This document shows, one piece after another, positions 1-64,000 of a stretch of DNA of 64,000 bases. Where the stretch lies: NCBI GenBank assembly GCA_009103225.1, contig RHPI01001037.1, positions 372,001 to 436,000 of the forward strand, given 5' to 3'. The position numbers and the translations under genes are program-made. Within the stretch, counting starts at the first letter, position 1, and each line of letters begins with the position of its first letter. The DNA is from Chlorokybus atmophyticus (taxonomy: Eukaryota > Plantae > Mesostigma and Chlorokybus algae). The notes below the pieces were generated by a model. That model had not been told where the DNA came from, made no database searches, and worked only from the letters and a program-made list of their open reading frames with translations.

Positions 1-1697
1 CATGTCAATCAGTTAAATTCACCGCTGCAGGTGGTCCGGTTGTCCATATCCTCTGCCTCAGCTTGCTGCCACTACTGCACGCACTTGCACGCATACGCAT
101 GCACGTGGTGTAGTGGTGGGCTAGGTAGCTTGCATTGAGCTGAGCATCTGTCAGATACACCCCCCGGCCAAATTGTAGACCTAATTCCGTTGCGTTCCTA
201 CTTTGCATATGTTTTATATACTATTGCATGTACTATGATACCGTATACAATTCAAACGCGCATTGCTCCTTAACGGACATGCGTTGCTACACATGTACAT
301 CGCAATGTTAGCGGAGCTACATTGTATGACGTTACATCCCTAAACATGGTGGACCATATGCTTAAGCCTAATTCTCGCTAAAGAGGTGACTTTCCCAACG
401 TTTCGGAAATTGTGCATTAGGTGTCAAGTGCCAATGGCTATGAATTTGTCTTTTATGGACGTCATGTTGTTTTCTTTGAAACGACACAACCATCTCCTCA
501 TGAACCAATTTGAGGATGTTGCATAAATCATAGGACATTGACGGGATGAGAATACAAGCAAACATCTCAACTCAAAATGAGACCAAAAACATTACTCACC
601 AACCGGACAACACATGTATACACTTCAACAAAATAAGCTCAACCATGCATGACATCAGCGGCAGGGCAGCGAAAAGCTTTAGCTACAGAGTCGTGGAGGA
701 GCGGAGCATATGGCAAAGTAAAGCATGAACTCGTGTTGTGGTGATTGCCTTGCATGCTACCATCTGAGCTTTACACAATGAATACAATCGAGGCTTCCCA
801 ATGACATGTTGCACATGTTGCATATGCTTGATGGCCCTAAGTACAAGATTAACAACTGTTAACTGGTATTGTCTTATAAGTGTGTGCCATAACATATGGC
901 CCCAAAAGAGTATCAGAATTATTGTAACGTTGGTGTAAATGTATTACACAATACACATATAAACGCTTTTATGCGTTTAATCAACCATGTAACATGGTTT
1001 GGTGCAACATGTTACATGTTACGGTTTGACTCAGTTTATATCCAGATGCACATGATTATCCAACCACTATGCAACTTTGAAGGCATTAAGATAACTTGCG
1101 AATAACAAGACATCTGCGTAACATTATAACGTGATAATGTATGGTAAGCTTACCATTTTCCATCTTATGAGGTATTACGTGATGAATTGTTTACGATGTT
1201 ACAAATGTACGAATGGCAAAGGATTGTCGGGTGGAGACATCAATCTATCTTGTACAACCACACAACACTTTCTCGTCAGTTGCTTTATAGTGCAGAGCCG
1301 TGTTGTCACTCGCTTCGGCCAAAGGCACAGTTGTTGCATGTACACTTTACAATCCAGAGCCACTCATGGACTATTAGTTCAGAACTACAACCTGCCCATG
1401 AATCATGGGGGGGGCAGCCATGATGCCATCAACCAGCTTCCCCCGAATGCGTTCCGTTTCTCAAGCTGACTCAGCGCAATGGCTTGCGCACTTGGGCAGG
1501 GCAGGCTGCTAAGCTGATTGGCATTCCGCGTTCTTTTGTCAGCTAGGCGCCACTTCTGCAACTGCGTTTTCCCCAAGCACATTGCCAAGCACGTCGGTGG
1601 CCTCGTCCTGCGCCGGGAGCAACGCCCCCCCTCGTCGCTCGCGGCAACGCAGCACTTTCGCTCCCCCCGGGACGCCCAGGGGATAACCACCACGGCG

Positions 1698-2851
1698 ATG
1701 GCGGCAGCGAACACGGTGCGCGGGGGCAGGGGTGAATGGCTTGCTTGCCAGTTCGGCATGCCGGGCCAGGCCTTGCATGAGTGGTGTTGAGTAGTGTGTA
1801 CGCAGAGTAGAGACAAACCGTTTGTGTACATTGCCCTCTTCTCGCTCACTCTCGTTCTCATCTCGTGCTCAGAAGTTGCCGTACCCGCCTCCTCAGCAGC
1901 AGCTTGGTCCGTCTCAAGCGCCTGCTCGAGCCGGCGGCGTTCCAAACCTGCAGCCGCAACCCTCGCACCAGACCGTCGCTCTGTCGGTGCTGGGCGGCAA
2001 GCACGACCAGGTGAGACCAAACACTGCGTGCTGTGTGGTTGTCAGGGAATGCGCTTGATTGCGGCAATGCTCTATGCATTTCGCAGCAGTTGCAGCTACA
2101 TGCAGTGTGGCAGTGTACCATACAACCTGCAGTGTGATGGTTTGAACAGCAACATCAATCCAACCATGCGTTTGCCAATTCAGGTGCTGTATGACATCAA
2201 GCCCGCGGCCATCCAAAGGTGGTGGCAGTGCCTGCTGTCAATACTGACCCTCGGCCTGTTCTGGCTGCTGCTGTGGGTAGCACGCTGCCACACACGTTAC
2301 GTCATCACCTCAGGTCAGTACAACCAATCCCACTCGCAATGAGCAGACGGCACACGCAGAAGAAGTACCCAATCGCTACCTGTGTCTCCGCACTTGATGC
2401 TTGTATAGATTGTTTTGTATTCATTCTGTCTTCTAGGATGCAGCTGTCAGGCAAGAGAATGCTTCATGTCGCCTGCGACGTCATGCATTGATGAAATGTG
2501 TTCGCTAACCGTCGCAGAACGCGTGGAAGTCTCGATGGGGTCGTGCGTCCGCAGGAGAAAAAGCTACGAACTGCACCGCATTTATGAAGTGGAGGTGAGC
2601 AGGGCTGAGTCGTGGTATGGTACGGTATGACAAGTAGCTGTGAAGTGAGTGAAACTGACTGTCAAGCATTACGTACTTGCGTGTGGTGCCAGCTGGTGGA
2701 GCCGTGCGAGATGATGTGTTGCGGTGCGGGCAACATCAAGATGAAGCTCCGGGGCGGACACGACTCCGAGACCGAGCTCGAACTGCGCGGGGTCACACAA
2801 GTATCACAAGTGTATGAAGCGCTGCGGGCTGTCGCGTCCCGCAACAGTTAG
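1698..2851 (+). CDS. Small membrane protein with a bacterial-type PH domain (bPH_2/YdbS-like), about 5 exons
   Basis: Spliced model: MAAANT|KLPYPPPQQQ...GGKHDQ|VLYDIKPAAIQRWWQCLLSILTLGLFWLLLWVARCHTRYVITS|ERVEVSMGSCVRRRKSYELHRIYEVE|LVEPCEMMCCGAGNIKMKL...ASRNS*, with GT/AG junctions. A hydrophobic helix followed by RY.IT.ER....G...R....EL.RI..V matches the bPH_2 pattern as I recall it. Confidence 0.6.
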
Positions 2852-4067
2852 CAGATGCATCCGAACACAGGCTGCGTGGCTCAGGTGGGGACGCCAGCGT
2901 CACACCTGGGCTTACCTCTGCTGCTTTACTTCTGTACATACTTCATGCCCAATCTTGCACACATCCTGAGCTATCTCATTGTCTGCCATCAGTAATGAGT
3001 TCAGCACGCTGCCGCCCTGGTGCAACTTGCCAATGGCACTACTAGATTCAGTAAGGTACTTAGTTTTTGCACTGTTCTCTTGCAACTTGCATGATTTCCC
3101 CATTCGGGTTCTGCAGGGCGAGTCCCCTTTTTGGGGTGGTAATGTGGTGTGGGGTGGGTGCTGGTTTTTAGATAGTTGCTCGGCGACGTTGCAGCGTGGA
3201 ATGGCCTTCTTGCAGAGTTTGTATGCTATCATGTATATATGCGTAACGGCATGCGACTCAGCAATTGTTTTGTTTCATGGGTAAGACAACTTCTACTATA
3301 GAGAAGGGTTGAAGAGGAGAAGCTATCACATAGCTTGGTGGTGTTAGGTGAGTGTGCGCGTGTGCACTGACCCAAATCATAACTAGGTGTGTGTGGCTAA
3401 AGTTGTGTGCCTGCGACTGTGTGTTTGTGTGTGATAGTTGTTGTGTGAGTTGTAAACCTTGCTGCTTGTGATGATGCATTAGTCATTGTAAGCATGATCA
3501 CGTGCAAAGCGCAATCAACTTGCATGTGCTTTAAAGCCACACAAACTCTATCATGGATTCACAAGCATTCAAACATACTATACGGCCATGCCTATCCTTG
3601 TACACCAACATGCACGCACATCACTGTGCGGTAACTACGCGCATGCGTCTAATGGGTTGAAGGGCAGTTGCGAAGCTAGGTAGGTGGGTGCTGTGACTGC
3701 TATACGCAAAAAGAAATGCTATAGCCCGGGAGTGGCTGTGATGTGTAAACCTTGTAGTGTACAAAAGATTTCATGCTGCATATGTGCTTATATGTCCTAT
3801 GCATGTGTCGCGCTGGCAAAATGGCAAAAGCAGCTGCTTCGTACTTTTTAGACACGCAAGTCCAGATAGAGCAGCAGCTCTGAGTGTGGCGTGCTTCACC
3901 CACCACGTGGCAACCAGTAGACACACTAGAATACATCAGCACGGCACGAATGGGTGCCCAAGTCTGGTCTACACCACGCTGCAGCTTGGCCAAGCGCAAA
4001 CCTAACATTACAAACTGTCACAGTAGCAAGCCATACACTTAATTTATTCTACTGCTACAGCATTCTA

Positions 4068-7000
4068 CTAATCATGCGTGCGCCGATCAATGACAGCCCT
4101 GGCAAGGATCTGCATCAGTCCCCCGTGCTGCTCCCTCGACAATCCGGACACGTCTGGTGCCGCGGTCGGGTGCACGCTGCTGGAGTTCAGTCCATAGCCT
4201 GCACTGCCACTCGGGGCTGCAGGCCGCATCCTGAAATTAGTTGAGCGAATGCGCTGTAGCAATTCACCTGTTGCACAAACGACAGTTCGGTCAGGGGACA
4301 GAACTCGGCTGGCTCATTCAGTGTCTGGTGTTGCTAGAAAGTTGTCCACAGGCGTATCATGACATGTTCATGCATGGTCTGCGTACCTTGCTGCTCAGAG
4401 CCTGTTGAGTCCCCTCGGTGTGGTTTGGTCGCGTTGGGTGAGGCAGCACTGGGTGCGTGCTGGGGTGCAGGTTGCGCTGGTGCGATGTCATGCAGAAGGA
4501 CTTCATCCGAATCATTTGACGTTGTCACTGGCATCTGCGACACGCTCACACTCCCTCGCAGAACCGTCTTTTCCAACCATCTCAGGGACATCTCATCAAC
4601 CTCATCGGGAGAAAGGTTGGTCTTGTCACCATCCCGACCTGGCCCATTCTCAGTTGACACCTCTTCTCCAATGGAATGAATGGAGTCATCTACAGACTCA
4701 TCTCTGTAGTCCGGATGCCACGGCGGCACTGGCGCAGATACCTTCTTCTTTTTGCCACTTGAGGCCGGCTCAGCACGACTGCTTTTTGTTGCCGATCCCG
4801 GTGCGGGTGAGGCAAACATGTCCTTGGAGCCCTTGTCCTTGTGTTTAGAAGAGTCCAATGGAGTCTGCGGCCCCGAGAGAGACGGCGTTGGACTCATCTC
4901 TCCAGACTCGCTGACCGGACTCTTCACGGGCTCGCAGTAGCGCGACACGTGCTGGTTGGACCCCCTCGGAGGCACGGCTATGACGGGCACCTGAAAGGGG
5001 GATCCATCCGACGTGATGCTGCTGCGCTTGCCCTTGTCCTGATCCACACCTCTTTGTGCAGGCAGCTCTGCGGTGAGTGGTTGCGTGTATTTGTGGGGCT
5101 TGTGAGAGCTGTCTGGGTTGGGTACGCTTGAAGCCGAGTCTGTTCGGCTGCTTCTGCGCGAGGTGACGGGCGTGCTGTTGGCACTGCTGGCCTGACTGGC
5201 ATTGGCATTGGCATGGGCGCGATGTTGGTGTTCGCTGTCATCGTCTGCTGCCAGCAGCATCTGTACCACAAATGCGGCGTCCTTGGCCTCCAACGCTGGC
5301 GCGTTCATCTCTGCTAGCTTACTATCAAGTGAGGCCAGCAGAGACTGCCAGTCGGGAGGCAGGTCCTGCAGCTGCAACGCAACACATAGAGAGTTTGAGA
5401 CCTGGGCATGGCACTTGTGCATCCACAACACTACCACGTAATAAATTGTAGCCAAGCCCATATCACATCGATGTTGATGCAAAGATGACGAGGTAAGAGG
5501 TGCAAGAGCAGTAGTGTCACGAAACAGCAATGTGTGAGGTTGTGGCACCAACCTCAAACTGAGCATTGCCCGATGACGCATACACAAATGTTTTCGCCTC
5601 AGCATCCCAGCCGAAGTGTGCCTGTGGACAATGTGTCTCGGTCAATGACCCGCCACACGTGAATTTAAGAACAGCAACCCCTAGCTCTGACCCCTTTCAG
5701 CCTGTGCAACGTGACCCACCTCTTGCTTGACATTCATGGGCAAACTAACAACGTATCCCTCATGTTCTGCGCCATCAGCAAGGCTGGGCAACTCGCGGCT
5801 GATCTTGCGCCTGTCTGCTGAGGACACGACGAGCGGGGCGGATTTGCTGACATGCTGGTGGCCTTCAGCAAACAGTTGCGTGAGGGCTGCGTGATGCTGC
5901 GCATTGGCCGTAAGGATAGTCCTCGGGAATGTGAATTCCACACTTTTGACCGCATGACTCAATTGAGAAACACTCTCCTCATACTTGGCCTTGGCAGCTT
6001 CAAGGTGTGGGATGACCTGTTGGAGCCAAACACATCACAACCGGTGCTGTTATTGGAACTACTGCGGCCAGTTAATGATTGTCACCTCATCGATGCCATC
6101 CGTCGAGTTCTTCTTCGATTTCTCTCGCATTCTGGATCGCCACATGTCATAACGTTGCCTGCCATGGAAACAAGCTTGTTGCTTCAAGGTACTTTAACAC
6201 GCTTACATTGCATGACGCTTGTCAACATGGCAAATTTTGTCATTGGCGTTAAGCGTCTCTTGCACAGCACAGGTATGTACCTCTTGTCATCATAGCGGCG
6301 CTTGAGAGCTTCCACGTCTTCAACATCCTGCATGAAGTTCTTGCAAGGGCTGCAGATGGTCCTTGTCACGTAAGCACTCTGTCACAGATTGCCTGCCTCA
6401 ATATCATGGCCAAAACCACCAGGTCAAGTGCTGACACACGCACATGACCGCCACTTACATAGTCATCAGTTAGGCGAGCCAACTCTTGTTGCATGTGTAC
6501 CAGGTTCTTGATAACAGCTGCTGCATCAGCAAAATCAGCAAATGTTAGCCAGATGCTTTGAACCAAAGCCTCTGCTTGTATAATGTGCGACACTTGCACT
6601 TCAGCAAGCGGCCCCCTTCATAGGTTTAGCATCAATGCACACGGCACCAATGCAGTCGTTAGCACTGCTTGCAAGAACTCACCAACATCATGATCACCAG
6701 AATGAGCAAAGTTAGCCATCAGGTAGGTTGCCATATCGCGCCAGGACTCAGCCATCTCTGCCAAGTAGCAACACAAAGGTCAACCAGGTTTATTGACTAC
6801 AACGCTTTCTAATAGTGTATGCTCGCTGCACACGAGAGGAACAAGAGCTGCAATGTGTTGAACAGCACCGCTTACTTGTAGCTCGCTTCCTTGTGCGGCT
6901 TGCAACCCTCACCAATCCGTCACTTTGTTTGTTCATATGCCTTACATTCTGTGCACAACTTACAAATTCAGTCGTGCTTTAGCTGGGCTGTGCGCTCAAA

Positions 7001-7683
7001 ACGGTAGTTAAGCTTAATGAGGGACAATGCAACGGCAAGGTGACGTGAACGCAGCTGGCCATTCAGGTAGGCCGTTCTTGCTAGCACACTGGTGCGTAAC
7101 TTCGCCTTACACATATCATCCGCCGCCGTATACCATGTACACATTCAGGGATGTCCATGCCGCATGCACACTACAGTGCAGGGCAGCCACCTCATGTGCA
7201 TGCCACGCACTGATTTGCTAAATTACTTTCTTCAAGCAGATCTAGTCTTCTGTTGACAGGACAGCTGTAGAGAGCATCAGCTCTCATGGCTTCAGCCAAC
7301 GTTCTTGTGCTCTGTGCGAGGGTGGTGACACCCCCAAGCAACGTGACACAAGCGTCGCCAGCCAGCGCACCGAGAAGTCTCTGACATTTAGTTAATTGTG
7401 TGTGTCGTGTACAGACAAGCGCAGCAAGCCAGCACCTGCATGCGGTGGTGGAAGTCTTCCAAGTCCTCCATCCGCTCCGCCGTGCCCAGGCGCTCGCCAA
7501 TGCGCTGCTTGGTCAACCCGGTGAAGTTGCGGAAGCTCTTCATCTTGCCGCCGTATACAGTGCCCTTCACAAGCGCTCTGGTCCGACTCACCTCACCTCA
7601 CCTCACCTCACGGCGTCCAGCTCCTCCTCGTTGTCGCCTCCGCCACCGCCACCGCCGGCGACCCCTTCAACGCCGTCAAGCAT
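4068..7683 (-). CDS. BAR-domain protein (endophilin/amphiphysin-like N-terminus) with a long Ser/Pro-rich disordered C-terminus; multi-exon, both ends uncertain
   Basis: Exons encode MKSFRNFTGLTKQRIGERLGTAERMEDLEDFHHRMQ, ICSPCKNFMQDVEDVEALKRRYDDKR and LKAAKAKYEESVSQLSHAVKSVEFTFPRTILTANAQHHAALTQLFAEG. These resemble BAR helices 1-3. A large S/P-rich exon lies within ORF 4334..5605. Confidence 0.55.
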
Positions 7684-8218
7684 GCTGCCGCTCACTGCCA
7701 GCAGCCAGCAGCAAGCTGCCTGCGCACGGGGCCCAGAGAACGATCCCGATCCCCCGCAGTGCTTTCGGGCTCTCTCGATACGGTTCCTAACGGTCCGATT
7801 GCTAGAAAGTGCGCTGTAATTCCCGCGCGGATTGCGGGTCTTACAGTTGCAGCCGGATTTGCCGGCGAAGCGAGTTAGGTGACCGGGGTTGAGACCGGAG
7901 GAATGGGCACGCGCCAGCATGAGAGCAGGTGGGGTGATGCCCGCCTGCGACTATTGCGCTAAGGCTGCAGTGCGCGGTCGTGACACACTGGCTCACGTGA
8001 CCGTTTGCTCGCTCCCGGTTGCCAACGACACGTGTCGCCGTCAGCCTGCGTGCGTCACGTGCTGCAATGCTGACGTCTAATGCACTACTACTAGGCGGCC
8101 TAGTCTAGGCCTACTACCCTGTAGGCCCTTTGGCCACTGCACAACTACTGACTGAAATTTCAAGTACCAGGTACATGAATCGAAAACCTTCCCTTCTTAA
8201 CCTTTTGTCACCGGAATA

Positions 8219-8423
8219 CAGTAGAGACACTTACATTACAACCCACACTCGCTTTAGCGAACATATAACGAACATATTATTTTTCAACTCAACCTTTCAC
8301 TATCATGACCACAAAAGCAAATGCATTGATAGCATGGTTGATAAGGCCTGTAATACCTTAACAAAGTTATAACCCAAGGCATGTAGTAATTATTTTTGGG
8401 CTGTAATGTATGTGTCTCTACGG
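8219..8423. mobile_element. 205-bp Tc1/mariner-type MITE
   Basis: About 29-bp terminal inverted repeats (CAGTAGAGACACTTACATTACAACCC vs reverse complement CCGTAGAGACACATACATTACAGCCC). TA flanks both sides (8217-8218 and 8424-8425). No ORF. Confidence 0.7.
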
Positions 8424-9120
8424 TAGCTCCTGAATTGAGAGTCTTGAATAGCCACGACAACGGATGATTGACACAGTTGCCCCAACATGGAACTGTAAAA
8501 TAGCCTGCATTGATATTGTCGACAACAGCGACACAAGTGATTTGTATTATTATGTACACATAGATAGCATATACACATAGATAGCATATACACATGTGCA
8601 CACGTGCACGTACAAATATATACAGTTAGATGTCGNNNNNNNNNNNNNNNNNNNNNNNNNNNNNNNNNNNNGGGGGGGGCCCGAAAGAAATAATGGAAAA
8701 GTATGTGACCAACGCTGTTTATAAATGCACCTATACATGAATGAATGTATAGTTGCATGACCCTCTACAGCAAAATTGCGAAAGTGTTAAACAATATTAT
8801 TTATTTAAGCATACGATGGTTACGAGTGTGATTGCATTGCATTTAATCATTTCCTCACAAATGAAATGTTACACCATTCAATAATCTAGCCGCAACTATT
8901 ATAATTATTTGATTTTTTTTTTCTTTTAGAGAACGATCGTTGCTAGTGTCTTAAGAGCGATAAAATGAATGGGATCCTACAATAATCTAACTGGGAAAAT
9001 GTGTAATGGTATTTACTCATCAAAGCATGCATTTAAAATCATGTTACATGGCACAATTTATTAATGCTTGTATAATATAATTTTCACATGCCAACTTGTT
9101 AATGCATATTGTAAAAGCAT

Positions 9121-9371
9121 TGTAAGAGTTGAATCTGTCGGGTCGAAGGGAGTCGAGGGTCACGCTGTCTCGGACAGCTGCATGGACAACCATGCTTGCT
9201 GGACATGCTGCTGCGCCAGCTGCGTAACGCGCAGCAAAAACAAAAGATGACCCCACCCCTCATGGTGACAAGTGCTCTGTGCAGCTGGTCTGCTGCTGCT
9301 GGGTAGTACGGGCAGGTGGAGTCGGTGTTCTCCCTAGTGTACATGCTGTGCTGTAGCACACAAAGTCAACA
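9121..9371 (-). repeat. Putative 3' LTR (251 bp, TGTTGA...CTTACA on the minus strand)
   Basis: Begins with TG immediately after the purine tract AGGGGGGGTGGCT (minus strand, 9372-9384) and ends in CA. I found no full-length matching 5' copy in the window. Confidence 0.45.
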
Positions 9372-9421
9372 AGCCACCCCCCCTGGGCTCTAGGGGAGGT
9401 TCCAGCTCCAGAGCTCAGCTG

Positions 9422-9793
9422 CTAGCGCAAGTGAGGAGGGCCGTTGGTACGGCAATCGTCGCACCAATACTCCTCCATAGGTATCGCGTCCAAAGGTGGC
9501 TCCAAACAGTAGCAATGCAGGCCCTTGTTGCAGCCATCGCAGAGCATCATGAGTGCGTCGTCACCGGCGCTGCCGCAGCGTTCACAGCGTGTGCTGCGCG
9601 CGGGACGAGGGTGCTGGATACGCCCGAAGCCGGCTACGTAAGGAAGGTGACATGGCGCACAGTTCACCATGTTGTCCTTCAACCTCTCTCCGTTTTGACC
9701 AAGGAGGTCCAGCACCCCTGTGGGGTACACTTTGAGTACCTTGTAGACGGTGCGGCCTACAGAGGTGTCAAGCGTGTCTTTGGTGGCTGCCAT
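9422..9793 (-). pseudogene. Integrase C-terminal module plus C4HC3 PHD finger (retrotransposon)
   Basis: CERCGSAGDDALMMLCDGCNKGLHCYCLEPPLDAIPMEEYWCDDC is a canonical PHD. Restoring one G in the G-run at ~9810 joins it to the integrase ORF (RRFQAGDFAYRMAATKD). Confidence 0.9.
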
Positions 9794-12771
9794 GCGATAG
9801 GCAAAGTCCCCGCTTGGAACCGCCGTTGGCGCTCCTTGTAGAAGCCGCTGCGTACGCGCTCGTAGCGCAGCGTGTCGCGATGCTGCGCGATGCGCAGGTT
9901 GTTGAAGGCCATGGGGACGGTGCGCTCGAAAAGCGCGGCGCGCGTGGTGATGTCGTGGTGCATCCAGTCAGGGTTGTCGAGGTTGTTCACGACGCGATCC
10001 ACCTCCTGCTGCGCACGGAAGGGGAGCAATGGTGGTCGCTCGAACAGCAGGTAGTACGGGCTGTACTCCCGCAGAGCCGCCTGCTTTGACAATCGATATC
10101 CGAGGGCCACCCACGGGAGGTGGTCATCCCAAGTGTTCTTCTCGTACTCCAGCACGTACTTGCGGAGTGCCTTCTTGATGGTCTGCACTGCACGCTCGGC
10201 GAGACCGTCGGCTTGAGGGTGATCACGCGAGGTATGGCGGTGGTCGATGTAACATTTGTCCAAGAGGATGTCAAATTCCCCTTTGAACTCAGTACCTTGG
10301 TCAGTGATGACCTCGGCACAGCTGCCAAATCGGCTGACAACGTGAGAGAGGAAGGCTTGAGACACCCCCCTGCTGCTCTTATCGGGTAACGGTACCAGCT
10401 CCACCCATTTGGAGAAGTGCTCGATCATGACCAGGATGTAACGGTTGCCACGTGCTGAGGGTGCCAAGTCCCTCAAGATGTCGAGCCCCCATCGGTAAAA
10501 GAGACCGGAGATGGGGAGTGGGTGCAAGGTGGCGCTACGCGTGTTTAGGCTGGCGCGCACCATGTCACACTGCTGGCAGTGGCTGAAGAACCCCTGCACC
10601 TGTTTTGTTAACCCATACCACCAATATTGTGCCCGCACTAGGCTAACTGTACGCTTGACACCGAAGTGTCCAAGCTCAGTGTGGAGGGAAGTGATGATGC
10701 CCTCGCGCGTGACCGGTGTCGGCACTTCCTTGTCTTCGTCGTGGAAGCGGCGATACAGCTTGTCACCTGCCCATCGATAGTGACGGGTGCGTTGGTTGAC
10801 TCGGTCCTTCTCTCGGGCGCTCATGCCGGAGGGAAGCTGGCCACTTTGAAGAAAGGAGAGTGATGGCTTGTCCTGCCATATGTCCTGCCTGGTGTCAGTG
10901 GGCGCCAGCTCTGTGTTATCGACGTCAATGTCGGCTGCGTGGGCGTCTCCCAAGGGTGTGGTTGCCGCAGGGCCGGTAGGCTCAAGGGCAGGAATTTCCT
11001 CTGCCACTGCTGAGGCCGTGGTGTTGGTCTTGCGCCCTGAGCGCAACGCGGCAGCAGCAAACATGGCTGCCATGGTGGGGGCTGTTGCTGCAGGGACGAG
11101 CTCATGCCGAGCTCCAGTTGCGTCGTTGGTGCTGAGGTGAGGGTTGCGACTGAGGCCATCGGCGTCTTGGTTGGTGAGGCCAGCGCGGTGGTCGATCTCG
11201 AAGTCATATTTCTGCAACAGCAGGGCCCATCGAGCAAGTTTCCCTGTCAGATGTTGGTTGGTCATCAGCCACTTGAGGGGCTGATGATCGGTGATCAGTT
11301 GGAACTGTCGACCAAAGAGGAAAGGTCGGAAGAAGGAGATGGCCCACACTGCAGCGAGGCACTCCCCTTCGTAGCTGCTGTAGTTGGCCTCGGCGCTGTT
11401 GTTGCTTCGGCTGGCGTATGACACCACCCGCTCCTTCTTGTTCTCATCGTGCTGCACCAGCACCGCTCCCATCCCCAGCTTGCTCCAGTCGGTGTGAAGG
11501 ATGAAAGGCTTGGCGTAGTCCGGACGACGTTGAAGGATGGGAGCGGTGGTGAGCCTGCTCTTCAGCTCCTCGAAGGCCTGCTGTTGCGGCTTCTTCCATG
11601 TGAACTCCACCTCCTTCTTCAGTAGCTCGTTGAGGGGCCTTGCGATCTTCGCGAAGTCCTTCACGAACCGGCGATAGTAGTTGGCAAGTCCCAAGAAAGC
11701 GCGCAGACGTGTGAGGTCTGTCGGGGCAGGGATAGCTGCCAGAGCCTCTACTTTTGCCTGCTGCACATACACACCATGGGGCACAATCATGTGTCTTAAG
11801 TACGGCACCTTGTGGGTGAAGAAGGTACACTTGTCGGGGTGTACGGTCATCCCCACTCCCTTGAGTCGTTCCAGCACCGCTTCGATGTGCTGAAGATGCT
11901 CCTCGTTGCTGCAGCTGAAGATGAGGATGTCATCGATGTAGCAACGCGCGCAGTCCAGCCCCTTCAAGGCCTTGTCCATGACGCGTTGAAACTTGGGGGG
12001 GGCATTTTTCAGCCCGAACGGCATTACCTTCCATTGGTACAACTGTCGGTTGCCCCAGAAGGAGGTCTTGTGCTTGTCCTCGTCCTTGATGGCGATTTGG
12101 TTGTACCCTTTACGCATGTCCAGGATGCTGAAGATTGTGCAGTCTCCCACATCATCAAAGATACCCTCGGCTGTGGGCATGGGGTACCTGTCTTGCTTGG
12201 TATTGTTGTTGAGGGGGCGGTAGTCGCCACACATGCATCGCTCTGTCCAGTTGCCTGCTGAATCCTTCTTCAGTGGCATGACGGTTGCTGCTGCGAAGTC
12301 CGATGTGGACTCTTCAATAAGGCCTGCATCAAGCAGCGCCTTACATCTCTGTTCCACCAGGTCCTCTTCCAACTTGGAGAGCCTGTATTGCCGCCCGAAC
12401 ACCGGTTCTGTGTCCACCAGCTCGATGTCCATCTGGTACACTGAACATGTACCCAATTCCTTCACATTGAAGCTGAATTGGCTCCTCCACTTGTTGAGGA
12501 GAGCCTCCAGCTTCTCTCGAGTGTCTTTTGTGGCCAACGGGCCAATGGCATGGTCCCAGGAGGTTGCATTGGCAACCACGGGAATGTCCTCCACCGTCAC
12601 TGCTGCTTGCTCCTCCATGTGGACCACCTCGAGGGCTGTGTGAGCTGCCTTGGTGTCGGCAACGCGATCAGCCCACCCCCCAGCCAAGTGTGCGAGATCC
12701 TCGAAGGACACGTGGCGGTCCTGCAATACAAAGCTCAGCTGCAGCAGCCATACCATGCTGTTCTGGTCCAT
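9757..12771 (-). pseudogene. Reverse transcriptase - RNase H - integrase (Gypsy pol)
   Basis: RT: MCGDYRPLN, LDMRKGYNQI, MPFGLKNAP, CYIDDILIF. RNase H: HTDWSKLGMGAVL, YEGECLAAVWA, ITDHQPLKWL. Integrase: HTELGH...CQQC, WGLDI, TDQGTEF, GLAERAVQTIK. Confidence 0.97.
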
Positions 12772-13699
12772 GGCGCGGCCAAGCAGCTGGCATTGCTGAC
12801 TATCATAGATGATCTGTCAGCGATGAGCCCGTGATGCTGTTGGGGAAGAATCCCATGGCGCGTTCACGTTCGCGTGCGTTGGGTTCCTCCAGCCTGTTGG
12901 TGGTCGCATCAAACACCATCCCGTCTCCACCGTTTCGAAATGCGTAGGAGCCCGGGTAGGACACCAATGTGGGGAGTGCGCGACGGGGCTGACCGGGCTG
13001 ATTGCACGGGTAGAAGTGGTTGTGGTCATGTCGGAGGACAGGTTGTGCTTTGCGGCCGGGGTCAAGGATGTCATCGACCAATAGGTTGCGCGGCCGAGCG
13101 CTGCGCGTGTAGTTTGCGGTAATGAGTTCCTCCACGGTGGCCAAGTTTGTCCACTTGGCGCGTACACAATGTGCGCGCGAGCCATGTCGTGCCGCGTTCA
13201 CCTTGAGTGGGTGCCCCAGAATGGAGCAAACTTGTCGGTAGCTGGAGGACACGTGCGGACGCTTGTCGTCCTCTGAATGCACATTTTCGATGACGTACCC
13301 CAGGGGTCTGGAGATCTAGTGGTGTTGAAGAAGGTGGATGATTCTCATGAGCTCCCAAAACAGCCCTGAGCGAGGGTGTTCGAGGCCTTGCCCCTTGCCT
13401 GCCCTGGAGTGCCCTTGGCATTCCCACCCAGCTATTAATAGGTCGACGTTGCCGATGGACAGTAGGTGATCTTCGGTGATTAGCCGGATGTCTTGTGGCA
13501 ATGCTTTAAGGCTGCCTTGCAACGCCGAGAGGGGTAGCTGATGTGAATACCTTTCGTGCAGTTGGCGTAGGTGGTGCTTGAGGACCGTTTGCGCGTGTGG
13601 GTCTGGGTCGCAGTAATAGTATTTGACAACCTTCACACCCGTGTTGAGGACCGCGGCAAGGCCGCTGCCAATGCCTCCAAACAGCTCCAACACTATGAT
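12745..13699 (-). pseudogene. C5 DNA cytosine methyltransferase domain within the retrotransposon polyprotein
   Basis: Motifs occur in canonical order: I VLELFGGIGSG, II/III YYYCDPD...DIRLI, IV LLIAGWECQGHSRAG (catalytic Cys present), VI YVIENV, VIII NAARHGSRAHCVR.KWTNL, IX ERERAMGF, X LLGRAMD. Interrupted by a TAG at 13316 and a frameshift near 12800. Confidence 0.92.
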
Positions 13700-14116
13700 G
13701 CCCTGTTGCCTGCGAAAGGTGTAGAACTCCACCACTCCGGTGGCCACCATATGGTGGTCCTGCACCTTGTTACGGCTTCGGTAGTTGGGGAAGCGCGTGG
13801 TGATCAGTGGATGGCTGAGCAAGACGTGTGCGTCTATCTGTGCGCGCCAGCGCCGTTCAGCTGGGTCTTGCAATGCTACTTCCACGGTGGCATCCTCCTG
13901 CTCCTCGTTGTACGGGGTGGGAAAGGAGTCAACAATTCGACACGGGGCCGTGGCACCAGCAGCGACTTGCGTCCGAGTGCCGTCGTATGTGGCCGTTGCA
14001 GCCTCCCGTGTGCGGGCGTGGCTGCGTGTGGCCACGGCAGCCACTTTGCGCGGGGCGCGCGTGCGCGAGACCAACTCGAGAGGCAGGAAACCCTGCACCT
14101 CTCCGTCATCCTCATC

Positions 14117-14581
14117 TCAATGTGGCCGAAACCGCGCCTGCTCTGTCCAGCAGTCGAGGCCTATGCCCACAGGGAAGTTGAAGTCCTGCCCAAGCAGAAA
14201 GTCGAAGGAGCCGGCATTGGTGACTACACATTGCTGGACGATCTCGGTTGTGTGGGTGGGGTCCAGCCCTGTCAACCGAATGCAGAAGGCCTCCCTGGTG
14301 ACTCCCATCACCTTATCTCGGCTATCTGTGGCAGTGTCCAACACGTACGGGCAAGGCACCAAGTCGGAGCTGGTTATGCCGAGGGACCGCGCGAGGAAGC
14401 GCCCGATGATGACAGGCTGTGCTCCGGTGTTCAACATCACTCGCTTGGGTGCCAGACCGTTAATGGTAACGTGCTTGCATTGGTTGGCCACCATGGCAGC
14501 ATTGGCGTTGATGCGCAGCCTCTTCATACGAGCTGTCTGCACCTTTGCCTCATTTCTCTCAGCAGAGGGTGCTGAGCGCAT
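14117..14581 (-). pseudogene. Retroviral-type aspartic protease (catalytic D replaced by N)
   Basis: KRVMLNTGAQPVIIG (normally LDTGA) and FDFLLGQDF. In frame with the downstream DNMT ORF across a single TGA. Confidence 0.85.
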
Positions 14582-16420
14582 GGCAGCCAGAGCTTCTTTG
14601 CCTACTGGGTCCGGAGAACCCCCTCCTTGCCCTCTCCCTCTGCCGAACCGACCTTGTCATGGTGGTTGGTAGACACGGGGGGGCCTCGGTGCTGGAGGTT
14701 CCGGCGCCGATTGTGGTGGCGGCGCAGATGGATGCTGCCTCTGCGAAGACGGAATCATGCCCGCGGGTGTACCCAATGGCTGTGGAGGAAACCCCGGAGG
14801 ACGCGGCGCTTGTGGGCCTGCCTCGCGTTCAGCTTGCTCCGCGGCGTACGTCCATCGGCCAGCATGAGCCGCTTCTCTAACCAACGTCCCTTCCCACGTG
14901 GCCGTGGGCTCGGTGTCCGTGTCGGTCCAATGATGATATTGAGGCATGGGCTGCATGTGTACGGCGCGTAGTAGCTGTCGCCGCATGTCGTGAGTGATGG
15001 TGGGGACTTGCAAGATCCCTGCCATGTAGGCATCCCACCTTCCTTGTACCACTCCCACATTGAGCATAGTCATGGCTCGCGCGCGTAGGGTGCGCTGGAG
15101 GTCAGTCTGCTGTGCGTGTAGCTCATGAGCAATGGCGATGCGCCGCCGTTGTCGTGCGGCTTCCACCCCTGGCAGCCGCAGCATTGCCTCTTGCACTCCC
15201 TCCAACGTGTCCGGGGCTGTGGTGGCAGCCTCGTCGTATGCTTGTCGCAGCGAACGAACAAATGCCCCCAACCATGATGCGCGGTTGTCAAAGGCAAACA
15301 GAGGGACAGCAGGGTGATTGGCAACGAGCCATGTCACGAGACGGGCTCGAGCGGCGTTGCCCTCTCGCATCCCCATCATCTGTCTTAATGTGTTGCCCTC
15401 AGGCCTGTGCAACATGACTGCTTGCCGGATGAGTGCGGTACGGAGTTGTTGCTCCCCCACCATACCAGCTCCTCCTCGTTGTGCGGTATTCCCTTGCGGG
15501 GTGAGGTACCCTCGCCCTGCATCGCGTTGATCCTTAGGCATGTCTTCGACCAAAGGAGGCAGCAGCGGGGCGATTACCCCCCTCAATTGTTGCGCCAACG
15601 CCCTCGCTTGGTCTGCAACAGTTGCTTGTCTTGGCTGTTTGTTCGATGGCGACTGCCGTGGAGTACCCTGTGGTCAGCGCCGTGGAGGCGCTGGCAACAT
15701 TTGCCGGAGCTACGGTTGGTACGATAACGGCGTGTGCTGCTTCGTACGCCTGTCGGCGCGCGTTCACTTGGGCAGCTTGGTCCACCTGATAACGATGTGC
15801 CTGTTCGAGGGCAGAGAACCGCTCTTGACGGCTGCTTGGAGTGAGCCCTCGGAGAGCGGGATCAGTGCCCAGCGCGATGTCCGACATGGTGACCACGAGG
15901 TCTTGTATTTTGTGGCGCTGGAGTCCGAGTGGGTCCAGTGGTGAGGGTTCGAAGTCGATTTGTTGAGCGGGCATGAGTTGGTGCATTGGACTGGGTGCGC
16001 CTTGCAATCATGCGTGTAATGCCAAGAACAACTGAATGGCCAGCTCTAATACTGCAGGTCGCCGGTAGGTGACCCCGAAGAGATGATCCCTCATCTGTGG
16101 TGCAGTGCCGGCGAGGATTTCATCCTCCAGCTGCTGTTGTGTGGGTTCCGGCAGCGTATGGTACTCTAGAGGTGGTAGGGGCAAGATGCGATCATCGCGT
16201 GCCACGCGCGTGGTGCGTTGCCCCCCTGGTTCGTACGCAATGGTGGTGGGCTCCACGTGGCGTAGAACCGACGCCTAGGCGCGTTCTGCTTGTGGTCCAC
16301 GTGGCACTTGCTGTGTGACGTCAAGTGCTGGTGGCGGTGCCGTTCGAATCTCAGGAACTGGTGCAGTGGGTGTGGCAGCACTACTTAAGGCGACGATGGT
16401 GGCACCGGCAGCAGTCGTTG

Positions 16421-18387
16421 TTACTGAGGTGGCGGCTGTGAGGGTGGCAGCAGTTGCGATGTGGTCGCGTCAATGGAGGCAGGAGTGGTGGATTCACCAT
16501 CCACGAACCCAACGACCATGGTTGTTGCGGCGTGGGTGCTTTCCATCACCGGGGACAGCGTGGTGCCAAGAGTGCTGGCACCTGCTGTCGTGGTCGGTGT
16601 GGACGCCGACGGTGTCGTCGACGGCGTCATCCCAGCAGCGGTTGTGGCTGCCGAGGCAGCACCACTTATGGCGTCCGACGATGCCGCTGTTGACGACGCG
16701 CCAGCTTCCCTGCGCGCACGTCTTGATGGTTGTACGCGTGACGGCGTGAGAGTGTCCCTATCCCGTTTTGATGCCATCAGTGCCCACCTAGCAGCATAGC
16801 AGGCTTGATAGTCCTGCTCCTTGTTCTCCTCCAGCTGAGCCACGCGCGCCATCAGGGCTGCCACTTGGTCAATAGCTGGTGGATTGGTTGGTGCCTGTAC
16901 AGCAGCAGCTCCAGCGCGAGGACGTCCCTCAAGTCCTTTGTGCTGTGGAGGGCGGTTTTTCCCTCTGTAGCCAGCTTCTTCCTTGCGGGCCCCGGCGTTG
17001 TTGTTGTTGCTGGGGTTGTGGCCACCAGCGTTGTTGCCATTGTTGCGACCACCAGCGTTGTTGCTGTTGTTGTAGCCCCCGTTGTCGTTGTTGTTGTGGT
17101 GGTGGTGGTGGTGGTGGTTGCCGCGGTAGCCAACAGCGTTGTTGCCGTTGTTGTAGCCAATAGAGGGCCGCAGCTCAGGGAACTTGAGCCAGCATACTGT
17201 CTCCAAGTGTCCCGTCTTGTGGCAGTAGTCGCACACAAGGCTGCCGTAATCTTCGGTGCACTCTTTTTGGTACCATGACCATGTCGACCACACCGGTGGC
17301 ACAGCACTGGAGCCACAAGGGCAGCATGAGCCGATCGTTTATCCTTGTTGTGGATGCCTTGAGGCTCTCGGCTGCGGTCCCGCCGAAGAGGCTCTGCACT
17401 TGTGCCTGCCATAGGCCGCGAGGCACTGCGGTTGGTGTCCAGCACCGCTTTCTCATACACTGCGCGCTTATGGATGGCTTGTGCAGTCTCGAAAGCTTCC
17501 TTGAGGGTGTAGCCGAGGGGCCTGCTGTAGTTCAGCGTCAGGCGCGTTGACTCACTCAGGGTGGGATCCAACTCGGCCACATACACCACTGCTGCCGCCT
17601 CCTCGCTGACGATCTTGTGATCAGTGTCTTTAAGCAACCCTTCCAACCGTGAATACAGTCGGTGAGGGTCTTCGTTGGGCTTCCGTCGAAAACGCCTCAA
17701 CTCCTCCACCTTGTTGTTGGTTTGAGGTGGGAAGGTGCGCCGGAGTGCGGCGTAGAGGTCCTTCAATGGGGAGTCCGACATGGCCGCGCCCACCGTGAGC
17801 GCGGGTGCACGCAATGCCACTGAGCCGAGGGTGAAAACACTGCCTCCTGCTGGGGCACGCGAGTTCGGTGTTGGTAGCAGGGGCGTACCCATCTCCAATG
17901 CTGCAGCTTGCTGCTCCTCTTGTTGCTCCCTAATGATGGCAGCGGTGCGATTGAGTATCCTGATCCGGCGCTCGGCCTTCTTGCTTTCGATCTCTGCAGG
18001 AGTCAATGAGGCCACTACCACCTCAACTTCTTCATTCTCTGCCTTCTCCATGGCTGCCGCTAGAGTGAGATTCGTGACTGAGGCTGGCGGGGCCGCTGCT
18101 GCAGGGACAGTAACCGATGGGCTATGCAGTAACGTGGAGGATATTGTGCTGGCCAATTCGCCATAGCCATCAATCTTGTGCAACTCAGCGACGGACTTCC
18201 ACACATTATGTGCTTCGTGATCAAGGTATTGAGCGGACACATGAAACGATACCTCATCTGTCCAGTCCTTGCTCTTGAGGGCTTGCTGCCGCATCTTGGA
18301 GTGGAACTTGATGATGAACTCATCAAGTGAGGTGGTGCCAGGGCGTCCGGAGAAGCGTAGGGAGTTGGTTGAGCCGGAAGGCTCCAT
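16421..18387 (-). pseudogene. Gag with two CCHC zinc knuckles
   Basis: N-terminal FSGRPGTTSLDEF and LRRFRRKPNEDPHRLYSRL capsid-like segments. Knuckles CHRCGRHGH(GTKE)C, frameshifted in an A-run at ~17267, and CDYCHKTGHLETVC. Confidence 0.85.
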
Positions 18388-21263
18388 CTCCTCGTCGTTA
18401 CTGTCCGACGGTGGTGGAGATGCTCGTTGTCGAGGATTGGAGTGAGGGGAGGTGAAGCCGGAGACGGGGCGTGAGCCTCTGCTGCTACGGTAATCGCTCC
18501 CTTCACTTGCGCGCTCGTAGGTAAGGTTGGAGGTTGGGCTCCAGCTGTTGAGGTTCCCTTCTTCTATTGGCGAGAAAGGGGTGGGCCTGCTAATACAGCT
18601 GATGCGATGGTGAAAGTGGATGAAGGGTAGAGTGTTTGTGCTCTACAATGGGATCTCCAGTGCTGCTAGCACCCACCACACTAGCGCTTGTGCGCGCTAT
18701 GCGATGACGGTGACAACAATGCACTGCGATGTGTACAACTACAGATTGCGATGCTGATGTGCAGCCTGCAGCTTCACTCACTTGAGCAAAGAGGGTGACA
18801 CTGTAAGTCAACAAGCCACTACTATAGGTAGCGCTGTTTACACAGTTCTTTGCATGAGTGGAAGAGAAATTACACTGTTAAGTGAGGTGAATGAGCAAGC
18901 AACACGTGGATGCTATGCCCTGACTGATGCCCAAGAGCACCCCGCGACCAAGTACACCAAGCTCACAACAAGGACAAACACAGTGCACAAGAACATGCAC
19001 AGGCTCTCACACGGTGAGGGGATTCTGGGGAACCGGGACGGCGTGTTTCGTAGTTCAAGTCGCTTCATAAGCTCTTAGCTTTCTCACTTACAGTGTCGCC
19101 AGCTGATCCGGTGAACACTGTGCCTACTTATACAAGTCAACTCATGACTATTCAGAACATAAGCTAACGGTCATATCAAGGCTATTTCCACAGAAAATCC
19201 CCACTCGATATAGAACCCAACTTATAACTGAACTCACAACTGACCAGCTACGCGAGGTGCCTATGTAGGCTATGGTCATGAGCTACTCTAGAGACATGAC
19301 CTAGCTACTGGTCAGTGACGCGTGCGGGTTGCCATGCTGGTAAGCCGGGCGAGGGTCTCGCTGTAGGCATGCCAGATGACGACTGGCATGCCCGGGCGAT
19401 AGGCATGACAAATCTCTTGAATGCAGGATTTAAGTAATAACCCGTCACCCTCATGATTGGGCGACGTGTAATTCAGCCTTATGATTGATTGGCGACACAT
19501 ATTGACCTGATCAATGGGTTGGTTGTGTGTGATATGCATGCCTGAAAGCTTGCCATAAAGGCTTTCGTGCGGCAATTGTGCCGTGTGCATATTCATAAAA
19601 AGGGCGAAGCAAACCAGTCAGTACATGTGAGCAAGGATGGAGGGTGGGATACATATGTGCTGCAAGTACATCGTTTCAACGTCTGTAAATCAACATAAGA
19701 AGACAACAAGGCACTTCAAAAGACAATTCCGTTTACGCAAAGTTCAACATTGTGCAATAAAGCTATGTGATGTCTGATACTTTTGAAAACTCTAAAACAC
19801 ATGCAAACACAATGATGTACATATGAATTACTGTAATGAGCCTGTTGGGGGAGCCACTAGGGTAGGCAACGGCGGCTCACACATGCATGCCATGGCAAGC
19901 TTGCTGTGCTGGTCTAGCATAGCAAGCTTCATCAGATAACTTATGGTAGCAGGGGGCGCAATGCGTTATGATCTCTATAACGGTGTGCTACCTCCATAGA
20001 GGTTCCCCGCCCTTACTTAGGATTAAATAAGGGTCCCTACGGAATTATACAGCCTATTAAGCCATATTAGGGCCGTTAACCTATGTTAAGGCCCTCATGT
20101 AGTGTTACTTATCTGTAACACTGATATCGACATGAGACATGAGTCTCATGTCGAACTCAGCCCCATGGCGACGCTGCTAACACAGCGACCGCAATAGACA
20201 GGGGATCTTCTGCTTCGGCAGTTGCCCAAAGCGGCGGCGGCGTGGGCGGCGTGGCTGGTGGTGGTGTTGGGGTAGGGGATTTAAGGGAGGAGGGAGCACC
20301 CCCTCTCCTTACAGTCTCCCTGCCACCATAGGCTGCATATATCACCAAGCAACATGATGATATGGAAGTATGTCGTGTCACCTCCTAGGTACAGATGGCC
20401 GGGTTAAAGGCTAGAGCGCAAACATGTGCGTAACAAGATGCTAACTTGCATCGCTTCTGTGGAGCAAGCTGTTGCCATCATTGAAGATACCCTCACTATC
20501 GGTCATGGCGGCCAACGAGGTTTGGTACGACAATACCTGTCACCGTCCGCACAGCCACTGCACATTTGTCACCTCCCGGATACATGACATACTTAAATAT
20601 CACCGGGCAATTGATCATGGCAGGGGGTAAAAAGCGCATTGAAAATTGCTTTACCAGATTGGTAAAACAAGAATTCTCAACATTATATAGAGCCCATCTA
20701 AAAACCCATTTTTGATGAGGATGACAGGTGTAGCTTAAATCTGTCATGCATAAAACGAATGAACATAGTCATGTCCGCTAGTGACCCTCATCGATATCAA
20801 TGTGCTCCGAGGCATGCATTTTTTTTCTCAATTCTCAATACACTGTTTGCAATCGCGCGGTTATGAGAAAAAACGGCATTCCCATTGAGTTAACGCAATA
20901 CATGACAATGAAAGTTCGGTCGTACATTGCATTAAGCATACGTTTAACAATGCGTGCATATTTTTAACGTACTCTTAGCAAAACACACTTAGCGTTTAAA
21001 TAAGCCTCCATGCTATTACGTTGTTAGCCACGGCATACTACACAAATTGATAACCGTACCTTATGAATATATTAATGCTCAACTTGCATGTGCATGTGCA
21101 TGTGCATGTGCATGTGCATATGTCATTACCATTCATGATCCGCTCTGATGATATTAAATTTCACCTTAAACCATTCTATTTTGCAATAAAATCAGAATAA
21201 CAACAACTTATCAACAAGCCTCTTATTGCATTGCTCTTGAGCAAATATTATTACATTGGAAAA

Positions 21264-21498
21264 ACGCATGGAAGTTTGCAAGCATTGGTTCAACTTGCCA
21301 GAGAAATAATCATTTACTAAAAATGACATGTGTAGTCTCAATTCGGAGTTTACAATTGGTGGCAAGCGCGTCGCACAATTCAATGAGTTGACTGTATTGA
21401 AACCAAGAAGGATATTGACACTTATCCGTCAATCTTCTATGCGGATGATCGTTCCTCCAATTTGCAAGTTGAGCCAATGCTTAAAAGCTTCCATGCGT
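21264..21498. repeat. ~36-bp imperfect inverted repeat pair (MITE-like, 235 bp)
   Basis: ACGCATGGAAGTTTGCAAGCATTGGTTCAACTTGC at 21264 matches the reverse complement of 21463-21498 (ACGCATGGAAGCTTTTAAGCATTGGCTCAACTTGC). No clear TSD. Confidence 0.5.
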
Positions 21499-22815
21499 GT
21501 GCATCTTTGCATTGCCTAAATGAGTCAAATGCTGTTTCAAGTTGTGCGTCAACATGCTTTGTGCTGCGTGGCATTAAACGCCCGTAACATTCAGTGCGTG
21601 AACATCTTGTGTTAAACCGAGACCTGACGCTATCGGTCTAACATAGCCTGCATTGTTTAAAATCTTTTTAAATTCGACTTGTACTTAAAAACTCGCTAAA
21701 TAATGTAATATCCCCTTGGATTCATATATCTGTAAGATGTATTTATATTCTTCATACCTTTCACGTAATGGGTTGATTTCAAGGTCATGACTTTAAGTCA
21801 TGAAGTTTTATCATAAAGTTTATAATTATACGCACGTTGAATGTGATATTTATTAATGTGGCAACAGTAGAGTGCGTCAGGATGTGCCCGCATAAGTACG
21901 CACACGTGCGTATGCATGATGTTGAATAGAGCGCGAGCACATGCATATCTTTTATACATGCATACGTATGCATTTAGTCCCCACGCATACGATATTCATA
22001 CACCCCTATTATACCCACATTGAATGTTAATGTAGTGCAGTGACCAGACTGCACCCCTTGATAAACACGCGTATATATGCGTATATATAATCGCGCATAC
22101 ATGGGTGCAATCCGGCATGATATTGGCCTAACCCCAATCCCAGAAGGCATAATCCCTTACGTCCAAATCTCGATGAGTTCCGCTGGTATACATGCAAAGA
22201 ATGCCGTTGCTGGTGGCGATGACTTATCTAATCACCGCCATTGTCAACGTCACGGCCGTCCTTGCCATCATAACTTCTAACTCTATCTCCTTGCATGCTT
22301 TTGCTGATTGTTTAACATGATCATCTCGGCTGTCGTATTATGTTGTTTGGCTAGGTATGTACCAAGCCCATGCACATGCTAACCAGCCCCGTAAACTTAT
22401 GCACATGTTGCTGCTAATTGCCGTTACGCGAGTGCTTTGCTGTGTATTTTGTGATGTTGCTTCGTGACCCCTCAATTCTACCATACGCCTGCAGCCTCAA
22501 TCCCTAGAAGTGGTGGCAGCCTACATGATGCCTGGCCCTATTGTGCAATTATCATACGCCTAAAGCCATCCCATATCATGCTATGTTCTGCCACATGTAA
22601 AAAGCTTGCATGCAGCCTCACGTGACCTGGCATTGGGCATGCATTATGCAGCTGGGTGCCGCGAACGTTAGCTCCACCCACACAGCGACATGATCCCGAA
22701 CTCAGCCGACGTGGCGCTCGCAACACAGACTCTCTGCTGCTGCGGCGGCGGCGGTGGCGGCGTTTTTCAAGTGCACAGCTGAGGGTAGCGGAGGATTGGA
22801 CAGTTCTGTTTAGTC

Positions 22816-24450
22816 ATGGCGCTGTCGTCGGGACAGAAGCCACTGTACGCCGTCGTGGGTGCCGGCGGCAAGACTGGCTCTCTCTGCGTGCAGGAGGCGC
22901 TCAGGCATGGTATGGACACTGGCAGGTCACTGCATGGAATAGTAACGTACTTGTCTTTACTGTGTGTCTTTGTGCTCATATACCTGAGGCTTTTGTCGTC
23001 CTCAAGCAGCAATCACCTTCCGCTTGTAGGGTACAGGGCAAGGGCGGTGGTGAGGGACCCGAGCAAGTATGCTGGCAAGTTCGAGCCGGATGCTGAGGTA
23101 AACCCGCTAAGTTGCAACGCACAAAGGCTAACCAGAACTCTAGTTCCCATTTCTGGACAGTATAATCCCCATTATGGAACTTCACCTATGTGTGGTTGGT
23201 GATGCATGTGCATGCAGGTTGTTGCTGGGGACGTCAAGTCGCCCGCCACACTCAGCCAAGCGCTGGACGGCGCCAAGGGCGTCATCTTTGCTGCTTCCGC
23301 CGCCTCATACTTTGACGCCTACAACGTGGACTACAAGTATGCCCCTCCCCCCCNNNNNNNNNNNNNNNNNNNNNNNNNNNNNNNNNNNNNNNNNNNNNNN
23401 NNNNNNNNNNNNNNNNNNNNNNNNNNNNNNNNNNNNNNNNNNNNNNNNNNNNNNNNNNNNNNNNNNNNNNNNNNNNNNNNNNNNNNNNNNNNNNNNNNNN
23501 NNNNNNNNNNNNNNNNNNNNNNNNNNNNNNNNNNNNNNNNNNNNNNNNNNNNNNNNNNNNNNNNNNNNNNNNNNNNNNNNNNNNNNNNNNNNNNNNNNNN
23601 NNNNNNNNNNNNNNNNNNNNNNNNNNNNNNNNNNNNNNNNNNNNNNNNNNNNNNNNNNNNNNNNNNNNNNNNNNNNNNNNNNNNNNNNNNNNNNNNNNNN
23701 NNNNNNNNCCCCCCCGCGCCGCGCATGTCACATGTGTGCGAGTTTGCCTGCTGAGTGTGTTGTGTCTCTATCAGGGGTTTAGAGGCCGTGGCGAATGCGG
23801 CAAAGGAGCGTGGGTTGGATCGTGTGGTGGTGGTGTCCTCCATGCTCGTGACGCCGAAGAACAGGTGGAACCCGATACGCCTTATTCTTAACAACGTCAA
23901 GTGGGGCCTCATGGACAACAAGTTCAGAGGTGCGTGCAAGCGTCTGAGAGCATGCTTAGCATGCAGTCATGCATGCACGTGCACACACATAATAGCCAAA
24001 GTATGTGTACGTGCATGGGCGCCCGCCCGCATAAATGCGTGCACACGCACACACACCTCTGTAACTTTGCATACAGGTGAAGAGGCATTGCGCAAGAGCG
24101 GCGTTCCATACACCATTGTCCGTCCCGGCGGCCTGTCTGATGATCCTCCAAAGGGCCTCGGAGCCGTGAAGGTAATCACTAGAAGACACCATAGCAACTC
24201 TCTTATACACACTCCAGGCCGCATCCCTGAAAATCTACTCCGCTCCACGCAGGTGCTACAGGGCGATACCGGCAGTGGTGGTGGGCGGATCTCCCGCGCG
24301 GATGTCGCAAAGGTGTGTGTGGAGGCGCTGGCGGAGCCCACCGCCAAGAACATCACGCTCGAAATCATGGGCAAGCCAGGTGTTCAGGAAGTCTCTGCTG
24401 CTGACATGGTAACGCCCAGTGCTTTCTTTAGCACGCTGGCGACGGATTGA
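22816..24450 (+). CDS. NAD(P)-binding Rossmann-fold protein (atypical SDR, NAD(P)H-binding/NmrA/TIC62-like), 6 exons
   Basis: YAVVGAGGKTG (GxxGxxG), AVVRDP, VVAGDV, VIFAAS, VVVVSS, EEALRKSGVPYTIVRPGGL and ISRADVA, with consistent GT/AG junctions. One intron contains an N gap. Confidence 0.9.
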
Positions 24451-24867
24451 GCAGCTCGCGTCAGACACATTCCTTGTACAGGCAGTTGTTAGTCTACTGA
24501 TAGCCAGGGGTAGCCATTGCAGACTGTGCTGTTCGCACACAGTTGTCAATATCAGCAAAGTTTACTGCAGCATAGTAACAGAATTTGATCTGATTGCCCT
24601 TGCAAACTGTAACATCAGGTAATTCAGCAGTTTACTAAATGACACACAAAATCCTGCAAAGTCATCATCTGTGGGACAAAATTGTCTCTCTCTCATAGTG
24701 GTGGAACTGCAAACCACTACCATCAGAGTCATTGTTGGAACGGACTAGTCAATAGGTCATAGTTCACTTGACACGTCCGTCAGTCTGTTTCAGTTGCAGT
24801 GCTAACTGCATAGTGGAAGGCTTTACCCTCTATCTGGTGTGACTCATGACCAACTGAAAATATGGTG

Positions 24868-27325
24868 TCAGTGCGCAGCGGCTTCCACAAAGCGTGCAAC
24901 TTCCGGATATCCTGCCTCCTTGTACAGCTCAGCAAGCTTAGGAATCGAATCTTGCCATTGGTTAGATGCTGAGCATATGTCCATCATAAACGCCGCTTGA
25001 TCCAATGCGACCTGACGGAGGAACAACAAGCTCTCTCAGCCGACACATCAAACACACACTGCTAACAACACCGGCATTTCCACCCTCGCGTGTTGGTCAC
25101 AAGTCAAGCAATTGTGCGCGTGCAGCACCTGGGCCGGAGCTTTGCCCTGGACAATATCGTTCTGTTTGGTCTCTTCGCTGAGCTTCTCTCGCACAAACTC
25201 TATGCCGCTTTCGCCATATCCTGCCAAATCCGCCACCTCCTGCATGAGAACCACACATATAAATTTAGCGCACTGGTGAGCGGACACTTCTTATCAAAAC
25301 ATAGTGGTGTGCTAACCGTGAATGGCGTGCCAAGAGTCCACCAGGGATTCCTGAGCGCGACGCGGGCTGCATCCCGGGCTTCCAGGGGACGGCCAACTCT
25401 GCCAGCATAAACAGACTTCTCAGGTCACAAACAGCAGACAGGCAGCCACACAGATGGAACAACAATAAGCAGACCGACAGACATGCAGTAAGGTACGACA
25501 CAGGCGTGCACATGGACGCGCACGCTTGGACTCGCACACAGAGACAGACACTCATCCTGCTTGACCACACGCTTGCTCTATACCTGTTTAGGGTCAGCGC
25601 GTTAAACGCGTACGGCCTGGCCCACCCAGGAAAGTGCCCCCGACAGTACCACTCAATCGTCACCAATGCAGACACCTGCCAGTACAACTCACATCGCACA
25701 TGCAATGCATGCAGAACATCCCACCATGTACACTCTACAACCACTGAACACAAGACTTCGTGCACGCGGACAATGTGTCATAACTGCAAGTTTTACCTCA
25801 TCCTGCTTGTCTAAGTGCCCTTGCGTGAGACGCTCAAACACATCAGGAAACATGCCAACCTGCACATGAGTCAGGTGAGCAGCAGCTTGCAGACAGCCCA
25901 CCAACCAAAGCTTTGTAGAACAGTTGCACTGTTTGGTTGTGCACAACATGAACACTGGCATTCAGTCACTCTATGCAACGGCAGTTGCGACATTTGACAT
26001 AGTGACAGATCGCGACCAACCTGCTTGAGGAAGAACACGTCCAACCTTTTCAGCCTCGACGCAGCAACATCTCCCGACTTGTATAGTTGCGCCCCACATT
26101 CACCAGCTGCCTCTGCAAGCAGGCGCTGCTGTACTCCCGACTCCAGGGCGTTCACGTCCTCCTCAGCAAGCATGCGGTGGATGTACGTTTCTGCCTGACA
26201 CAAGCAAGTAAGTACACCTTTCTAGCAGCACCTTGAATGAATGTGTTAACTCCAAGGTCGACTACGATAACCCAACCTTTGACAACGCGGTGCTAGCACG
26301 TCATTGGTGGTGTTGCAGGCAAACACAGCAACACATGCTGGCCGCTCTAGTATGCAAGCTGCATTGCACTTACCGAGGTAGCGAGGAGCTGCAGGCCATG
26401 ATCAGTCGCTCTCACAACAGGCATTGGCAGACTGCAGACATAGCCGCATGTTCAACGCCGTTGCTATGTGTCCGCTCCCTTGTGACCAACTACGATGATG
26501 TCCAAGTATAGCATGTTACAACTCAACTTACTTTTCGGGAGGTGTAGGCCAGCGCAACAGGCCAGTGACCTCCCCTAAGAACAGAGCACAGCAAAGAGAG
26601 CCGTATGAGCCAACACTCAACTCGTTTGATAACAATCTGCGTATGATACCTACATGCAGATGAGTGCATACTTGACACCTGAAGAATAAAGTAAACAGCT
26701 AAAAGCATTGAATGGCAAACAACAGTGGTGTGCGTGGTTGTACCTGATGAATGCCTTGTGAGTGGAATGACCAGAGGCACCATGCCAGCTCGCTCGGTAG
26801 GCGCAACAACCTTTTCTCCTGCAAAACCAGTGCGGGTCAGTACACTTGCAATCAATGTTTGATGACTACGACTGCTGCGTTGCCACATACCTTTTGCTTC
26901 AAGCACTCTCAACAAGGCTGGGAGATTGGCGGGAGGAGTGAATGCAGCCACATCCGAGATGTAGTTTGTATGCTCTGTCAACGACACCATGTCAATGCGA
27001 TGTGCATTGTCGCACGCAATTGTTAACGAAGCAATAATGTGTACAAAATCAGCGCACGTGATACGAAGTGAACGTTTGAACCATTGGACGCTTTTCATAA
27101 GACACATTACGGCTGTCAGTCTGACAAGCTGCGTTGCGCATGTGCTGTACATGCAAGCATACATATCATACCTGGTGCGGATATCGAGCAGGTGCTGCGC
27201 CGCCTCCAGCACCTGCTAGACTGCGACTGCGCCCTGCGTATGGAGCGCTTGCCTCCACTGACAACGGCTGGGCCAGCGATGGCCGCCACAGCGCTCACGG
27301 CCACCTTCGCAACAACGGCAGCCAT
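24868..27325 (-). CDS. PAB: Protein in chloroplast ATPase biogenesis (PAB), with transit peptide
   Basis: Exons give YIHRMLAEED, FFLKQVGMFPDVFERL, FPGWARPY, VGRPLEARDAARVALRNPWWTLG, GKAPAQVALDQAAFMMD and LYKEAGY. These match Arabidopsis PAB as recalled. The N-terminus is A/S/R-rich. Confidence 0.85.
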
Positions 27326-27473
27326 CGGGAAGGGGTGCGCCAGTGACAGCCAGCTGCACAACACAAACGATTTGACAACATCATACTAAACCCATGACAT
27401 TCATGTGGAGCAGAGTTGACCAAGGAGACGTAGCAAGCATGCAGAGAAGGGAGAGCTCGCAAACCAAGCCACG

Positions 27474-27513
27474 TATGGGCTTGATGGGCTTGATCAAGCC
27501 CATCAAGCCCATA
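27474..27513. repeat. 40-bp perfect palindrome about 150 bp upstream of the PAB start
   Basis: TATGGGCTTGATGGGCTTGATCAAGCCCATCAAGCCCATA is identical to its own reverse complement. Confidence 0.95.
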
Positions 27514-27957
27514 TGTTGTAGCCGTGCGTTGCACGGTAACCAGACAGGCAGTACAGGCGTTGGCGACATTGATTGAGAGCAATTCAGTGACAAGCCCCTC
27601 CCGCACGCAGTTGACGACAACAGCTACGACAGCTACGGCAGCTACGGCATTCACCACGACCATGACATGCGTGGCAATGTGGCCAGCAGGTCCGCGTTGT
27701 TGAGGACAACCACATGGACTAGCAGAACCACTGAACGTTGAGCTCAAGGTACGCACACCACATACACCTGAGCCTCACCTCTCACAGCAGGTAGCCGCAC
27801 GCAGCAGCGCTTGCCGCCTCCGCCACCACCGCCGCCTGCGTACCCAACGTGTTTTGCCGTAATTACGTCACGAATTCCACCGTATCATGGACCATCATAA
27901 CATAATCATGGTTCACTGTTATGTCATAATTGCGAACATCAATTAGCCTGTTTACCA

Positions 27958-28154
27958 CCGTAGAAAAAGCACATGATCTACGTCATGTTACAACCGGAGA
28001 ATTATCAATTGCCTTGGGTTGTACTCTAATACGGTATTACAGGCCTTGTGAACAGCAATAACAATAACATTTTTGCGGTCAGCATAGCGAAAGGCTGAAA
28101 TGACATATAACTCTAGAGCTCAAATGATAAGTAGTAATGTACGTATTTCTACGG
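27958..28154. mobile_element. Diverged second copy of the 8219-8423 MITE, in inverted orientation
   Basis: Termini CCGTAGAAA...TTTCTACGG followed by TA. Internal TGCCTTGGGTT and GGTATTACAGGCCTT match the reverse complement of the 8219 copy at equivalent spacing. Length is 197 bp. Confidence 0.6.
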
Positions 28155-28410
28155 TACCACAGTTCTCAGCGTAGCATGCAATTTTTTGGCGTCGACCATG
28201 GTTATCTTATCGGCTGCAAAAGCCGCTCGCAAAATGCATGTATGCCAATACCCGAGTCAGCATGCCGTCTCTCAGATTACGCTCTCAGCTGTAGCCCGCT
28301 GATTACGCTGAGCTGTGCGGCAGATTGTCGTCGTCGTGGTTGTCGCCGACGAGGGTGTTGTCTAGCTCGTCGTCAGGGGCGGTGCATGTGTGTGCAAAGG
28401 GACCAGTACA

Positions 28411-29122
28411 ATGTTCAACAGCGCCGCCTCGCGCAGCGAAGTGCGCACGCAGAAGAAGGTTGAGGAAGGTGAGAGCAGCTGGTGACACAGTATGCTGCCA
28501 CAACCTGCACGCATCACAAACAAGCTGCCCCATGCACAACATGTTGGTCGTTAGCACACACTAGCCAATGTCACTCTGCTTCACTGCTGTGTTGCATTCT
28601 TCACTACACCCAGCTCGTGTTTGGGACTGGCTGACTGGGGATTGCATGTCAAGGTTTTGGTTGCGTTTCCTCATGCTTGTGCATGCGTGTTGGGGTTTGT
28701 GTAGCTTTGCGCAGCAAGATGAAGAACAGGGCGCTGCAGCTGTGCGATCCTGTCATCCGCAAGTACGCCGAGTGCGCGACGGGCAGGACGCTCTCAATCG
28801 TTTGGGCCTGCAAGGACTCGGCCAAGGATATGAACGACTGCTTGCACCAGCAGTGAGTGCTTGTGCGCGTGTGTGCGTCTCATGCCCTCATACTTGAGCA
28901 TCAGGTAGCTAAGGGTAAGAAAGAGTGCACAGAACATGCAGTAAACATGGTTGCTGTTGATCTGAGTTCTTTGTCCACATGTTTGCATAGCATTGTCAGA
29001 GCAACCGCTCGGTCTTACTCTACGCCTTGATTTGCAGCACGACCGAGCAGGTGCTTGATGAGTTCAAGCAAGAGTACCTTGCCAGCATTGGCAGACGCAG
29101 CGATGGCACCCAGGCTTCATAG
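28411..29122 (+). CDS. CMC1: CMC1-like twin CX9C mitochondrial cytochrome c oxidase assembly protein, 3 exons
   Basis: VRTQKKVEE|ALRSKMKNRALQLCDPVIRKYAECATGRTLSIVWACKDSAKDMNDCLHQ|HTTEQVLDEFKQEY, containing two CX9C motifs. Confidence 0.8.
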
Positions 29123-30188
29123 CTACACAACAGCAGTGTACCACTCAACCAACGAGCGCTGGGGTGACAAACAATCCATTTGGACCGCTCACACCAGTGC
29201 AGAGAGGTTGATGCCTCTTGCTTAAAAAGCACCTGTGCAGCCTTTTTCAGTCGAAGTTCTGACCTCAGTGAACTTTTGGCAGGTTGCGCTGTGTGACCAG
29301 GTGAGTTTTTGGCTAGGCATTAACAACTTTGCAACATTGTGCGGTCTACCACTTGCAGGGTCAATTGGTGACAGCCTGCCCATAGCAAAGGTTGCTTCGG
29401 CCTTGACCTGTTCCATTGCGGACAGCACTCCATGTCTACATGTTCTGTGAAATTGGTTTCGAGCTAGGGAACATAGACATAAACGACTGTTGACAATGCA
29501 AGACGTCAGAAGCGCTTCATGTGTACTTGCTGTCACGGGAGTGGGTGGCATGTGCATCGTCAAGGATGCAGCATCATCCGGATCAGGGGCTGAATCTACA
29601 CACGTGTAGCTGGAGTCTACTTGCTTCGGTCATGATTTGACATTGTTGGGTACCACCACATGATGTTGTCACAACCTGCTGTGCACTGTATGGAGCATGC
29701 GTGCACAGTAAACCAACCCTCACAACAGCGAGACTGGACAGGAGCGGACCAAAGTGCACTGCAGCCTACCATGCACCCAAGTATCGAAAAGTAATTAGGC
29801 AGTGGTCAATGGAACCGCAAAGTGAAACTAGAATAGACCAGACTGGGTGGCAGTAGACCGCAACTTGGCATACAACATCAGATTGAGCTGAACAGCAAAA
29901 GTTTTTTAACCGCTGCCAACCAGCTGCACACCACCTTCACTGTTGCCATCAATGAGTCCAACGGCCAGGTGGCACAACCAGCTTGGCTGGCCTTGGCACC
30001 ACAAGTGATGAACGCACCAGCATGCAAATCTGGACACTGGAGGCAGCGGGGAGCGGGTGCAATAAGCGGAGGACGACATACCAATTTTCTCTGCTGACTA
30101 CGGTCAACCTACCACTGGTGCAATGGCAACCTAACAGACAGAAGTTTCTATACAAGTGCTTGTGAGTCTGTACGTGTGTATATCTGAT

Positions 30189-33100
30189 CTACCACTGAAA
30201 CTTGGCATCAACCAAAACCTGCTCGTACAACTCCGCAGCGTGATCCCATGACAGGTCCTGCGCCATGCCGCGTAGTTGTATATCGCGGAAGGAGTCTCTA
30301 TGTGAGCGAAACGTGTAGAGCGCATTGCCCAGAGCGTCAATCAAGCCCTGAGGCTCCGCCTTCTCGAATGACCAGCCTGAGCCGCGGTTCTCATAAGGAT
30401 CAAAGGGCTGCACGGTGTCGCGAAGGCCGCCGACAGAGTGCACAACTGGGACAGTGCCATAGCGCATGGCATACAGCTGATTAAGCCCGCATGGCTCAAA
30501 CCGAGACGGCATCAGCAGCAAGTCTGCTGCGGCTGTAATGCGGTGAGCCACCTGCACTGAGAACCCAACCCAACTCCGCACTTTCTCGCGATTGTGCGAC
30601 TCCATGGACCGCAGCGCCTCCTCAAGGTCTTGCCGCCCGGTGCCCAACATGACCAACTGTATGTCCTGCTGCATCAGCCACCACTGCGCCTGCTGAATGA
30701 TGTCTACGCCTTTCTGGTAGTCCAACCTCCCAATGAACCCAAGCATGGGCACATCTGGTCTCTCTGGAAGTCCAAGCTCTCTCTGCAGCAGGATACACTA
30801 TGAGCACTCAACCCGGCATTGCAGATGCATAAACTGAAAGCAACTAATAGACAGCATGATAGGCCGACCAGCTAACTTGCACATGCATGCCAGTCCAGCT
30901 CACCTGCAGTGCGGCCTTGCATGCAGCTTTTCCTGCTTTGAGAGTTTCTGCTGTGAAGTTTTGGTAACCATCATTCTGCAAGAACACATCTGTTGCAGGG
31001 TCCCACTCGCTTGTATCTACACCATTTACAATGCCACGGAGCTTCCAGGAATGCTCGCGCATAACATGGTCCAAGCCCCAGCCTCCATCCTGAGTTTGAC
31101 ATTCCCAAGCATACCTAAAGCATACAGCAGTCAAGTTAGTCCCACACTCTACGGGTTACCTATTGCAAGCACAACTGATGATGTGATCTCACGTCACATG
31201 ACTCGTTGTTCCCCTTAGCATACTTGTGCTCCTTACCCATGTGACACGGCCACAATGCGGTGGGCCGAGATCAGCCCTGCCATAAAGATGTTCATGTGCA
31301 CTCCTCCGAAAGGGTCGTCTAGGTAAAAGTGTCCACGATAATGCTCAGGCAGGCCAAGGCGCTCAAACTCTGCCATTGGACCTCGGCCTTGGTGCGCTAT
31401 ATTATGGATTATCAAGACTGCGCGCGCATAGTAGAAGAGCCCATGATCTCTGTAATATGCCTGCAAACATGCATTGCACTTAGGATCCATTTCACGCCCC
31501 CCCCCCCCCNNNNNNNNNNNNNNNNNNNNNNNNNNNNNNNNNNNNNNNNNNNNNNNNNNNNNNNNNNNNNNNNNNNNNNNNNNNNNNNNNNNNNNNNNNN
31601 NNNNNNNNNNNNNNNNNNNNNNNNNNNNNNNNNNNNNNNNNNNNNNNNNNNNNNNNNNNNNNNNNNNNNNNNNNNNNNNNNNNNNNNNNNNNNNNNNNNN
31701 NNNNNNNNNNNNNNNNNNNNNNNNNNNNNNNNNNNNNNNNNNNNNNNNNNNNNNNNNNNNNNNCTTACTTTCACTCCCCCCCTAACCCCAACACCACACA
31801 TGCAAGGATAGGACATTTTGGGGACCGCAGGTACCAGCATACAACATACAACGATGCACATGACGTCTGACACGAGTGATTCAAAGTGATAGCACACCCA
31901 GGAATGCAGTTGTACCTGGAGGTATACAGGGAGGAGTGCCGTATGCCAGTCGTTGGCTATGAATATGAGGTTCTCATCGCCATACACAACACCACCGCAA
32001 GGCACATGCCAAGGAGCCTGCCACAATAGCAGTTGACACAATGCTAAATAACTCTACTACTCTGATATAGGGACGCTCGTGTGCAAACCGCTGTGTTTCT
32101 CTGCTTGCAACAGCGAACACAATCAATGCGGTCTGTTTACCTCAATGGCGGCCTTGCACAGCAGGATGCATCGGGATTGAACTTCCTGTTCAAGTGACTG
32201 CATTAGTCATTGGGGAGTGGCAGACTCCGGCAAAACGCTCAAGCGCAACGCTCCACAATGTGACAGATCAGCCAGTGAGCATTGCCATGCATACCTGTCG
32301 CGTGCCTCCATAGATATTGTGGGCAAAATTATGGAAGCAAGCATGGTCAACGAAAACAAAGTCCACGCCGTCTTTATAGCCTTGGAAGTAACCAACCTCC
32401 TGACTCTGCACAGGAAGAACAGCGACATGTGAGTAACAGGTGATGCAACTGGAAAGAAACAGAAGTTCTCATGATAGGTGAGCATGTGGCACTCAAACCT
32501 ACAGTGCAGTGCACACATAACGCCCCCACACCTATACCATGCGTGAAGAAACATACAAAAAGTGACAATGGCAGCTGCTATGCAAGCAGACCAATAAGGG
32601 CAGTCCACAGAGCAAAGCCAATTCTGTGCACATACACGCAACCCCACTGCCCTTGCCCTGCGATATGTAAAACCAAGATATAACAATTTTGTAGCGTACC
32701 TGGCCATCCACATCGAAGTAACGGCGGACTCCCGTGTCCCAAGCAACATCGTAGTTGCTGTATCGTGGAGCCACAACCTGAGGCACAACAAGACGGTGCA
32801 CACTGAGTAAACGCTTGCTCGACAAAATATTACATACGCTCCAGTAGCACATACATACCATAACACGATGACCACGCCTAGCTAGAGCTTTGGGTAATGA
32901 CCCGACAACATCGCCCAATCCACCTGCAAACGATGCTGGTCAACAAATATCTACAGTACATGACAGCATATCGCCACTTGCGCACATTGTATGCAAAGCT
33001 GAAAAATCGCTTGAACAATAGCTTGAATCAACCAACCGCTTGCCATCACAAGCTTGTCACATCTGCATGAGCTGCTGCTCAAGAGGAGTTGCATCAACTT

Positions 33101-34015
33101 GATGAGCTGTGAGTTTAAATTGTGCAAGCATCGCAGACAAACTAATCGTGTGACAAAGCAGCAATGTACACGTGAACACTAAGCTAACTAAATAACGACT
33201 TCACCTGTTTTGGACCAGGGAGCGCATTCGGACGCAACAATCACAATGTTCATGACATTGGGTCCGGCCAGGGGCTCCTTCTTCTCGGGAGCAGGTGGAG
33301 GTGCCGCCTGCGCGACGGGTGCAGGCGCTGGCGCAGGTGCGGGTGGTGGCGACACAATCTCCGCAGGCCGGGGCGCGGGTGGACGCCTTCTCCCTGTGGC
33401 CGGTGATGAAGATCTTGCATTGGTTGTGCTTGGTGTCGCCTGTGGTGGTGCTGTCTGGGGTTTGATAGGAGAAGAAGGAGGAGCGATGGTCTCCAGTGCA
33501 GAGGAGCGGGATCTTGACTGGACAGCTGTGGCCGTCCCTCGTGAAGAAGATGAGGTAGTGGAGGACTCTGAGGACGACACCTCCGCTTGCAGCTTGTCGA
33601 GGGAGTTCTGAGCGGTTTGAAGGCGGGCGGCGGAGGAGCCGACCAGATCGGAGGCGGCGTCGGCGGGGAGGCGCCCCTCGTTGATGGACTGCAGCAGCTC
33701 TGCATGCAGTCGCTTCCGCTCCTCTATCTGAAGCAGCAGCTCGCGCTGCATCTCCCACAGACGGCGGCTCTCCAACTTAAGGGCACTCTTCCCGTCCCCA
33801 CCACGCTCCTGTCCATCCCCACTCTCATCCCTGAACCTGGAGAAGGAGGACGAGGATCTGCTGGTGACCACAGTGGCTGGGCCAGCACTGCGCCCTCCTC
33901 CTCCGTGCCGCCCCCTCCCAGACCCCGGTCGCCTCTGCTCCGCCAGCAACGGCGCACCCCTTCGCAGCCCCTGCCACCCTCCAGCCGTCCACGCGGCCTC
34001 CGCCACCGTTACCAT
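30189..34015 (-). CDS. SS2: Soluble starch synthase II (GT5), plastid-targeted, multi-exon
   Basis: [25 protein letters not shown]|[73 protein letters not shown], and the SSII-type terminus [12 protein letters not shown]. Confidence 0.95.
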
Positions 34016-34976
34016 GGCCGCCGCCGCCGCCGCCCCACCTCACCGCTGCCCACCACCCATGCGCTGAGCCACAAGCAGCAGCACCAGTCTGGTCCGCATG
34101 CATTAGGGTTTGAAGCCCTCCCTGCAATCCATCGACTTACTCGTCCCTTACCCATTCATTCCCAACCTGACCGCGGTTAGTGCTGCGTTTGCCCCGTAAG
34201 AATAACCGCGGTCTCTAGCCGGAAGAGAGATCCCCCGCCTGGCAATACGCATCTCTCTCATCTCCTGCAGCCAGCCCCGGAACTTCCGGACATCAACTGG
34301 GCAGAGTGACAGATATCCAACAACAGATGCTGACATCGAAGGGTCGGATGCAACTCCGCCAGCATGGATGTTGGCCGCGCAAGCCTGGCGCCGTACCAAT
34401 CCATCTGCCCAATGGGCACCGATGATTGCGCTTTACCCGCACTGTCTTCGTGAGTTTGTGGCAAGGAGAGTTTGCCTCGAAACTTTTGAGGCAAAACTGC
34501 TGACGCTCGTGCGTGTGGACATACATGACATGTGGGTAGGCTGCGCACATTGCTGCGTTCCATGGCCGGGGTAAACCGGTCCTGCTCCCATTGCGAGGAA
34601 ACCTTCCATTCCCGCTTCAAAGATAACTTTGTGTGGTCACAAGTTAAGTGACAACAGTCGGCGGTGTATAGATCGGCGGTGCATGTCCGGCAAATTGCCG
34701 GCGGCAATTGCAGCCTGAACCCCTTGAGTCTGGTGTAAGCGACGGTCCGGCGTCAGAACGCTAGCGCCATGCATTAAAGCCAGAAGCCCGGGTTTTTGTC
34801 ATAGTAGCGACTCGCAACGGCTTCTGCTGTTGAACTTGCTGGAAGGTTCCGCTTCGGCCACAATGCGAGTTTACTGGGCTGGGCTGGGCTGGTCGTCGGC
34901 GGCGGCGGCGGCGGTTGGCCAGGGTTGGCGTGGCTGCCCTGTGGTGGTCGCTTAATTAGGCGTGGGCCGGCAGGAT

Positions 34977-36470
34977 ATGCGCCGTGCTAGGGTTGACAGC
35001 CCCCCTCGTGTGTGGGGAGAGGAGGATGCCCCGCCGCCTCACAAGCGATTCAGGGCTGCGCTGCCAATTGACGAGCAGCCACGTTTTCACCATCAAAGTC
35101 AAAGTTATGGTGGCGTTCTAGCTGTGGATAACTACGTTTGTACTTCTTTGCCGTCTTCGCCGTTTACTGTTGGCAACGGAGGAGCAGATTTCCCAGATGG
35201 AAACTGCCCCTACAACATCCAGCCCGCCCCCAGCGCTTCCCCTCCTGTTGAACCAGTTGCGAACGGTGAGTTGACCAGTCATCTGGCAACAGTTGTTGGC
35301 CAGCTGCAAAACACAGTTGCTAGTAATTTGTTTGTCAAAAGGTGGCATGCACCACGACCATGCTTGCCGTTTCTCTGTGGTTTGGAAGTGCAAACCATAG
35401 AGAAACGGTGGTGCGTTGATGTTTACACGCTCGTAGTAGAGGTACTTGCCGATCAACCGACCTACTACGTCGGTACCAAGAAGCAGTTTGCAAAGCGACT
35501 GGAAATGCAAACTGCGTAGTGACACCCTTGGTGGGTACGGTTGGTTACCAACAGCGGTGGTGCATTCTGCACATGGATCATAACTTGTTTGGTTGACGAG
35601 CTGCATTCCGCACATGCCAAAGCCCTGCGCACCGGAACCTTACTCAACGGCATGCATACCTATGTGTAGTCCTGAAGAGGGCAGGCCTCGTAGTGCATGG
35701 TGTCATACGCGCGCTCAAGTGTCTCAGAAGGCAGTTGGGCGTTTGTACTCGTTATGGACTGCAGCTTGTTCTTAAGGTTGTACAGGCTTATCCTTAGGAT
35801 GTTTCGCTTTCAGCAGCTGTCTGTGGCGCACTAGTTGCAAGCTAGTGCTGTATATTCAAGCTGGCTCGTTGTTCTGTTGTTGCTCGATCGCATGCGGTAC
35901 ACAGCATCAAGCTCGATAATAATTGAATAAGAGTGAACTTTCGCAAAACCAAGCATGCAATGCCACTGTTACATAGCGTGGCATGCTTCCTGGGCAGTTG
36001 GTTATTGTTGTCCGAAGGGGGATTGAGAGTGAGTTGCTGCCACAGGTGATCAACAACAACATCCCGAATGGCATGGTGTTGCACTGAGCCTGCAGTTGCC
36101 GCGCGAATTGCTGCCACCCATGCCTGCACTGCACTCACCCACCGCAACCTCAATGTCGCAATTGATCAGCAATACCAGTCAAGCATCACCCGAGGCCATG
36201 GCGCTCGTGCCCTGGAAACCCAGAGAGGTCACCCTTTGTGAGGCGTTTGTCAAAGAGTCTTTGGGAGGTAGCGCACGCGTCTCCAGGCCGATAATGAGCA
36301 GCACGGTTGTTGATGACACTAATGACATCGACGATGTTGACCCTCAGGAAGGCGACATGGACATAGATAATAGGCCTAACGACGGGTTTGTACATTTAGA
36401 CAATGGCAATGGGTATAGTGGCCCATTGAGCAATGGGGGTGGTGTTGGTCACTGGGGGTGGGTGTCGTGA
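34977..36470 (+). CDS. Hypothetical protein (disordered; PPxKRFR ... ALVPWKP ... MDID motifs); exon structure uncertain
   Basis: First exon MRRARVDSPPRVWGEEDAPPPHKRFRAA ends at a GTGAG donor. Terminal ORF 36096..36470 has AMALVPWKP and DMDID, reminiscent of an uncharacterised plant family (from memory only). Confidence 0.4.
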
Positions 36471-36773
36471 TAGAGTTGTTAGTTTCTGCTGGTCAGAGTT
36501 AGGCAGCGCAGCGCTGCCAGTGGAGAGCCTGCCAGTTATGTATAAAGCTGCAAGTGTTTCAAAGTCTATAGCGCAAAGCATCTTGCCTGATCGCTGGTAT
36601 ATCTGGAGGTTACAAAATACCAAATGCACACTGTGTTCATGTAGCACCCAATCTCATACATTCACACTAGTACACATTGCAGCTAAGCCAGCACTTGCGA
36701 ACAGAGTTGCTATCTGGCACTGGCTGCCGCATGTCTATAAACATGGAACGTTATCATCACCAAGTGCAGCTTG

Positions 36774-39700
36774 CTATTCCTTTGCCATCTCTTCTGCCGC
36801 TTGCTGCTTCACCTTGCGCTTTCGCAGGTCGCTTTCCAGGCGCGCCAGGAACTCTGCTTGGGTTTGCGCCGAGCGAATCTGCGCATGCAAGCAACTTACT
36901 TTCAACACTGTATCTTACTCAGTCTGCAGCCTGCGGGGTTCCTGCTTCGCATTACTAGCATGGCAGCGCATACCACAACGCCCACCTTTGTGTGTTTTCG
37001 CAGACGGGACGTCAACTCGTGCGTGAGCTGCTCAACTCTCGCCTCGCGTAATGCAACTTTCGCTTCCATGGTGAGAATGAACTGCTGATTCTGTGATGGC
37101 AAGGAGTGTTAGCTGTTGCTGCCCAACATTGCAATGGCTTGCAAGGAGGACAGTGCAAATCCTGCTTGCCTTGATTGCTCGCCAGATGCCCACCAACTGT
37201 TTCTCACCCGTCAAGGCCAGCAGCTTGTCCATCTGCTCAAGAAGTTATATGTTGACACCAAAACCCACACACAGCTCCGATCCAATTAGCACTGATACCC
37301 ACCTCAAGCTTCTTCACTCTCGCCAGCAGCTTTACCGGATCCTTCTCAATATCCGGCTCCTGCAACACAGAAGCCCAGAGCACATCAATACGCAACCCAC
37401 CCGACGAGTCCCTCTTCAAAACCAGAACAACAACAACAACAACAACAACTCACCCTCGCTTTGGCCCTCAGCAACTGCAGCCTCACGCTCTCGTCCGCAT
37501 CTGCACCCGCACTCCACGCATTGTTGCCGGAACTGAACCCATTGCCTCGGGTGTTCTTGCTGAAATCGCTGTTGGTGTTGTTGCTGTCGCCATTATTGTT
37601 GCCTTCGCCATTAGTAGCGTCCTTCTTCGCGCGTGCGTTTGACATTGCTACCGCCTTCTGAAGCAGCTCTGATATGGACGCTATACGCGCCGCAGCATCC
37701 GCAGCCTGGTTGGAAATAAGTGAGAACTCATTATGAAGACTCGAGTTGACACAACACAAGCAGTATGCAAGCATCAACTCTCAGTGCAGTATAGTACCCT
37801 GTTTTCAGTGGTTTCCCACTTGAGCATCTTCTCAAAGTATGCTACGGCTTGTCTCTCTGTGCACGCAAGTGTTGCATCAGTTCCCAATTGACATGCACGT
37901 CCATATTGAAACACTTCGTGCATCCTTGTGTGCACAGACAAGAGGTTCGACTCACTGTCGTCGGCGAACTGTTCGTCTTTGGTTCTGACGGGCGTGCCGG
38001 CGCTGGCCATGGCCGATCTAAGTATGGCGTTGTGAAGCTCCTTCTTGCGAGCCTGCAGCAGCATCATTCACTCAGACACATACATGAAGAGAACACACAC
38101 TACCACAAGTGTTGGGATCTGAGAGCCTAATTCACCTGACGTGTGCTCTTGTCCTGCTCATACCGATGCATGAACTCGGTCGTGCGCACGGCCTGTCACA
38201 ACAACAGCACACGTGTGAGGGAAAGGAGACAACTACAGAGTAGTCGGTACAACACGGGCAGCATGAACAAACCTTTTCCAGGTAGAAGCGCTTGCGTTGG
38301 CCTTGCAGCCTGTGCAGCTTCTCAACCTGTTCCGGGGACAGCCCGAGGGCGTCGCCGTGTGCGTCCGCAACCTCGTCGATTGTGCCGTCCGTCACCTCCA
38401 TGTCAAGCCTGTCCCCGCCACACACAAGAGATCAGCAGTGTTGGGTGTGTGTCAACACGCATAGGGGAACAGGCCAGGCCAGGCCTGTTTGTTTTCTCTT
38501 TCTTTGTTCCTACCCGAGACGGTGGTGGAGCACTTCGCGCAAGAACTCCTCACTCCTTCGCTGCCGGCTGAACTCTGCTTCAGCACCACCCTGTTGATCA
38601 TGGATACGCAATTGTCAATGGCATTTCTCTCACTCCACATTCCAACTTCAATACAACACTACTACAACATGTAACACATAACATAATCTCTTTGCCACCC
38701 TCACACCTGTTCGAGTCTGCGCAAGACCCGCTTCTTCTCGTCCAGCTTGGCCTGGTTAGCGTGAGAGTTAGTGTTGATGCTGTATCAGTGAAGCAGTAGT
38801 GTTGGAAACAACATAGAGGCCATCCATCCGCACCGCACCTGCCGTGTGGCGAGGTCGCCGACCATGCGCTCGATGAACGCGCGAGGGGAGGTCCCACCCT
38901 GAGACCCCATGTCGCTGTGGGAACGACGACGGTTGGAGCTGCGCTTAAACAGGGAACCGTCCTGCGCGCAAGAGTGTATGTGGGTTGATGCTAGTGTCTG
39001 TGCCATGACTTCGACATGTAACACACGTCGGTTTACTTGCGTGTGCGTACCATGGCGGGTATGGGTATGGCGCGCGGCGGCTCCCCCGCTGGCTTCCAAC
39101 CGGGCGCCTCCTTGAGACTGAGCGGACCCCGCCGCCCGCCCTGCAGTTCCGCCCGCAGCGCCTCGCACTCCTCTTCCATACGCTTCTGCACAGTTCCAGA
39201 TCCACAAACACTGTCAATGCTGCCACTGATGCTGGTACCCTGGCAATACTACCAGGGTATTATCGCAGCTATTAGTACAAGATGAGTGATACAAGTTGTA
39301 TACAGCCGTCATACCGGTTGTACCACTACCTATGTACTGGTGCTCGTTGTACTGTTGATACAAGGAGTACTACTACTGGTGCTGCGATTGTAGTACAGTA
39401 GTCTCACTACTGCGTCTAGTTATAGAAGCATTGATAGCAACAGCAGTGTAGCCGCGTAGCAGTCATAGCACTGGCGATGTCATGGTCTACCAGTTGAGGC
39501 TGCAATAGCAGCAGTATCAGCAACACTAGCTGCAGTAGTTGTAGTGATTGCAATCAAGTCCATGGGTCTGATAGCGGTAACAAGAGCGGATAACATCTGT
39601 AGCGCCGGTAGTTGTAGTTGTAGTTGCGGTGGTGACCGTTCAACTGTGCTGTGGTGTAGCAGGAACAAGCATGCTATGTTTGGTTGCAAGCTCACTACCC

Positions 39701-41843
39701 ACTCACCGCGGACTGCTGCGCCCTCCTCGCCTGTTCCCTGGCCTCCTCCGCCCTGGCGACGGCCCTCTCCAGCTCGCGCGCCACCCTCGCGCGCCTCTCC
39801 TCCTCCGGGATCGCACCATGCACGGAGGAGGGGGTGGGACGCTCCCTTGGAGCCGACGCAGGACGCTGTGGGGAGAAGAGTGTTGGTAATGTGGGTGTGG
39901 GGGGATGTTGGAGTGTAGTGTGCATACCTGGCCTGAGGTTTGGGCTCTTAGGGCTTCGATGGCGGCGAATAGGGCCTCGCGATGGCCGAGGGAGGTGACG
40001 CGCAGCTCGTCGCGGAGCTCCTCGCGGCCGAGACGGAGAAGCAGAGACCCGTCCACGGCTGCACATGTGCGATTGCGTGCATGAGTCCACTGCACACGCT
40101 GTTTGTGTTGTCATGGTGTCTCACCATGATGGGCAAACAGGGCCTTGTATCTGCCCCACCCCTGCAGCTCAACCCAACAGCACACCTCCTGCACTCCCCA
40201 TGCCGCCGGCGGCATGGACGTCACTCTGCGTGCGTACAGTCGTTGTGTTGATGCCATAAATGTCACTCACTCTGTAGGGTCAAAGCACAGAAACATACCT
40301 GTTGAGTAGCTTCTGGCGGATGTGGCTTTCGGTGATAGCTGATTGCGGACGGCTCTCGCTGCGCCGACGCCTCTGCGGGCTCGAACTCGCATCTCTCTGG
40401 GTAAGCATGCAGGTTATCACCACACGACTGTTGAACACCAAAAGTGGCATGCGGTTGACATGTGTGCGTGTGTGTTCATGCGTACATGCATGTGCGCGCG
40501 TGCGCGCGTGAACGCATGAGCGCGGGCATGTTCGTGTGTCACCACACACACACCGGTGTTGTTGTGAAAGACGACGTGTTTGCACTCGACCGCTGTGCAT
40601 AGCTCCTCCTTCTGGTACTCGACCTTCCCGACCTCCTCCCATCTCCATACCCGTACCCCTCCTCCTCTTCCTCCTCCTCCCCTTCCTCCTCCTCCTCTTC
40701 CTCTTCACCCTCCTCGTCCTCTTCCTCCTCCTCACCATTACCATGCACGACAAACCCACCAGAGGAGGACATCGACCTCCTCCTCGGCGTGGACGACAGC
40801 GATGGCGACGTGGATACACGTGCAGGTGGAGGAGGAGGAGGAGGGGTTGATATCGGCGAAGGGTTGATATCGTTGGCGGGCTGGCTGCGGCGCGGGCGTG
40901 AGGCGGATGACATCGCGGTCGATGGACGTGCGGGGAGGGATGATGTTGCTGTTGTTGTTGTTGGCAGGGGCGGCGGGGTTGGGTGTGTGGTTATGGGTGA
41001 TGTTGGCGCGGTGGCGTGTGTTGAGGTTGGCTTTGCTGGTGCGAGGAAGGAGTCTTGGCTGACGGCGTCGTTGCCGTCTTCATCGATGTCATCATCGTCA
41101 TCATCAACACTCTCATCGAGCGCGTCGTCGTCCTCGTCATTGTCGTCGTCGTCGAGGTCCTCCTCGTCGTAGCGCGCGAGGGAGCTGGCGAGCTGCACAT
41201 CATCCACGACACCACATGCATGAGGTGTTGGGTTCAGGATTCATAAAATGTGTACCACTCTCTTCTCACCTGTCTTCTTGTGTCTGCGCTCTGTGGTCTA
41301 CTCCGGCTGCTTGCGTCGGCGCTCTGCGGTCGGCTGCGGCTGGCGTCCGCGCTCGGGGGGCGGCTGCGGCTGATGCTGTTGCTGGCGCTGTTGTTGGCGC
41401 TGTTCACGACACTACCGTGATTACTGTTGTTGTTGTTGTTGTTGTTGAGTGAGTTGTTGGCACTGTTGTTGTTGATGATGATGCTGTTGTTGTTGCTGTT
41501 GTTGCTAGCGGTGGTGTTTGCAGCGTTGTGTCCAGACGCCTCTGCACTCTGGGGCCTTGACGCCCGCAGAGCAGACGCCAACGCAGCCTGATGATCACAA
41601 AACAAGTTGTTCGTGATGATACTACGCTTCAGCGCATCAACCACAAAGGTATGCGTCAACATCAGATTGCAACAAGGCAACTACACACAATCATAATTCT
41701 CTCACCTGTGCAGCCGCTGCTCTCTCCATCGATACGTCAAACGAGTCCTCCTCTTCCTCGCCATCAACATCGTCCTCATCCAGCTCCTCATCCTCCTCGC
41801 CCCCCACGCCCTCCTCCTCGAACTCCTCGCTCTCGTAACCCAT
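36774..41843 (-). CDS. SAM-domain protein with acidic/Asn-rich N-terminus, RPxSA repeats and coiled-coil C-terminus; many exons
   Basis: Spliced SAM domain WGVQEVCCWVELQGWGRYKALFAHH|AVDGSLLLRLGREELRDELRVTSLGHREALFAAIEALR. Start MGYESEEFEEE at 41843 and end AEEMAKE* at 36774. Confidence 0.7.
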
Positions 41844-42200
41844 CCTCGCAAATCCAACTCTTCACTATCACCTGGTCGTCCTTGTCCTTCACCTCGTCCT
41901 GCGCCGCCGCCGCCGCCGCCGCCGCCGCCCCCCTGGCAGGGGTCACGTGACCACCCTTGGCGCCATCATTCATCACACATAGCACAGCATAACATCACCG
42001 CTGCTCAAAAATAGACACAGAAAAAGGGATATAGTGCTTATGCATATAAGCATAATTGTACCAGTAATGCGTGACGGGCGTGATGAATTAGGGTTTCTTT
42101 CTTTAGGGCGTGACGCTCCGGGCGGCGGCGAGGCCGGCGAGGTCGTTGGCCAGGTGGCCGGCGAGGAGGGGGGGAGGCAGGCAGCTGATCTGCGGCTGCT

Positions 42201-44690
42201 ATGACAGTCGGTGGGTCGCAGGATGTGTCGACGAACGAGCGAGAGTTCATCCTGCAGGCGGCGGCCGCCGGGGTGAGGGTGGACGGCCGCCGGCCGCTGG
42301 ACCTCCGGGAGTGCCGCGTGGCGTTCGGGGCGCAGGATGGCGCTGCGGAGGTCACTCTTGGTGACTCAACACGTGTCCTCTCCGTTGCATCCGCCGAGCT
42401 CGTCACGCCCTACCCTGATAGGTGCAGCTAGAGCATGTCTATTTCGTTGCCTTGGCTTCGTTTTTATGCGCAGCTTTGCATGAATGCAATTGCTTCGCGT
42501 GTACGCAATGCGCTGAAAGCCATCCATGCATGACGGCGTATAGCAACGGTGAGAGTTCCTGCGGTAGGACAGCAGCACGATGAACTATTGCTGCTGCATG
42601 CAAGCGGTGACCATGATGAAGCTCAGTTCTCCGCATGCGCACATATAAACATTGTGTGGTCTAATATTATGGCTGCTGTGCACGCAGTCAGTGCACCGAA
42701 GCATGCATGTTCACATTGCGGCAGTGGTGGCTTGTCTTTCTGCATTCACGCATTTGCTTATGATCGACACAGACAACCATTGTCATGATTCGGTCGCAAG
42801 AGTGGTTGTAGTCAATCAACCCTCGGTGCTTGCTTCGGTTTGCTCACATCAACATCTGTAATTTAGGCCTCGAGATGGGCAGCTGCAGATAAACGTGGAG
42901 CTGTCTCCAATGGCGGACCCTTCCTTTGAAGCAGGACGCCCTGGCCAGGTGCTGTTTGCTGGGGTTCAACATCCTCAAAATGCTGTTTCTGTTATGCTTC
43001 AAGCGTGCATGTCAATAGGATGCCTCTCGCAAGTCCATGAAGGGTTGTGAGTCTCACATCACATGCAGGCCGCAGTGGAACTGAGTCGGCTGGTGGACAG
43101 GGTGCTGCGGCTGGGGCGCGCTGTTGACATGGAGGCCTTGTGCGTTGCTGCAGGCCGCAAGGTTGTTTACAACCCTTCGCTGATTGCCTGGCCAACTTAT
43201 GCGTTTGATCAATCCATCGCTCACTTGGTCATGCACGCACGCATGCTCACAGTTAGTTCAGTGTCTCATTGTTTTACAGTCTATCAGTCACTCGGTACGT
43301 GCTCGTCACACTCATACAGTTATCCGCTCGTTTGTTCATTTAGTCATTGTTACTCACACCAGTATTGGTGCGTGCCCTCGCTTCAACCAGGTGTGGTCGC
43401 TGCGCGTGGACATACATGCCCTTGACAACGGCGGCAACCTGACCGACTGCGTGATGGCCGCTGCACTTGCCGCCCTGATGTCGTTCCGCCGCCCAGAGGC
43501 CACTCTTCAGGGAGACCGCATCATTGTCTACCCCCCAGAGGTGATTACAAGAAAACTATACTATTTCTATAACACAACAGTCATCCGTTTCAACACGTGT
43601 GCGTCACCACCATTACACAGCCTGCACATGCCTGCAAGTTATCCGAATCAAGCATGTACGAGCCGATGGCGATGCAATAGTTTGACCCAAGGTATGTTGT
43701 TATGCAGGTGCGGGAGCCCGTGCCTCTGAATATACACCATTTGCCGGTAGCCATCAGCTTTGCGTTCGTTGGTGAAGGCAACATTTTGGTGAGAAGTTGA
43801 GCCTGATTACTGTGTTGGGGGCCTGATTCGCACTCATGAGGATGTCGTGTTCACGCTGTGCATCGCATTGTAGCTAGCAGACCCGAGTCTGAAAGAGGAG
43901 GCTGTGGCGGGTGCACGCATCACGTGGAGTGCAAACGCCCTCGGTGAGATCTGTGCAGTGCAGAAGCCCGGCGGCACGGCAGTCCCGCAGGTCGAAATCT
44001 TGCGCTCCGCCCGCATCGCGACCACCAAAGCACAGGTACGAGTTTGGGATTTCACCTCAGGTTGTGTTGTTGGTTGTGTTGCACAATGATCTGATTGTGT
44101 CATCCTGTACTCAGGTGTTGACGGAGATATTGCAAAAAGCATATGCTGCCTATGATGCGGCCCGGCAGTACGCCAGAGTGCGCAGAAAGCCCGCGGCCGG
44201 GCTGCAAGCCGTTGATGTGGACATCACCGCCGCAAAGCCACAAATGCCAGCATCAATGGCGGATGTGGCAAGCATGCAGCTGGACGGCGGGAACAATGTT
44301 GTGTTTGATGGTGGGAACTCGCATTGGGAAGCCAAAGCTGCGCATGATGATGACGGAGATGATGATGATGATGATGATGAAGATGGTGACGATGATCACG
44401 TGGCGGCTGTGTTGGAGGAGTTTGACGCTGTTGCAGCGCAATTGCAAAGCAGTTTGGCGGGGGGCAAGCGACCAATGCATCTCGGTCCAACCTTTCCAAG
44501 AGAGGACGTGGCGATGCCAAGCGTGAGCGGGGAAGGAAACGATGATGATAGGGTAGATGGGGATGAAGCGGAGGTGCAGCAGCTCGTCAGTGAGTTCCAC
44601 ATCGCCTCCAGCGGCAATGATGATGAGAGTAAGTTGCCTGGCGGTGCTGGCGGAAAAAAGCGGAAGAAACAGAAGCGCAAGCCGGGGTGA
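42201..44690 (+). CDS. RRP45: Exosome complex component RRP45 (EXOSC9), RNase PH fold
   Basis: STNEREFILQA, RVDGRRPLDLR, PYPDR, GQLQINVELSPMADPSFE, VWSLRVDIHALDNGGNLTDC, ALMSFRRPE, EPVPLNIHHLPVAISF, GEICAVQKPGG. Confidence 0.95.
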
Positions 44691-45074
44691 TTGGATATGG
44701 GAGACGCTGGGTGTTTGCACAGATGCAAAGACCTTGGTGCAGGCCTAGGCGTGTGTGGGACTGTTCCATCGCACCACTTGTGCGCGAGGCCTCTTGCACA
44801 CAAACTTGCACAACAATGCTGCCTCACGTGTAAGAGCAGGTGTGAAGACTCTTACACTGGAATTTACGATTGCCTGATGCTTTGATGATTGGAATATAAT
44901 GAGTTACCTTTTCAACACGCATGCATTTGCAATCGCTGCGGCAGCACAGCAACACAGTACACCAGCACACATGCAGTTTTGTTATGGGGCTTGGACTCAA
45001 TCCACTTACACATGTGACTTTCTGTACACTTGCGCAGGTGCAGTAGTAATATACTAGTATGTCTCTCCTAAATG

Positions 45075-45775
45075 CTACTCATAGTATAGTCCATAGACCT
45101 GGCAAGGCACAACGGTTGGTTGTTAAAAGTTACATGCGCAATCACATGTGCATTGTAAACACTCAAAGCCCTCACCTGCGTGACGGCGTACATAGATTCA
45201 TTCTCTACCGAGCACGAGGCGCTGCCGTCCCAACCGCCGGTGGCATGGCTGCTGTTAGTATTGGCGTTGTTGCCGTTGCTGTTGTTGCTGCCACCTTTTG
45301 AGGACGAGTTTGTTGATGTTGTCGATGTGGTTGTCGACGTGGATGACGGCACTGAGTCCCACAAGCACCTCGACGCCAACCTCATCGCCCCTCCACACTT
45401 CTGACCCACCGTCACCTTCACACAATGATGTTGGTGATGCTGTTAATGTTGTCGTTGTTATGGATGTTGTTGTTATCGTTGGTGTGACAAGGAGTTGGTT
45501 ACCTGCACAATGATCTTGTAACGGTGGTAGCCTAGCTCTCGGACCTTCTCTCGGACGAGTTCCGTGAGCTCCTTGGCAACCTGGGCGCCTCGGGAGGGGT
45601 CGTACGTCATGGTCCCCACGCGGGCGGCGACGGCTTCCCTGGTCGCCTCCTCCACCTTGGCCCGGTCGAACCGCCGCCCAGGCCCAAGCACGTAGCTGTT
45701 CTCGTACACTACCTCCCTGCCGTCCACCAGGCCGACCCCTCCACCGTAACCCCCGCCCGCACCGTCCCCGTCCAT
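45075..45775 (-). CDS. Tctex1-family dynein light chain (Tctex1D2-like), 3 exons
   Basis: VYENSYVLGP..RF, YDPSRGAQVAKELTELVREKVRELGYHRYKIIVQ|VTVGQKCGGAMRLASRCLWD...ENESMYAVTQ|VYGLYYE*. Confidence 0.85.
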
Positions 45776-46013
45776 CTCCGCCTGCCCTGCCCTGGCCTGG
45801 CCTGCCCGGCTCTGGCCTGGCCTGGCTCGGCCTGGCCTGGTATGGCAGTTTGGTTTGAGGACACAAGCTGCCAAATTGCAGTTAGTTAGCCGCCTGTGGC
45901 GGCGAAGAGAAAGCGCCGGTCGTCAGATCTTTTGGGTCACGTGAGGTGAGAGTGGGATCTCGTGCGTCCGCGTGCGTGACGGTCAAGCATGACGACGGTT
46001 AGGGTTGTGCAGG

Positions 46014-48594
46014 ATGCGTGACGCGTTACTCCTGGGCGGTGGTGTTGTTGGCGGAATACCCAGCGGCGACGGTGACGGCGTTGGCAATGGCGTTAGCGTA
46101 GCAAGCAGGCAGGGGGAGCCTGAGCCGCAGCAAGCTGGCGTGATGCGGGCGGCGGCGGCGGGAGGCGTGTGGGGCCCGCACGAGAGGGCGGTGCTGCTGG
46201 AGAGGATAGCCGTGCCGACGTCGTCGCCAGGGGGAGGCGGCTCGCCTGAGTTCGCAGACCCGGAGTCAGGCGCAGCATCCGCCTCCTCGTCCGCCTCCAC
46301 CTTTGCCGCCGCCGTCACAGCTTCGGTGAAAACCCACACTTCAGTACAATAAATCACCCCATTGCACTTGGTTGCGTGCTGCTGCCTCTCCCATTTTCCC
46401 ACATAAGCTCGCCTTGCAATTGGTATTCACGCACTAGCTGTGATGCTACTACATTGCTATACCGCAGCAGTTCACAACACTTGCGCGTCATGCGTAAGCA
46501 TGCAGTCTTGCTCCGTCCTCCATACACATGTGCAACGAGCTCCTGTGTGGGCAACACGCAGGCGGTGTTGTTCATAACAGGAATCAGCTGTGAAGTGTGG
46601 TGCTACATGTAACCAAACAATGCATGCCAGCAAAACCTCCCCTTCCCCAATAGGAACGCCTCCACTGTTATGCCTATGACATTTCAACTTGCCCCTGCAA
46701 GAAACGCTAGCTTTTGATCAGCTGTCGACTTGCAATGCAGCTGAAACAAGCATTTTCCCCCTCTAGTTGCAAGAGTCCTGCGTTCCAGTTTGCCTTCATC
46801 TCACCGCGGTTGTGTTGTTGCGTGGAAAGTCTTGACCCGCACACACCCACACCGGGAAGAGTACAGCAGCAGAATTGGTTCACTAGGCACGCTGACTGTT
46901 GGCTGGTGTCCACTTTGTGTTAACAGAAGTTGGCGTCGGAGGCGGCGCGTGCGTGGAGGGTGTCGCGCGTGGCGTGTGCCGCGGCGTGCTGCGCGGCGGG
47001 CTTGTACTGCGCCAGCCTCTTCATCCCGGGCCTGCGCCTGGACTACGACAGCCGCGGCGCCGACCAACGGACGCCACGCCCCCTCGAGGACACGGAGCTA
47101 CGCCTCAAGCTCGCTCTCCACTGCGTCATACTCGCCGCCGCCGCCACCGTCCAGTGGGCTCTCAGGCTCGAACACAAAGCCCGCCGCAGGCAGGCATGCA
47201 ATGGCACACATGTGTATTTGCATGTGCACTTGCATGTACGTACATGTCTGCGTGTGAGTGTGAGTGCAAGTGTCTCAAGTGAGCGTGTGCAGGTACGTGT
47301 GTATGCATACGTGCATGTGTGTGCATGTGCCTGTGTGTGTGTGCGTGTGCAAGGTGGGTCCTGCTATGCAGTTGCGTATGTGTCCATTGGGTGGGTGACA
47401 GAGTGATGTATGTGACAGGGTTTTCTGAAGCTGTACCAGCGGTTGCGAGTTCACCGACGCGTGCCGCTGCCATTTGCATCGACGGCGCACTGCCTCGTGC
47501 TCCTGCTCGCAACCTGGCCTCAGTTTTCCTTGTCTTTGGGACCCTACAATGCTTTGCGCATCATTGTTGTTACCGAGGTGTGTGCAAGCGAGATTGTTTC
47601 CCACGCAACGCTCACAGCAACTCACAAACATGCTGCATGTGACACGCGCAAGCAGGTGGTGGCCCTGGCTTTGCTTCTCATCCACCACAGTAAGGTGCTG
47701 AAGGACCACAGCGCTGGCAATGCCGCCCCAGACGTCGACGAGTCTTTGCGGGTATGTTGGTTCACAAACACGCTCTCACACACACACGCGCATGCGCACG
47801 CGCACGCGCAGGCATACCTTATATCACAATGGCGTCCATCTTAACACAAGAGTTGCAGGCGCCGTTGCTGATAGAAGCGTCGGGGCAGCGGCATGGCGTG
47901 GGAGATGGCGTGGGCGGCGGGATGGGTGGCGCGGGCGGGGTGGGCGTGGGCGAGGTGGGGGACGTGTGCGAGCGGCAGGCGGAGCTGATATCGTTCTTGC
48001 ACGACGGGCTTCGGGCGCTGTCGAAGGAGCTGTTGCATTTGCAGGCGCGGCTGCGCAGGGCCGAGGGGGATGGCGGGGGCATCGGGGTGAAGCATCGAGG
48101 AGGAGGAGGGGGAGGACGGGACGTGGAGCACCTCCTCGGCGTGCGCGAGGCCGAGCTGCGTGCCCTCGCAGCTGAGCGCGAGCATCTACTTGCTGACATC
48201 CGCGGCGCTAAACACCTCCAGGCCTCGCGTGACGCTGAAATTGAGTACCTCAAAGTTGTCAACCAGCAGGTGCGTGCGTGCGCGTGTCATATCTGCGGCT
48301 CTTTGAGGCTTGGCTAGCATTGGGCATGTGGATGTTGACTTGAAGTGAATGCAGCACATGGATGAGAACTCGCGGCTACGAGCCATGCTCGAGGAGTGGA
48401 GCACGCGCACGGCCAAGGTGTGTGCTGTGTTCATGTGTAAAAGACAGTTTGTTCGGTGTTGGCATGGTTGGTCAGTGACATGGTTGTCTTATCCGCAGCT
48501 TGAGGCTCTGCTGCAGCGACCATCTCGGACTAGTGGCAGCAGCGGGGCTAATGCAAGTAGTGTTGATAGCAGACCGCCCAGGACACCCTCGTAG
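46014..48594 (+). CDS. TMEM192/plant FIP1-like membrane protein with C-terminal coiled coil
   Basis: Hydrophobic N-terminal exons. The C-terminus QAELISFLHDGLRALSKELLHLQ...VEHLLGVREAELRALAAE...SRDAEIEYLKVVNQQ|HMDENSRLRAMLEEWSTRTAK|LE parallels the plant FIP1/TMEM192 coiled coil as recalled. Confidence 0.7.
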
Positions 48595-49021
48595 CTCGCT
48601 AAAAGGGTAGCAGTTGTGTACATATGTATGCTGTCATATTCTGTGAATACGCAAGCTCTTGTGTCATATTCACACCTGCTGCACATCTTGGCTTTGAGGG
48701 CAAAGTCAACTGCCTGGCGCTTGAGATCATACAATTGACATCCGCTGCTATATGTACACGTTTAAAGCTACATGGTCTGTGCTGCAATGCCACACTAGCA
48801 TGCTTCAGTCCGCACGCTGACACCAACGCCACACCGACACAAAATAGCACGTCACATATCCTGTACATATGGTGTAGGCGGTAGTGTGGTCAGATCACTC
48901 TAGAGTCCTGGGCGAGAGCGCTAGCATTTAGCCCGGTGGTTGAATATTGCTTGAGGTAAAAGTGCCTATCTAGGAGGTTTTTAGGGTATACCTTTTGTTG
49001 TGCAGTTTCTCCGGCGATAAT

Positions 49022-49024
49022 GTG

Positions 49025-49061
<37 letters not shown>

Positions 49062-49073
49062 CCCAAAACATAT

Positions 49074-49131
<58 letters not shown>

Positions 49132-49144
49132 ATATGTTTTGGGA
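49022..49144. repeat. (TA)n microsatellite including an ~84-bp near-perfect palindrome
   Basis: TCCCAAAACATATACACA-(TA)n-TGTGTATATGTTTTGGGA at 49061-49144. Confidence 0.9.
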
Positions 49145-49505
49145 AGCCTTTATTTTTATCTACACAGCGCGGCGGCGATTTAACATTCACAAGTGCCGCG
49201 CCAGCACCAGCCCGTCAAAGTAGGGTAGTTCAGGCGGTTCCTCCCAACCCAAGTTGACGGTAATCTCGGAAAGTGAGGGCAAACTCAACCAGCTGGCATT
49301 TGAGATTAACCATAAATAGTGTGCACAGCTGTATCAGCAGCAAGTGAACAACTTCCATTATTCATAACTTCATCATTATTCATGAACCACTAACACGCAC
49401 CAAGCACTGCACAGCAGTAACTGCGGCAAGCTGCTCATCCATAAGTAAATTACTCTGTACACACCGCATCATACTGCTACACTACCTAACCCTGCAACAA
49501 CACGA

Positions 49506-52500
49506 CTACACTACTTTATCTTGTTTGGCCGCCGCTGGTCGCCGTCTGCGGCGCCGCTTGCCCCCGTGCTTCTTGCCAGGCTTTGGTGGTAATGTGCTGT
49601 CGATCCGCCTTGCGCGTGCAAATAGTGCTTCAGCTGTGGGCTTGTCGCCATGGGAGTTCTCCAGCACACCCCACTCGGTCAATATGGCTGCATTCTCTGG
49701 CTGCAGATGCACAGCCTTCTGCAGCAAGCGCCGGGCGGCCGACAAGTCTCCAGCCTTGCGCTCAAGGTGTGCCGCTGCCTGTAGGCAATGCACACTCTCG
49801 GGATCAGCTGCCAGTCCCTGCGAAAACAGCTCCCGCGCTTGCACATAGTTGCCTGTGTCTGCCTCGAGCCGACCCCACGCTTGCCATGATGGCGCATTGG
49901 CGGGGTCAATGGTGACGCTGCGCTTGAACAACTCCCTCGCAGCCTCAGCGTTGCCAACAGCGGCTTCAGCAACCGCCCAAGCATGCAGTATATAACAATT
50001 GTTTGGTTTGGCGTCCAGCCCTTGCTGAAACAGCTGGCGCGCTCGTGCAATGTCACCACAGCGAGCTTCCATGCGGCCCCAAGATTGCCACACACGAGCA
50101 TCTGTAGGTGCAACCCTAGCACAGCGCCGGAACAGCTCCCTTGCGCGGTCCAGGTCACCTTCTGAAGCCTCCAGGTCTGCCCAAGCGTGTAACACCACAA
50201 CATTACTGGGCTCCAATGCAGATGCGCGCTGCAGGAGTTCCCGCGGGGACACGTTTGGGCTCTTGCATCTGCGCGCTGTAGCAGCCCAAGCACTCAGCAC
50301 AGTTACAACCTCGTGCGGATTCGAGCGCACACCCGCCACCCCGCGAAAGGCAATGGCTGCATTCAGTGCCTCCTCCATCAGGCGGGCCGCAGTGCTGTGG
50401 TTTCCCAGGTGCGACTCCATGATTGCCCAAGACTTAGTGGCAGCGGAGCAGCCTCCAAGATCATTGCTGGCGCGAAATGCTCTGGTCGCCTTGTTGAAAA
50501 GAGCTCGAGCCTTGACGAAGTCATTGGAGCGGCGCTCGAGTGTTGCCCATTGTGTCAAGGCCTGCCCGTCGAGTGGAAACAGCTGCACGCAGTGATCCAG
50601 TGTGTCTCTTGCCCTGTCAACTTGGCCCGCCAAGTAAAGTATCCTGGCTTTCTGGCGGAGTTCAGTCGCGTCAGGTGCACTGGTGCTGGTGCCCTGATTG
50701 GTAGCATCATCATCCTCAATTCGTGAATCCTCCTCCTCATCAACACCTATGTACACTGGGGAGGCAGCAAGGTCCACTTCAATGGGGCGTTCAGCAACAT
50801 CTGGAGACTGCCAAATCTCTTCCAGCTGCGCAAAGTCGTCTGAAGCAACTTCTGCAACTGACGTGACTTGTGCGGCAGATTCGGCATGCACAGTTTGGTC
50901 AAGACCCTGCATGCGGCGCCCTAGCCGCTGGCGATAAGTGCGGTCGACATCAGGAAGCTTTCGCAGAACCCCAACCTGCATGACGTCCCAGAATTAACTT
51001 GAGACAAGTGGCCTGGGTTCTACCGATGCTACTCCAGGCCTCTGACTGCAAATCGCTTGATATGTTACCTGCCGGCGGAAGTTGTAAAACTCCTCCCAAT
51101 TCACCGTGCCATCACTGTTTGCATCAACCTGGTCAAAGCGAGAATAACCATGAGCATGCTGCAGGCTGCAGCTAGCCAGCATGTCAACTTGGAAAAGACA
51201 ACAACAAGACCAGGCAAGCCATAAAGATCGGAGACTTTCCATTGAAAAACAAACAGACACAAAGCATAACCATCTCAGTCCATCTCAGTCGAGGATATGA
51301 TGTGATACAATATGACATGAATTTTCTGTCACACTTTCACAACACAAACCCCTACCAGCTGCATCAGCTGTGCAGCATCCGCGGACTGGTCATCAGAGCT
51401 GCCGCCAGAGCTAAGCTCTGCCATCACCTCCCTGAACTCGCCGAGGGAAATGACCCCATCCCCATTCTTGTCGAACAACCGGAACATCTGATCCGCAAGA
51501 TGCTCCTCCAACCCGCGCGCTGAGTCAGTCTGCTAACAGCACAGAGTGTCAGGAACCAGGAAGCGCAACAATGCCACACAAGCACAGTCCACAAGCAGAC
51601 AAGACCTGTGCCAAGCTCCTGCTCCTCGACGCAGCAACTTCTGCAGCAAACTCTGACAGAACCCTCAGTCGCTGTGCCTGTTACAAGCAACTAGCATCAG
51701 TACAGTGTGCAACCTCAGTGCAACACAACAATCAGGGCTTCTTCAGACACTCAACGCCAATACCAAACACAAACCTGTTCAGGGTCCAGCATAGCCTTGT
51801 AGGCAGAATGGGCAGCTGCCCCACCTTCTGCCAGGGAGTCCATAGCTTCTGTGCGCACTTGCAGCTCCATCAGTGTCTCGTCCACAGTTATAGTGGAATG
51901 CAAGCTCTGGTATCCATTGCGCTTTGGTCTAGCAATGTAATCTTTCGACCGCGCTGGCTCAGGAGGCCATGTGGCATGGGCGATATCCTGTACCCTATAA
52001 CAGGCCTCGATACCCGCTGCCTCATGGTCTGTGTTTGTTGAGGCACATGGCTTGAGTGTCACGCGAATACCCAGCCTATCATACACCTCATCTGGCTGTT
52101 TGCCTCTGTGAGACATACCACTTGAGTCATTGCATCAACATGACAAGTTATGAGATACAGCTCTCGTCCACAAACATACCTGAGCAGCTTCTTCATTGTG
52201 CTCAGCAAGCTTTTGCAGCGGGCACGCACTGAAAACGACTCAACCTGCTGAATTGTGTAAGTATAGTGTAGTATATACTGCACCAGTTGAAAGCATTCAC
52301 TGAAAATAACTCAGCAAACCCAACATACCAGCTCGCCTAGTACAGGATCTTGCGCAATCAATGTCTCCAGCTGCTGCCTGGTATCCTCGAGCAAGAGTCT
52401 ATGATGTGAAGCATCCGCATCATACCACTCCTTCAGGGAAGCATAGGACTCGGGAAACAGCACCTTCAAAGCTGCATCCTCCAGATCTGGGATGAACTCC

Positions 52501-54270
52501 AAGGTTCCTAGTGCATGCGCTAGCGGTGCATACACTTGTATGGTTTCCAAGGCTGCGATCTGCTGCCTGTACAATGGCAGCAAATGCACATGCCGCATGG
52601 TATCCACCCTAGCTGCGAGCTCCACCCACACAGCGCGAACTGCAATGCAACCCTATATGAGGACAAAGCATACAATACGGCATAACCTGCTTTATTTGGC
52701 ATGACATCCGCGAACAAGTGTATGCGTACTGTCATGGAATGCAAGACAATAGTCTCGCAATGCTTGAGCGGCGTCATCATCATAGCTGTCCGCCCTTCTT
52801 GGAACATCTTTGACACGCAAGCTGTGACACATGAAGTGAGCAACCACACAAACACAACTACCTAATCTATGAACAACACGGCCTGCTTGTGTCAAGCAGT
52901 GTCACCTTTTGTATGGCAAGCACTGTACCTGTCATGCAAGAGTGCAGCAATATCAACCCCAACTCGCTGCTCCACAAGTGGCAGTGTAACAAGGCCGGTC
53001 TTTGCAGCCTCTAGCAGAACGCCTGTGGCTATGACAACCATGTCCATCTACGCACAAGACACTTGAAGTTGCTGGCCATAGTAGCACAGTGTCATGCACC
53101 ATGCCTCTTCGGCAGCGATGCAGGTGCATTTCCGTAAAACAGTGACTTCCAGGTTAGCCATACCTGCATATCAGCTAAGATGCCAGCAATTGCTAACGCT
53201 CGTGCAATGCGAGGTCGACCTCCTTCCAATGGTGGAGTTCCCTGCAATGTGTTGTAAGTTATCAAATTGCATACCACGCCAGTTGGTGTGAGTGAGAATG
53301 GCAACGAACCTGCAAAGCGGCAACCGCCAACTTGAGTGCCTCCAACAATGTCTGCACGCACAGGATATCAGTGTGAAACGTGAGAATAACTCACAAACCC
53401 TCAAGCACACTGATTGAGATTAACACAACTTCACAGCGGCTGCGACAAACCAGTAATTTCCATTCACAGAACCAAGCGACCACCAAGTGCTCACAGGAAA
53501 GGGTGCATAATATCAACATGTACTAGTGCTTCGAGGACAATTTGTTGACATGCAAGGATGCAAGTTAACAAGAGCACTGATAGATGGCCATTGTCACAGT
53601 AGTTACGGATAGTTATGCACCTGTGCAGCTGGACCATAGTGGTGCTCTGGAGACAATCGGGACATAAGCTCATCCCATGCTCCGACAAGCTCCATGACGC
53701 GCTGCCCGCCTGGCGCCAAGCCATCCTGCCCACCAGCTTGAACGAGTGCCGATCCGCCCTCATCTGCAGTCCACCCGAAATCCAAACCTGACGACGACCC
53801 CAAACTCGATGACCGATTGGAGTCTATCCTTGTCGCAACAGCGTACACGGGAACAGCCCTAGCGACGGCCTGCCACAGTTGCCAATAGTTGTCAATGTCA
53901 AGATAACCGTCGCACGTTAGTCAAGACCAGCATATGATGACCCCGACCACACTAGCTGCCAATTGCCATGCCCTGGTATACATTAAGCACACAACATCTC
54001 TGCTTGATAGTGTGGTAAGAGCTCCCGCAAGCTTCTTGACAAGCAGTACACAAGGGCCGTCATCATGCAGAAGGCAAACCCTATATGCCCAATTGTTGGG
54101 CAACCCGCAAGGGAAGCAATTGAACAAGAGCTCACCTGCCGGACCTTTCCCCTACGAGCACTCTGCAGCTGCTGCTGTTGCGCCTGGCGTGGCAAGCAAG
54201 CAGTGTCCACCAGCGCGGTCCTCCACGCGGCGGTCACCCCAGACGTCGACGCCACCGCGCCCGCCACCAT
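49506..54270 (-). CDS. CRSH: Ca2+-activated RelA/SpoT homologue (CRSH: transit peptide, degenerate HD, synthetase, 2 EF-hands) with an in-frame C-terminal HAT/TPR repeat array
   Basis: ETIQVYAPLAHALG, RCKSLLSTMKKLLR, DRLGIRV, KDYIARPKRNGYQSLH, ELQVRT, then EF-hands DKNGDGVISLGE and DANSDGTVNWEE. A 93-nt phase-0 GT-AG intron (51068..50976) leads into ORF 49506..50981, which has about 10 W..WG.LE...G....AR.LF repeats. The CRSH identity is firm; the fusion depends on this splice. Confidence 0.85.
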
Positions 54271-55342
54271 GTTACGAACTCCAGTGCACCAATACCCGCA
54301 TCCACAAAACAGAGCGCCACGGCAACCCCCAGATCCAACGCCGTAACCTACTCCCACACCACGACTACCACAGCAACGCCTGCGACGACATTTTGCCGCC
54401 GTAGCTAACTCTTAACCCAACTCGTTCATCACAAACTTGGCTGTACTTGATATCCATTGATTTTTTCTACATAAAGCCGGCAGACATGCAGATATCTAGG
54501 CTTCTTGGTTGAAGCCCGCTTAACCGCGTCGCATCAATAGATGCACACTTCTATTGGCTCCCAGCACAGATCTTCCGTGAAGCGTGCACCAGGCGTTTGC
54601 AGCGCGGGTGTGCGGAGGGAACCGACGACCAAACCACCTGTGTGCAAGACCCGCTGCAGTCAAGGTGTTTCAGTAGTGCTGCCAGCAGCAATGTGGCTGC
54701 TGCAAGACCGTTAGATGTGGGAGCAAAAATCCAATGGCCAAGCTGCTTGGATCTCCGCGGCCCATCGCTGTCGTGGCACTCGGGACGTGCTACCATTGAT
54801 ATCACTCAGCCGCGCCTGAGATTCAGATTCTGCCCCGCCGTTTCAGTAAGCTGCCCGCGCCCGCCCGATCCAGATTGCAGCAGCAGGATCCCCTCGAACC
54901 CGTTCGTATGTCAATCACAGCCTCTGGGCCTGTTCAGGCAACCGGTCATTGACACCTCCCGAGTGGGTCACGACAACAAGATGAGTTGGCGGAGCCGGTT
55001 GGGCGTCACGCCAGCTTGTGGCGGGCCGGTGGCGCCACTGGCGGCTCTGCTAAAAGTTAACTTGACATGAGCAGCGTGATGTCCGGTGTCAATGGCCGCA
55101 TCCGCGTGCGCTCACACAGAATGTTGTGCTCAGTGTCGCGCAGTGCAGATATCCACTGGCGTGCGCACTGGGGACGCTTGTCATGTCGCCCGACAGGCCA
55201 GTGGTGTAGTGAGCGGCGACGCCGGCGGAGCCATCCGTGCAAGGCTGGTGGATGACATGCTGCGGGCGGCGTTGCAGATGAGCTAGGGTTTGCCCTTCAA
55301 TAGGCCTAGAGGTCCGCGTCATTCCATTGCTGGTTTTCAAGC

Positions 55343-57647
55343 ATGGGGGCGACGACGCAGCCGCTGGCGGCGGCCAGGAGCTTCATGCTGTCGTTGGGGT
55401 TGGTGGTGTGCCTGACCTCGGCGCTGTCGGGCTGCACAGCGGCGGAGTCGACAAACAGCGAGTCGCCGGAGGCGGCGGCATCATGGGGTATGCCCCCGGA
55501 CGCATTCAACGCGAGCCTGCACAGGGCGCTGACGGAGGAGGACGCGTGGACGGAGCTCAAGGCGATGGCGCAGCGGCGGGCGTCTGCGCCGAAGGACGGC
55601 AATCTACTGGTGGTCGCCTTCACAGACTTTTCACTTTCGGACGCAGTGAACACCATCAACTGGGTTCAGGCCGTAGAGGCTGTCAATGTCACCAACTGGC
55701 TGGTCCTCTCCTTTGACCGCGCCGCCACTGATGGCCTTGCCGCCCGCAATGTCCCTGTCGCCAAAATCTCAGGCCTTCTTCGCAAGTACGTATGATGCCT
55801 TCGTACATGATCATGCCTTGGAAACAGATTGCGCACTGCATGCTTCGGCATTTGACATGCAGTGTACAATTTGCGTCGAAATGTCATCTGGTCCAGCATG
55901 GATGTGCGCGTAAGGCGGTGCCAGACATGGCCATAGCTGGCTTATGGTCACATTCGATTAAGCATGCATGACATGTACCTACATATAAATATGGTTTATA
56001 TATGATTCAACAGCTTCCGCTGAACCACTCCCCGCTGTCAATAGTCTCAGCGTTGTTGTATGCGACCTTTAGTTGCAAACCGCCTGTGAACTCGTGCGTG
56101 CATGACATGTACCTGTGCATAAGTACGCTTTGACAGCTTGAACTACTTCTTGTTGTTGATAGTCTCAGCATTGTTGTATGCAATTTTCAGTTGCAAACCT
56201 CCTGTGAATTGTTCGGCTGTGGAGCGCTATGCGGAGAAGATGCACGTGCGGTTCAAGGTAATTTACAACCTGCTGGTTTGGGGTTATCGAGTGGTGGTGT
56301 CGGATACGGGAGCGGTGTGGCGAAGCCCGAGGACGCTGGAGTACCTTACTGAACACGGCACACCAGTAGACATTGCCGGGCAGAGAGACCTTACGGAGCC
56401 CGCGGATGTCACAGCCCTTGACATGGGCCTCATTTTCTTCAACACAACACCGGCCGCCAAGCGCCTCACCCTCGCCGCCATGGATAATGCTCCCGCCGCC
56501 TCCGCTGCCGCTTGTGACAGGGATATCCATTGCCTGGAGCAGGCTGCATTCAAGGCCACACTGCAGAATGTCCACATTGACTGGGCGGTATGCACATGTC
56601 TGGTTTGCAGTTCATTGTGCATGTGCGATGTAGTTAGTTTGCTCGTTGGGTTTGTGATCATGCGTGGCGAGCAGGTATATGAGGATCATAGGCAGCTGCA
56701 TGTGTTGAGCTATGACACTGTGCTGGGCGATGCCGTAATTCCTACAAGTATACCCGAGCAGCAGATTGCGCTTCGTGTGGCCCTTTTGCCAAATTATCGC
56801 ATGCGGGATGTCTCACGGTCAGTACCAATCATGTTGCTCGGTTGGCAAGTGTCTTTATTCAAGAGTTAGAGTCAACTAACAATTCATCTACCATACAGGT
56901 CCACATTTGCAGCAGCGTCTGCAGAGATTGCAAGTCTTCCTTCGCCATCAACAGACCTAGAAGAGTGCGCCGGAACAGCGCGGAGTTTTGAAGATCTGAT
57001 GGCGTGCATTTACCCAGGCTATGACCCCGAGCGTGATGCGCCTCCCGGGGCTCGTACGGGCATCCACCGCTGCACCGCTGCTGTTGTCCACTGCACTGGA
57101 AGGGTCAGTTTCGTGCTGTTGCATAGAGGGAGTACTCATGCATCATCACTTGTGCTGCACAAGAGATCTCAGTTAATAGATAATGCTAGTGGTTCAAGTG
57201 CATAGTCGTTTAGCTCATGTTAACATGGCTGACAGTTCGTTCACCTCCATCCTGACTCAACCGCTAAGTGTTGGTGGATGCAGAGTTTGACAGTAGTTCT
57301 TACAACTCTTGATCTTGCAGGTGAGGGAGAAGTTCATGTGTCTGAGGTCGAACTACGCATGGGTGCTGAAGTCGGATTCGGGCCACCCGGTGGTGCCGCC
57401 ACCAGGACCGAACGGTGGCTACATCGACGAGGAGGGCTTCTCGGCGTGGCTTCACCAGTCGTGGAGCACCTTTGACTGGCGGCTACCAGATGACTACTTT
57501 GAATCCACCAGCCGCCCGCGCCTCCGCACCCCACTCGACACCCTGCTGGACCGTTTCCTGCCCAAGGGTCATGCACCCGCACCTGGCCCATCCGGCACGG
57601 CTATCAGCCCTACTGCGAGCAGCAGCAATACAACATCAACGCAGTGA
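55343..57647 (+). CDS. Nucleotide-diphospho-sugar transferase (GT77-like) type II membrane protein
   Basis: N-terminal signal anchor. VNVTNWLVLSFDRAATDGL, VRFKVIYNLLVWGYRVVVSDTGAVWRSP, LDMGLIFF, EQAAFK and VVHCTGR|VREKFMCLR follow the GT77 motif order. Confidence 0.7.
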
Positions 57648-59248
57648 GTTGATTGCCCTTCATTGTAGTTGTAGTATAGCCGCTTCTTGCTTATCTATGG
57701 CAATGCAGTTGTAGGATATGTTGGTAGAGTTTGCCGGTTGTTGATATATAGTGTATTGGTTTGAATGTGGGTTTGTGGCCAATGGTTGTTGCGCTGCTGC
57801 AAAAAGGCGTACACTTTGCGCCTTCAGCATATGTGTTGCACATTTTCTGCATACATGCCATACTTGCAATACTGCAAGCATATTTCCTGAGGGTACTACC
57901 CCAACCACCACGTCACCAATGGTTATTGCATGCAACCACTTGCAGCGAGTCGAGGGTTGAGATTACTATCTAAGGTAGTGCTGCTTGCTGCATGGGCATG
58001 CTAGCAACATTAACAATGTACCAATAAAGGTTCAGGTGGTTGATGCAAGGGTCCTAAACACTTTTGATGAACACTTGTGCCCATAATTAAACCCCACCCC
58101 CCTTTGCCGGAGAGCCATGGCATAGGGTAGCACAACTATTGGCAGCATATCCTGTATATAGGGCCACAGAATATAGCAAGCAATTAAGTACAGAAAACAC
58201 AACCAACCAAGCCTGTAACGGGAAGGTACATTATATAACCACAAATCAACCATGAAAGCACCAAGTCTTTTATGGTCAAGCGGGCTGTGACAAAGCCAAC
58301 AACTTTGCTTGCACAAACATGTGCAACGGAATGTACATGCAAGAGTAATAATATAATAGGTAGGCAGGGTAGCAGGAAGAGGTAGATGAGGTAGGCCTTA
58401 CCAAACTAGCTACAGTGTAGCGGAGAAAACAGAGGTAAAGGTTGGGACGGCAGTGATAGGGACATGTAGACTGACGATGACATTAAAGGCATACGAAATG
58501 TAACTATTGCTCATTGAGTCGTCGACGTTTTATACAGCTCTATTATCGGTATGGTTAACATACGAACGTTGGCTGTCAGTGGTGCCACCATGCCTGATCA
58601 CACGCATCACACACAACCCCATGACACTTGCATGTTTTGGGATAAGCCTACCTATTGTGCAAATGTGGTGTGCAGTTGGATCCTTATTGTTTAATCATCT
58701 TGTGCTTTATCGTTGATGTTTGCACATGTGAACAGTGGTTGTGTTTCAGCACACGTACTACCAGAATATTAGCATTAGCAGCAAAGTATATACACATGTG
58801 TTCACAGATTATCCTTGTGTCATAACAACTTGATCACATAAGTTATTCGAGTTGTGTACATAGCATGGTCATACGATGTGGCATCACTCACTCATTACAA
58901 TTGCGTCTTATTGATAACGTTACCAAGTACTGTGTGTTCCCCTCCTTTTNNNNNNNNNNNNNNNNNNNNNNNNNNNNNNNNNNNNNNNNNNNNNNNNNNN
59001 NNNNNNNNNNNNNNNNNNNNNNNNNNNNNNNNNNNNNNNNNNNNNNNNNNNNNNNNNNNNNNNNNNNNNNNNNNNNNNNNNNNNNNNNNNNNNNNNNNNN
59101 NNNNNNNNNNNNNNNNNNNNNNNNNNNNNNNNNNNNNNNNNNNNNNNNNNNNNNNNNNNNNNNNNNNNNNNNNNNNNNNNNNNNNNNNNNNNNNNNNNNN
59201 NNNNNNNNNNNNNNNNNNNNNNNNNNNNNNNNNNNNNNNNNNNNNNNG

Positions 59249-59269
59249 GTAATCGGAGTAAATACGGTA
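59249..59269 (-). mobile_element. Single Tc1/mariner/pogo-like terminal sequence next to an assembly gap
   Basis: The reverse strand reads TA-CCGTATTTACTCCGATTACC, a typical TA-CCGTATTT terminus. The partner end is not visible and probably lies in the N gap. Confidence 0.35.
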
Positions 59270-60200
59270 TGTATATCAATCCTTAAAGTGCTATACACAT
59301 GCAACATGTTGCATAGTCACTGACTATTGTTAAGTGTGTTAACATCGTCATTTGCATGAATGTTATACGCATTGATTGACCAGTTGCTTCTAATGGTTGC
59401 AAATTAAGCATATATTAGAATATTTCATTTTAATATTGATATTGTCAACACGATCAATATTACTCGTATTAACAAATTTAAGGTTGACGTACATCCGAAG
59501 AAGGGTTATTAAAGTGATACAATGATTGCAAAGAAAATGCTTTGTAAAAGACTGCAAGGATATTTTTCTTCACGACCGCTGTCTGACAACCAACACTTGC
59601 ATTTCGTTACAAGGCTGCGAATTACACAAGACATTTTGATTACCCACACCATGCATGCTGCCACCGTACCATACCCCTTGTATATACCCACTAGCTGTGT
59701 TGCAACACATTGTGGCGCGTTCTTCTTTACTCACACGATACAAGCACCCTCCCATGTCTTATATTCCCGCAAACACCCGTGATGACCAATGCTGCAAAAA
59801 CTGTGTTTAAAGCTGCCATTACAAAGCACATTGCTCCATTTGCATATACCGCCTCTCATACACCTTCACCATGGCTTAGCACATAGTTGAACAACTTCAA
59901 ACGGCCTTGGTAGTCCCCACGGTCTGCTGTGTGAGGGATGTGCAACAAGTAATAGACATAATGTGGCGAAGTCAGCTGTATACACTATTCACCACCTCTC
60001 TTATGTGCTCCTTCTATACGAAGCGCAGAGCGGATATGATGAGAGGTATTCTCTTACTTGCATGCCATCGTTGTCGATGTAACAATCATGATAGATTGCT
60101 TGTCACAACCGCATCGTCACCAAGCTGTCAATATTCCATTCCACACTTTGCCAAACCATTGCATATTGGCGACAGTGTAATAACAAGCAGCGCTGTAAGC

Positions 60201-62797
60201 TTACAACACAACTTTCTGTGCAGTTGTCCGCCCGCCCGCCAACAACAAGAGCAACTGCTCCGCAAGCCTGTCAGCAGCGCCGCTGGCCAACTCAGTCTCG
60301 TCCCCGCGCCTGCTATCGCTCCGGCTGCCGCTTCCGGAGCGACTGCGCTGCAACTCCTGCCAAGTCAGAGCAACTCAGCTCACACAAGAAGCTTCAAATC
60401 AATACCAACAGGCAACCAAGTGCGGTCATACTTGCAGCTCTTGGCGCATCGCGTGCAGCTTTTGTGGGTTTTCAAGATAGTCGACAGCAAGGTCAGCAAC
60501 GTCCTCGGGTGTGATGGCCCCAACCAGCTCCGGCACAACCTCTCTACCCGCCCACCTGATGGACACACGAATAAAATTCCATCAGCATCTTGTGCTGGCA
60601 CGAAAACTCACAAGCCACTTGCCTGTTTGGCCAGGCGAGGTGGCCAGCTGCGCTGAGCAGGGCGCGATTGGTGAGGGCAGCGAAAGAGTCGCCAAGGGGA
60701 CCTGGTATGGATGCAAGGAGGCCTGCAACACCACCCGTGGCGCCGCGGAACACGTGAAGCGCCTGTGTCGGGAGTACCACGATCATCGGGACGCCCAAGG
60801 CGCCGAGCTCTGCCGTATTGGTACCCACCTGGAAGGATGCACATGTATCACACGCGCAAGTAAGCACACATGCTGAGCCAAAACAAGATGATGCTGCCAT
60901 TGTTACCGTAGTAAGGCACAAAGTGCATCTTTTGTACAAGGGATAAGCTGATGACCCGCTCCAGATTGCCGCTCTAACTTCACTGCCCTCAGGCTCCCAC
61001 ACAGCTTCATCTTCATTAGCCACAATACTCGAGGCGAGCCAACTGCACACATACACGCGAACTATTGCTGTCTGTTTAGAATGGCAGATAGGATGGATGC
61101 ACTTACTCACCCGAGCTTGCCAATGAGTTGATTGCTCGCTGGATCGCCATATGTGCGTAGCGAATCAAGTGTAACTGTTGGTGCAAGTGCGAGCGCAAAG
61201 TCCACCTTGTCCCCAAGCCTCCGCTTCAGCGCAGATGCAACGGAAGCAAAGAACGGCACCCCCAGCACCAGCTTCGCCGCCTTTGAGCCCGGCAGCAGTG
61301 CAACAAAAAGCTTGTCGCTGTTCTTCTCATCCATACCACCTCTGTCATCCGCAACATCAGTCACAGCATCCATGAAGAGGTCGCCCACAACCTGGCATCG
61401 ATGCTGAAGCGATTGCTGCACGGCATCCAGTTGTGGCCTCGTGCGTAGAGCATAGGCCGTAAGCCACGGCCACCTCACATCCGTCTCGGCGTACACTAGA
61501 GAAGAGTACGACAACCTCCATCCCAACGCTATCGCCTGCAATGAGAATTACACCCATCACAACCAAAACTGTAATCGTGTTCACAATGCTCGCTAAAACT
61601 ACTTGCATTACTATGCCTGAAACTGGTCGCCTCCAAGGAACAGCACGGCGCCCTTCCTGCGCCACGGCCATCGATGGCGCTCGCGGCCTGAGACAAGGAG
61701 GCCGAGAAGGTCCTCGGGAGGGCTGCAGCGGTCAACGCCGGGGAGGTCGGCGGCCACGCGGGACTCCTGCCCCGACGCGTGCGGGCATGGCGCCAGCACC
61801 ACGCTAACGCGCAACGGCCCTGTGCAAGGCAGGCATGCGCTGTGGGACTGACGCAGGGCATTGGCATGACATTGTGAGTTACGTTATGCCTCTCTCACCG
61901 TCCCTATCGTCTTGCCATGCGCGGCGTAAGGCTGCCACTGCTGGCTTCACCCACCCAAGAACCTGCAGCCACAGTTAAGAGGCCATCCAGTCAGTATGAC
62001 CAAGGCGGATTCACAGCCATGGGATAGCATGCATTGACGTGCTGTTGCATAGCAATTGTGCATCGCTATGCTTTACACACTGAGCATAGCCACAGTGCTG
62101 GTAGTGGTGTTGGAGTGGACAGGCGACTGAATGCAGCAAATGCGGTGTTGTCATGCTTGTGCAGTAGCTGAAGAATTATTTCGTGACATGCTACCAACGC
62201 TGATGCTCTGGTTCACTAGCCAACTGCAGCATTACCTGTAGATGGCTTGTTGATGCTTCATGTTATTTTAGGGGTACGAGATGTGAACTTGCATGTGTGC
62301 TAGCAACAAGGAGCAAAACGAAGGAAACATGTGCAAGGAACAACACAACAACGTCATTGGAAGCATAGTGGCGCAGTTTTCATCAACCTACTGAAATATG
62401 CGACGACGATAAGAATGCTAAGCAATGAGCGTGCATGCGTGGTATGAGTATGAAGAGCAGCAGTAGTTGAAGCACGTATTGCAGTGCAGCCGAGGACCAT
62501 TGCGCTTTATGTAACTCCCAGTAAATCCCAGCCAGTATGCGCACCTCTCACCTCCCCAGGGCCATTGCTCATGATGGCCACATCCACGCCGGGGCTGTCG
62601 TCCAGCAGGCTCACCACCTGGGGTGGGACGGGTCGCCGGCGTAGCCTTACATGTCGGCATTCCTGTTGTTGCCGGCGGGCACAAGGCGACCATGCAGGCG
62701 GAGCCAGCCGCCCGCAAGCTACCTGCTGCGGCCACGTGCGGCACTGCCTTCCCCTCGTCAAGCACACCGCCGCCGCCGCCGCCGCCGCATGTTGCAT
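60201..62797 (-). CDS. Cyanobacterial-type lipid-A-disaccharide synthase-like (LpxB-like) glycosyltransferase with putative plastid transit peptide
   Basis: DVAIMSNGPGE, RVSVVLAPCPHASGQE, GAVLFLGGDQ, LVYAE, VVGDL, ALLPGSKAAKL, VGTNTAELGALGVPMIVVLPT, LAWPN|RWAGREVVPELVG and GAADRLA parallel the cyanobacterial LpxB-like family as recalled. The N-terminal extension is A/R-rich. Confidence 0.8.
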
Positions 62798-63697
62798 GGT
62801 CAAGCACTGGACCGGTGCGTTCAAACACTGGCCTGGGTTGGTCTAGGCTAGGCGGTGGTGTCCTTGCGGCTGTGGTTGAGCTGTTGTCCAGGCCGTAGAA
62901 CCTTCTGGAAGGGGCGGGCAGACAAGCGCTGCCAGCTGGCCGCATGCAAAGCTCTTTGTGCCGCTGTCAGATGGTTTTGTGCATGCTGCTTGTGGCAGTA
63001 GCCGCTCTGCAACAATGCATGTCGTGAGCTGCTTCTCATCCGATCTGGCTTGGCCCGGCAACATCAACGCAGCATAGCGTGTAAGCAGCTTGCACCAGCA
63101 TTGTTAAGGTCTTGATAGGCACTGTCGGTCGCTGAAATACTTAACGGGTGAGCACCTATGTGCATGCATGCCAAGCTGAGCCGATGGTCGTATATGCTGT
63201 TGGCTTCCGCAAAGCGTACATTTGTCAACTTCATGGTGAGCTAGTGCGCTATACACAAAGCTCGAAGTCTGCACCTGCATGTATTACAACCAAGCAAGTC
63301 AGTGTGCTGAGTATCGATCAGTGCAGCACAGCCAAGGCTCAGCATTTGCTTTTCACAAGCTCTGCGCTGAAAAGCAGCAATATCGCCTAGCAGTGGAGCC
63401 TTCAAGGATGCTTGAAGGCAAGCTTGTGACTTTGAAGTGCATTGTGCACGCTTCTGCCCGTTGGGTGTTCTCGCTTACGCTACGTGTGTAGTGTGGTGCG
63501 TCTGTTATGTACATGCCGAAACCACCATCGCGCATTTGCACATGTGATTTGCAAGAAGCAAGTTTGCCCCCATTTCTGCTATGCTTATGATAGCAGGCAT
63601 GCTGGTTGTTGTGCCGCTGGCTATTGGCTCTGTGATTGTGGTTGTGATGGTATTGTGGTATGGTCCATACCGCATGGACGCTTGGCTGTGTTTGTTG

Positions 63698-63701
<4 letters not shown>

Positions 63702-63774
<73 letters not shown>

Positions 63775-63948
63775 NNNNNNNNNNNNNNNNNNNNNNNNNN
63801 NNNNNNNNNNNNNNNNNNNNNNNNNNNNNNNNNNNNNNNNNNNNNNNNNNNNNNNNNNNNNNNNNNNNNNNNNNNNNNNNNNNNNNNNNNNNNNNNNNNN
63901 NNNNNNNNNNNNNNNNNNNNNNNNNNNNNNNNNNNNNNNNNNNNNNNN

Positions 63949-63986
<38 letters not shown>
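63702..63986. repeat. (GA)n microsatellite spanning an assembly gap
   Basis: Long AG dinucleotide runs on both sides of the N stretch. Confidence 0.95.
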
Positions 63987-63991
<5 letters not shown>

Positions 63992-64000
63992 GGGGAGCAT

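Follow-up and report, generated by a model that had tools for sequence, protein, structure and literature searches.

The concept of a Gypsy retrotransposon that carries a DNA methyltransferase (DNMT) has already been published, and the nearest described system is KnitGypsy-Dnmt3 of the charophyte Klebsormidium nitens (de Mendoza et al. 2018; PMC5890265). In the portion of that article on which we draw, this element has an intronless DNMT3-like domain within the Gypsy Pol frame, evolves under purifying selection and ends in DIRS-like split repeats of the form A-coding-B-A-B. The same article describes SymbioDIRS-Dnmt3 of Symbiodinium, which likewise combines a DNMT3 in Pol with split repeats and occurs in two domain orders within one element kind; its members are the only ones shown there to methylate CG (PMC5890265). 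EpiLTRs of Cymbomonas and Euglena, which are also Gypsy-like LTR elements, combine a cytosine DNMT with a chromatin reader; they differ in bearing a Dam domain together with a chromodomain, and in having a DNMT that is sister to DNMT4 and is called distinct from the streptophyte Gypsy-DNMT3 in the part of the preprint available (bioRxiv 10.64898/2026.05.21.726589).

The locus described here lies in a window of 64,000 nucleotides, the whole stretch of DNA that was analysed. A decayed Ty3/gypsy element occupies the minus strand from 19410 to 9136, with Pfam profiles and reading frames giving the order Gag, protease, DNMT, reverse transcriptase (RT), RNase H, integrase and PHD finger. The protease, RT, RNase H and DDE integrase follow the Ty3/gypsy set and order, and the best solved-structure relatives of a family Pol are the RT and RNase H of Ty3. 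The host is a streptophyte alga, as the starch synthase exon of the neighbouring gene is 100% identical to protein P0007 of jgi/Chlat1 (Streptophyta); we take Chlat1 to be Chlorokybus atmophyticus. Unlike SymbioDIRS-Dnmt3, which has a tyrosine recombinase (PMC5890265), the element has an rve domain, an integrase zinc finger and 4-bp target duplications, and unlike the EpiLTRs it has neither a Dam domain nor a chromodomain among the Pfam matches in its frames. It fits the Gypsy-DNMT3 kind known from Klebsormidium, and the first-pass annotation was correct in invoking de Mendoza et al. 2018 as precedent, which is a nearer match than was stated there, since the charophyte host and, in relatives, the split-repeat ends are shared as well; the differences are that the present host belongs to the Chlorokybophyceae and that this copy is dead and has the form A-coding-B only (PMC5890265). 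A non-standard code (TAG = Gln) was considered and rejected because a 1019-codon RT-integrase frame and the host exons are open in the standard code. Rfam gave no match.

The DNMT3-like C5 cytosine methyltransferase domain (12745..13699, minus strand) was delimited by Pfam, alignment, profile and fold. Pfam DNA_methylase matches its N-terminal half (E 1.9e-10, 41 bits, cut-off 22). The core C5-methyltransferase motifs lie between protease and RT, where the annotation had placed them: motif I (FGGIG) starts at 13681, the Cys of motif IV (GWECQ) is at 13420-13418, the ENV Glu at 13288, motif VIII at ~13180-13160, motif IX at ~12875-12855 and motif X (LLGRAMD) at 12786, in the RT frame. Stops aside, the domain shares the frame of the protease, and it is intronless. 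A stop codon at 13318-13316 and a frameshift before motif X (~12802-12812) are both present as first noted, but the damage goes further. In motif VIII, Cys (13168-13166) replaces the first residue of the RxR pair, which is Arg in 201/205 aligned rows; the protease has lost its catalytic Asp, further stops interrupt the polyprotein and the PHD finger is out of frame. With the stop, the frameshift and the Arg-to-Cys change, this copy has no single frame with intact motif I, motif IV Cys, motif VI Glu, motif VIII RxR and motif X, and its motif IV reads Glu-Cys where Pro-Cys was looked for.

The remaining parts, all on the minus strand, are likewise recognizable and decayed. Gag (17192..18642) was placed by frames and a weak Retrotrans_gag match (E 0.046, ~17763-17575), and ends, after a frameshift, in a zinc knuckle of the form CX2CX4HX4C (17233-17192). 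It is followed by a long low-complexity stretch (14657..17191), interrupted by several stops in the polyprotein frame, in which no Pfam family scored above cut-off and whose 338 residues at 14660-15673 had no Atlas match. The aspartyl protease (14180..14470, Pfam) has Asn for its catalytic Asp at 14431; the Asp is present in 26 of the 38 layout-A relatives with a protease match, the other 12 not being parsed. Stops occur at 14119, between protease and DNMT, and upstream (14659 and others). Pfam places the RT at 11797..12237 (YIDD at 11940), RNase H at 11206..11520 and the integrase, with HHCC zinc finger and DDE core, at 10216..10710. The PHD finger (9452..9586; Pfam, alignment) is in a frame other than that of the integrase, with a shift near 9810 in this copy, and lacks the Trp two residues before the His; that position is Gly, Ala or Pro, never Trp, in family PHDs (102 parsed of 115).

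The element is one dead member of an algal Ty3/gypsy family present in multiple copies, and, judged from sequence, the Pol of this family includes a C5 methyltransferase of its own. The domain is DNMT3-like by profile and modelled fold. A profile of 32 family members scores DNMT3A at 95-102 bits and DNMT3B at 81-94, as against 46-59 for DRM, 38-47 for M.HhaI and 19-31 for DNMT2, the affinity being judged among families with solved structures. The structure model (pLDDT 91) has DNMT3A/B/C as all of its top structural matches (Z 23.1, rmsd 2.6 over 248 residues); a bacterial CpG enzyme reaches Z 19.8 and M.HhaI 18.7. No Klebsormidium-named DNMT was among the matches of the protein database searches.

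Relatives occur in two layouts. The order of the window element (layout A) recurs in full in relative P0324, which together with the Pfam matches flanking the DNMT bears out the protease-DNMT-RT-RNase H-integrase-PHD arrangement first read from this copy, and protease, DNMT and RT share one open frame in 12/47 layout-A proteins, all 12 with GWEC. In layout B (151/274 proteins) the DNMT follows RNase H and directly precedes the integrase. A single change between layouts suffices in unrooted trees; when phage outgroups are included, layout B falls inside a non-monophyletic layout A, with weak support and long branches. The catalytic Cys and Glu are kept in 205/205 aligned rows. In relatives, purifying selection acts on the DNMT (dN/dS 0.04-0.35 in the 10/33 pairs with unsaturated dS; the 23 saturated pairs were left out), so that interpretation of the locus as a DNMT-bearing Gypsy element holds. 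Hosts of the family include Chlorokybus, Mesostigma, Closterium and chlorophytes (Scenedesmus, Chromochloris), and because of this spread the capture of the DNMT is suggested to be as old as the green-plant split, or to have been transferred between hosts.

The ends of the element are unusual. The copy is flanked by a 4-bp target-site duplication, GATT on the sense strand (19411..19414 upstream and 9132..9135 downstream), a pattern found likewise in L005, L041, L043 and L049. Terminal repeat A (18805..19410, inner end approximate) starts with TGTCATGCC, a start common to L005, L007, L020 and L043, and was delimited by the joint of 19410 to 9135 in other copies and by raised contig depth. Terminal repeat B (9136..9376) ends in CGACA and is directly preceded by a polypurine-tract-like run of 7 G (9377..9383); a run of at least 6 G follows the PHD in 19/20 layout-A loci. 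Other copies of the family join B to A, with B followed by GC and a second A, and layout-A relatives (L005, L007, L020, L043, L063) show A-coding-B-A-B split repeats; the window copy is A-coding-B, as are L041 and L049. The B-to-A joint would imply split repeats in other copies of this family too, although among the joints listed none ran from A to B. No direct repeat pair of at least 40 bases flanks the element, and the end of A shares no more than a 15-base match with the beginning of B.

No tRNA-type primer site was seen. A TATA-like box (TATAAG, 19127..19132), promoter-like by sequence, lies ~35 bases before the first arm of a 12-bp inverted repeat, which would pair the predicted transcript 5' end (19086..19097), as self-primer, with a predicted primer-binding site at the inner end of A (18797..18808). 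Tf1 and sushi likewise pair their RNA 5' end within the 5' region, but these are chromoviruses with ordinary paired LTRs, as far as the parts of the sources used describe them (PMC7175516, PMC6317226). An equally long inverted repeat arose in 1/100 shuffles. Folding of the 5' RNA segment as a whole is no more stable than that of shuffled sequences (z -0.39), with the 12-bp helix in both structures; the hairpin was not seen in 4/9 copies of an AT-rich family (L033, L043, L049, L061) and is not significant in L014, L034 and L035. The CA-GC-TG junction and 4-bp target duplications of the family hint that integration starts from a circle. Layout-B loci have the junction motif less than 1.5 kb from the PHD in 5/21 cases, not above the control (3/21), and in several loci it lies farther out. 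The DDE integrase of foamy virus cleaves a palindromic 2-LTR junction to processed ends, as a circle model needs, but that junction is made from two cDNA ends, whereas here the palindrome is internal to a unit that starts at the polypurine run (PMC1180852, from the part consulted). Literature searches found no report of a self-priming hairpin in such elements, of a CA-GC-TG junction with 4-bp target duplications, of a second layout with the DNMT after RNase H, or of a host range for such elements that extends from Mesostigma to chlorophytes; the main text of de Mendoza et al. 2018, as far as it was accessible, mentions neither self-priming nor the junction palindrome nor the second layout (PMC5890265).

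We infer that the cDNA is self-methylated, and lean somewhat towards the reading that the DNMT of intact members acts on freshly made cDNA of the element itself, methylating it before integration and probably at CG. Because Pol would be packaged with the RNA, the cDNA would be the first DNA that the DNMT encounters; reverse transcription would be self-primed, as in Tf1. Since the PHD finger on the integrase would read H3K4-unmethylated chromatin, a reading for which we take the missing Trp as the basis, a pre-methylated copy would land in silent DNA. Related DNMT3 domains of dinoflagellate retrotransposons methylated CG in yeast, according to the part of the article used here (PMC5890265). An active enzyme could instead act mainly on host DNA, either in and near the insertion site, which it would reach together with the integrase-PHD complex, or throughout host chromatin. 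This is rather unlikely: the DNMT directly ahead of the integrase in layout B could travel with it, and the window element has no extra CpG loss (observed/expected 0.79 over pol versus 0.75-0.78 in the surrounding host DNA), a point that also weighs against the cDNA reading, but RT and RNase H stand between the two in layout A, and modifying its own DNA is the simplest way for an element to answer selection. Relatives are CpG-poor (0.23-0.78, 80 loci), a poverty to which host methylation may contribute.

Motif IV bears on whether the enzyme is active. The WEC that the annotation remarked on in place of PC is indeed present, but it is not peculiar to this copy, being the commoner form across a large family (Glu before the Cys in 111 and Pro in 75 of 186 rows with either). 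The 80 phage enzymes retrieved with the same pattern all have PC and none EC, and literature searches on the motif IV proline found nothing. Loss of this near-universal Pro, the often weak Pfam scores of family DNMTs and the Klebsormidium domain, which gave no methylation in yeast (a result called inconclusive by its authors in the part of the article seen; PMC5890265), would suit a pseudo-enzyme, the E form or the whole family being retained to bind DNA or SAM, for example as a cytosine trap or to hold cDNA ends. We regard this as improbable, as the Cys, Glu and RxR are as strictly conserved in E as in P forms (RxR in 107/109 and 109/110 versus 75/75 and 73/75; motif X, whose pattern matched just 31/110 and 27/75 rows, was left out of the comparison), and the tree shows 15 interchanges between E and P, of which well-supported branches force at least 6. 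Glu before the catalytic Cys would be a tolerated loop variant, which is favoured over one-way loss because the two swap repeatedly. Chance nesting of a host DNMT gene or of a different element at this site is scarcely credible, even though in this copy a frameshift separates the DNMT from RT and a stop separates it from the protease, and among the contigs listed no single one bridges the whole DNMT to RT, because there are no introns, the contigs of other copies cover the DNMT as they cover the gag region, RT and DNMT trees agree (distances correlate with rho 0.57; best of 500 permutations 0.20) and relatives keep the domain in frame, in the same order, in open polyproteins (P0324, P0004, P0164, L001), which already refutes nesting.

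To our knowledge, the purpose of retrotransposon DNMTs has been an open question since 2018. The present copy belongs to a much wider family than the published concept, with unusual ends. This family supplies many naturally open DNMT domains in two forms (Glu-Cys and Pro-Cys) and at two positions in Pol, its named hosts include the culturable chlorophytes Scenedesmus and Chromochloris, and the replication model, with self-priming and a junction palindrome, is concrete. Tentatively, and with the balance against it, we propose an ancient green-plant Gypsy clade, in chlorophytes and streptophytes, that primes without tRNA and makes a circular cDNA methylated by its own DNMT3-like enzyme, the DDE integrase opening the circle at the internal CA-GC-TG palindrome with a 2-base staggered cut. 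If true, a two-repeat circle would give A-coding-B-A-B and a one-repeat circle A-coding-B, as in this copy; LTR elements would then have a third integration route, and there would be a shared reason for the recurrence of methyltransferases in split-repeat elements.

By Pfam, the decayed Ty3/gypsy copy on the minus strand (19410 to 9136) encodes a weak Gag, aspartyl protease, DNA_methylase (E 1.9e-10), RVT_1, RNase H, integrase zinc finger and core, and a PHD finger, in that order. Three-frame translation places motifs I, IV (GWECQ), VI (ENV), VIII and IX of the DNMT domain (12745..13699) in frame with the protease, and motif X in frame with RT, which bears out the position between protease and RT given in the first-pass annotation. 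The stop and the frameshift that it described in the domain are both present in this translation; however, they are not the sole damage. Motif VIII has Cys where 201 of 205 aligned rows have its first Arg, in a stretch that aligns to the RxR of DNMT3A when the family profile is compared with solved structures; the protease has Asn at its catalytic Asp, and further stops lie upstream. The window copy is dead. Because contigs of other copies have a different protease codon, and a different length where the frameshift lies, these two breaks look private to the window copy.

Contigs from three public sequencing runs were compared with positions 7000-22000 of the window. Two runs yielded 1336 and 648 contigs of 85-100% identity to the window; most of them fall on the element, and the flanks are almost uncovered. 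Against the concern that other copies might lack the DNMT, its bins are covered similarly to the gag bins. On this coverage the element belongs to a multi-copy family with a DNMT domain, contig depth not being equal to copy number. The surroundings are those of Chlorokybus, a streptophyte alga: one exon of a starch synthase gene (30189-34039, minus strand) is 100% identical to a jgi/Chlat1 protein, a label we take to be Chlorokybus atmophyticus, with Klebsormidium next best at 76%. Ordinary host genes encode a TPR/HAT-repeat protein (49506-50993, minus), a NAD(P)-binding Rossmann protein (22789-24450, plus) and a possible nucleotide-sugar transferase (56123-56869, plus).

A DNMT profile built from 32 family members and run against solved structures scored 95-102 bits with DNMT3A, 81-94 with DNMT3B/C, 46-59 with DRM, 38-47 with M.HhaI and 19-31 with DNMT2, DNMT1 being absent from the matches listed. 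The window DNMT, modelled with X at the stop and motif X missing, gave a predicted fold with pLDDT 91. Its best Foldseek matches were DNMT3A/B/C (E 2e-16), and structural alignment to these gave Z 23.1 and rmsd 2.6 over 248 residues; bacterial enzymes reached Z 19.8 and 18.7. By profile and predicted fold, the window DNMT is DNMT3-like, a likeness to solved structures and not a phylogenetic placement.

The N-terminal half of the DNMT matched 393 clusters (50%-identity representatives) at E 1e-10 or better. The domain is present in 274 of 285 gathered proteins, some of them cluster mates: 47 have layout A (DNMT before RT or after protease), 151 layout B (after RNase H or before integrase) and 76 are unassigned. 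Protease, DNMT and RT share a single frame in 12 layout-A proteins, all with GWEC, and P0324 has the entire domain order of the window element (48% identity over 299 residues). Together with the multiple copies, such single frames support the initial reading of a Gypsy retrotransposon carrying its own DNMT. Named layout-A or layout-unplaced members come from Mesostigma (P0003 cluster) and Closterium (P0143, P0144, P0158, P0209), and layout-B members from the chlorophytes Scenedesmus sp. PABB004 and jgi/Chrzof1, presumably Chromochloris (P0253 and P0373). The two layouts fall on opposite sides of one branch in unrooted FastTree trees of the DNMT (205 rows, each with 240 or more aligned positions; SH 96) and of RT (129 rows; SH 94), and distances for the DNMT are correlated with those for RT (rho 0.57). 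When 8 phage enzymes serve as the root of a 36-row tree, element DNMTs form one group (99), inside which layout B is nested within layout A with weak support. One DNMT capture followed by one move within Pol would be the simplest, though not a demonstrated, reading of these trees. A related DNMT with an AFPC motif occurs in P0146, P0279 and P0280; P0146 has a Dam domain and no RT match, and branches outside both layouts. Some layout-B polyproteins (P0182, P0335, P0340, P0391) have a G-patch domain.

The residue before the catalytic Cys is Glu in 111 of the 205 rows, Pro in 75 and another residue in 19. The tree requires 15 changes of this state, versus 58 in shuffles, at least 6 changes being forced by well-supported branches. 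Every row keeps the Cys and the ENV Glu, and the Glu and Pro forms retain RxR equally. Stop-free DNMTs were found in 27 of 80 metagenome loci; among 33 pairs at 55-98.5% identity, dN/dS was 0.04-0.35 in 10 and saturated in 23, the stop-free choice favouring constrained loci. Phage enzymes retrieved with the same pattern have PC in 80 of 80. The frequency of Glu, the equal retention of catalytic residues and the low dN/dS together argue that WEC is a family-wide variant under selection. A literature search on the motif IV proline found no paper.

No LTR pair was found in the window. The copy instead has one terminal repeat at each end, A (18805..19410) and B (9136..9376); it begins TGTC, terminates GACA and is flanked by a 4-base duplication on each side, and contigs of other copies connect position 9135 to 19410. 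Self-comparison of 32 loci showed A-coding-B-A-B in L005, L007, L020, L043 and L063, while seven further loci finish with B-A-B at their 3' end; all belong to a single AT-rich family. L041 and L049 have the A-coding-B form of the window copy. Where both ends are seen, duplications are perfect in five of six copies (window, L005, L041, L043, L049), L020 having one mismatch. B stands directly ahead of none of nine upstream A copies. In 19 of 20 layout-A loci a run of G stands before B, and a CA-(2 bases)-TG junction follows in 12 of 20 versus 0 of 20 in the control; exact GACA-GC-TGTC also occurs in L014, L027, L031, L050/52/53 and L056 (22 loci listed), mostly layout B. An inverted repeat has one arm 25-35 bases past a TATA-like box and the other downstream of the first; in copies with a defined inner end of A, the second arm sits at that end. 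The repeat measures 12 bp in the window (matched by 1 of 100 shuffles), 11-15 bp in five of nine AT-rich-family copies (0 of 100), 16 bp in L001 (0 of 60) and 12 bp in L050/52/53 (1-4 of 60), and its letters differ from family to family. Tf1, whose first 11 bases pair in this way, is described as self-priming (PMC7175516). An identical 15 bases ends A (18805-18819) and starts B (9363-9377) and could allow the cDNA to circularise by annealing of its two ends; AT-rich relatives have no comparably long A/B overlap. A second multi-copy repeat (19978-20300), perhaps a solo LTR from a different family, lies just upstream of repeat A and contains a 40-base palindrome (20121-20160); where this second repeat starts, contigs of one run carry on into a G-rich run, a pattern seen where an LTR begins.

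Reverse transcription from the G run with a self-primer would leave B-A at both cDNA ends; contrary to this, inserted copies begin at A and finish at B. If a circle were opened at the palindrome where B meets A, by strand cuts 2 bases apart that resemble processed integrase ends, both A-coding-B-A-B and A-coding-B would result, and foamy virus integrase is described as cutting a palindromic junction (PMC1180852). Against the circle, no locus showed A-B-A-coding-B, its mirror product, and recombination between the two B copies is another route to A-coding-B. The element's DNMT would, in the joint proposal, methylate the element's own cDNA. That substrate has roughly an even chance: it is favoured because the DNMT is made in Pol and kept by selection, and because DIRS-borne DNMT3 domains are described as methylating CG in yeast (PMC5890265), but CpG observed/expected (0.79 versus 0.75-0.78 in host surroundings) reveals no extra CpG loss and so lends no support. 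Circle and self-methylation taken together are rather doubtful. Stop-free layout-B loci L008, L034, L050 and L052 combine strong CG loss (0.29-0.47) with CHG excess (1.5-1.7), as expected under CG-only methylation. In PHD structures, a Trp two residues before His bears on H3K4me3 binding; its absence from all 102 PHD fingers parsed of 115 argues against such binding here.

A DNMT within a Gypsy element is a published concept, and the window copy belongs to a known kind. Klebsormidium Gypsy elements are described with Dnmt3 within Pol and DIRS-like repeats (de Mendoza 2018, PMC5890265); compared by text description, they may already show WEC. Hosts of Gypsy-DNMT3 are again given as 'streptophytes', beside a separate DNMT4-like capture, in the accessible text of later work (PMC12344493; bioRxiv 10.64898/2026.05.21.726589). 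The available parts of PMC6317226 present no PHD-bearing clade and report non-chromovirus Gypsy elements as not found in algae; those of PMC6947507 describe Mesostigma methylation as CG-dominated, with no such element. No publication on DNMT3 retrotransposons or gypsy elements in Chlorokybus or Mesostigma was found in a search outside which most subscription papers lie, nor, by title or abstract start in mostly non-subscription literature, anything on the window family. In this literature the family names appear in just two papers. With the breadth of the family, its Glu/Pro switching and its end structure, the question of what a retrotransposon does with a DNMT becomes testable.

Follow-up and report, generated by a model that had tools for sequence, protein, structure and literature searches.

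A locus of the streptophyte alga Chlorokybus atmophyticus raises the question of whether a (p)ppGpp synthetase of the Ca2+-activated type (CRSH) and a long array of HAT repeats are encoded by one gene, and what such a protein would do. The window analysed, a stretch of 64,000 nt from contig RHPI01001037.1 (positions 372,001 to 436,000), carries this gene on the minus strand, and everything noted in a preliminary description made from the letters alone lies at the coordinates given there. Transcript evidence consisted of assembled contigs from two independent studies, run X1 (2013, study P1) and run X2 (2021, study P2). A 3337-nt contig of run X2, reading from 54347 to 49444, covers all 13 exons and all 12 GT..AG joints and spans both halves of the proposed fusion. 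Both halves, RSH4/CRSH and HAT, thus belong to a single gene with a single mRNA rather than to a pair of genes. Splicing the window at the observed joints gives 3337 nt with an open reading frame of 1065 aa, from the ATG at 54270 to the stop at 49506-49508, identical to the database protein P0001 of the same alga (public model Chlat1 4343 of JGI, or Chrsp29S04492). The public gene model is correct and the junction is real, and the value of the locus is in this sense confirmatory. The 5' UTR also holds a 9-codon upstream open reading frame (54272..54301, minus strand) that ends 1 nt upstream of the main ATG. The features, in window coordinates, are as follows.

49444..54347, minus strand: whole transcribed unit, 13 exons and 12 GT..AG introns, 3337-nt mRNA, seen in one X2 contig
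54136..54270, minus strand: coding part of exon 1, Ala/Arg/Val/Gln-rich transit-peptide-like N-terminus
52329..53351, minus strand: exons 3-7, degenerate (p)ppGpp hydrolase HD_4, residues 133-284 (Pfam HD_4 1.3e-22)
51775..52244, minus strand: exons 8-9, predicted RelA_SpoT synthetase, residues 351-468 (Pfam RelA_SpoT 3.2e-26)
51356..51529, minus strand: exon 11, EF-hand 1, loop DKNGDGVISLGE (Pfam EF-hand_1 2.8e-10)
51069..51128, minus strand: exon 12, EF-hand 2, loop DANSDGTVNWEE, ending ...FYNFRRQ at a GT donor (Pfam and splicing)
50976..51068, minus strand: intron between EF-hand 2 and the last exon, 93 nt, phase 0, GTAACA...ATGCAG, removed in X1 and X2
50910..50975, minus strand: conserved helix VGVLRKLPDVDRTYRQRLGRRM after the EF-hands, at the start of the last exon, homologous to the tail that closes short seed-plant CRSH (18-protein alignment)
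50652..50909, minus strand: acidic linker, variable in length and sequence across orthologs
49584..50651, minus strand: HAT/TPR solenoid, residues about 679-1037, ten helical hairpins, net charge +5
49506..49583, minus strand: basic C-terminal tail KPGKKHGGKRRRRRRPAAAKQDKVV, net +11, predicted disordered, with the stop at 49506-49508

The protein therefore runs from a transit-peptide-like N-terminus through a dead hydrolase, RelA_SpoT, two EF-hands, the CRSH tail helix, the acidic linker and ten HAT hairpins to the basic tail. We hold it highly probable that the locus is the single RSH4/CRSH gene of C. atmophyticus, with this identity and architecture.

At the joint between the two halves, the last base of the exon ending ...FRRQ is 51069, with GTAACA directly after it; CAG closes the intron, and GTT GGG GTT CTG (VGVL) opens the following exon at 50975. 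This is the phase-0, 93-nt intron that the preliminary description had predicted, and contigs of both studies carry the exact joint 51069>50975, together with the eleven other GT..AG joints (the contig-derived joint is 50973|51067, cut +2, in both X1 and X2). Contigs that span two genes are not by themselves proof of one transcript, and the fusion could be read as a chimeric assembly or as read-through of two adjacent genes. That explanation is effectively refuted and retains hardly any probability, since the in-frame GT..AG splice occurs in two independent studies, the last exon opens with codons for the conserved CRSH tail helix, and more than 15 further taxa have the same fusion, among them Pteridium and an MMETSP alga, whose proteins derive from transcripts. 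A different question is whether the gene yields two products, by intron retention or an internal start, so that a short CRSH and/or a free HAT protein would be formed and the long fusion would be minor. The short isoform suggested earlier was right as a reading frame: with the intron retained, translation stops after 25 extra codons (...RPLVSS*, ending at 50994). However, no contig of X1 or X2 retains the intron or begins within the last exon, and only the spliced form was assembled in both data sets, although contigs drop rare variants. The ends of the 93-nt intron are moreover ordinary GT..AG, as in the other eleven. Mesostigma gene models include isoforms that end inside the HAT array (P0193, P0195), and in lycophytes the CRSH and HAT parts are separate genes, so the parts can work apart; even so, we regard it as very unlikely that the Chlorokybus gene makes two products with the long fusion as the minor one.

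The first half of the protein has the makings of a CRSH enzyme. Its first 60 residues include 14 Ala and 7 Arg and a single acidic residue, and from this composition, together with knowledge of the family, we infer plastid targeting. The hydrolase domain (Pfam HD_4 match within 52311-52631) is degenerate and dead: the first metal-binding motif has His replaced by Arg, and in an alignment to Thermus Rel (6s2t) the HD motif is lost, with LLEAAKTG in place of LLHDtlED. The HD motif is missing from all RSH4 orthologs in our multiple alignment of 18 proteins. The synthetase (RelA_SpoT match within 51751-52116) retains the motifs R-x-K-S, YDRLGIRV with its D, GYQSLH, ELQVRT and AAHSAYK (AAHxxYK). 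The EF-hands match Pfam within 51329-51511 and 50994-51260 and form an EF-hand_7 pair at residues 512-573 (3.9e-12), both loops being canonical. Among the database matches, the best short relatives are GTP diphosphokinases with EF-hands from Turnera and Triticum and a Zea 'CRSH1' cluster (E 1e-97 to 1e-107), together with Diphasiastrum (E about 1e-100), while long RSHs of the TGS/ACT type rank only from about 1e-44. Seed-plant CRSH, the Ca2+-activated plastid (p)ppGpp synthetase known from Arabidopsis (CRSH) and rice (CRSH1-3), is an ortholog across the hydrolase-like region, the synthetase and the EF-hands, with 41-45% identity at E about 1e-100. These comparisons identify the predicted enzyme half as a CRSH orthologue rather than an RSH1 or RSH2/3 type; the label "Ca2+-activated synthetase" is accordingly one by homology.

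Beyond the EF-hands, the coding part of the last exon (49509-50975, 489 codons) begins with a helix that the preliminary description had likened to the one after the EF-hands of land-plant CRSH. The alignment bears this out for seed plants, with VGVLRKLPDVDRTYRQRL lying opposite Turnera EFMHNVEDRDQQYKNML and Triticum ELMRSLEDRDDHYTKIL. Canonical EF-hand loops and the helix after them are common to the Chlorokybus protein and seed-plant CRSH. The linker region that follows is acidic (net charge -14 across residues 577-684). The HAT region then scores 1.5e-30 with Pfam TPR_14 and lies above the cut-off for the HAT-specific families HAT_PRP39_C (46.9 bits, cut-off 33), HAT_Syf1_CNRKL1_C (45.6, 27), HAT_PRP39_N (40.7, 27.7) and Suf (38.9, 24.7). 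A motif listing gave ten repeats in 34-residue hairpins (eight clear matches and two degenerate), and an AlphaFold2 model of the region contains 20 helices at pLDDT 90.4, with low values at the first residues; the earlier count of about ten repeats thus agrees with both. By these measures the repeats are of the HAT type. A basic tail also follows the HAT module in most orthologs.

HCF107 of Arabidopsis and Mbb1 of Chlamydomonas are HAT-repeat proteins of the plastid, where they bind psbH/psbB mRNAs and keep them stable; they stand alone, at about 650 aa, without an enzyme domain. The Chlorokybus module had been called HCF107/Mbb1-like, which is apt insofar as it shares their repeat type (W..W/A..E....G....AR.LF) and has the Mbb1/HCF107 proteins as its nearest named relatives (E 5.7e-75 and 1.8e-43, with Clf1 at 1.8e-25). 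Cardamine HCF107 is 31% identical to it over 312 aa (E 1e-40). The likeness did not extend to orthology. Against an RSH4-HAT profile, whose envelope on the Chlorokybus protein is 685-1040, HCF107 gave a partial domain of 163 bits, whereas the members match end to end at 250-510 bits. The HCF107 group also fell outside the main RSH4-module clade, in a tree whose deep nodes are weakly supported and in which Klebsormidium is misplaced on a long branch. By these measures the RSH4 HAT module is an orthogroup of its own, related to HCF107/Mbb1 but not orthologous.

The preliminary description left it open whether this architecture was known in algal RSH proteins. Our search recovered the combination of RelA_SpoT, EF-hand and HAT/TPR in many algae, and it had been described already. 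A C-terminal TPR region is reported in RSH4 of Klebsormidium nitens (GAQ91082.1), Ostreococcus tauri (OUS43685.1), Chlorella variabilis (XP_005851775.1) and Marchantia polymorpha (Mapoly0002s0095.1) by Avilan et al. 2019 (PMC6881373, text and Table S2), where Ito et al. 2017 is cited for this feature. The joining of RSH4 to HAT/TPR repeats is thus on record for green algae and for Marchantia, with the Chlorokybus gene as a further member; a search of the accessible literature found no functional characterisation of these proteins. The order of dead hydrolase, synthetase, EF-hand pair and HAT/TPR array is shared with the known proteins, and the Klebsormidium and Marchantia HAT modules are orthologous to that of Chlorokybus, with end-to-end profile matches of 375-510 bits. 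The Chlorokybus linker is shorter, giving a total of 1065 aa as against 1400-1440.

Long forms with HD_4, RelA_SpoT, EF-hand and TPR/HAT domains were found in the algae Mesostigma (1259 aa), Klebsormidium (1440 aa), Cymbomonas (1046 aa) and Nannochloris (1458 aa) and in the land plants Marchantia (1412 aa), Riccia (1413 aa), Physcomitrium (1311 aa) and the fern Pteridium (1469 aa). Closterium has long forms of 1415 and 1860 aa, the former a model without a RelA_SpoT match at E 1e-5. Trebouxiophyte members carry an extra FHA domain. Conservation of the fusion extends from prasinophytes and trebouxiophytes, by way of streptophyte algae, to liverworts, one moss and one fern. The earlier statement that land-plant CRSH ends shortly after the EF-hands therefore applies to seed plants and the lycophyte examined, but not to Marchantia, Riccia, Physcomitrium and Pteridium. 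None of the seed-plant CRSH proteins examined has the HAT array or the basic tail; they end about 50 residues past EF-hand 2 (reference position 629 in Turnera, 623 in Triticum). The CRSH of the lycophyte Diphasiastrum likewise has no HAT array.

To our knowledge, the activation of plastid ppGpp synthetases is largely obscure beyond the in vitro activation of CRSH by Ca2+. That the ancestral form of CRSH bore a conserved HAT module of ten repeats suggests a second input or a docking site, which in seed plants has been lost or transferred to a different gene. Both Marchantia and Physcomitrium have the long form and are genetically tractable, which makes the question testable there. By analogy with rice and Arabidopsis CRSH, the Chlorokybus protein would be imported into the plastid, where Ca2+ on the EF-hands would switch on ppGpp synthesis from ATP and GDP/GTP. 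Judging from its anatomy, the HAT solenoid with its basic tail could be a docking module through which the synthetase would be positioned or regulated on a plastid RNA, on a ribonucleoprotein or on a partner protein. We consider these enzymatic and docking steps less certain than the identity and architecture of the gene.

For the docking module we have a modest preference for RNA over a protein ligand because the closest named relatives, HCF107 and Mbb1, bind plastid mRNAs. A net basic module with a conserved, highly basic tail is also what would be expected for a nucleic-acid ligand. Yet the module is not their ortholog, which weakens the transfer of their RNA-binding function, and the solenoid could instead be a protein-protein scaffold that brings the synthetase to a partner such as a thylakoid- or nucleoid-associated protein complex or a chaperone, or that serves oligomerisation or autoinhibition. 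The Foldseek search returned generic TPR superhelices, for the most part protein-binding; those at the top (OGT, SPINDLY (SPY), TTC7B, BBS4 and the BBSome, APC/C subunits, Tom70/71 and CTR9) bind proteins, and the fold therefore does not favour RNA. Spliceosomal HAT proteins such as Clf1, Syf1 and Prp6 act largely as protein scaffolds, and the best natural sequence matches of the module in the PDB are spliceosomal (Clf1, Crn, Prp6). With its orthogroup distinct from the RNA-binding proteins, such a scaffold is a substantial possibility, if somewhat short of an even chance. Catalysis raises a separate doubt. The Gly preceding the ATP-binding Arg, equivalent to RelSeq G240 and SAS1 G45, is Ala in Chlorokybus (VRARCKS), Ser in Mesostigma and Klebsormidium and Ala in Cymbomonas, while Marchantia and seed-plant CRSH keep Gly. 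Replacement of this residue is commonly read as loss of synthetase activity. With the hydrolase dead as well, the Chlorokybus protein might make no ppGpp and act as a Ca2+-regulated HAT adaptor or nucleotide sensor. A change of this kind, Gly to Ser, is accepted as the cause of the missing synthetase activity of Arabidopsis RSH1 (PMC5633626; PMC6881373), but diatom RSH4a/b lack the critical Gly and still produce ppGpp (PMC6881373). Every other synthetase motif is conserved in Chlorokybus, and Ala is the most conservative substitute for Gly. A pseudo-synthetase is on this evidence unlikely, and catalysis by the Chlorokybus enzyme remains a prediction given the Ala and the active diatom proteins.

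The bacterial long RSHs (RelA/Rel) offer a further comparison. Their hydrolase-synthetase half is homologous to that of Chlorokybus (Thermus Rel 6s2t, E 1.6e-49), and both follow a general plan in which a C-terminal half regulates the catalytic one. In bacteria this C-terminal half is TGS-AH-RIS-ACT and in Chlorokybus EF-hands and HAT repeats; the bacterial matches carry PF02824 and PF13291, both missing from P0001, in which Pfam detected no TGS, helical, RIS/ZFD or ACT/RRM domain. The C-terminal region of bacterial RelA/Rel senses the ribosome and deacylated tRNA. RNA or ribosome binding by the predicted HAT module, and a role like that of the RelA C-terminal domain, are pure conjecture. One rather doubtful idea is that the HAT solenoid and basic tail tether a Ca2+-gated synthetase to plastid ribosomes or specific plastid RNAs, as an evolutionarily independent substitute for the ribosome-sensing region of RelA, and that where the gene has split, in lycophytes and possibly in seed plants, the short CRSH would still act together with a free HAT protein as a two-component Rosetta-stone pair.

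The window around the gene is eukaryotic in character; its G+C content is about 52% and its introns are short. A Pfam scan of the open pieces placed the following features on the strand that carries the gene:

52311-52631, minus strand, HD_4
51751-52116, minus strand, RelA_SpoT (1.4e-25)
51329-51511 and 50994-51260, minus strand, EF-hands
49509-50975, minus strand, many TPR/HAT families over 489 codons (TPR_14, 1.5e-30)

Within the last of these, HAT_PRP39_C, HAT_PRP39_N, HAT_Syf1_CNRKL1_C and Suf each scored above the curated cut-off. The preliminary description had joined this exon to the EF-hand exon across an intron of 93 nt, and its coordinates and reading proved exact: the EF-hand exon ends in ...WEEFYNFRRQ at 51069, followed by GTAACA, and GTT GGG GTT CTG CGA (VGVLR) comes directly after the AG at 50977-50976.

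The junction was also found in transcripts. A search of public runs recovered approximately 57% of the sampled words in two of them, X1 (2013, study P1) and X2 (2021, study P2), which is the value expected if only exons are present. Contigs of both runs, which carry the guessed label "RNA?", were compared with the window over 49300-54500. All twelve joints show plus-strand CT..AC, that is, GT..AG on the minus strand, and one of them removes precisely the 93 nt between 51069 and 50975. X2 contributed a single contig of 3337 nt that runs from 54347 to 49444 with all 12 joints, while X1 contributed two overlapping contigs, one of which connects the HAT exon with both EF-hand exons. Since twelve introns are missing from the contigs, they come from spliced RNA, and they rule out that the HAT exon is a gene apart with a promoter of its own. 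Among the X1 and X2 contigs over this interval we found neither retention of the 93-nt intron nor a start within the last exon, although contigs lose rare variants, so that a minor isoform could escape such a comparison. The contigs stop at 49433 and 54347 and none extends past the gene.

When spliced at the contig joints, the window yields 3337 nt with an ORF of 1065 aa, from the ATG at 54270 to the stop at 49506-49508. Its product is identical to the database protein P0001, the EukProt/JGI model Chlat1 4343 (Chrsp29S04492) of Chlorokybus atmophyticus. That the gene encodes one long protein, an RSH4/CRSH core followed by a HAT solenoid, is practically certain. The 5' UTR of 77 nt holds a 9-codon upstream ORF (MRVLVHWSS, 54272-54301, minus strand) that stops one base upstream of the main ATG.

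Residues 1 to 60 contain much Ala, Arg, Val and Gln and a single acidic residue, a composition that would be expected of a plastid transit peptide. In the hydrolase-like domain (residues 133-284), LLEAAKTG replaces the LLHDTLED of Thermus Rel, so that the HD motif is gone, as is the first metal-binding His; both losses are common to every aligned RSH4 ortholog. The synthetase domain (residues 351-468) retains R-x-K-S, the Asp of YDRLGIRV, GYQSLH, ELQVRT and AAHSAYK. Ahead of the ATP-binding Arg, at about residue 354 (52180-52244, minus strand), Chlorokybus carries Ala (vrARcK) in place of Gly (Thermus vtGRpK). This is the critical Gly of the synthetase, RelSeq G240 or SAS1 G45 (PMC6881373). 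In our alignment Mesostigma and Klebsormidium have Ser here and Cymbomonas has Ala; Closterium, the bryophytes, the vascular plants and the trebouxiophytes keep the Gly. Loss of this Gly is widely used as a sign of an inactive synthetase, yet the diatom RSH4a and RSH4b, which lack it, are active (Avilan et al., PMC6881373); the Chlorokybus enzyme would therefore probably be active as a synthetase. Both EF-hand loops, DKNGDGVISLGE and DANSDGTVNWEE, are canonical. By analogy with the family, a plastid location and Ca2+-activated synthesis of ppGpp appear reasonably likely, the change from Gly to Ala having lowered our estimate.

Independent evidence that the HAT exon belongs to the gene comes from its start. 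Its opening 22 codons (VGVLRKLPDVDRTYRQRLGRRM) can be aligned with the tail at the C-terminus of the short CRSH of seed plants (Turnera EFMHNVEDRDQQYKNML, Triticum ELMRSLEDRDDHYTKIL), which bears out the resemblance to a land-plant CRSH helix noted before, and the exon thus opens with bona fide CRSH sequence. An acidic linker follows (residues 577-684, net charge -14), then 10 repeats, eight of which carry a clear HAT signature (W..W/A..E....G....AR.LF). AlphaFold2, run on residues 660-1065 with a 22-sequence alignment, predicted 20 helices with a mean pLDDT of 90.4 and a pTM of 0.81. Directly after the repeats, the C-terminal tail KPGKKHGGKRRRRRRPAAAKQDKVV (49506-49583, minus strand) is rich in Arg and Lys (KRRRRRR) and has a net charge of +11. 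Most orthologs also have a basic tail after the HAT module, and in land plants this tail contains a V(K/R)xRxFxSRK motif. The modules of orthologs are themselves net basic, with charges mostly between +3 and +15 and a full range of -1 to +15. The basic module and tail would be compatible with binding of nucleic acid.

The best named sequence relatives of the module are plastid proteins, Porphyridium Mbb1 (5.7e-75) and Cardamine HCF107 (1.8e-43), with fungal Clf1 at 1.8e-25; in the PDB, the natural proteins that match best by sequence are the spliceosomal HAT proteins Clf1/Crn/cwf4 and Prp6. BLASTP against HCF107 gave 31% identity over 312 aa in several registers, which indicates similarity at the level of the repeat. 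A profile of the module, built from 18 RSH4-family proteins of which four are short forms without the array, split HAT proteins sharply into two classes. Fused RSH4 proteins (250-510 bits) and certain stand-alone HAT proteins (410-451 bits; Selaginella XP_024522416.1, Diphasiastrum KAJ7544724, Ceratopteris KAH7290962, Adiantum KAI5072485 and two more) match from end to end, and HCF107 and every other HAT protein match partially, at no more than 209 bits. In a maximum-likelihood tree, whose deep nodes have weak support and which misplaces Klebsormidium on a long branch, the stand-alone proteins fall within the clade of land-plant and Closterium RSH4 (100/99 support) and the HCF107 group lies outside it. 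The likening of the repeats to HCF107/Mbb1 thus holds for their HAT type and nearest named relatives, but orthology is ruled out by the profile scores and the tree, and the module forms a distinct orthogroup. Foldseek against the PDB returned only generic TPR superhelices (OGT, SPINDLY, TTC7B, BBS4, APC/C, Tom70/71, CTR9, Prp6; TM 0.35-0.59) and did not separate RNA-binding HAT from protein-binding TPR folds.

With the HAT exon as query, an exhaustive HMMER search recovered P0001 and long proteins with a colinear match at their C-termini. In most of these, HD_4 and RelA_SpoT are accompanied by an EF-hand pair and by TPR/HAT repeats; one, the fern protein P0095, has no RSH part. The distribution, drawn from protein names and precomputed Pfam matches, is as follows.

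Fused and short forms of RSH4/CRSH
Mesostigma viride, fused, 1259 aa
Klebsormidium nitens, fused, 1440 aa
Closterium, fused, 1415 and 1860 aa (1415-aa model without a RelA_SpoT match at E 1e-5)
Cymbomonas tetramitiformis, fused, 1046 aa
Trebouxiophytes Nannochloris (named "CRSH1"), Micractinium and Chlorella sp. A99, fused (additional FHA domain in the first two)
Marchantia polymorpha, fused, 1412 aa; M. paleacea, fused, 1414 aa
Riccia, fused, 1413 aa
Physcomitrium patens, fused, 1311 aa
Pteridium aquilinum (fern), fused, 1469 aa, transcript-derived
Diphasiastrum (802 aa), Turnera (621 aa), Triticum (586 and 562 aa) and the Zea CRSH1 cluster, short, without repeats

The assumption that CRSH of land plants stops shortly past the EF-hands therefore holds for the seed plants and the lycophyte examined but fails for bryophytes and the Pteridium transcript. 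Annotated isoforms among the Mesostigma viride Mv15166 models (P0193, P0195 and P0192) depart from the main model inside the HAT array, at residues 919 and 1135, and stop soon afterwards; their products would have few or incomplete repeats, which is a hint, at the level of annotation only, of separable halves.

The two halves of the gene can exist apart. In Diphasiastrum complanatum (L001:10001-24034, CM055100.1; proteins P0079 and P0217), CRSH (05G023600) ends about 58 residues past the EF-hands, and the end-to-end ortholog of the HAT module is another gene, 09G090900, on a different chromosome by locus tag; tblastn found no RSH or EF-hand exon in 09G090900 or the 10 kb upstream. The HAT gene product has an N-terminus of 459 aa with no Pfam match. 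The P0079 model seems to miss the last exon, since the alignment of the Marchantia and Pteridium proteins continues into 23906-24034. A clean fission of the gene when vascular plants arose was not upheld: the Pteridium transcript (P0208) is fused, whereas the nearly identical HAT modules of Ceratopteris (P0095/P0288) and Adiantum (P0131) lie in genome models without any RSH part. The N-termini of these two models are unrelated to RSH4 and common to both ferns (35% identity over 359 aa); the models could result from a gene split in annotation, from alternative first exons or from paralogy. Across the stand-alone HAT proteins, no similarity to the RSH, EF-hand or linker regions of RSH4 was found in the N-termini, whose sole match was a 61-aa stretch of protein P0114, directly ahead of the HAT array of protein P0075. 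Only the lycophyte split is supported. For a free ortholog of the module in seed plants, an Atlas cluster of 71 streptophyte proteins, each about 545 aa long, is a candidate lead.

The architecture is already on record. Passages of Avilan et al. 2019 (PMC6881373) refer to Ito et al. on RSH4 TPR domains, and Table S2 of that paper lists TPR in RSH4 of Klebsormidium nitens, Ostreococcus tauri, Chlorella variabilis (with FHA) and Marchantia polymorpha (Mapoly0002s0095.1). In the literature searched, where Ito et al. 2017 (J Plant Res 130:625) is known via Avilan et al. 2019, we found no functional study of the TPR/HAT part, so the architecture is known at catalogue level; the Chlorokybus gene model was likewise already public. 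The present analysis adds direct evidence that the junction is spliced, a broader known distribution that takes in a moss and a fern, the standing of the module as an orthogroup of its own, the basic tail, the replacements of Gly in early-diverging lineages and the lycophyte split.

The original observation is confirmed and its interpretation partly supported. We infer that the HAT module would act as a docking or regulatory unit of the protein. RNA or an RNP as its ligand has a little under an even chance, a protein is a more tentative candidate, and a ligand of another kind is unlikely. The idea, from the preliminary description, that the module might stand in for the ribosome-sensing region of RelA is attractive, but we regard it as improbable. 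The main question is a functional one, for which Marchantia or Physcomitrium is better suited than Chlorokybus.

Two ORFs on the opposite strand flank the gene (55343-55795 and 47754-48317, plus strand), neither with a Pfam match, and a (TA)n microsatellite of about 50 copies (49025-49123) lies approximately 320 nt past the 3' end of the transcript.
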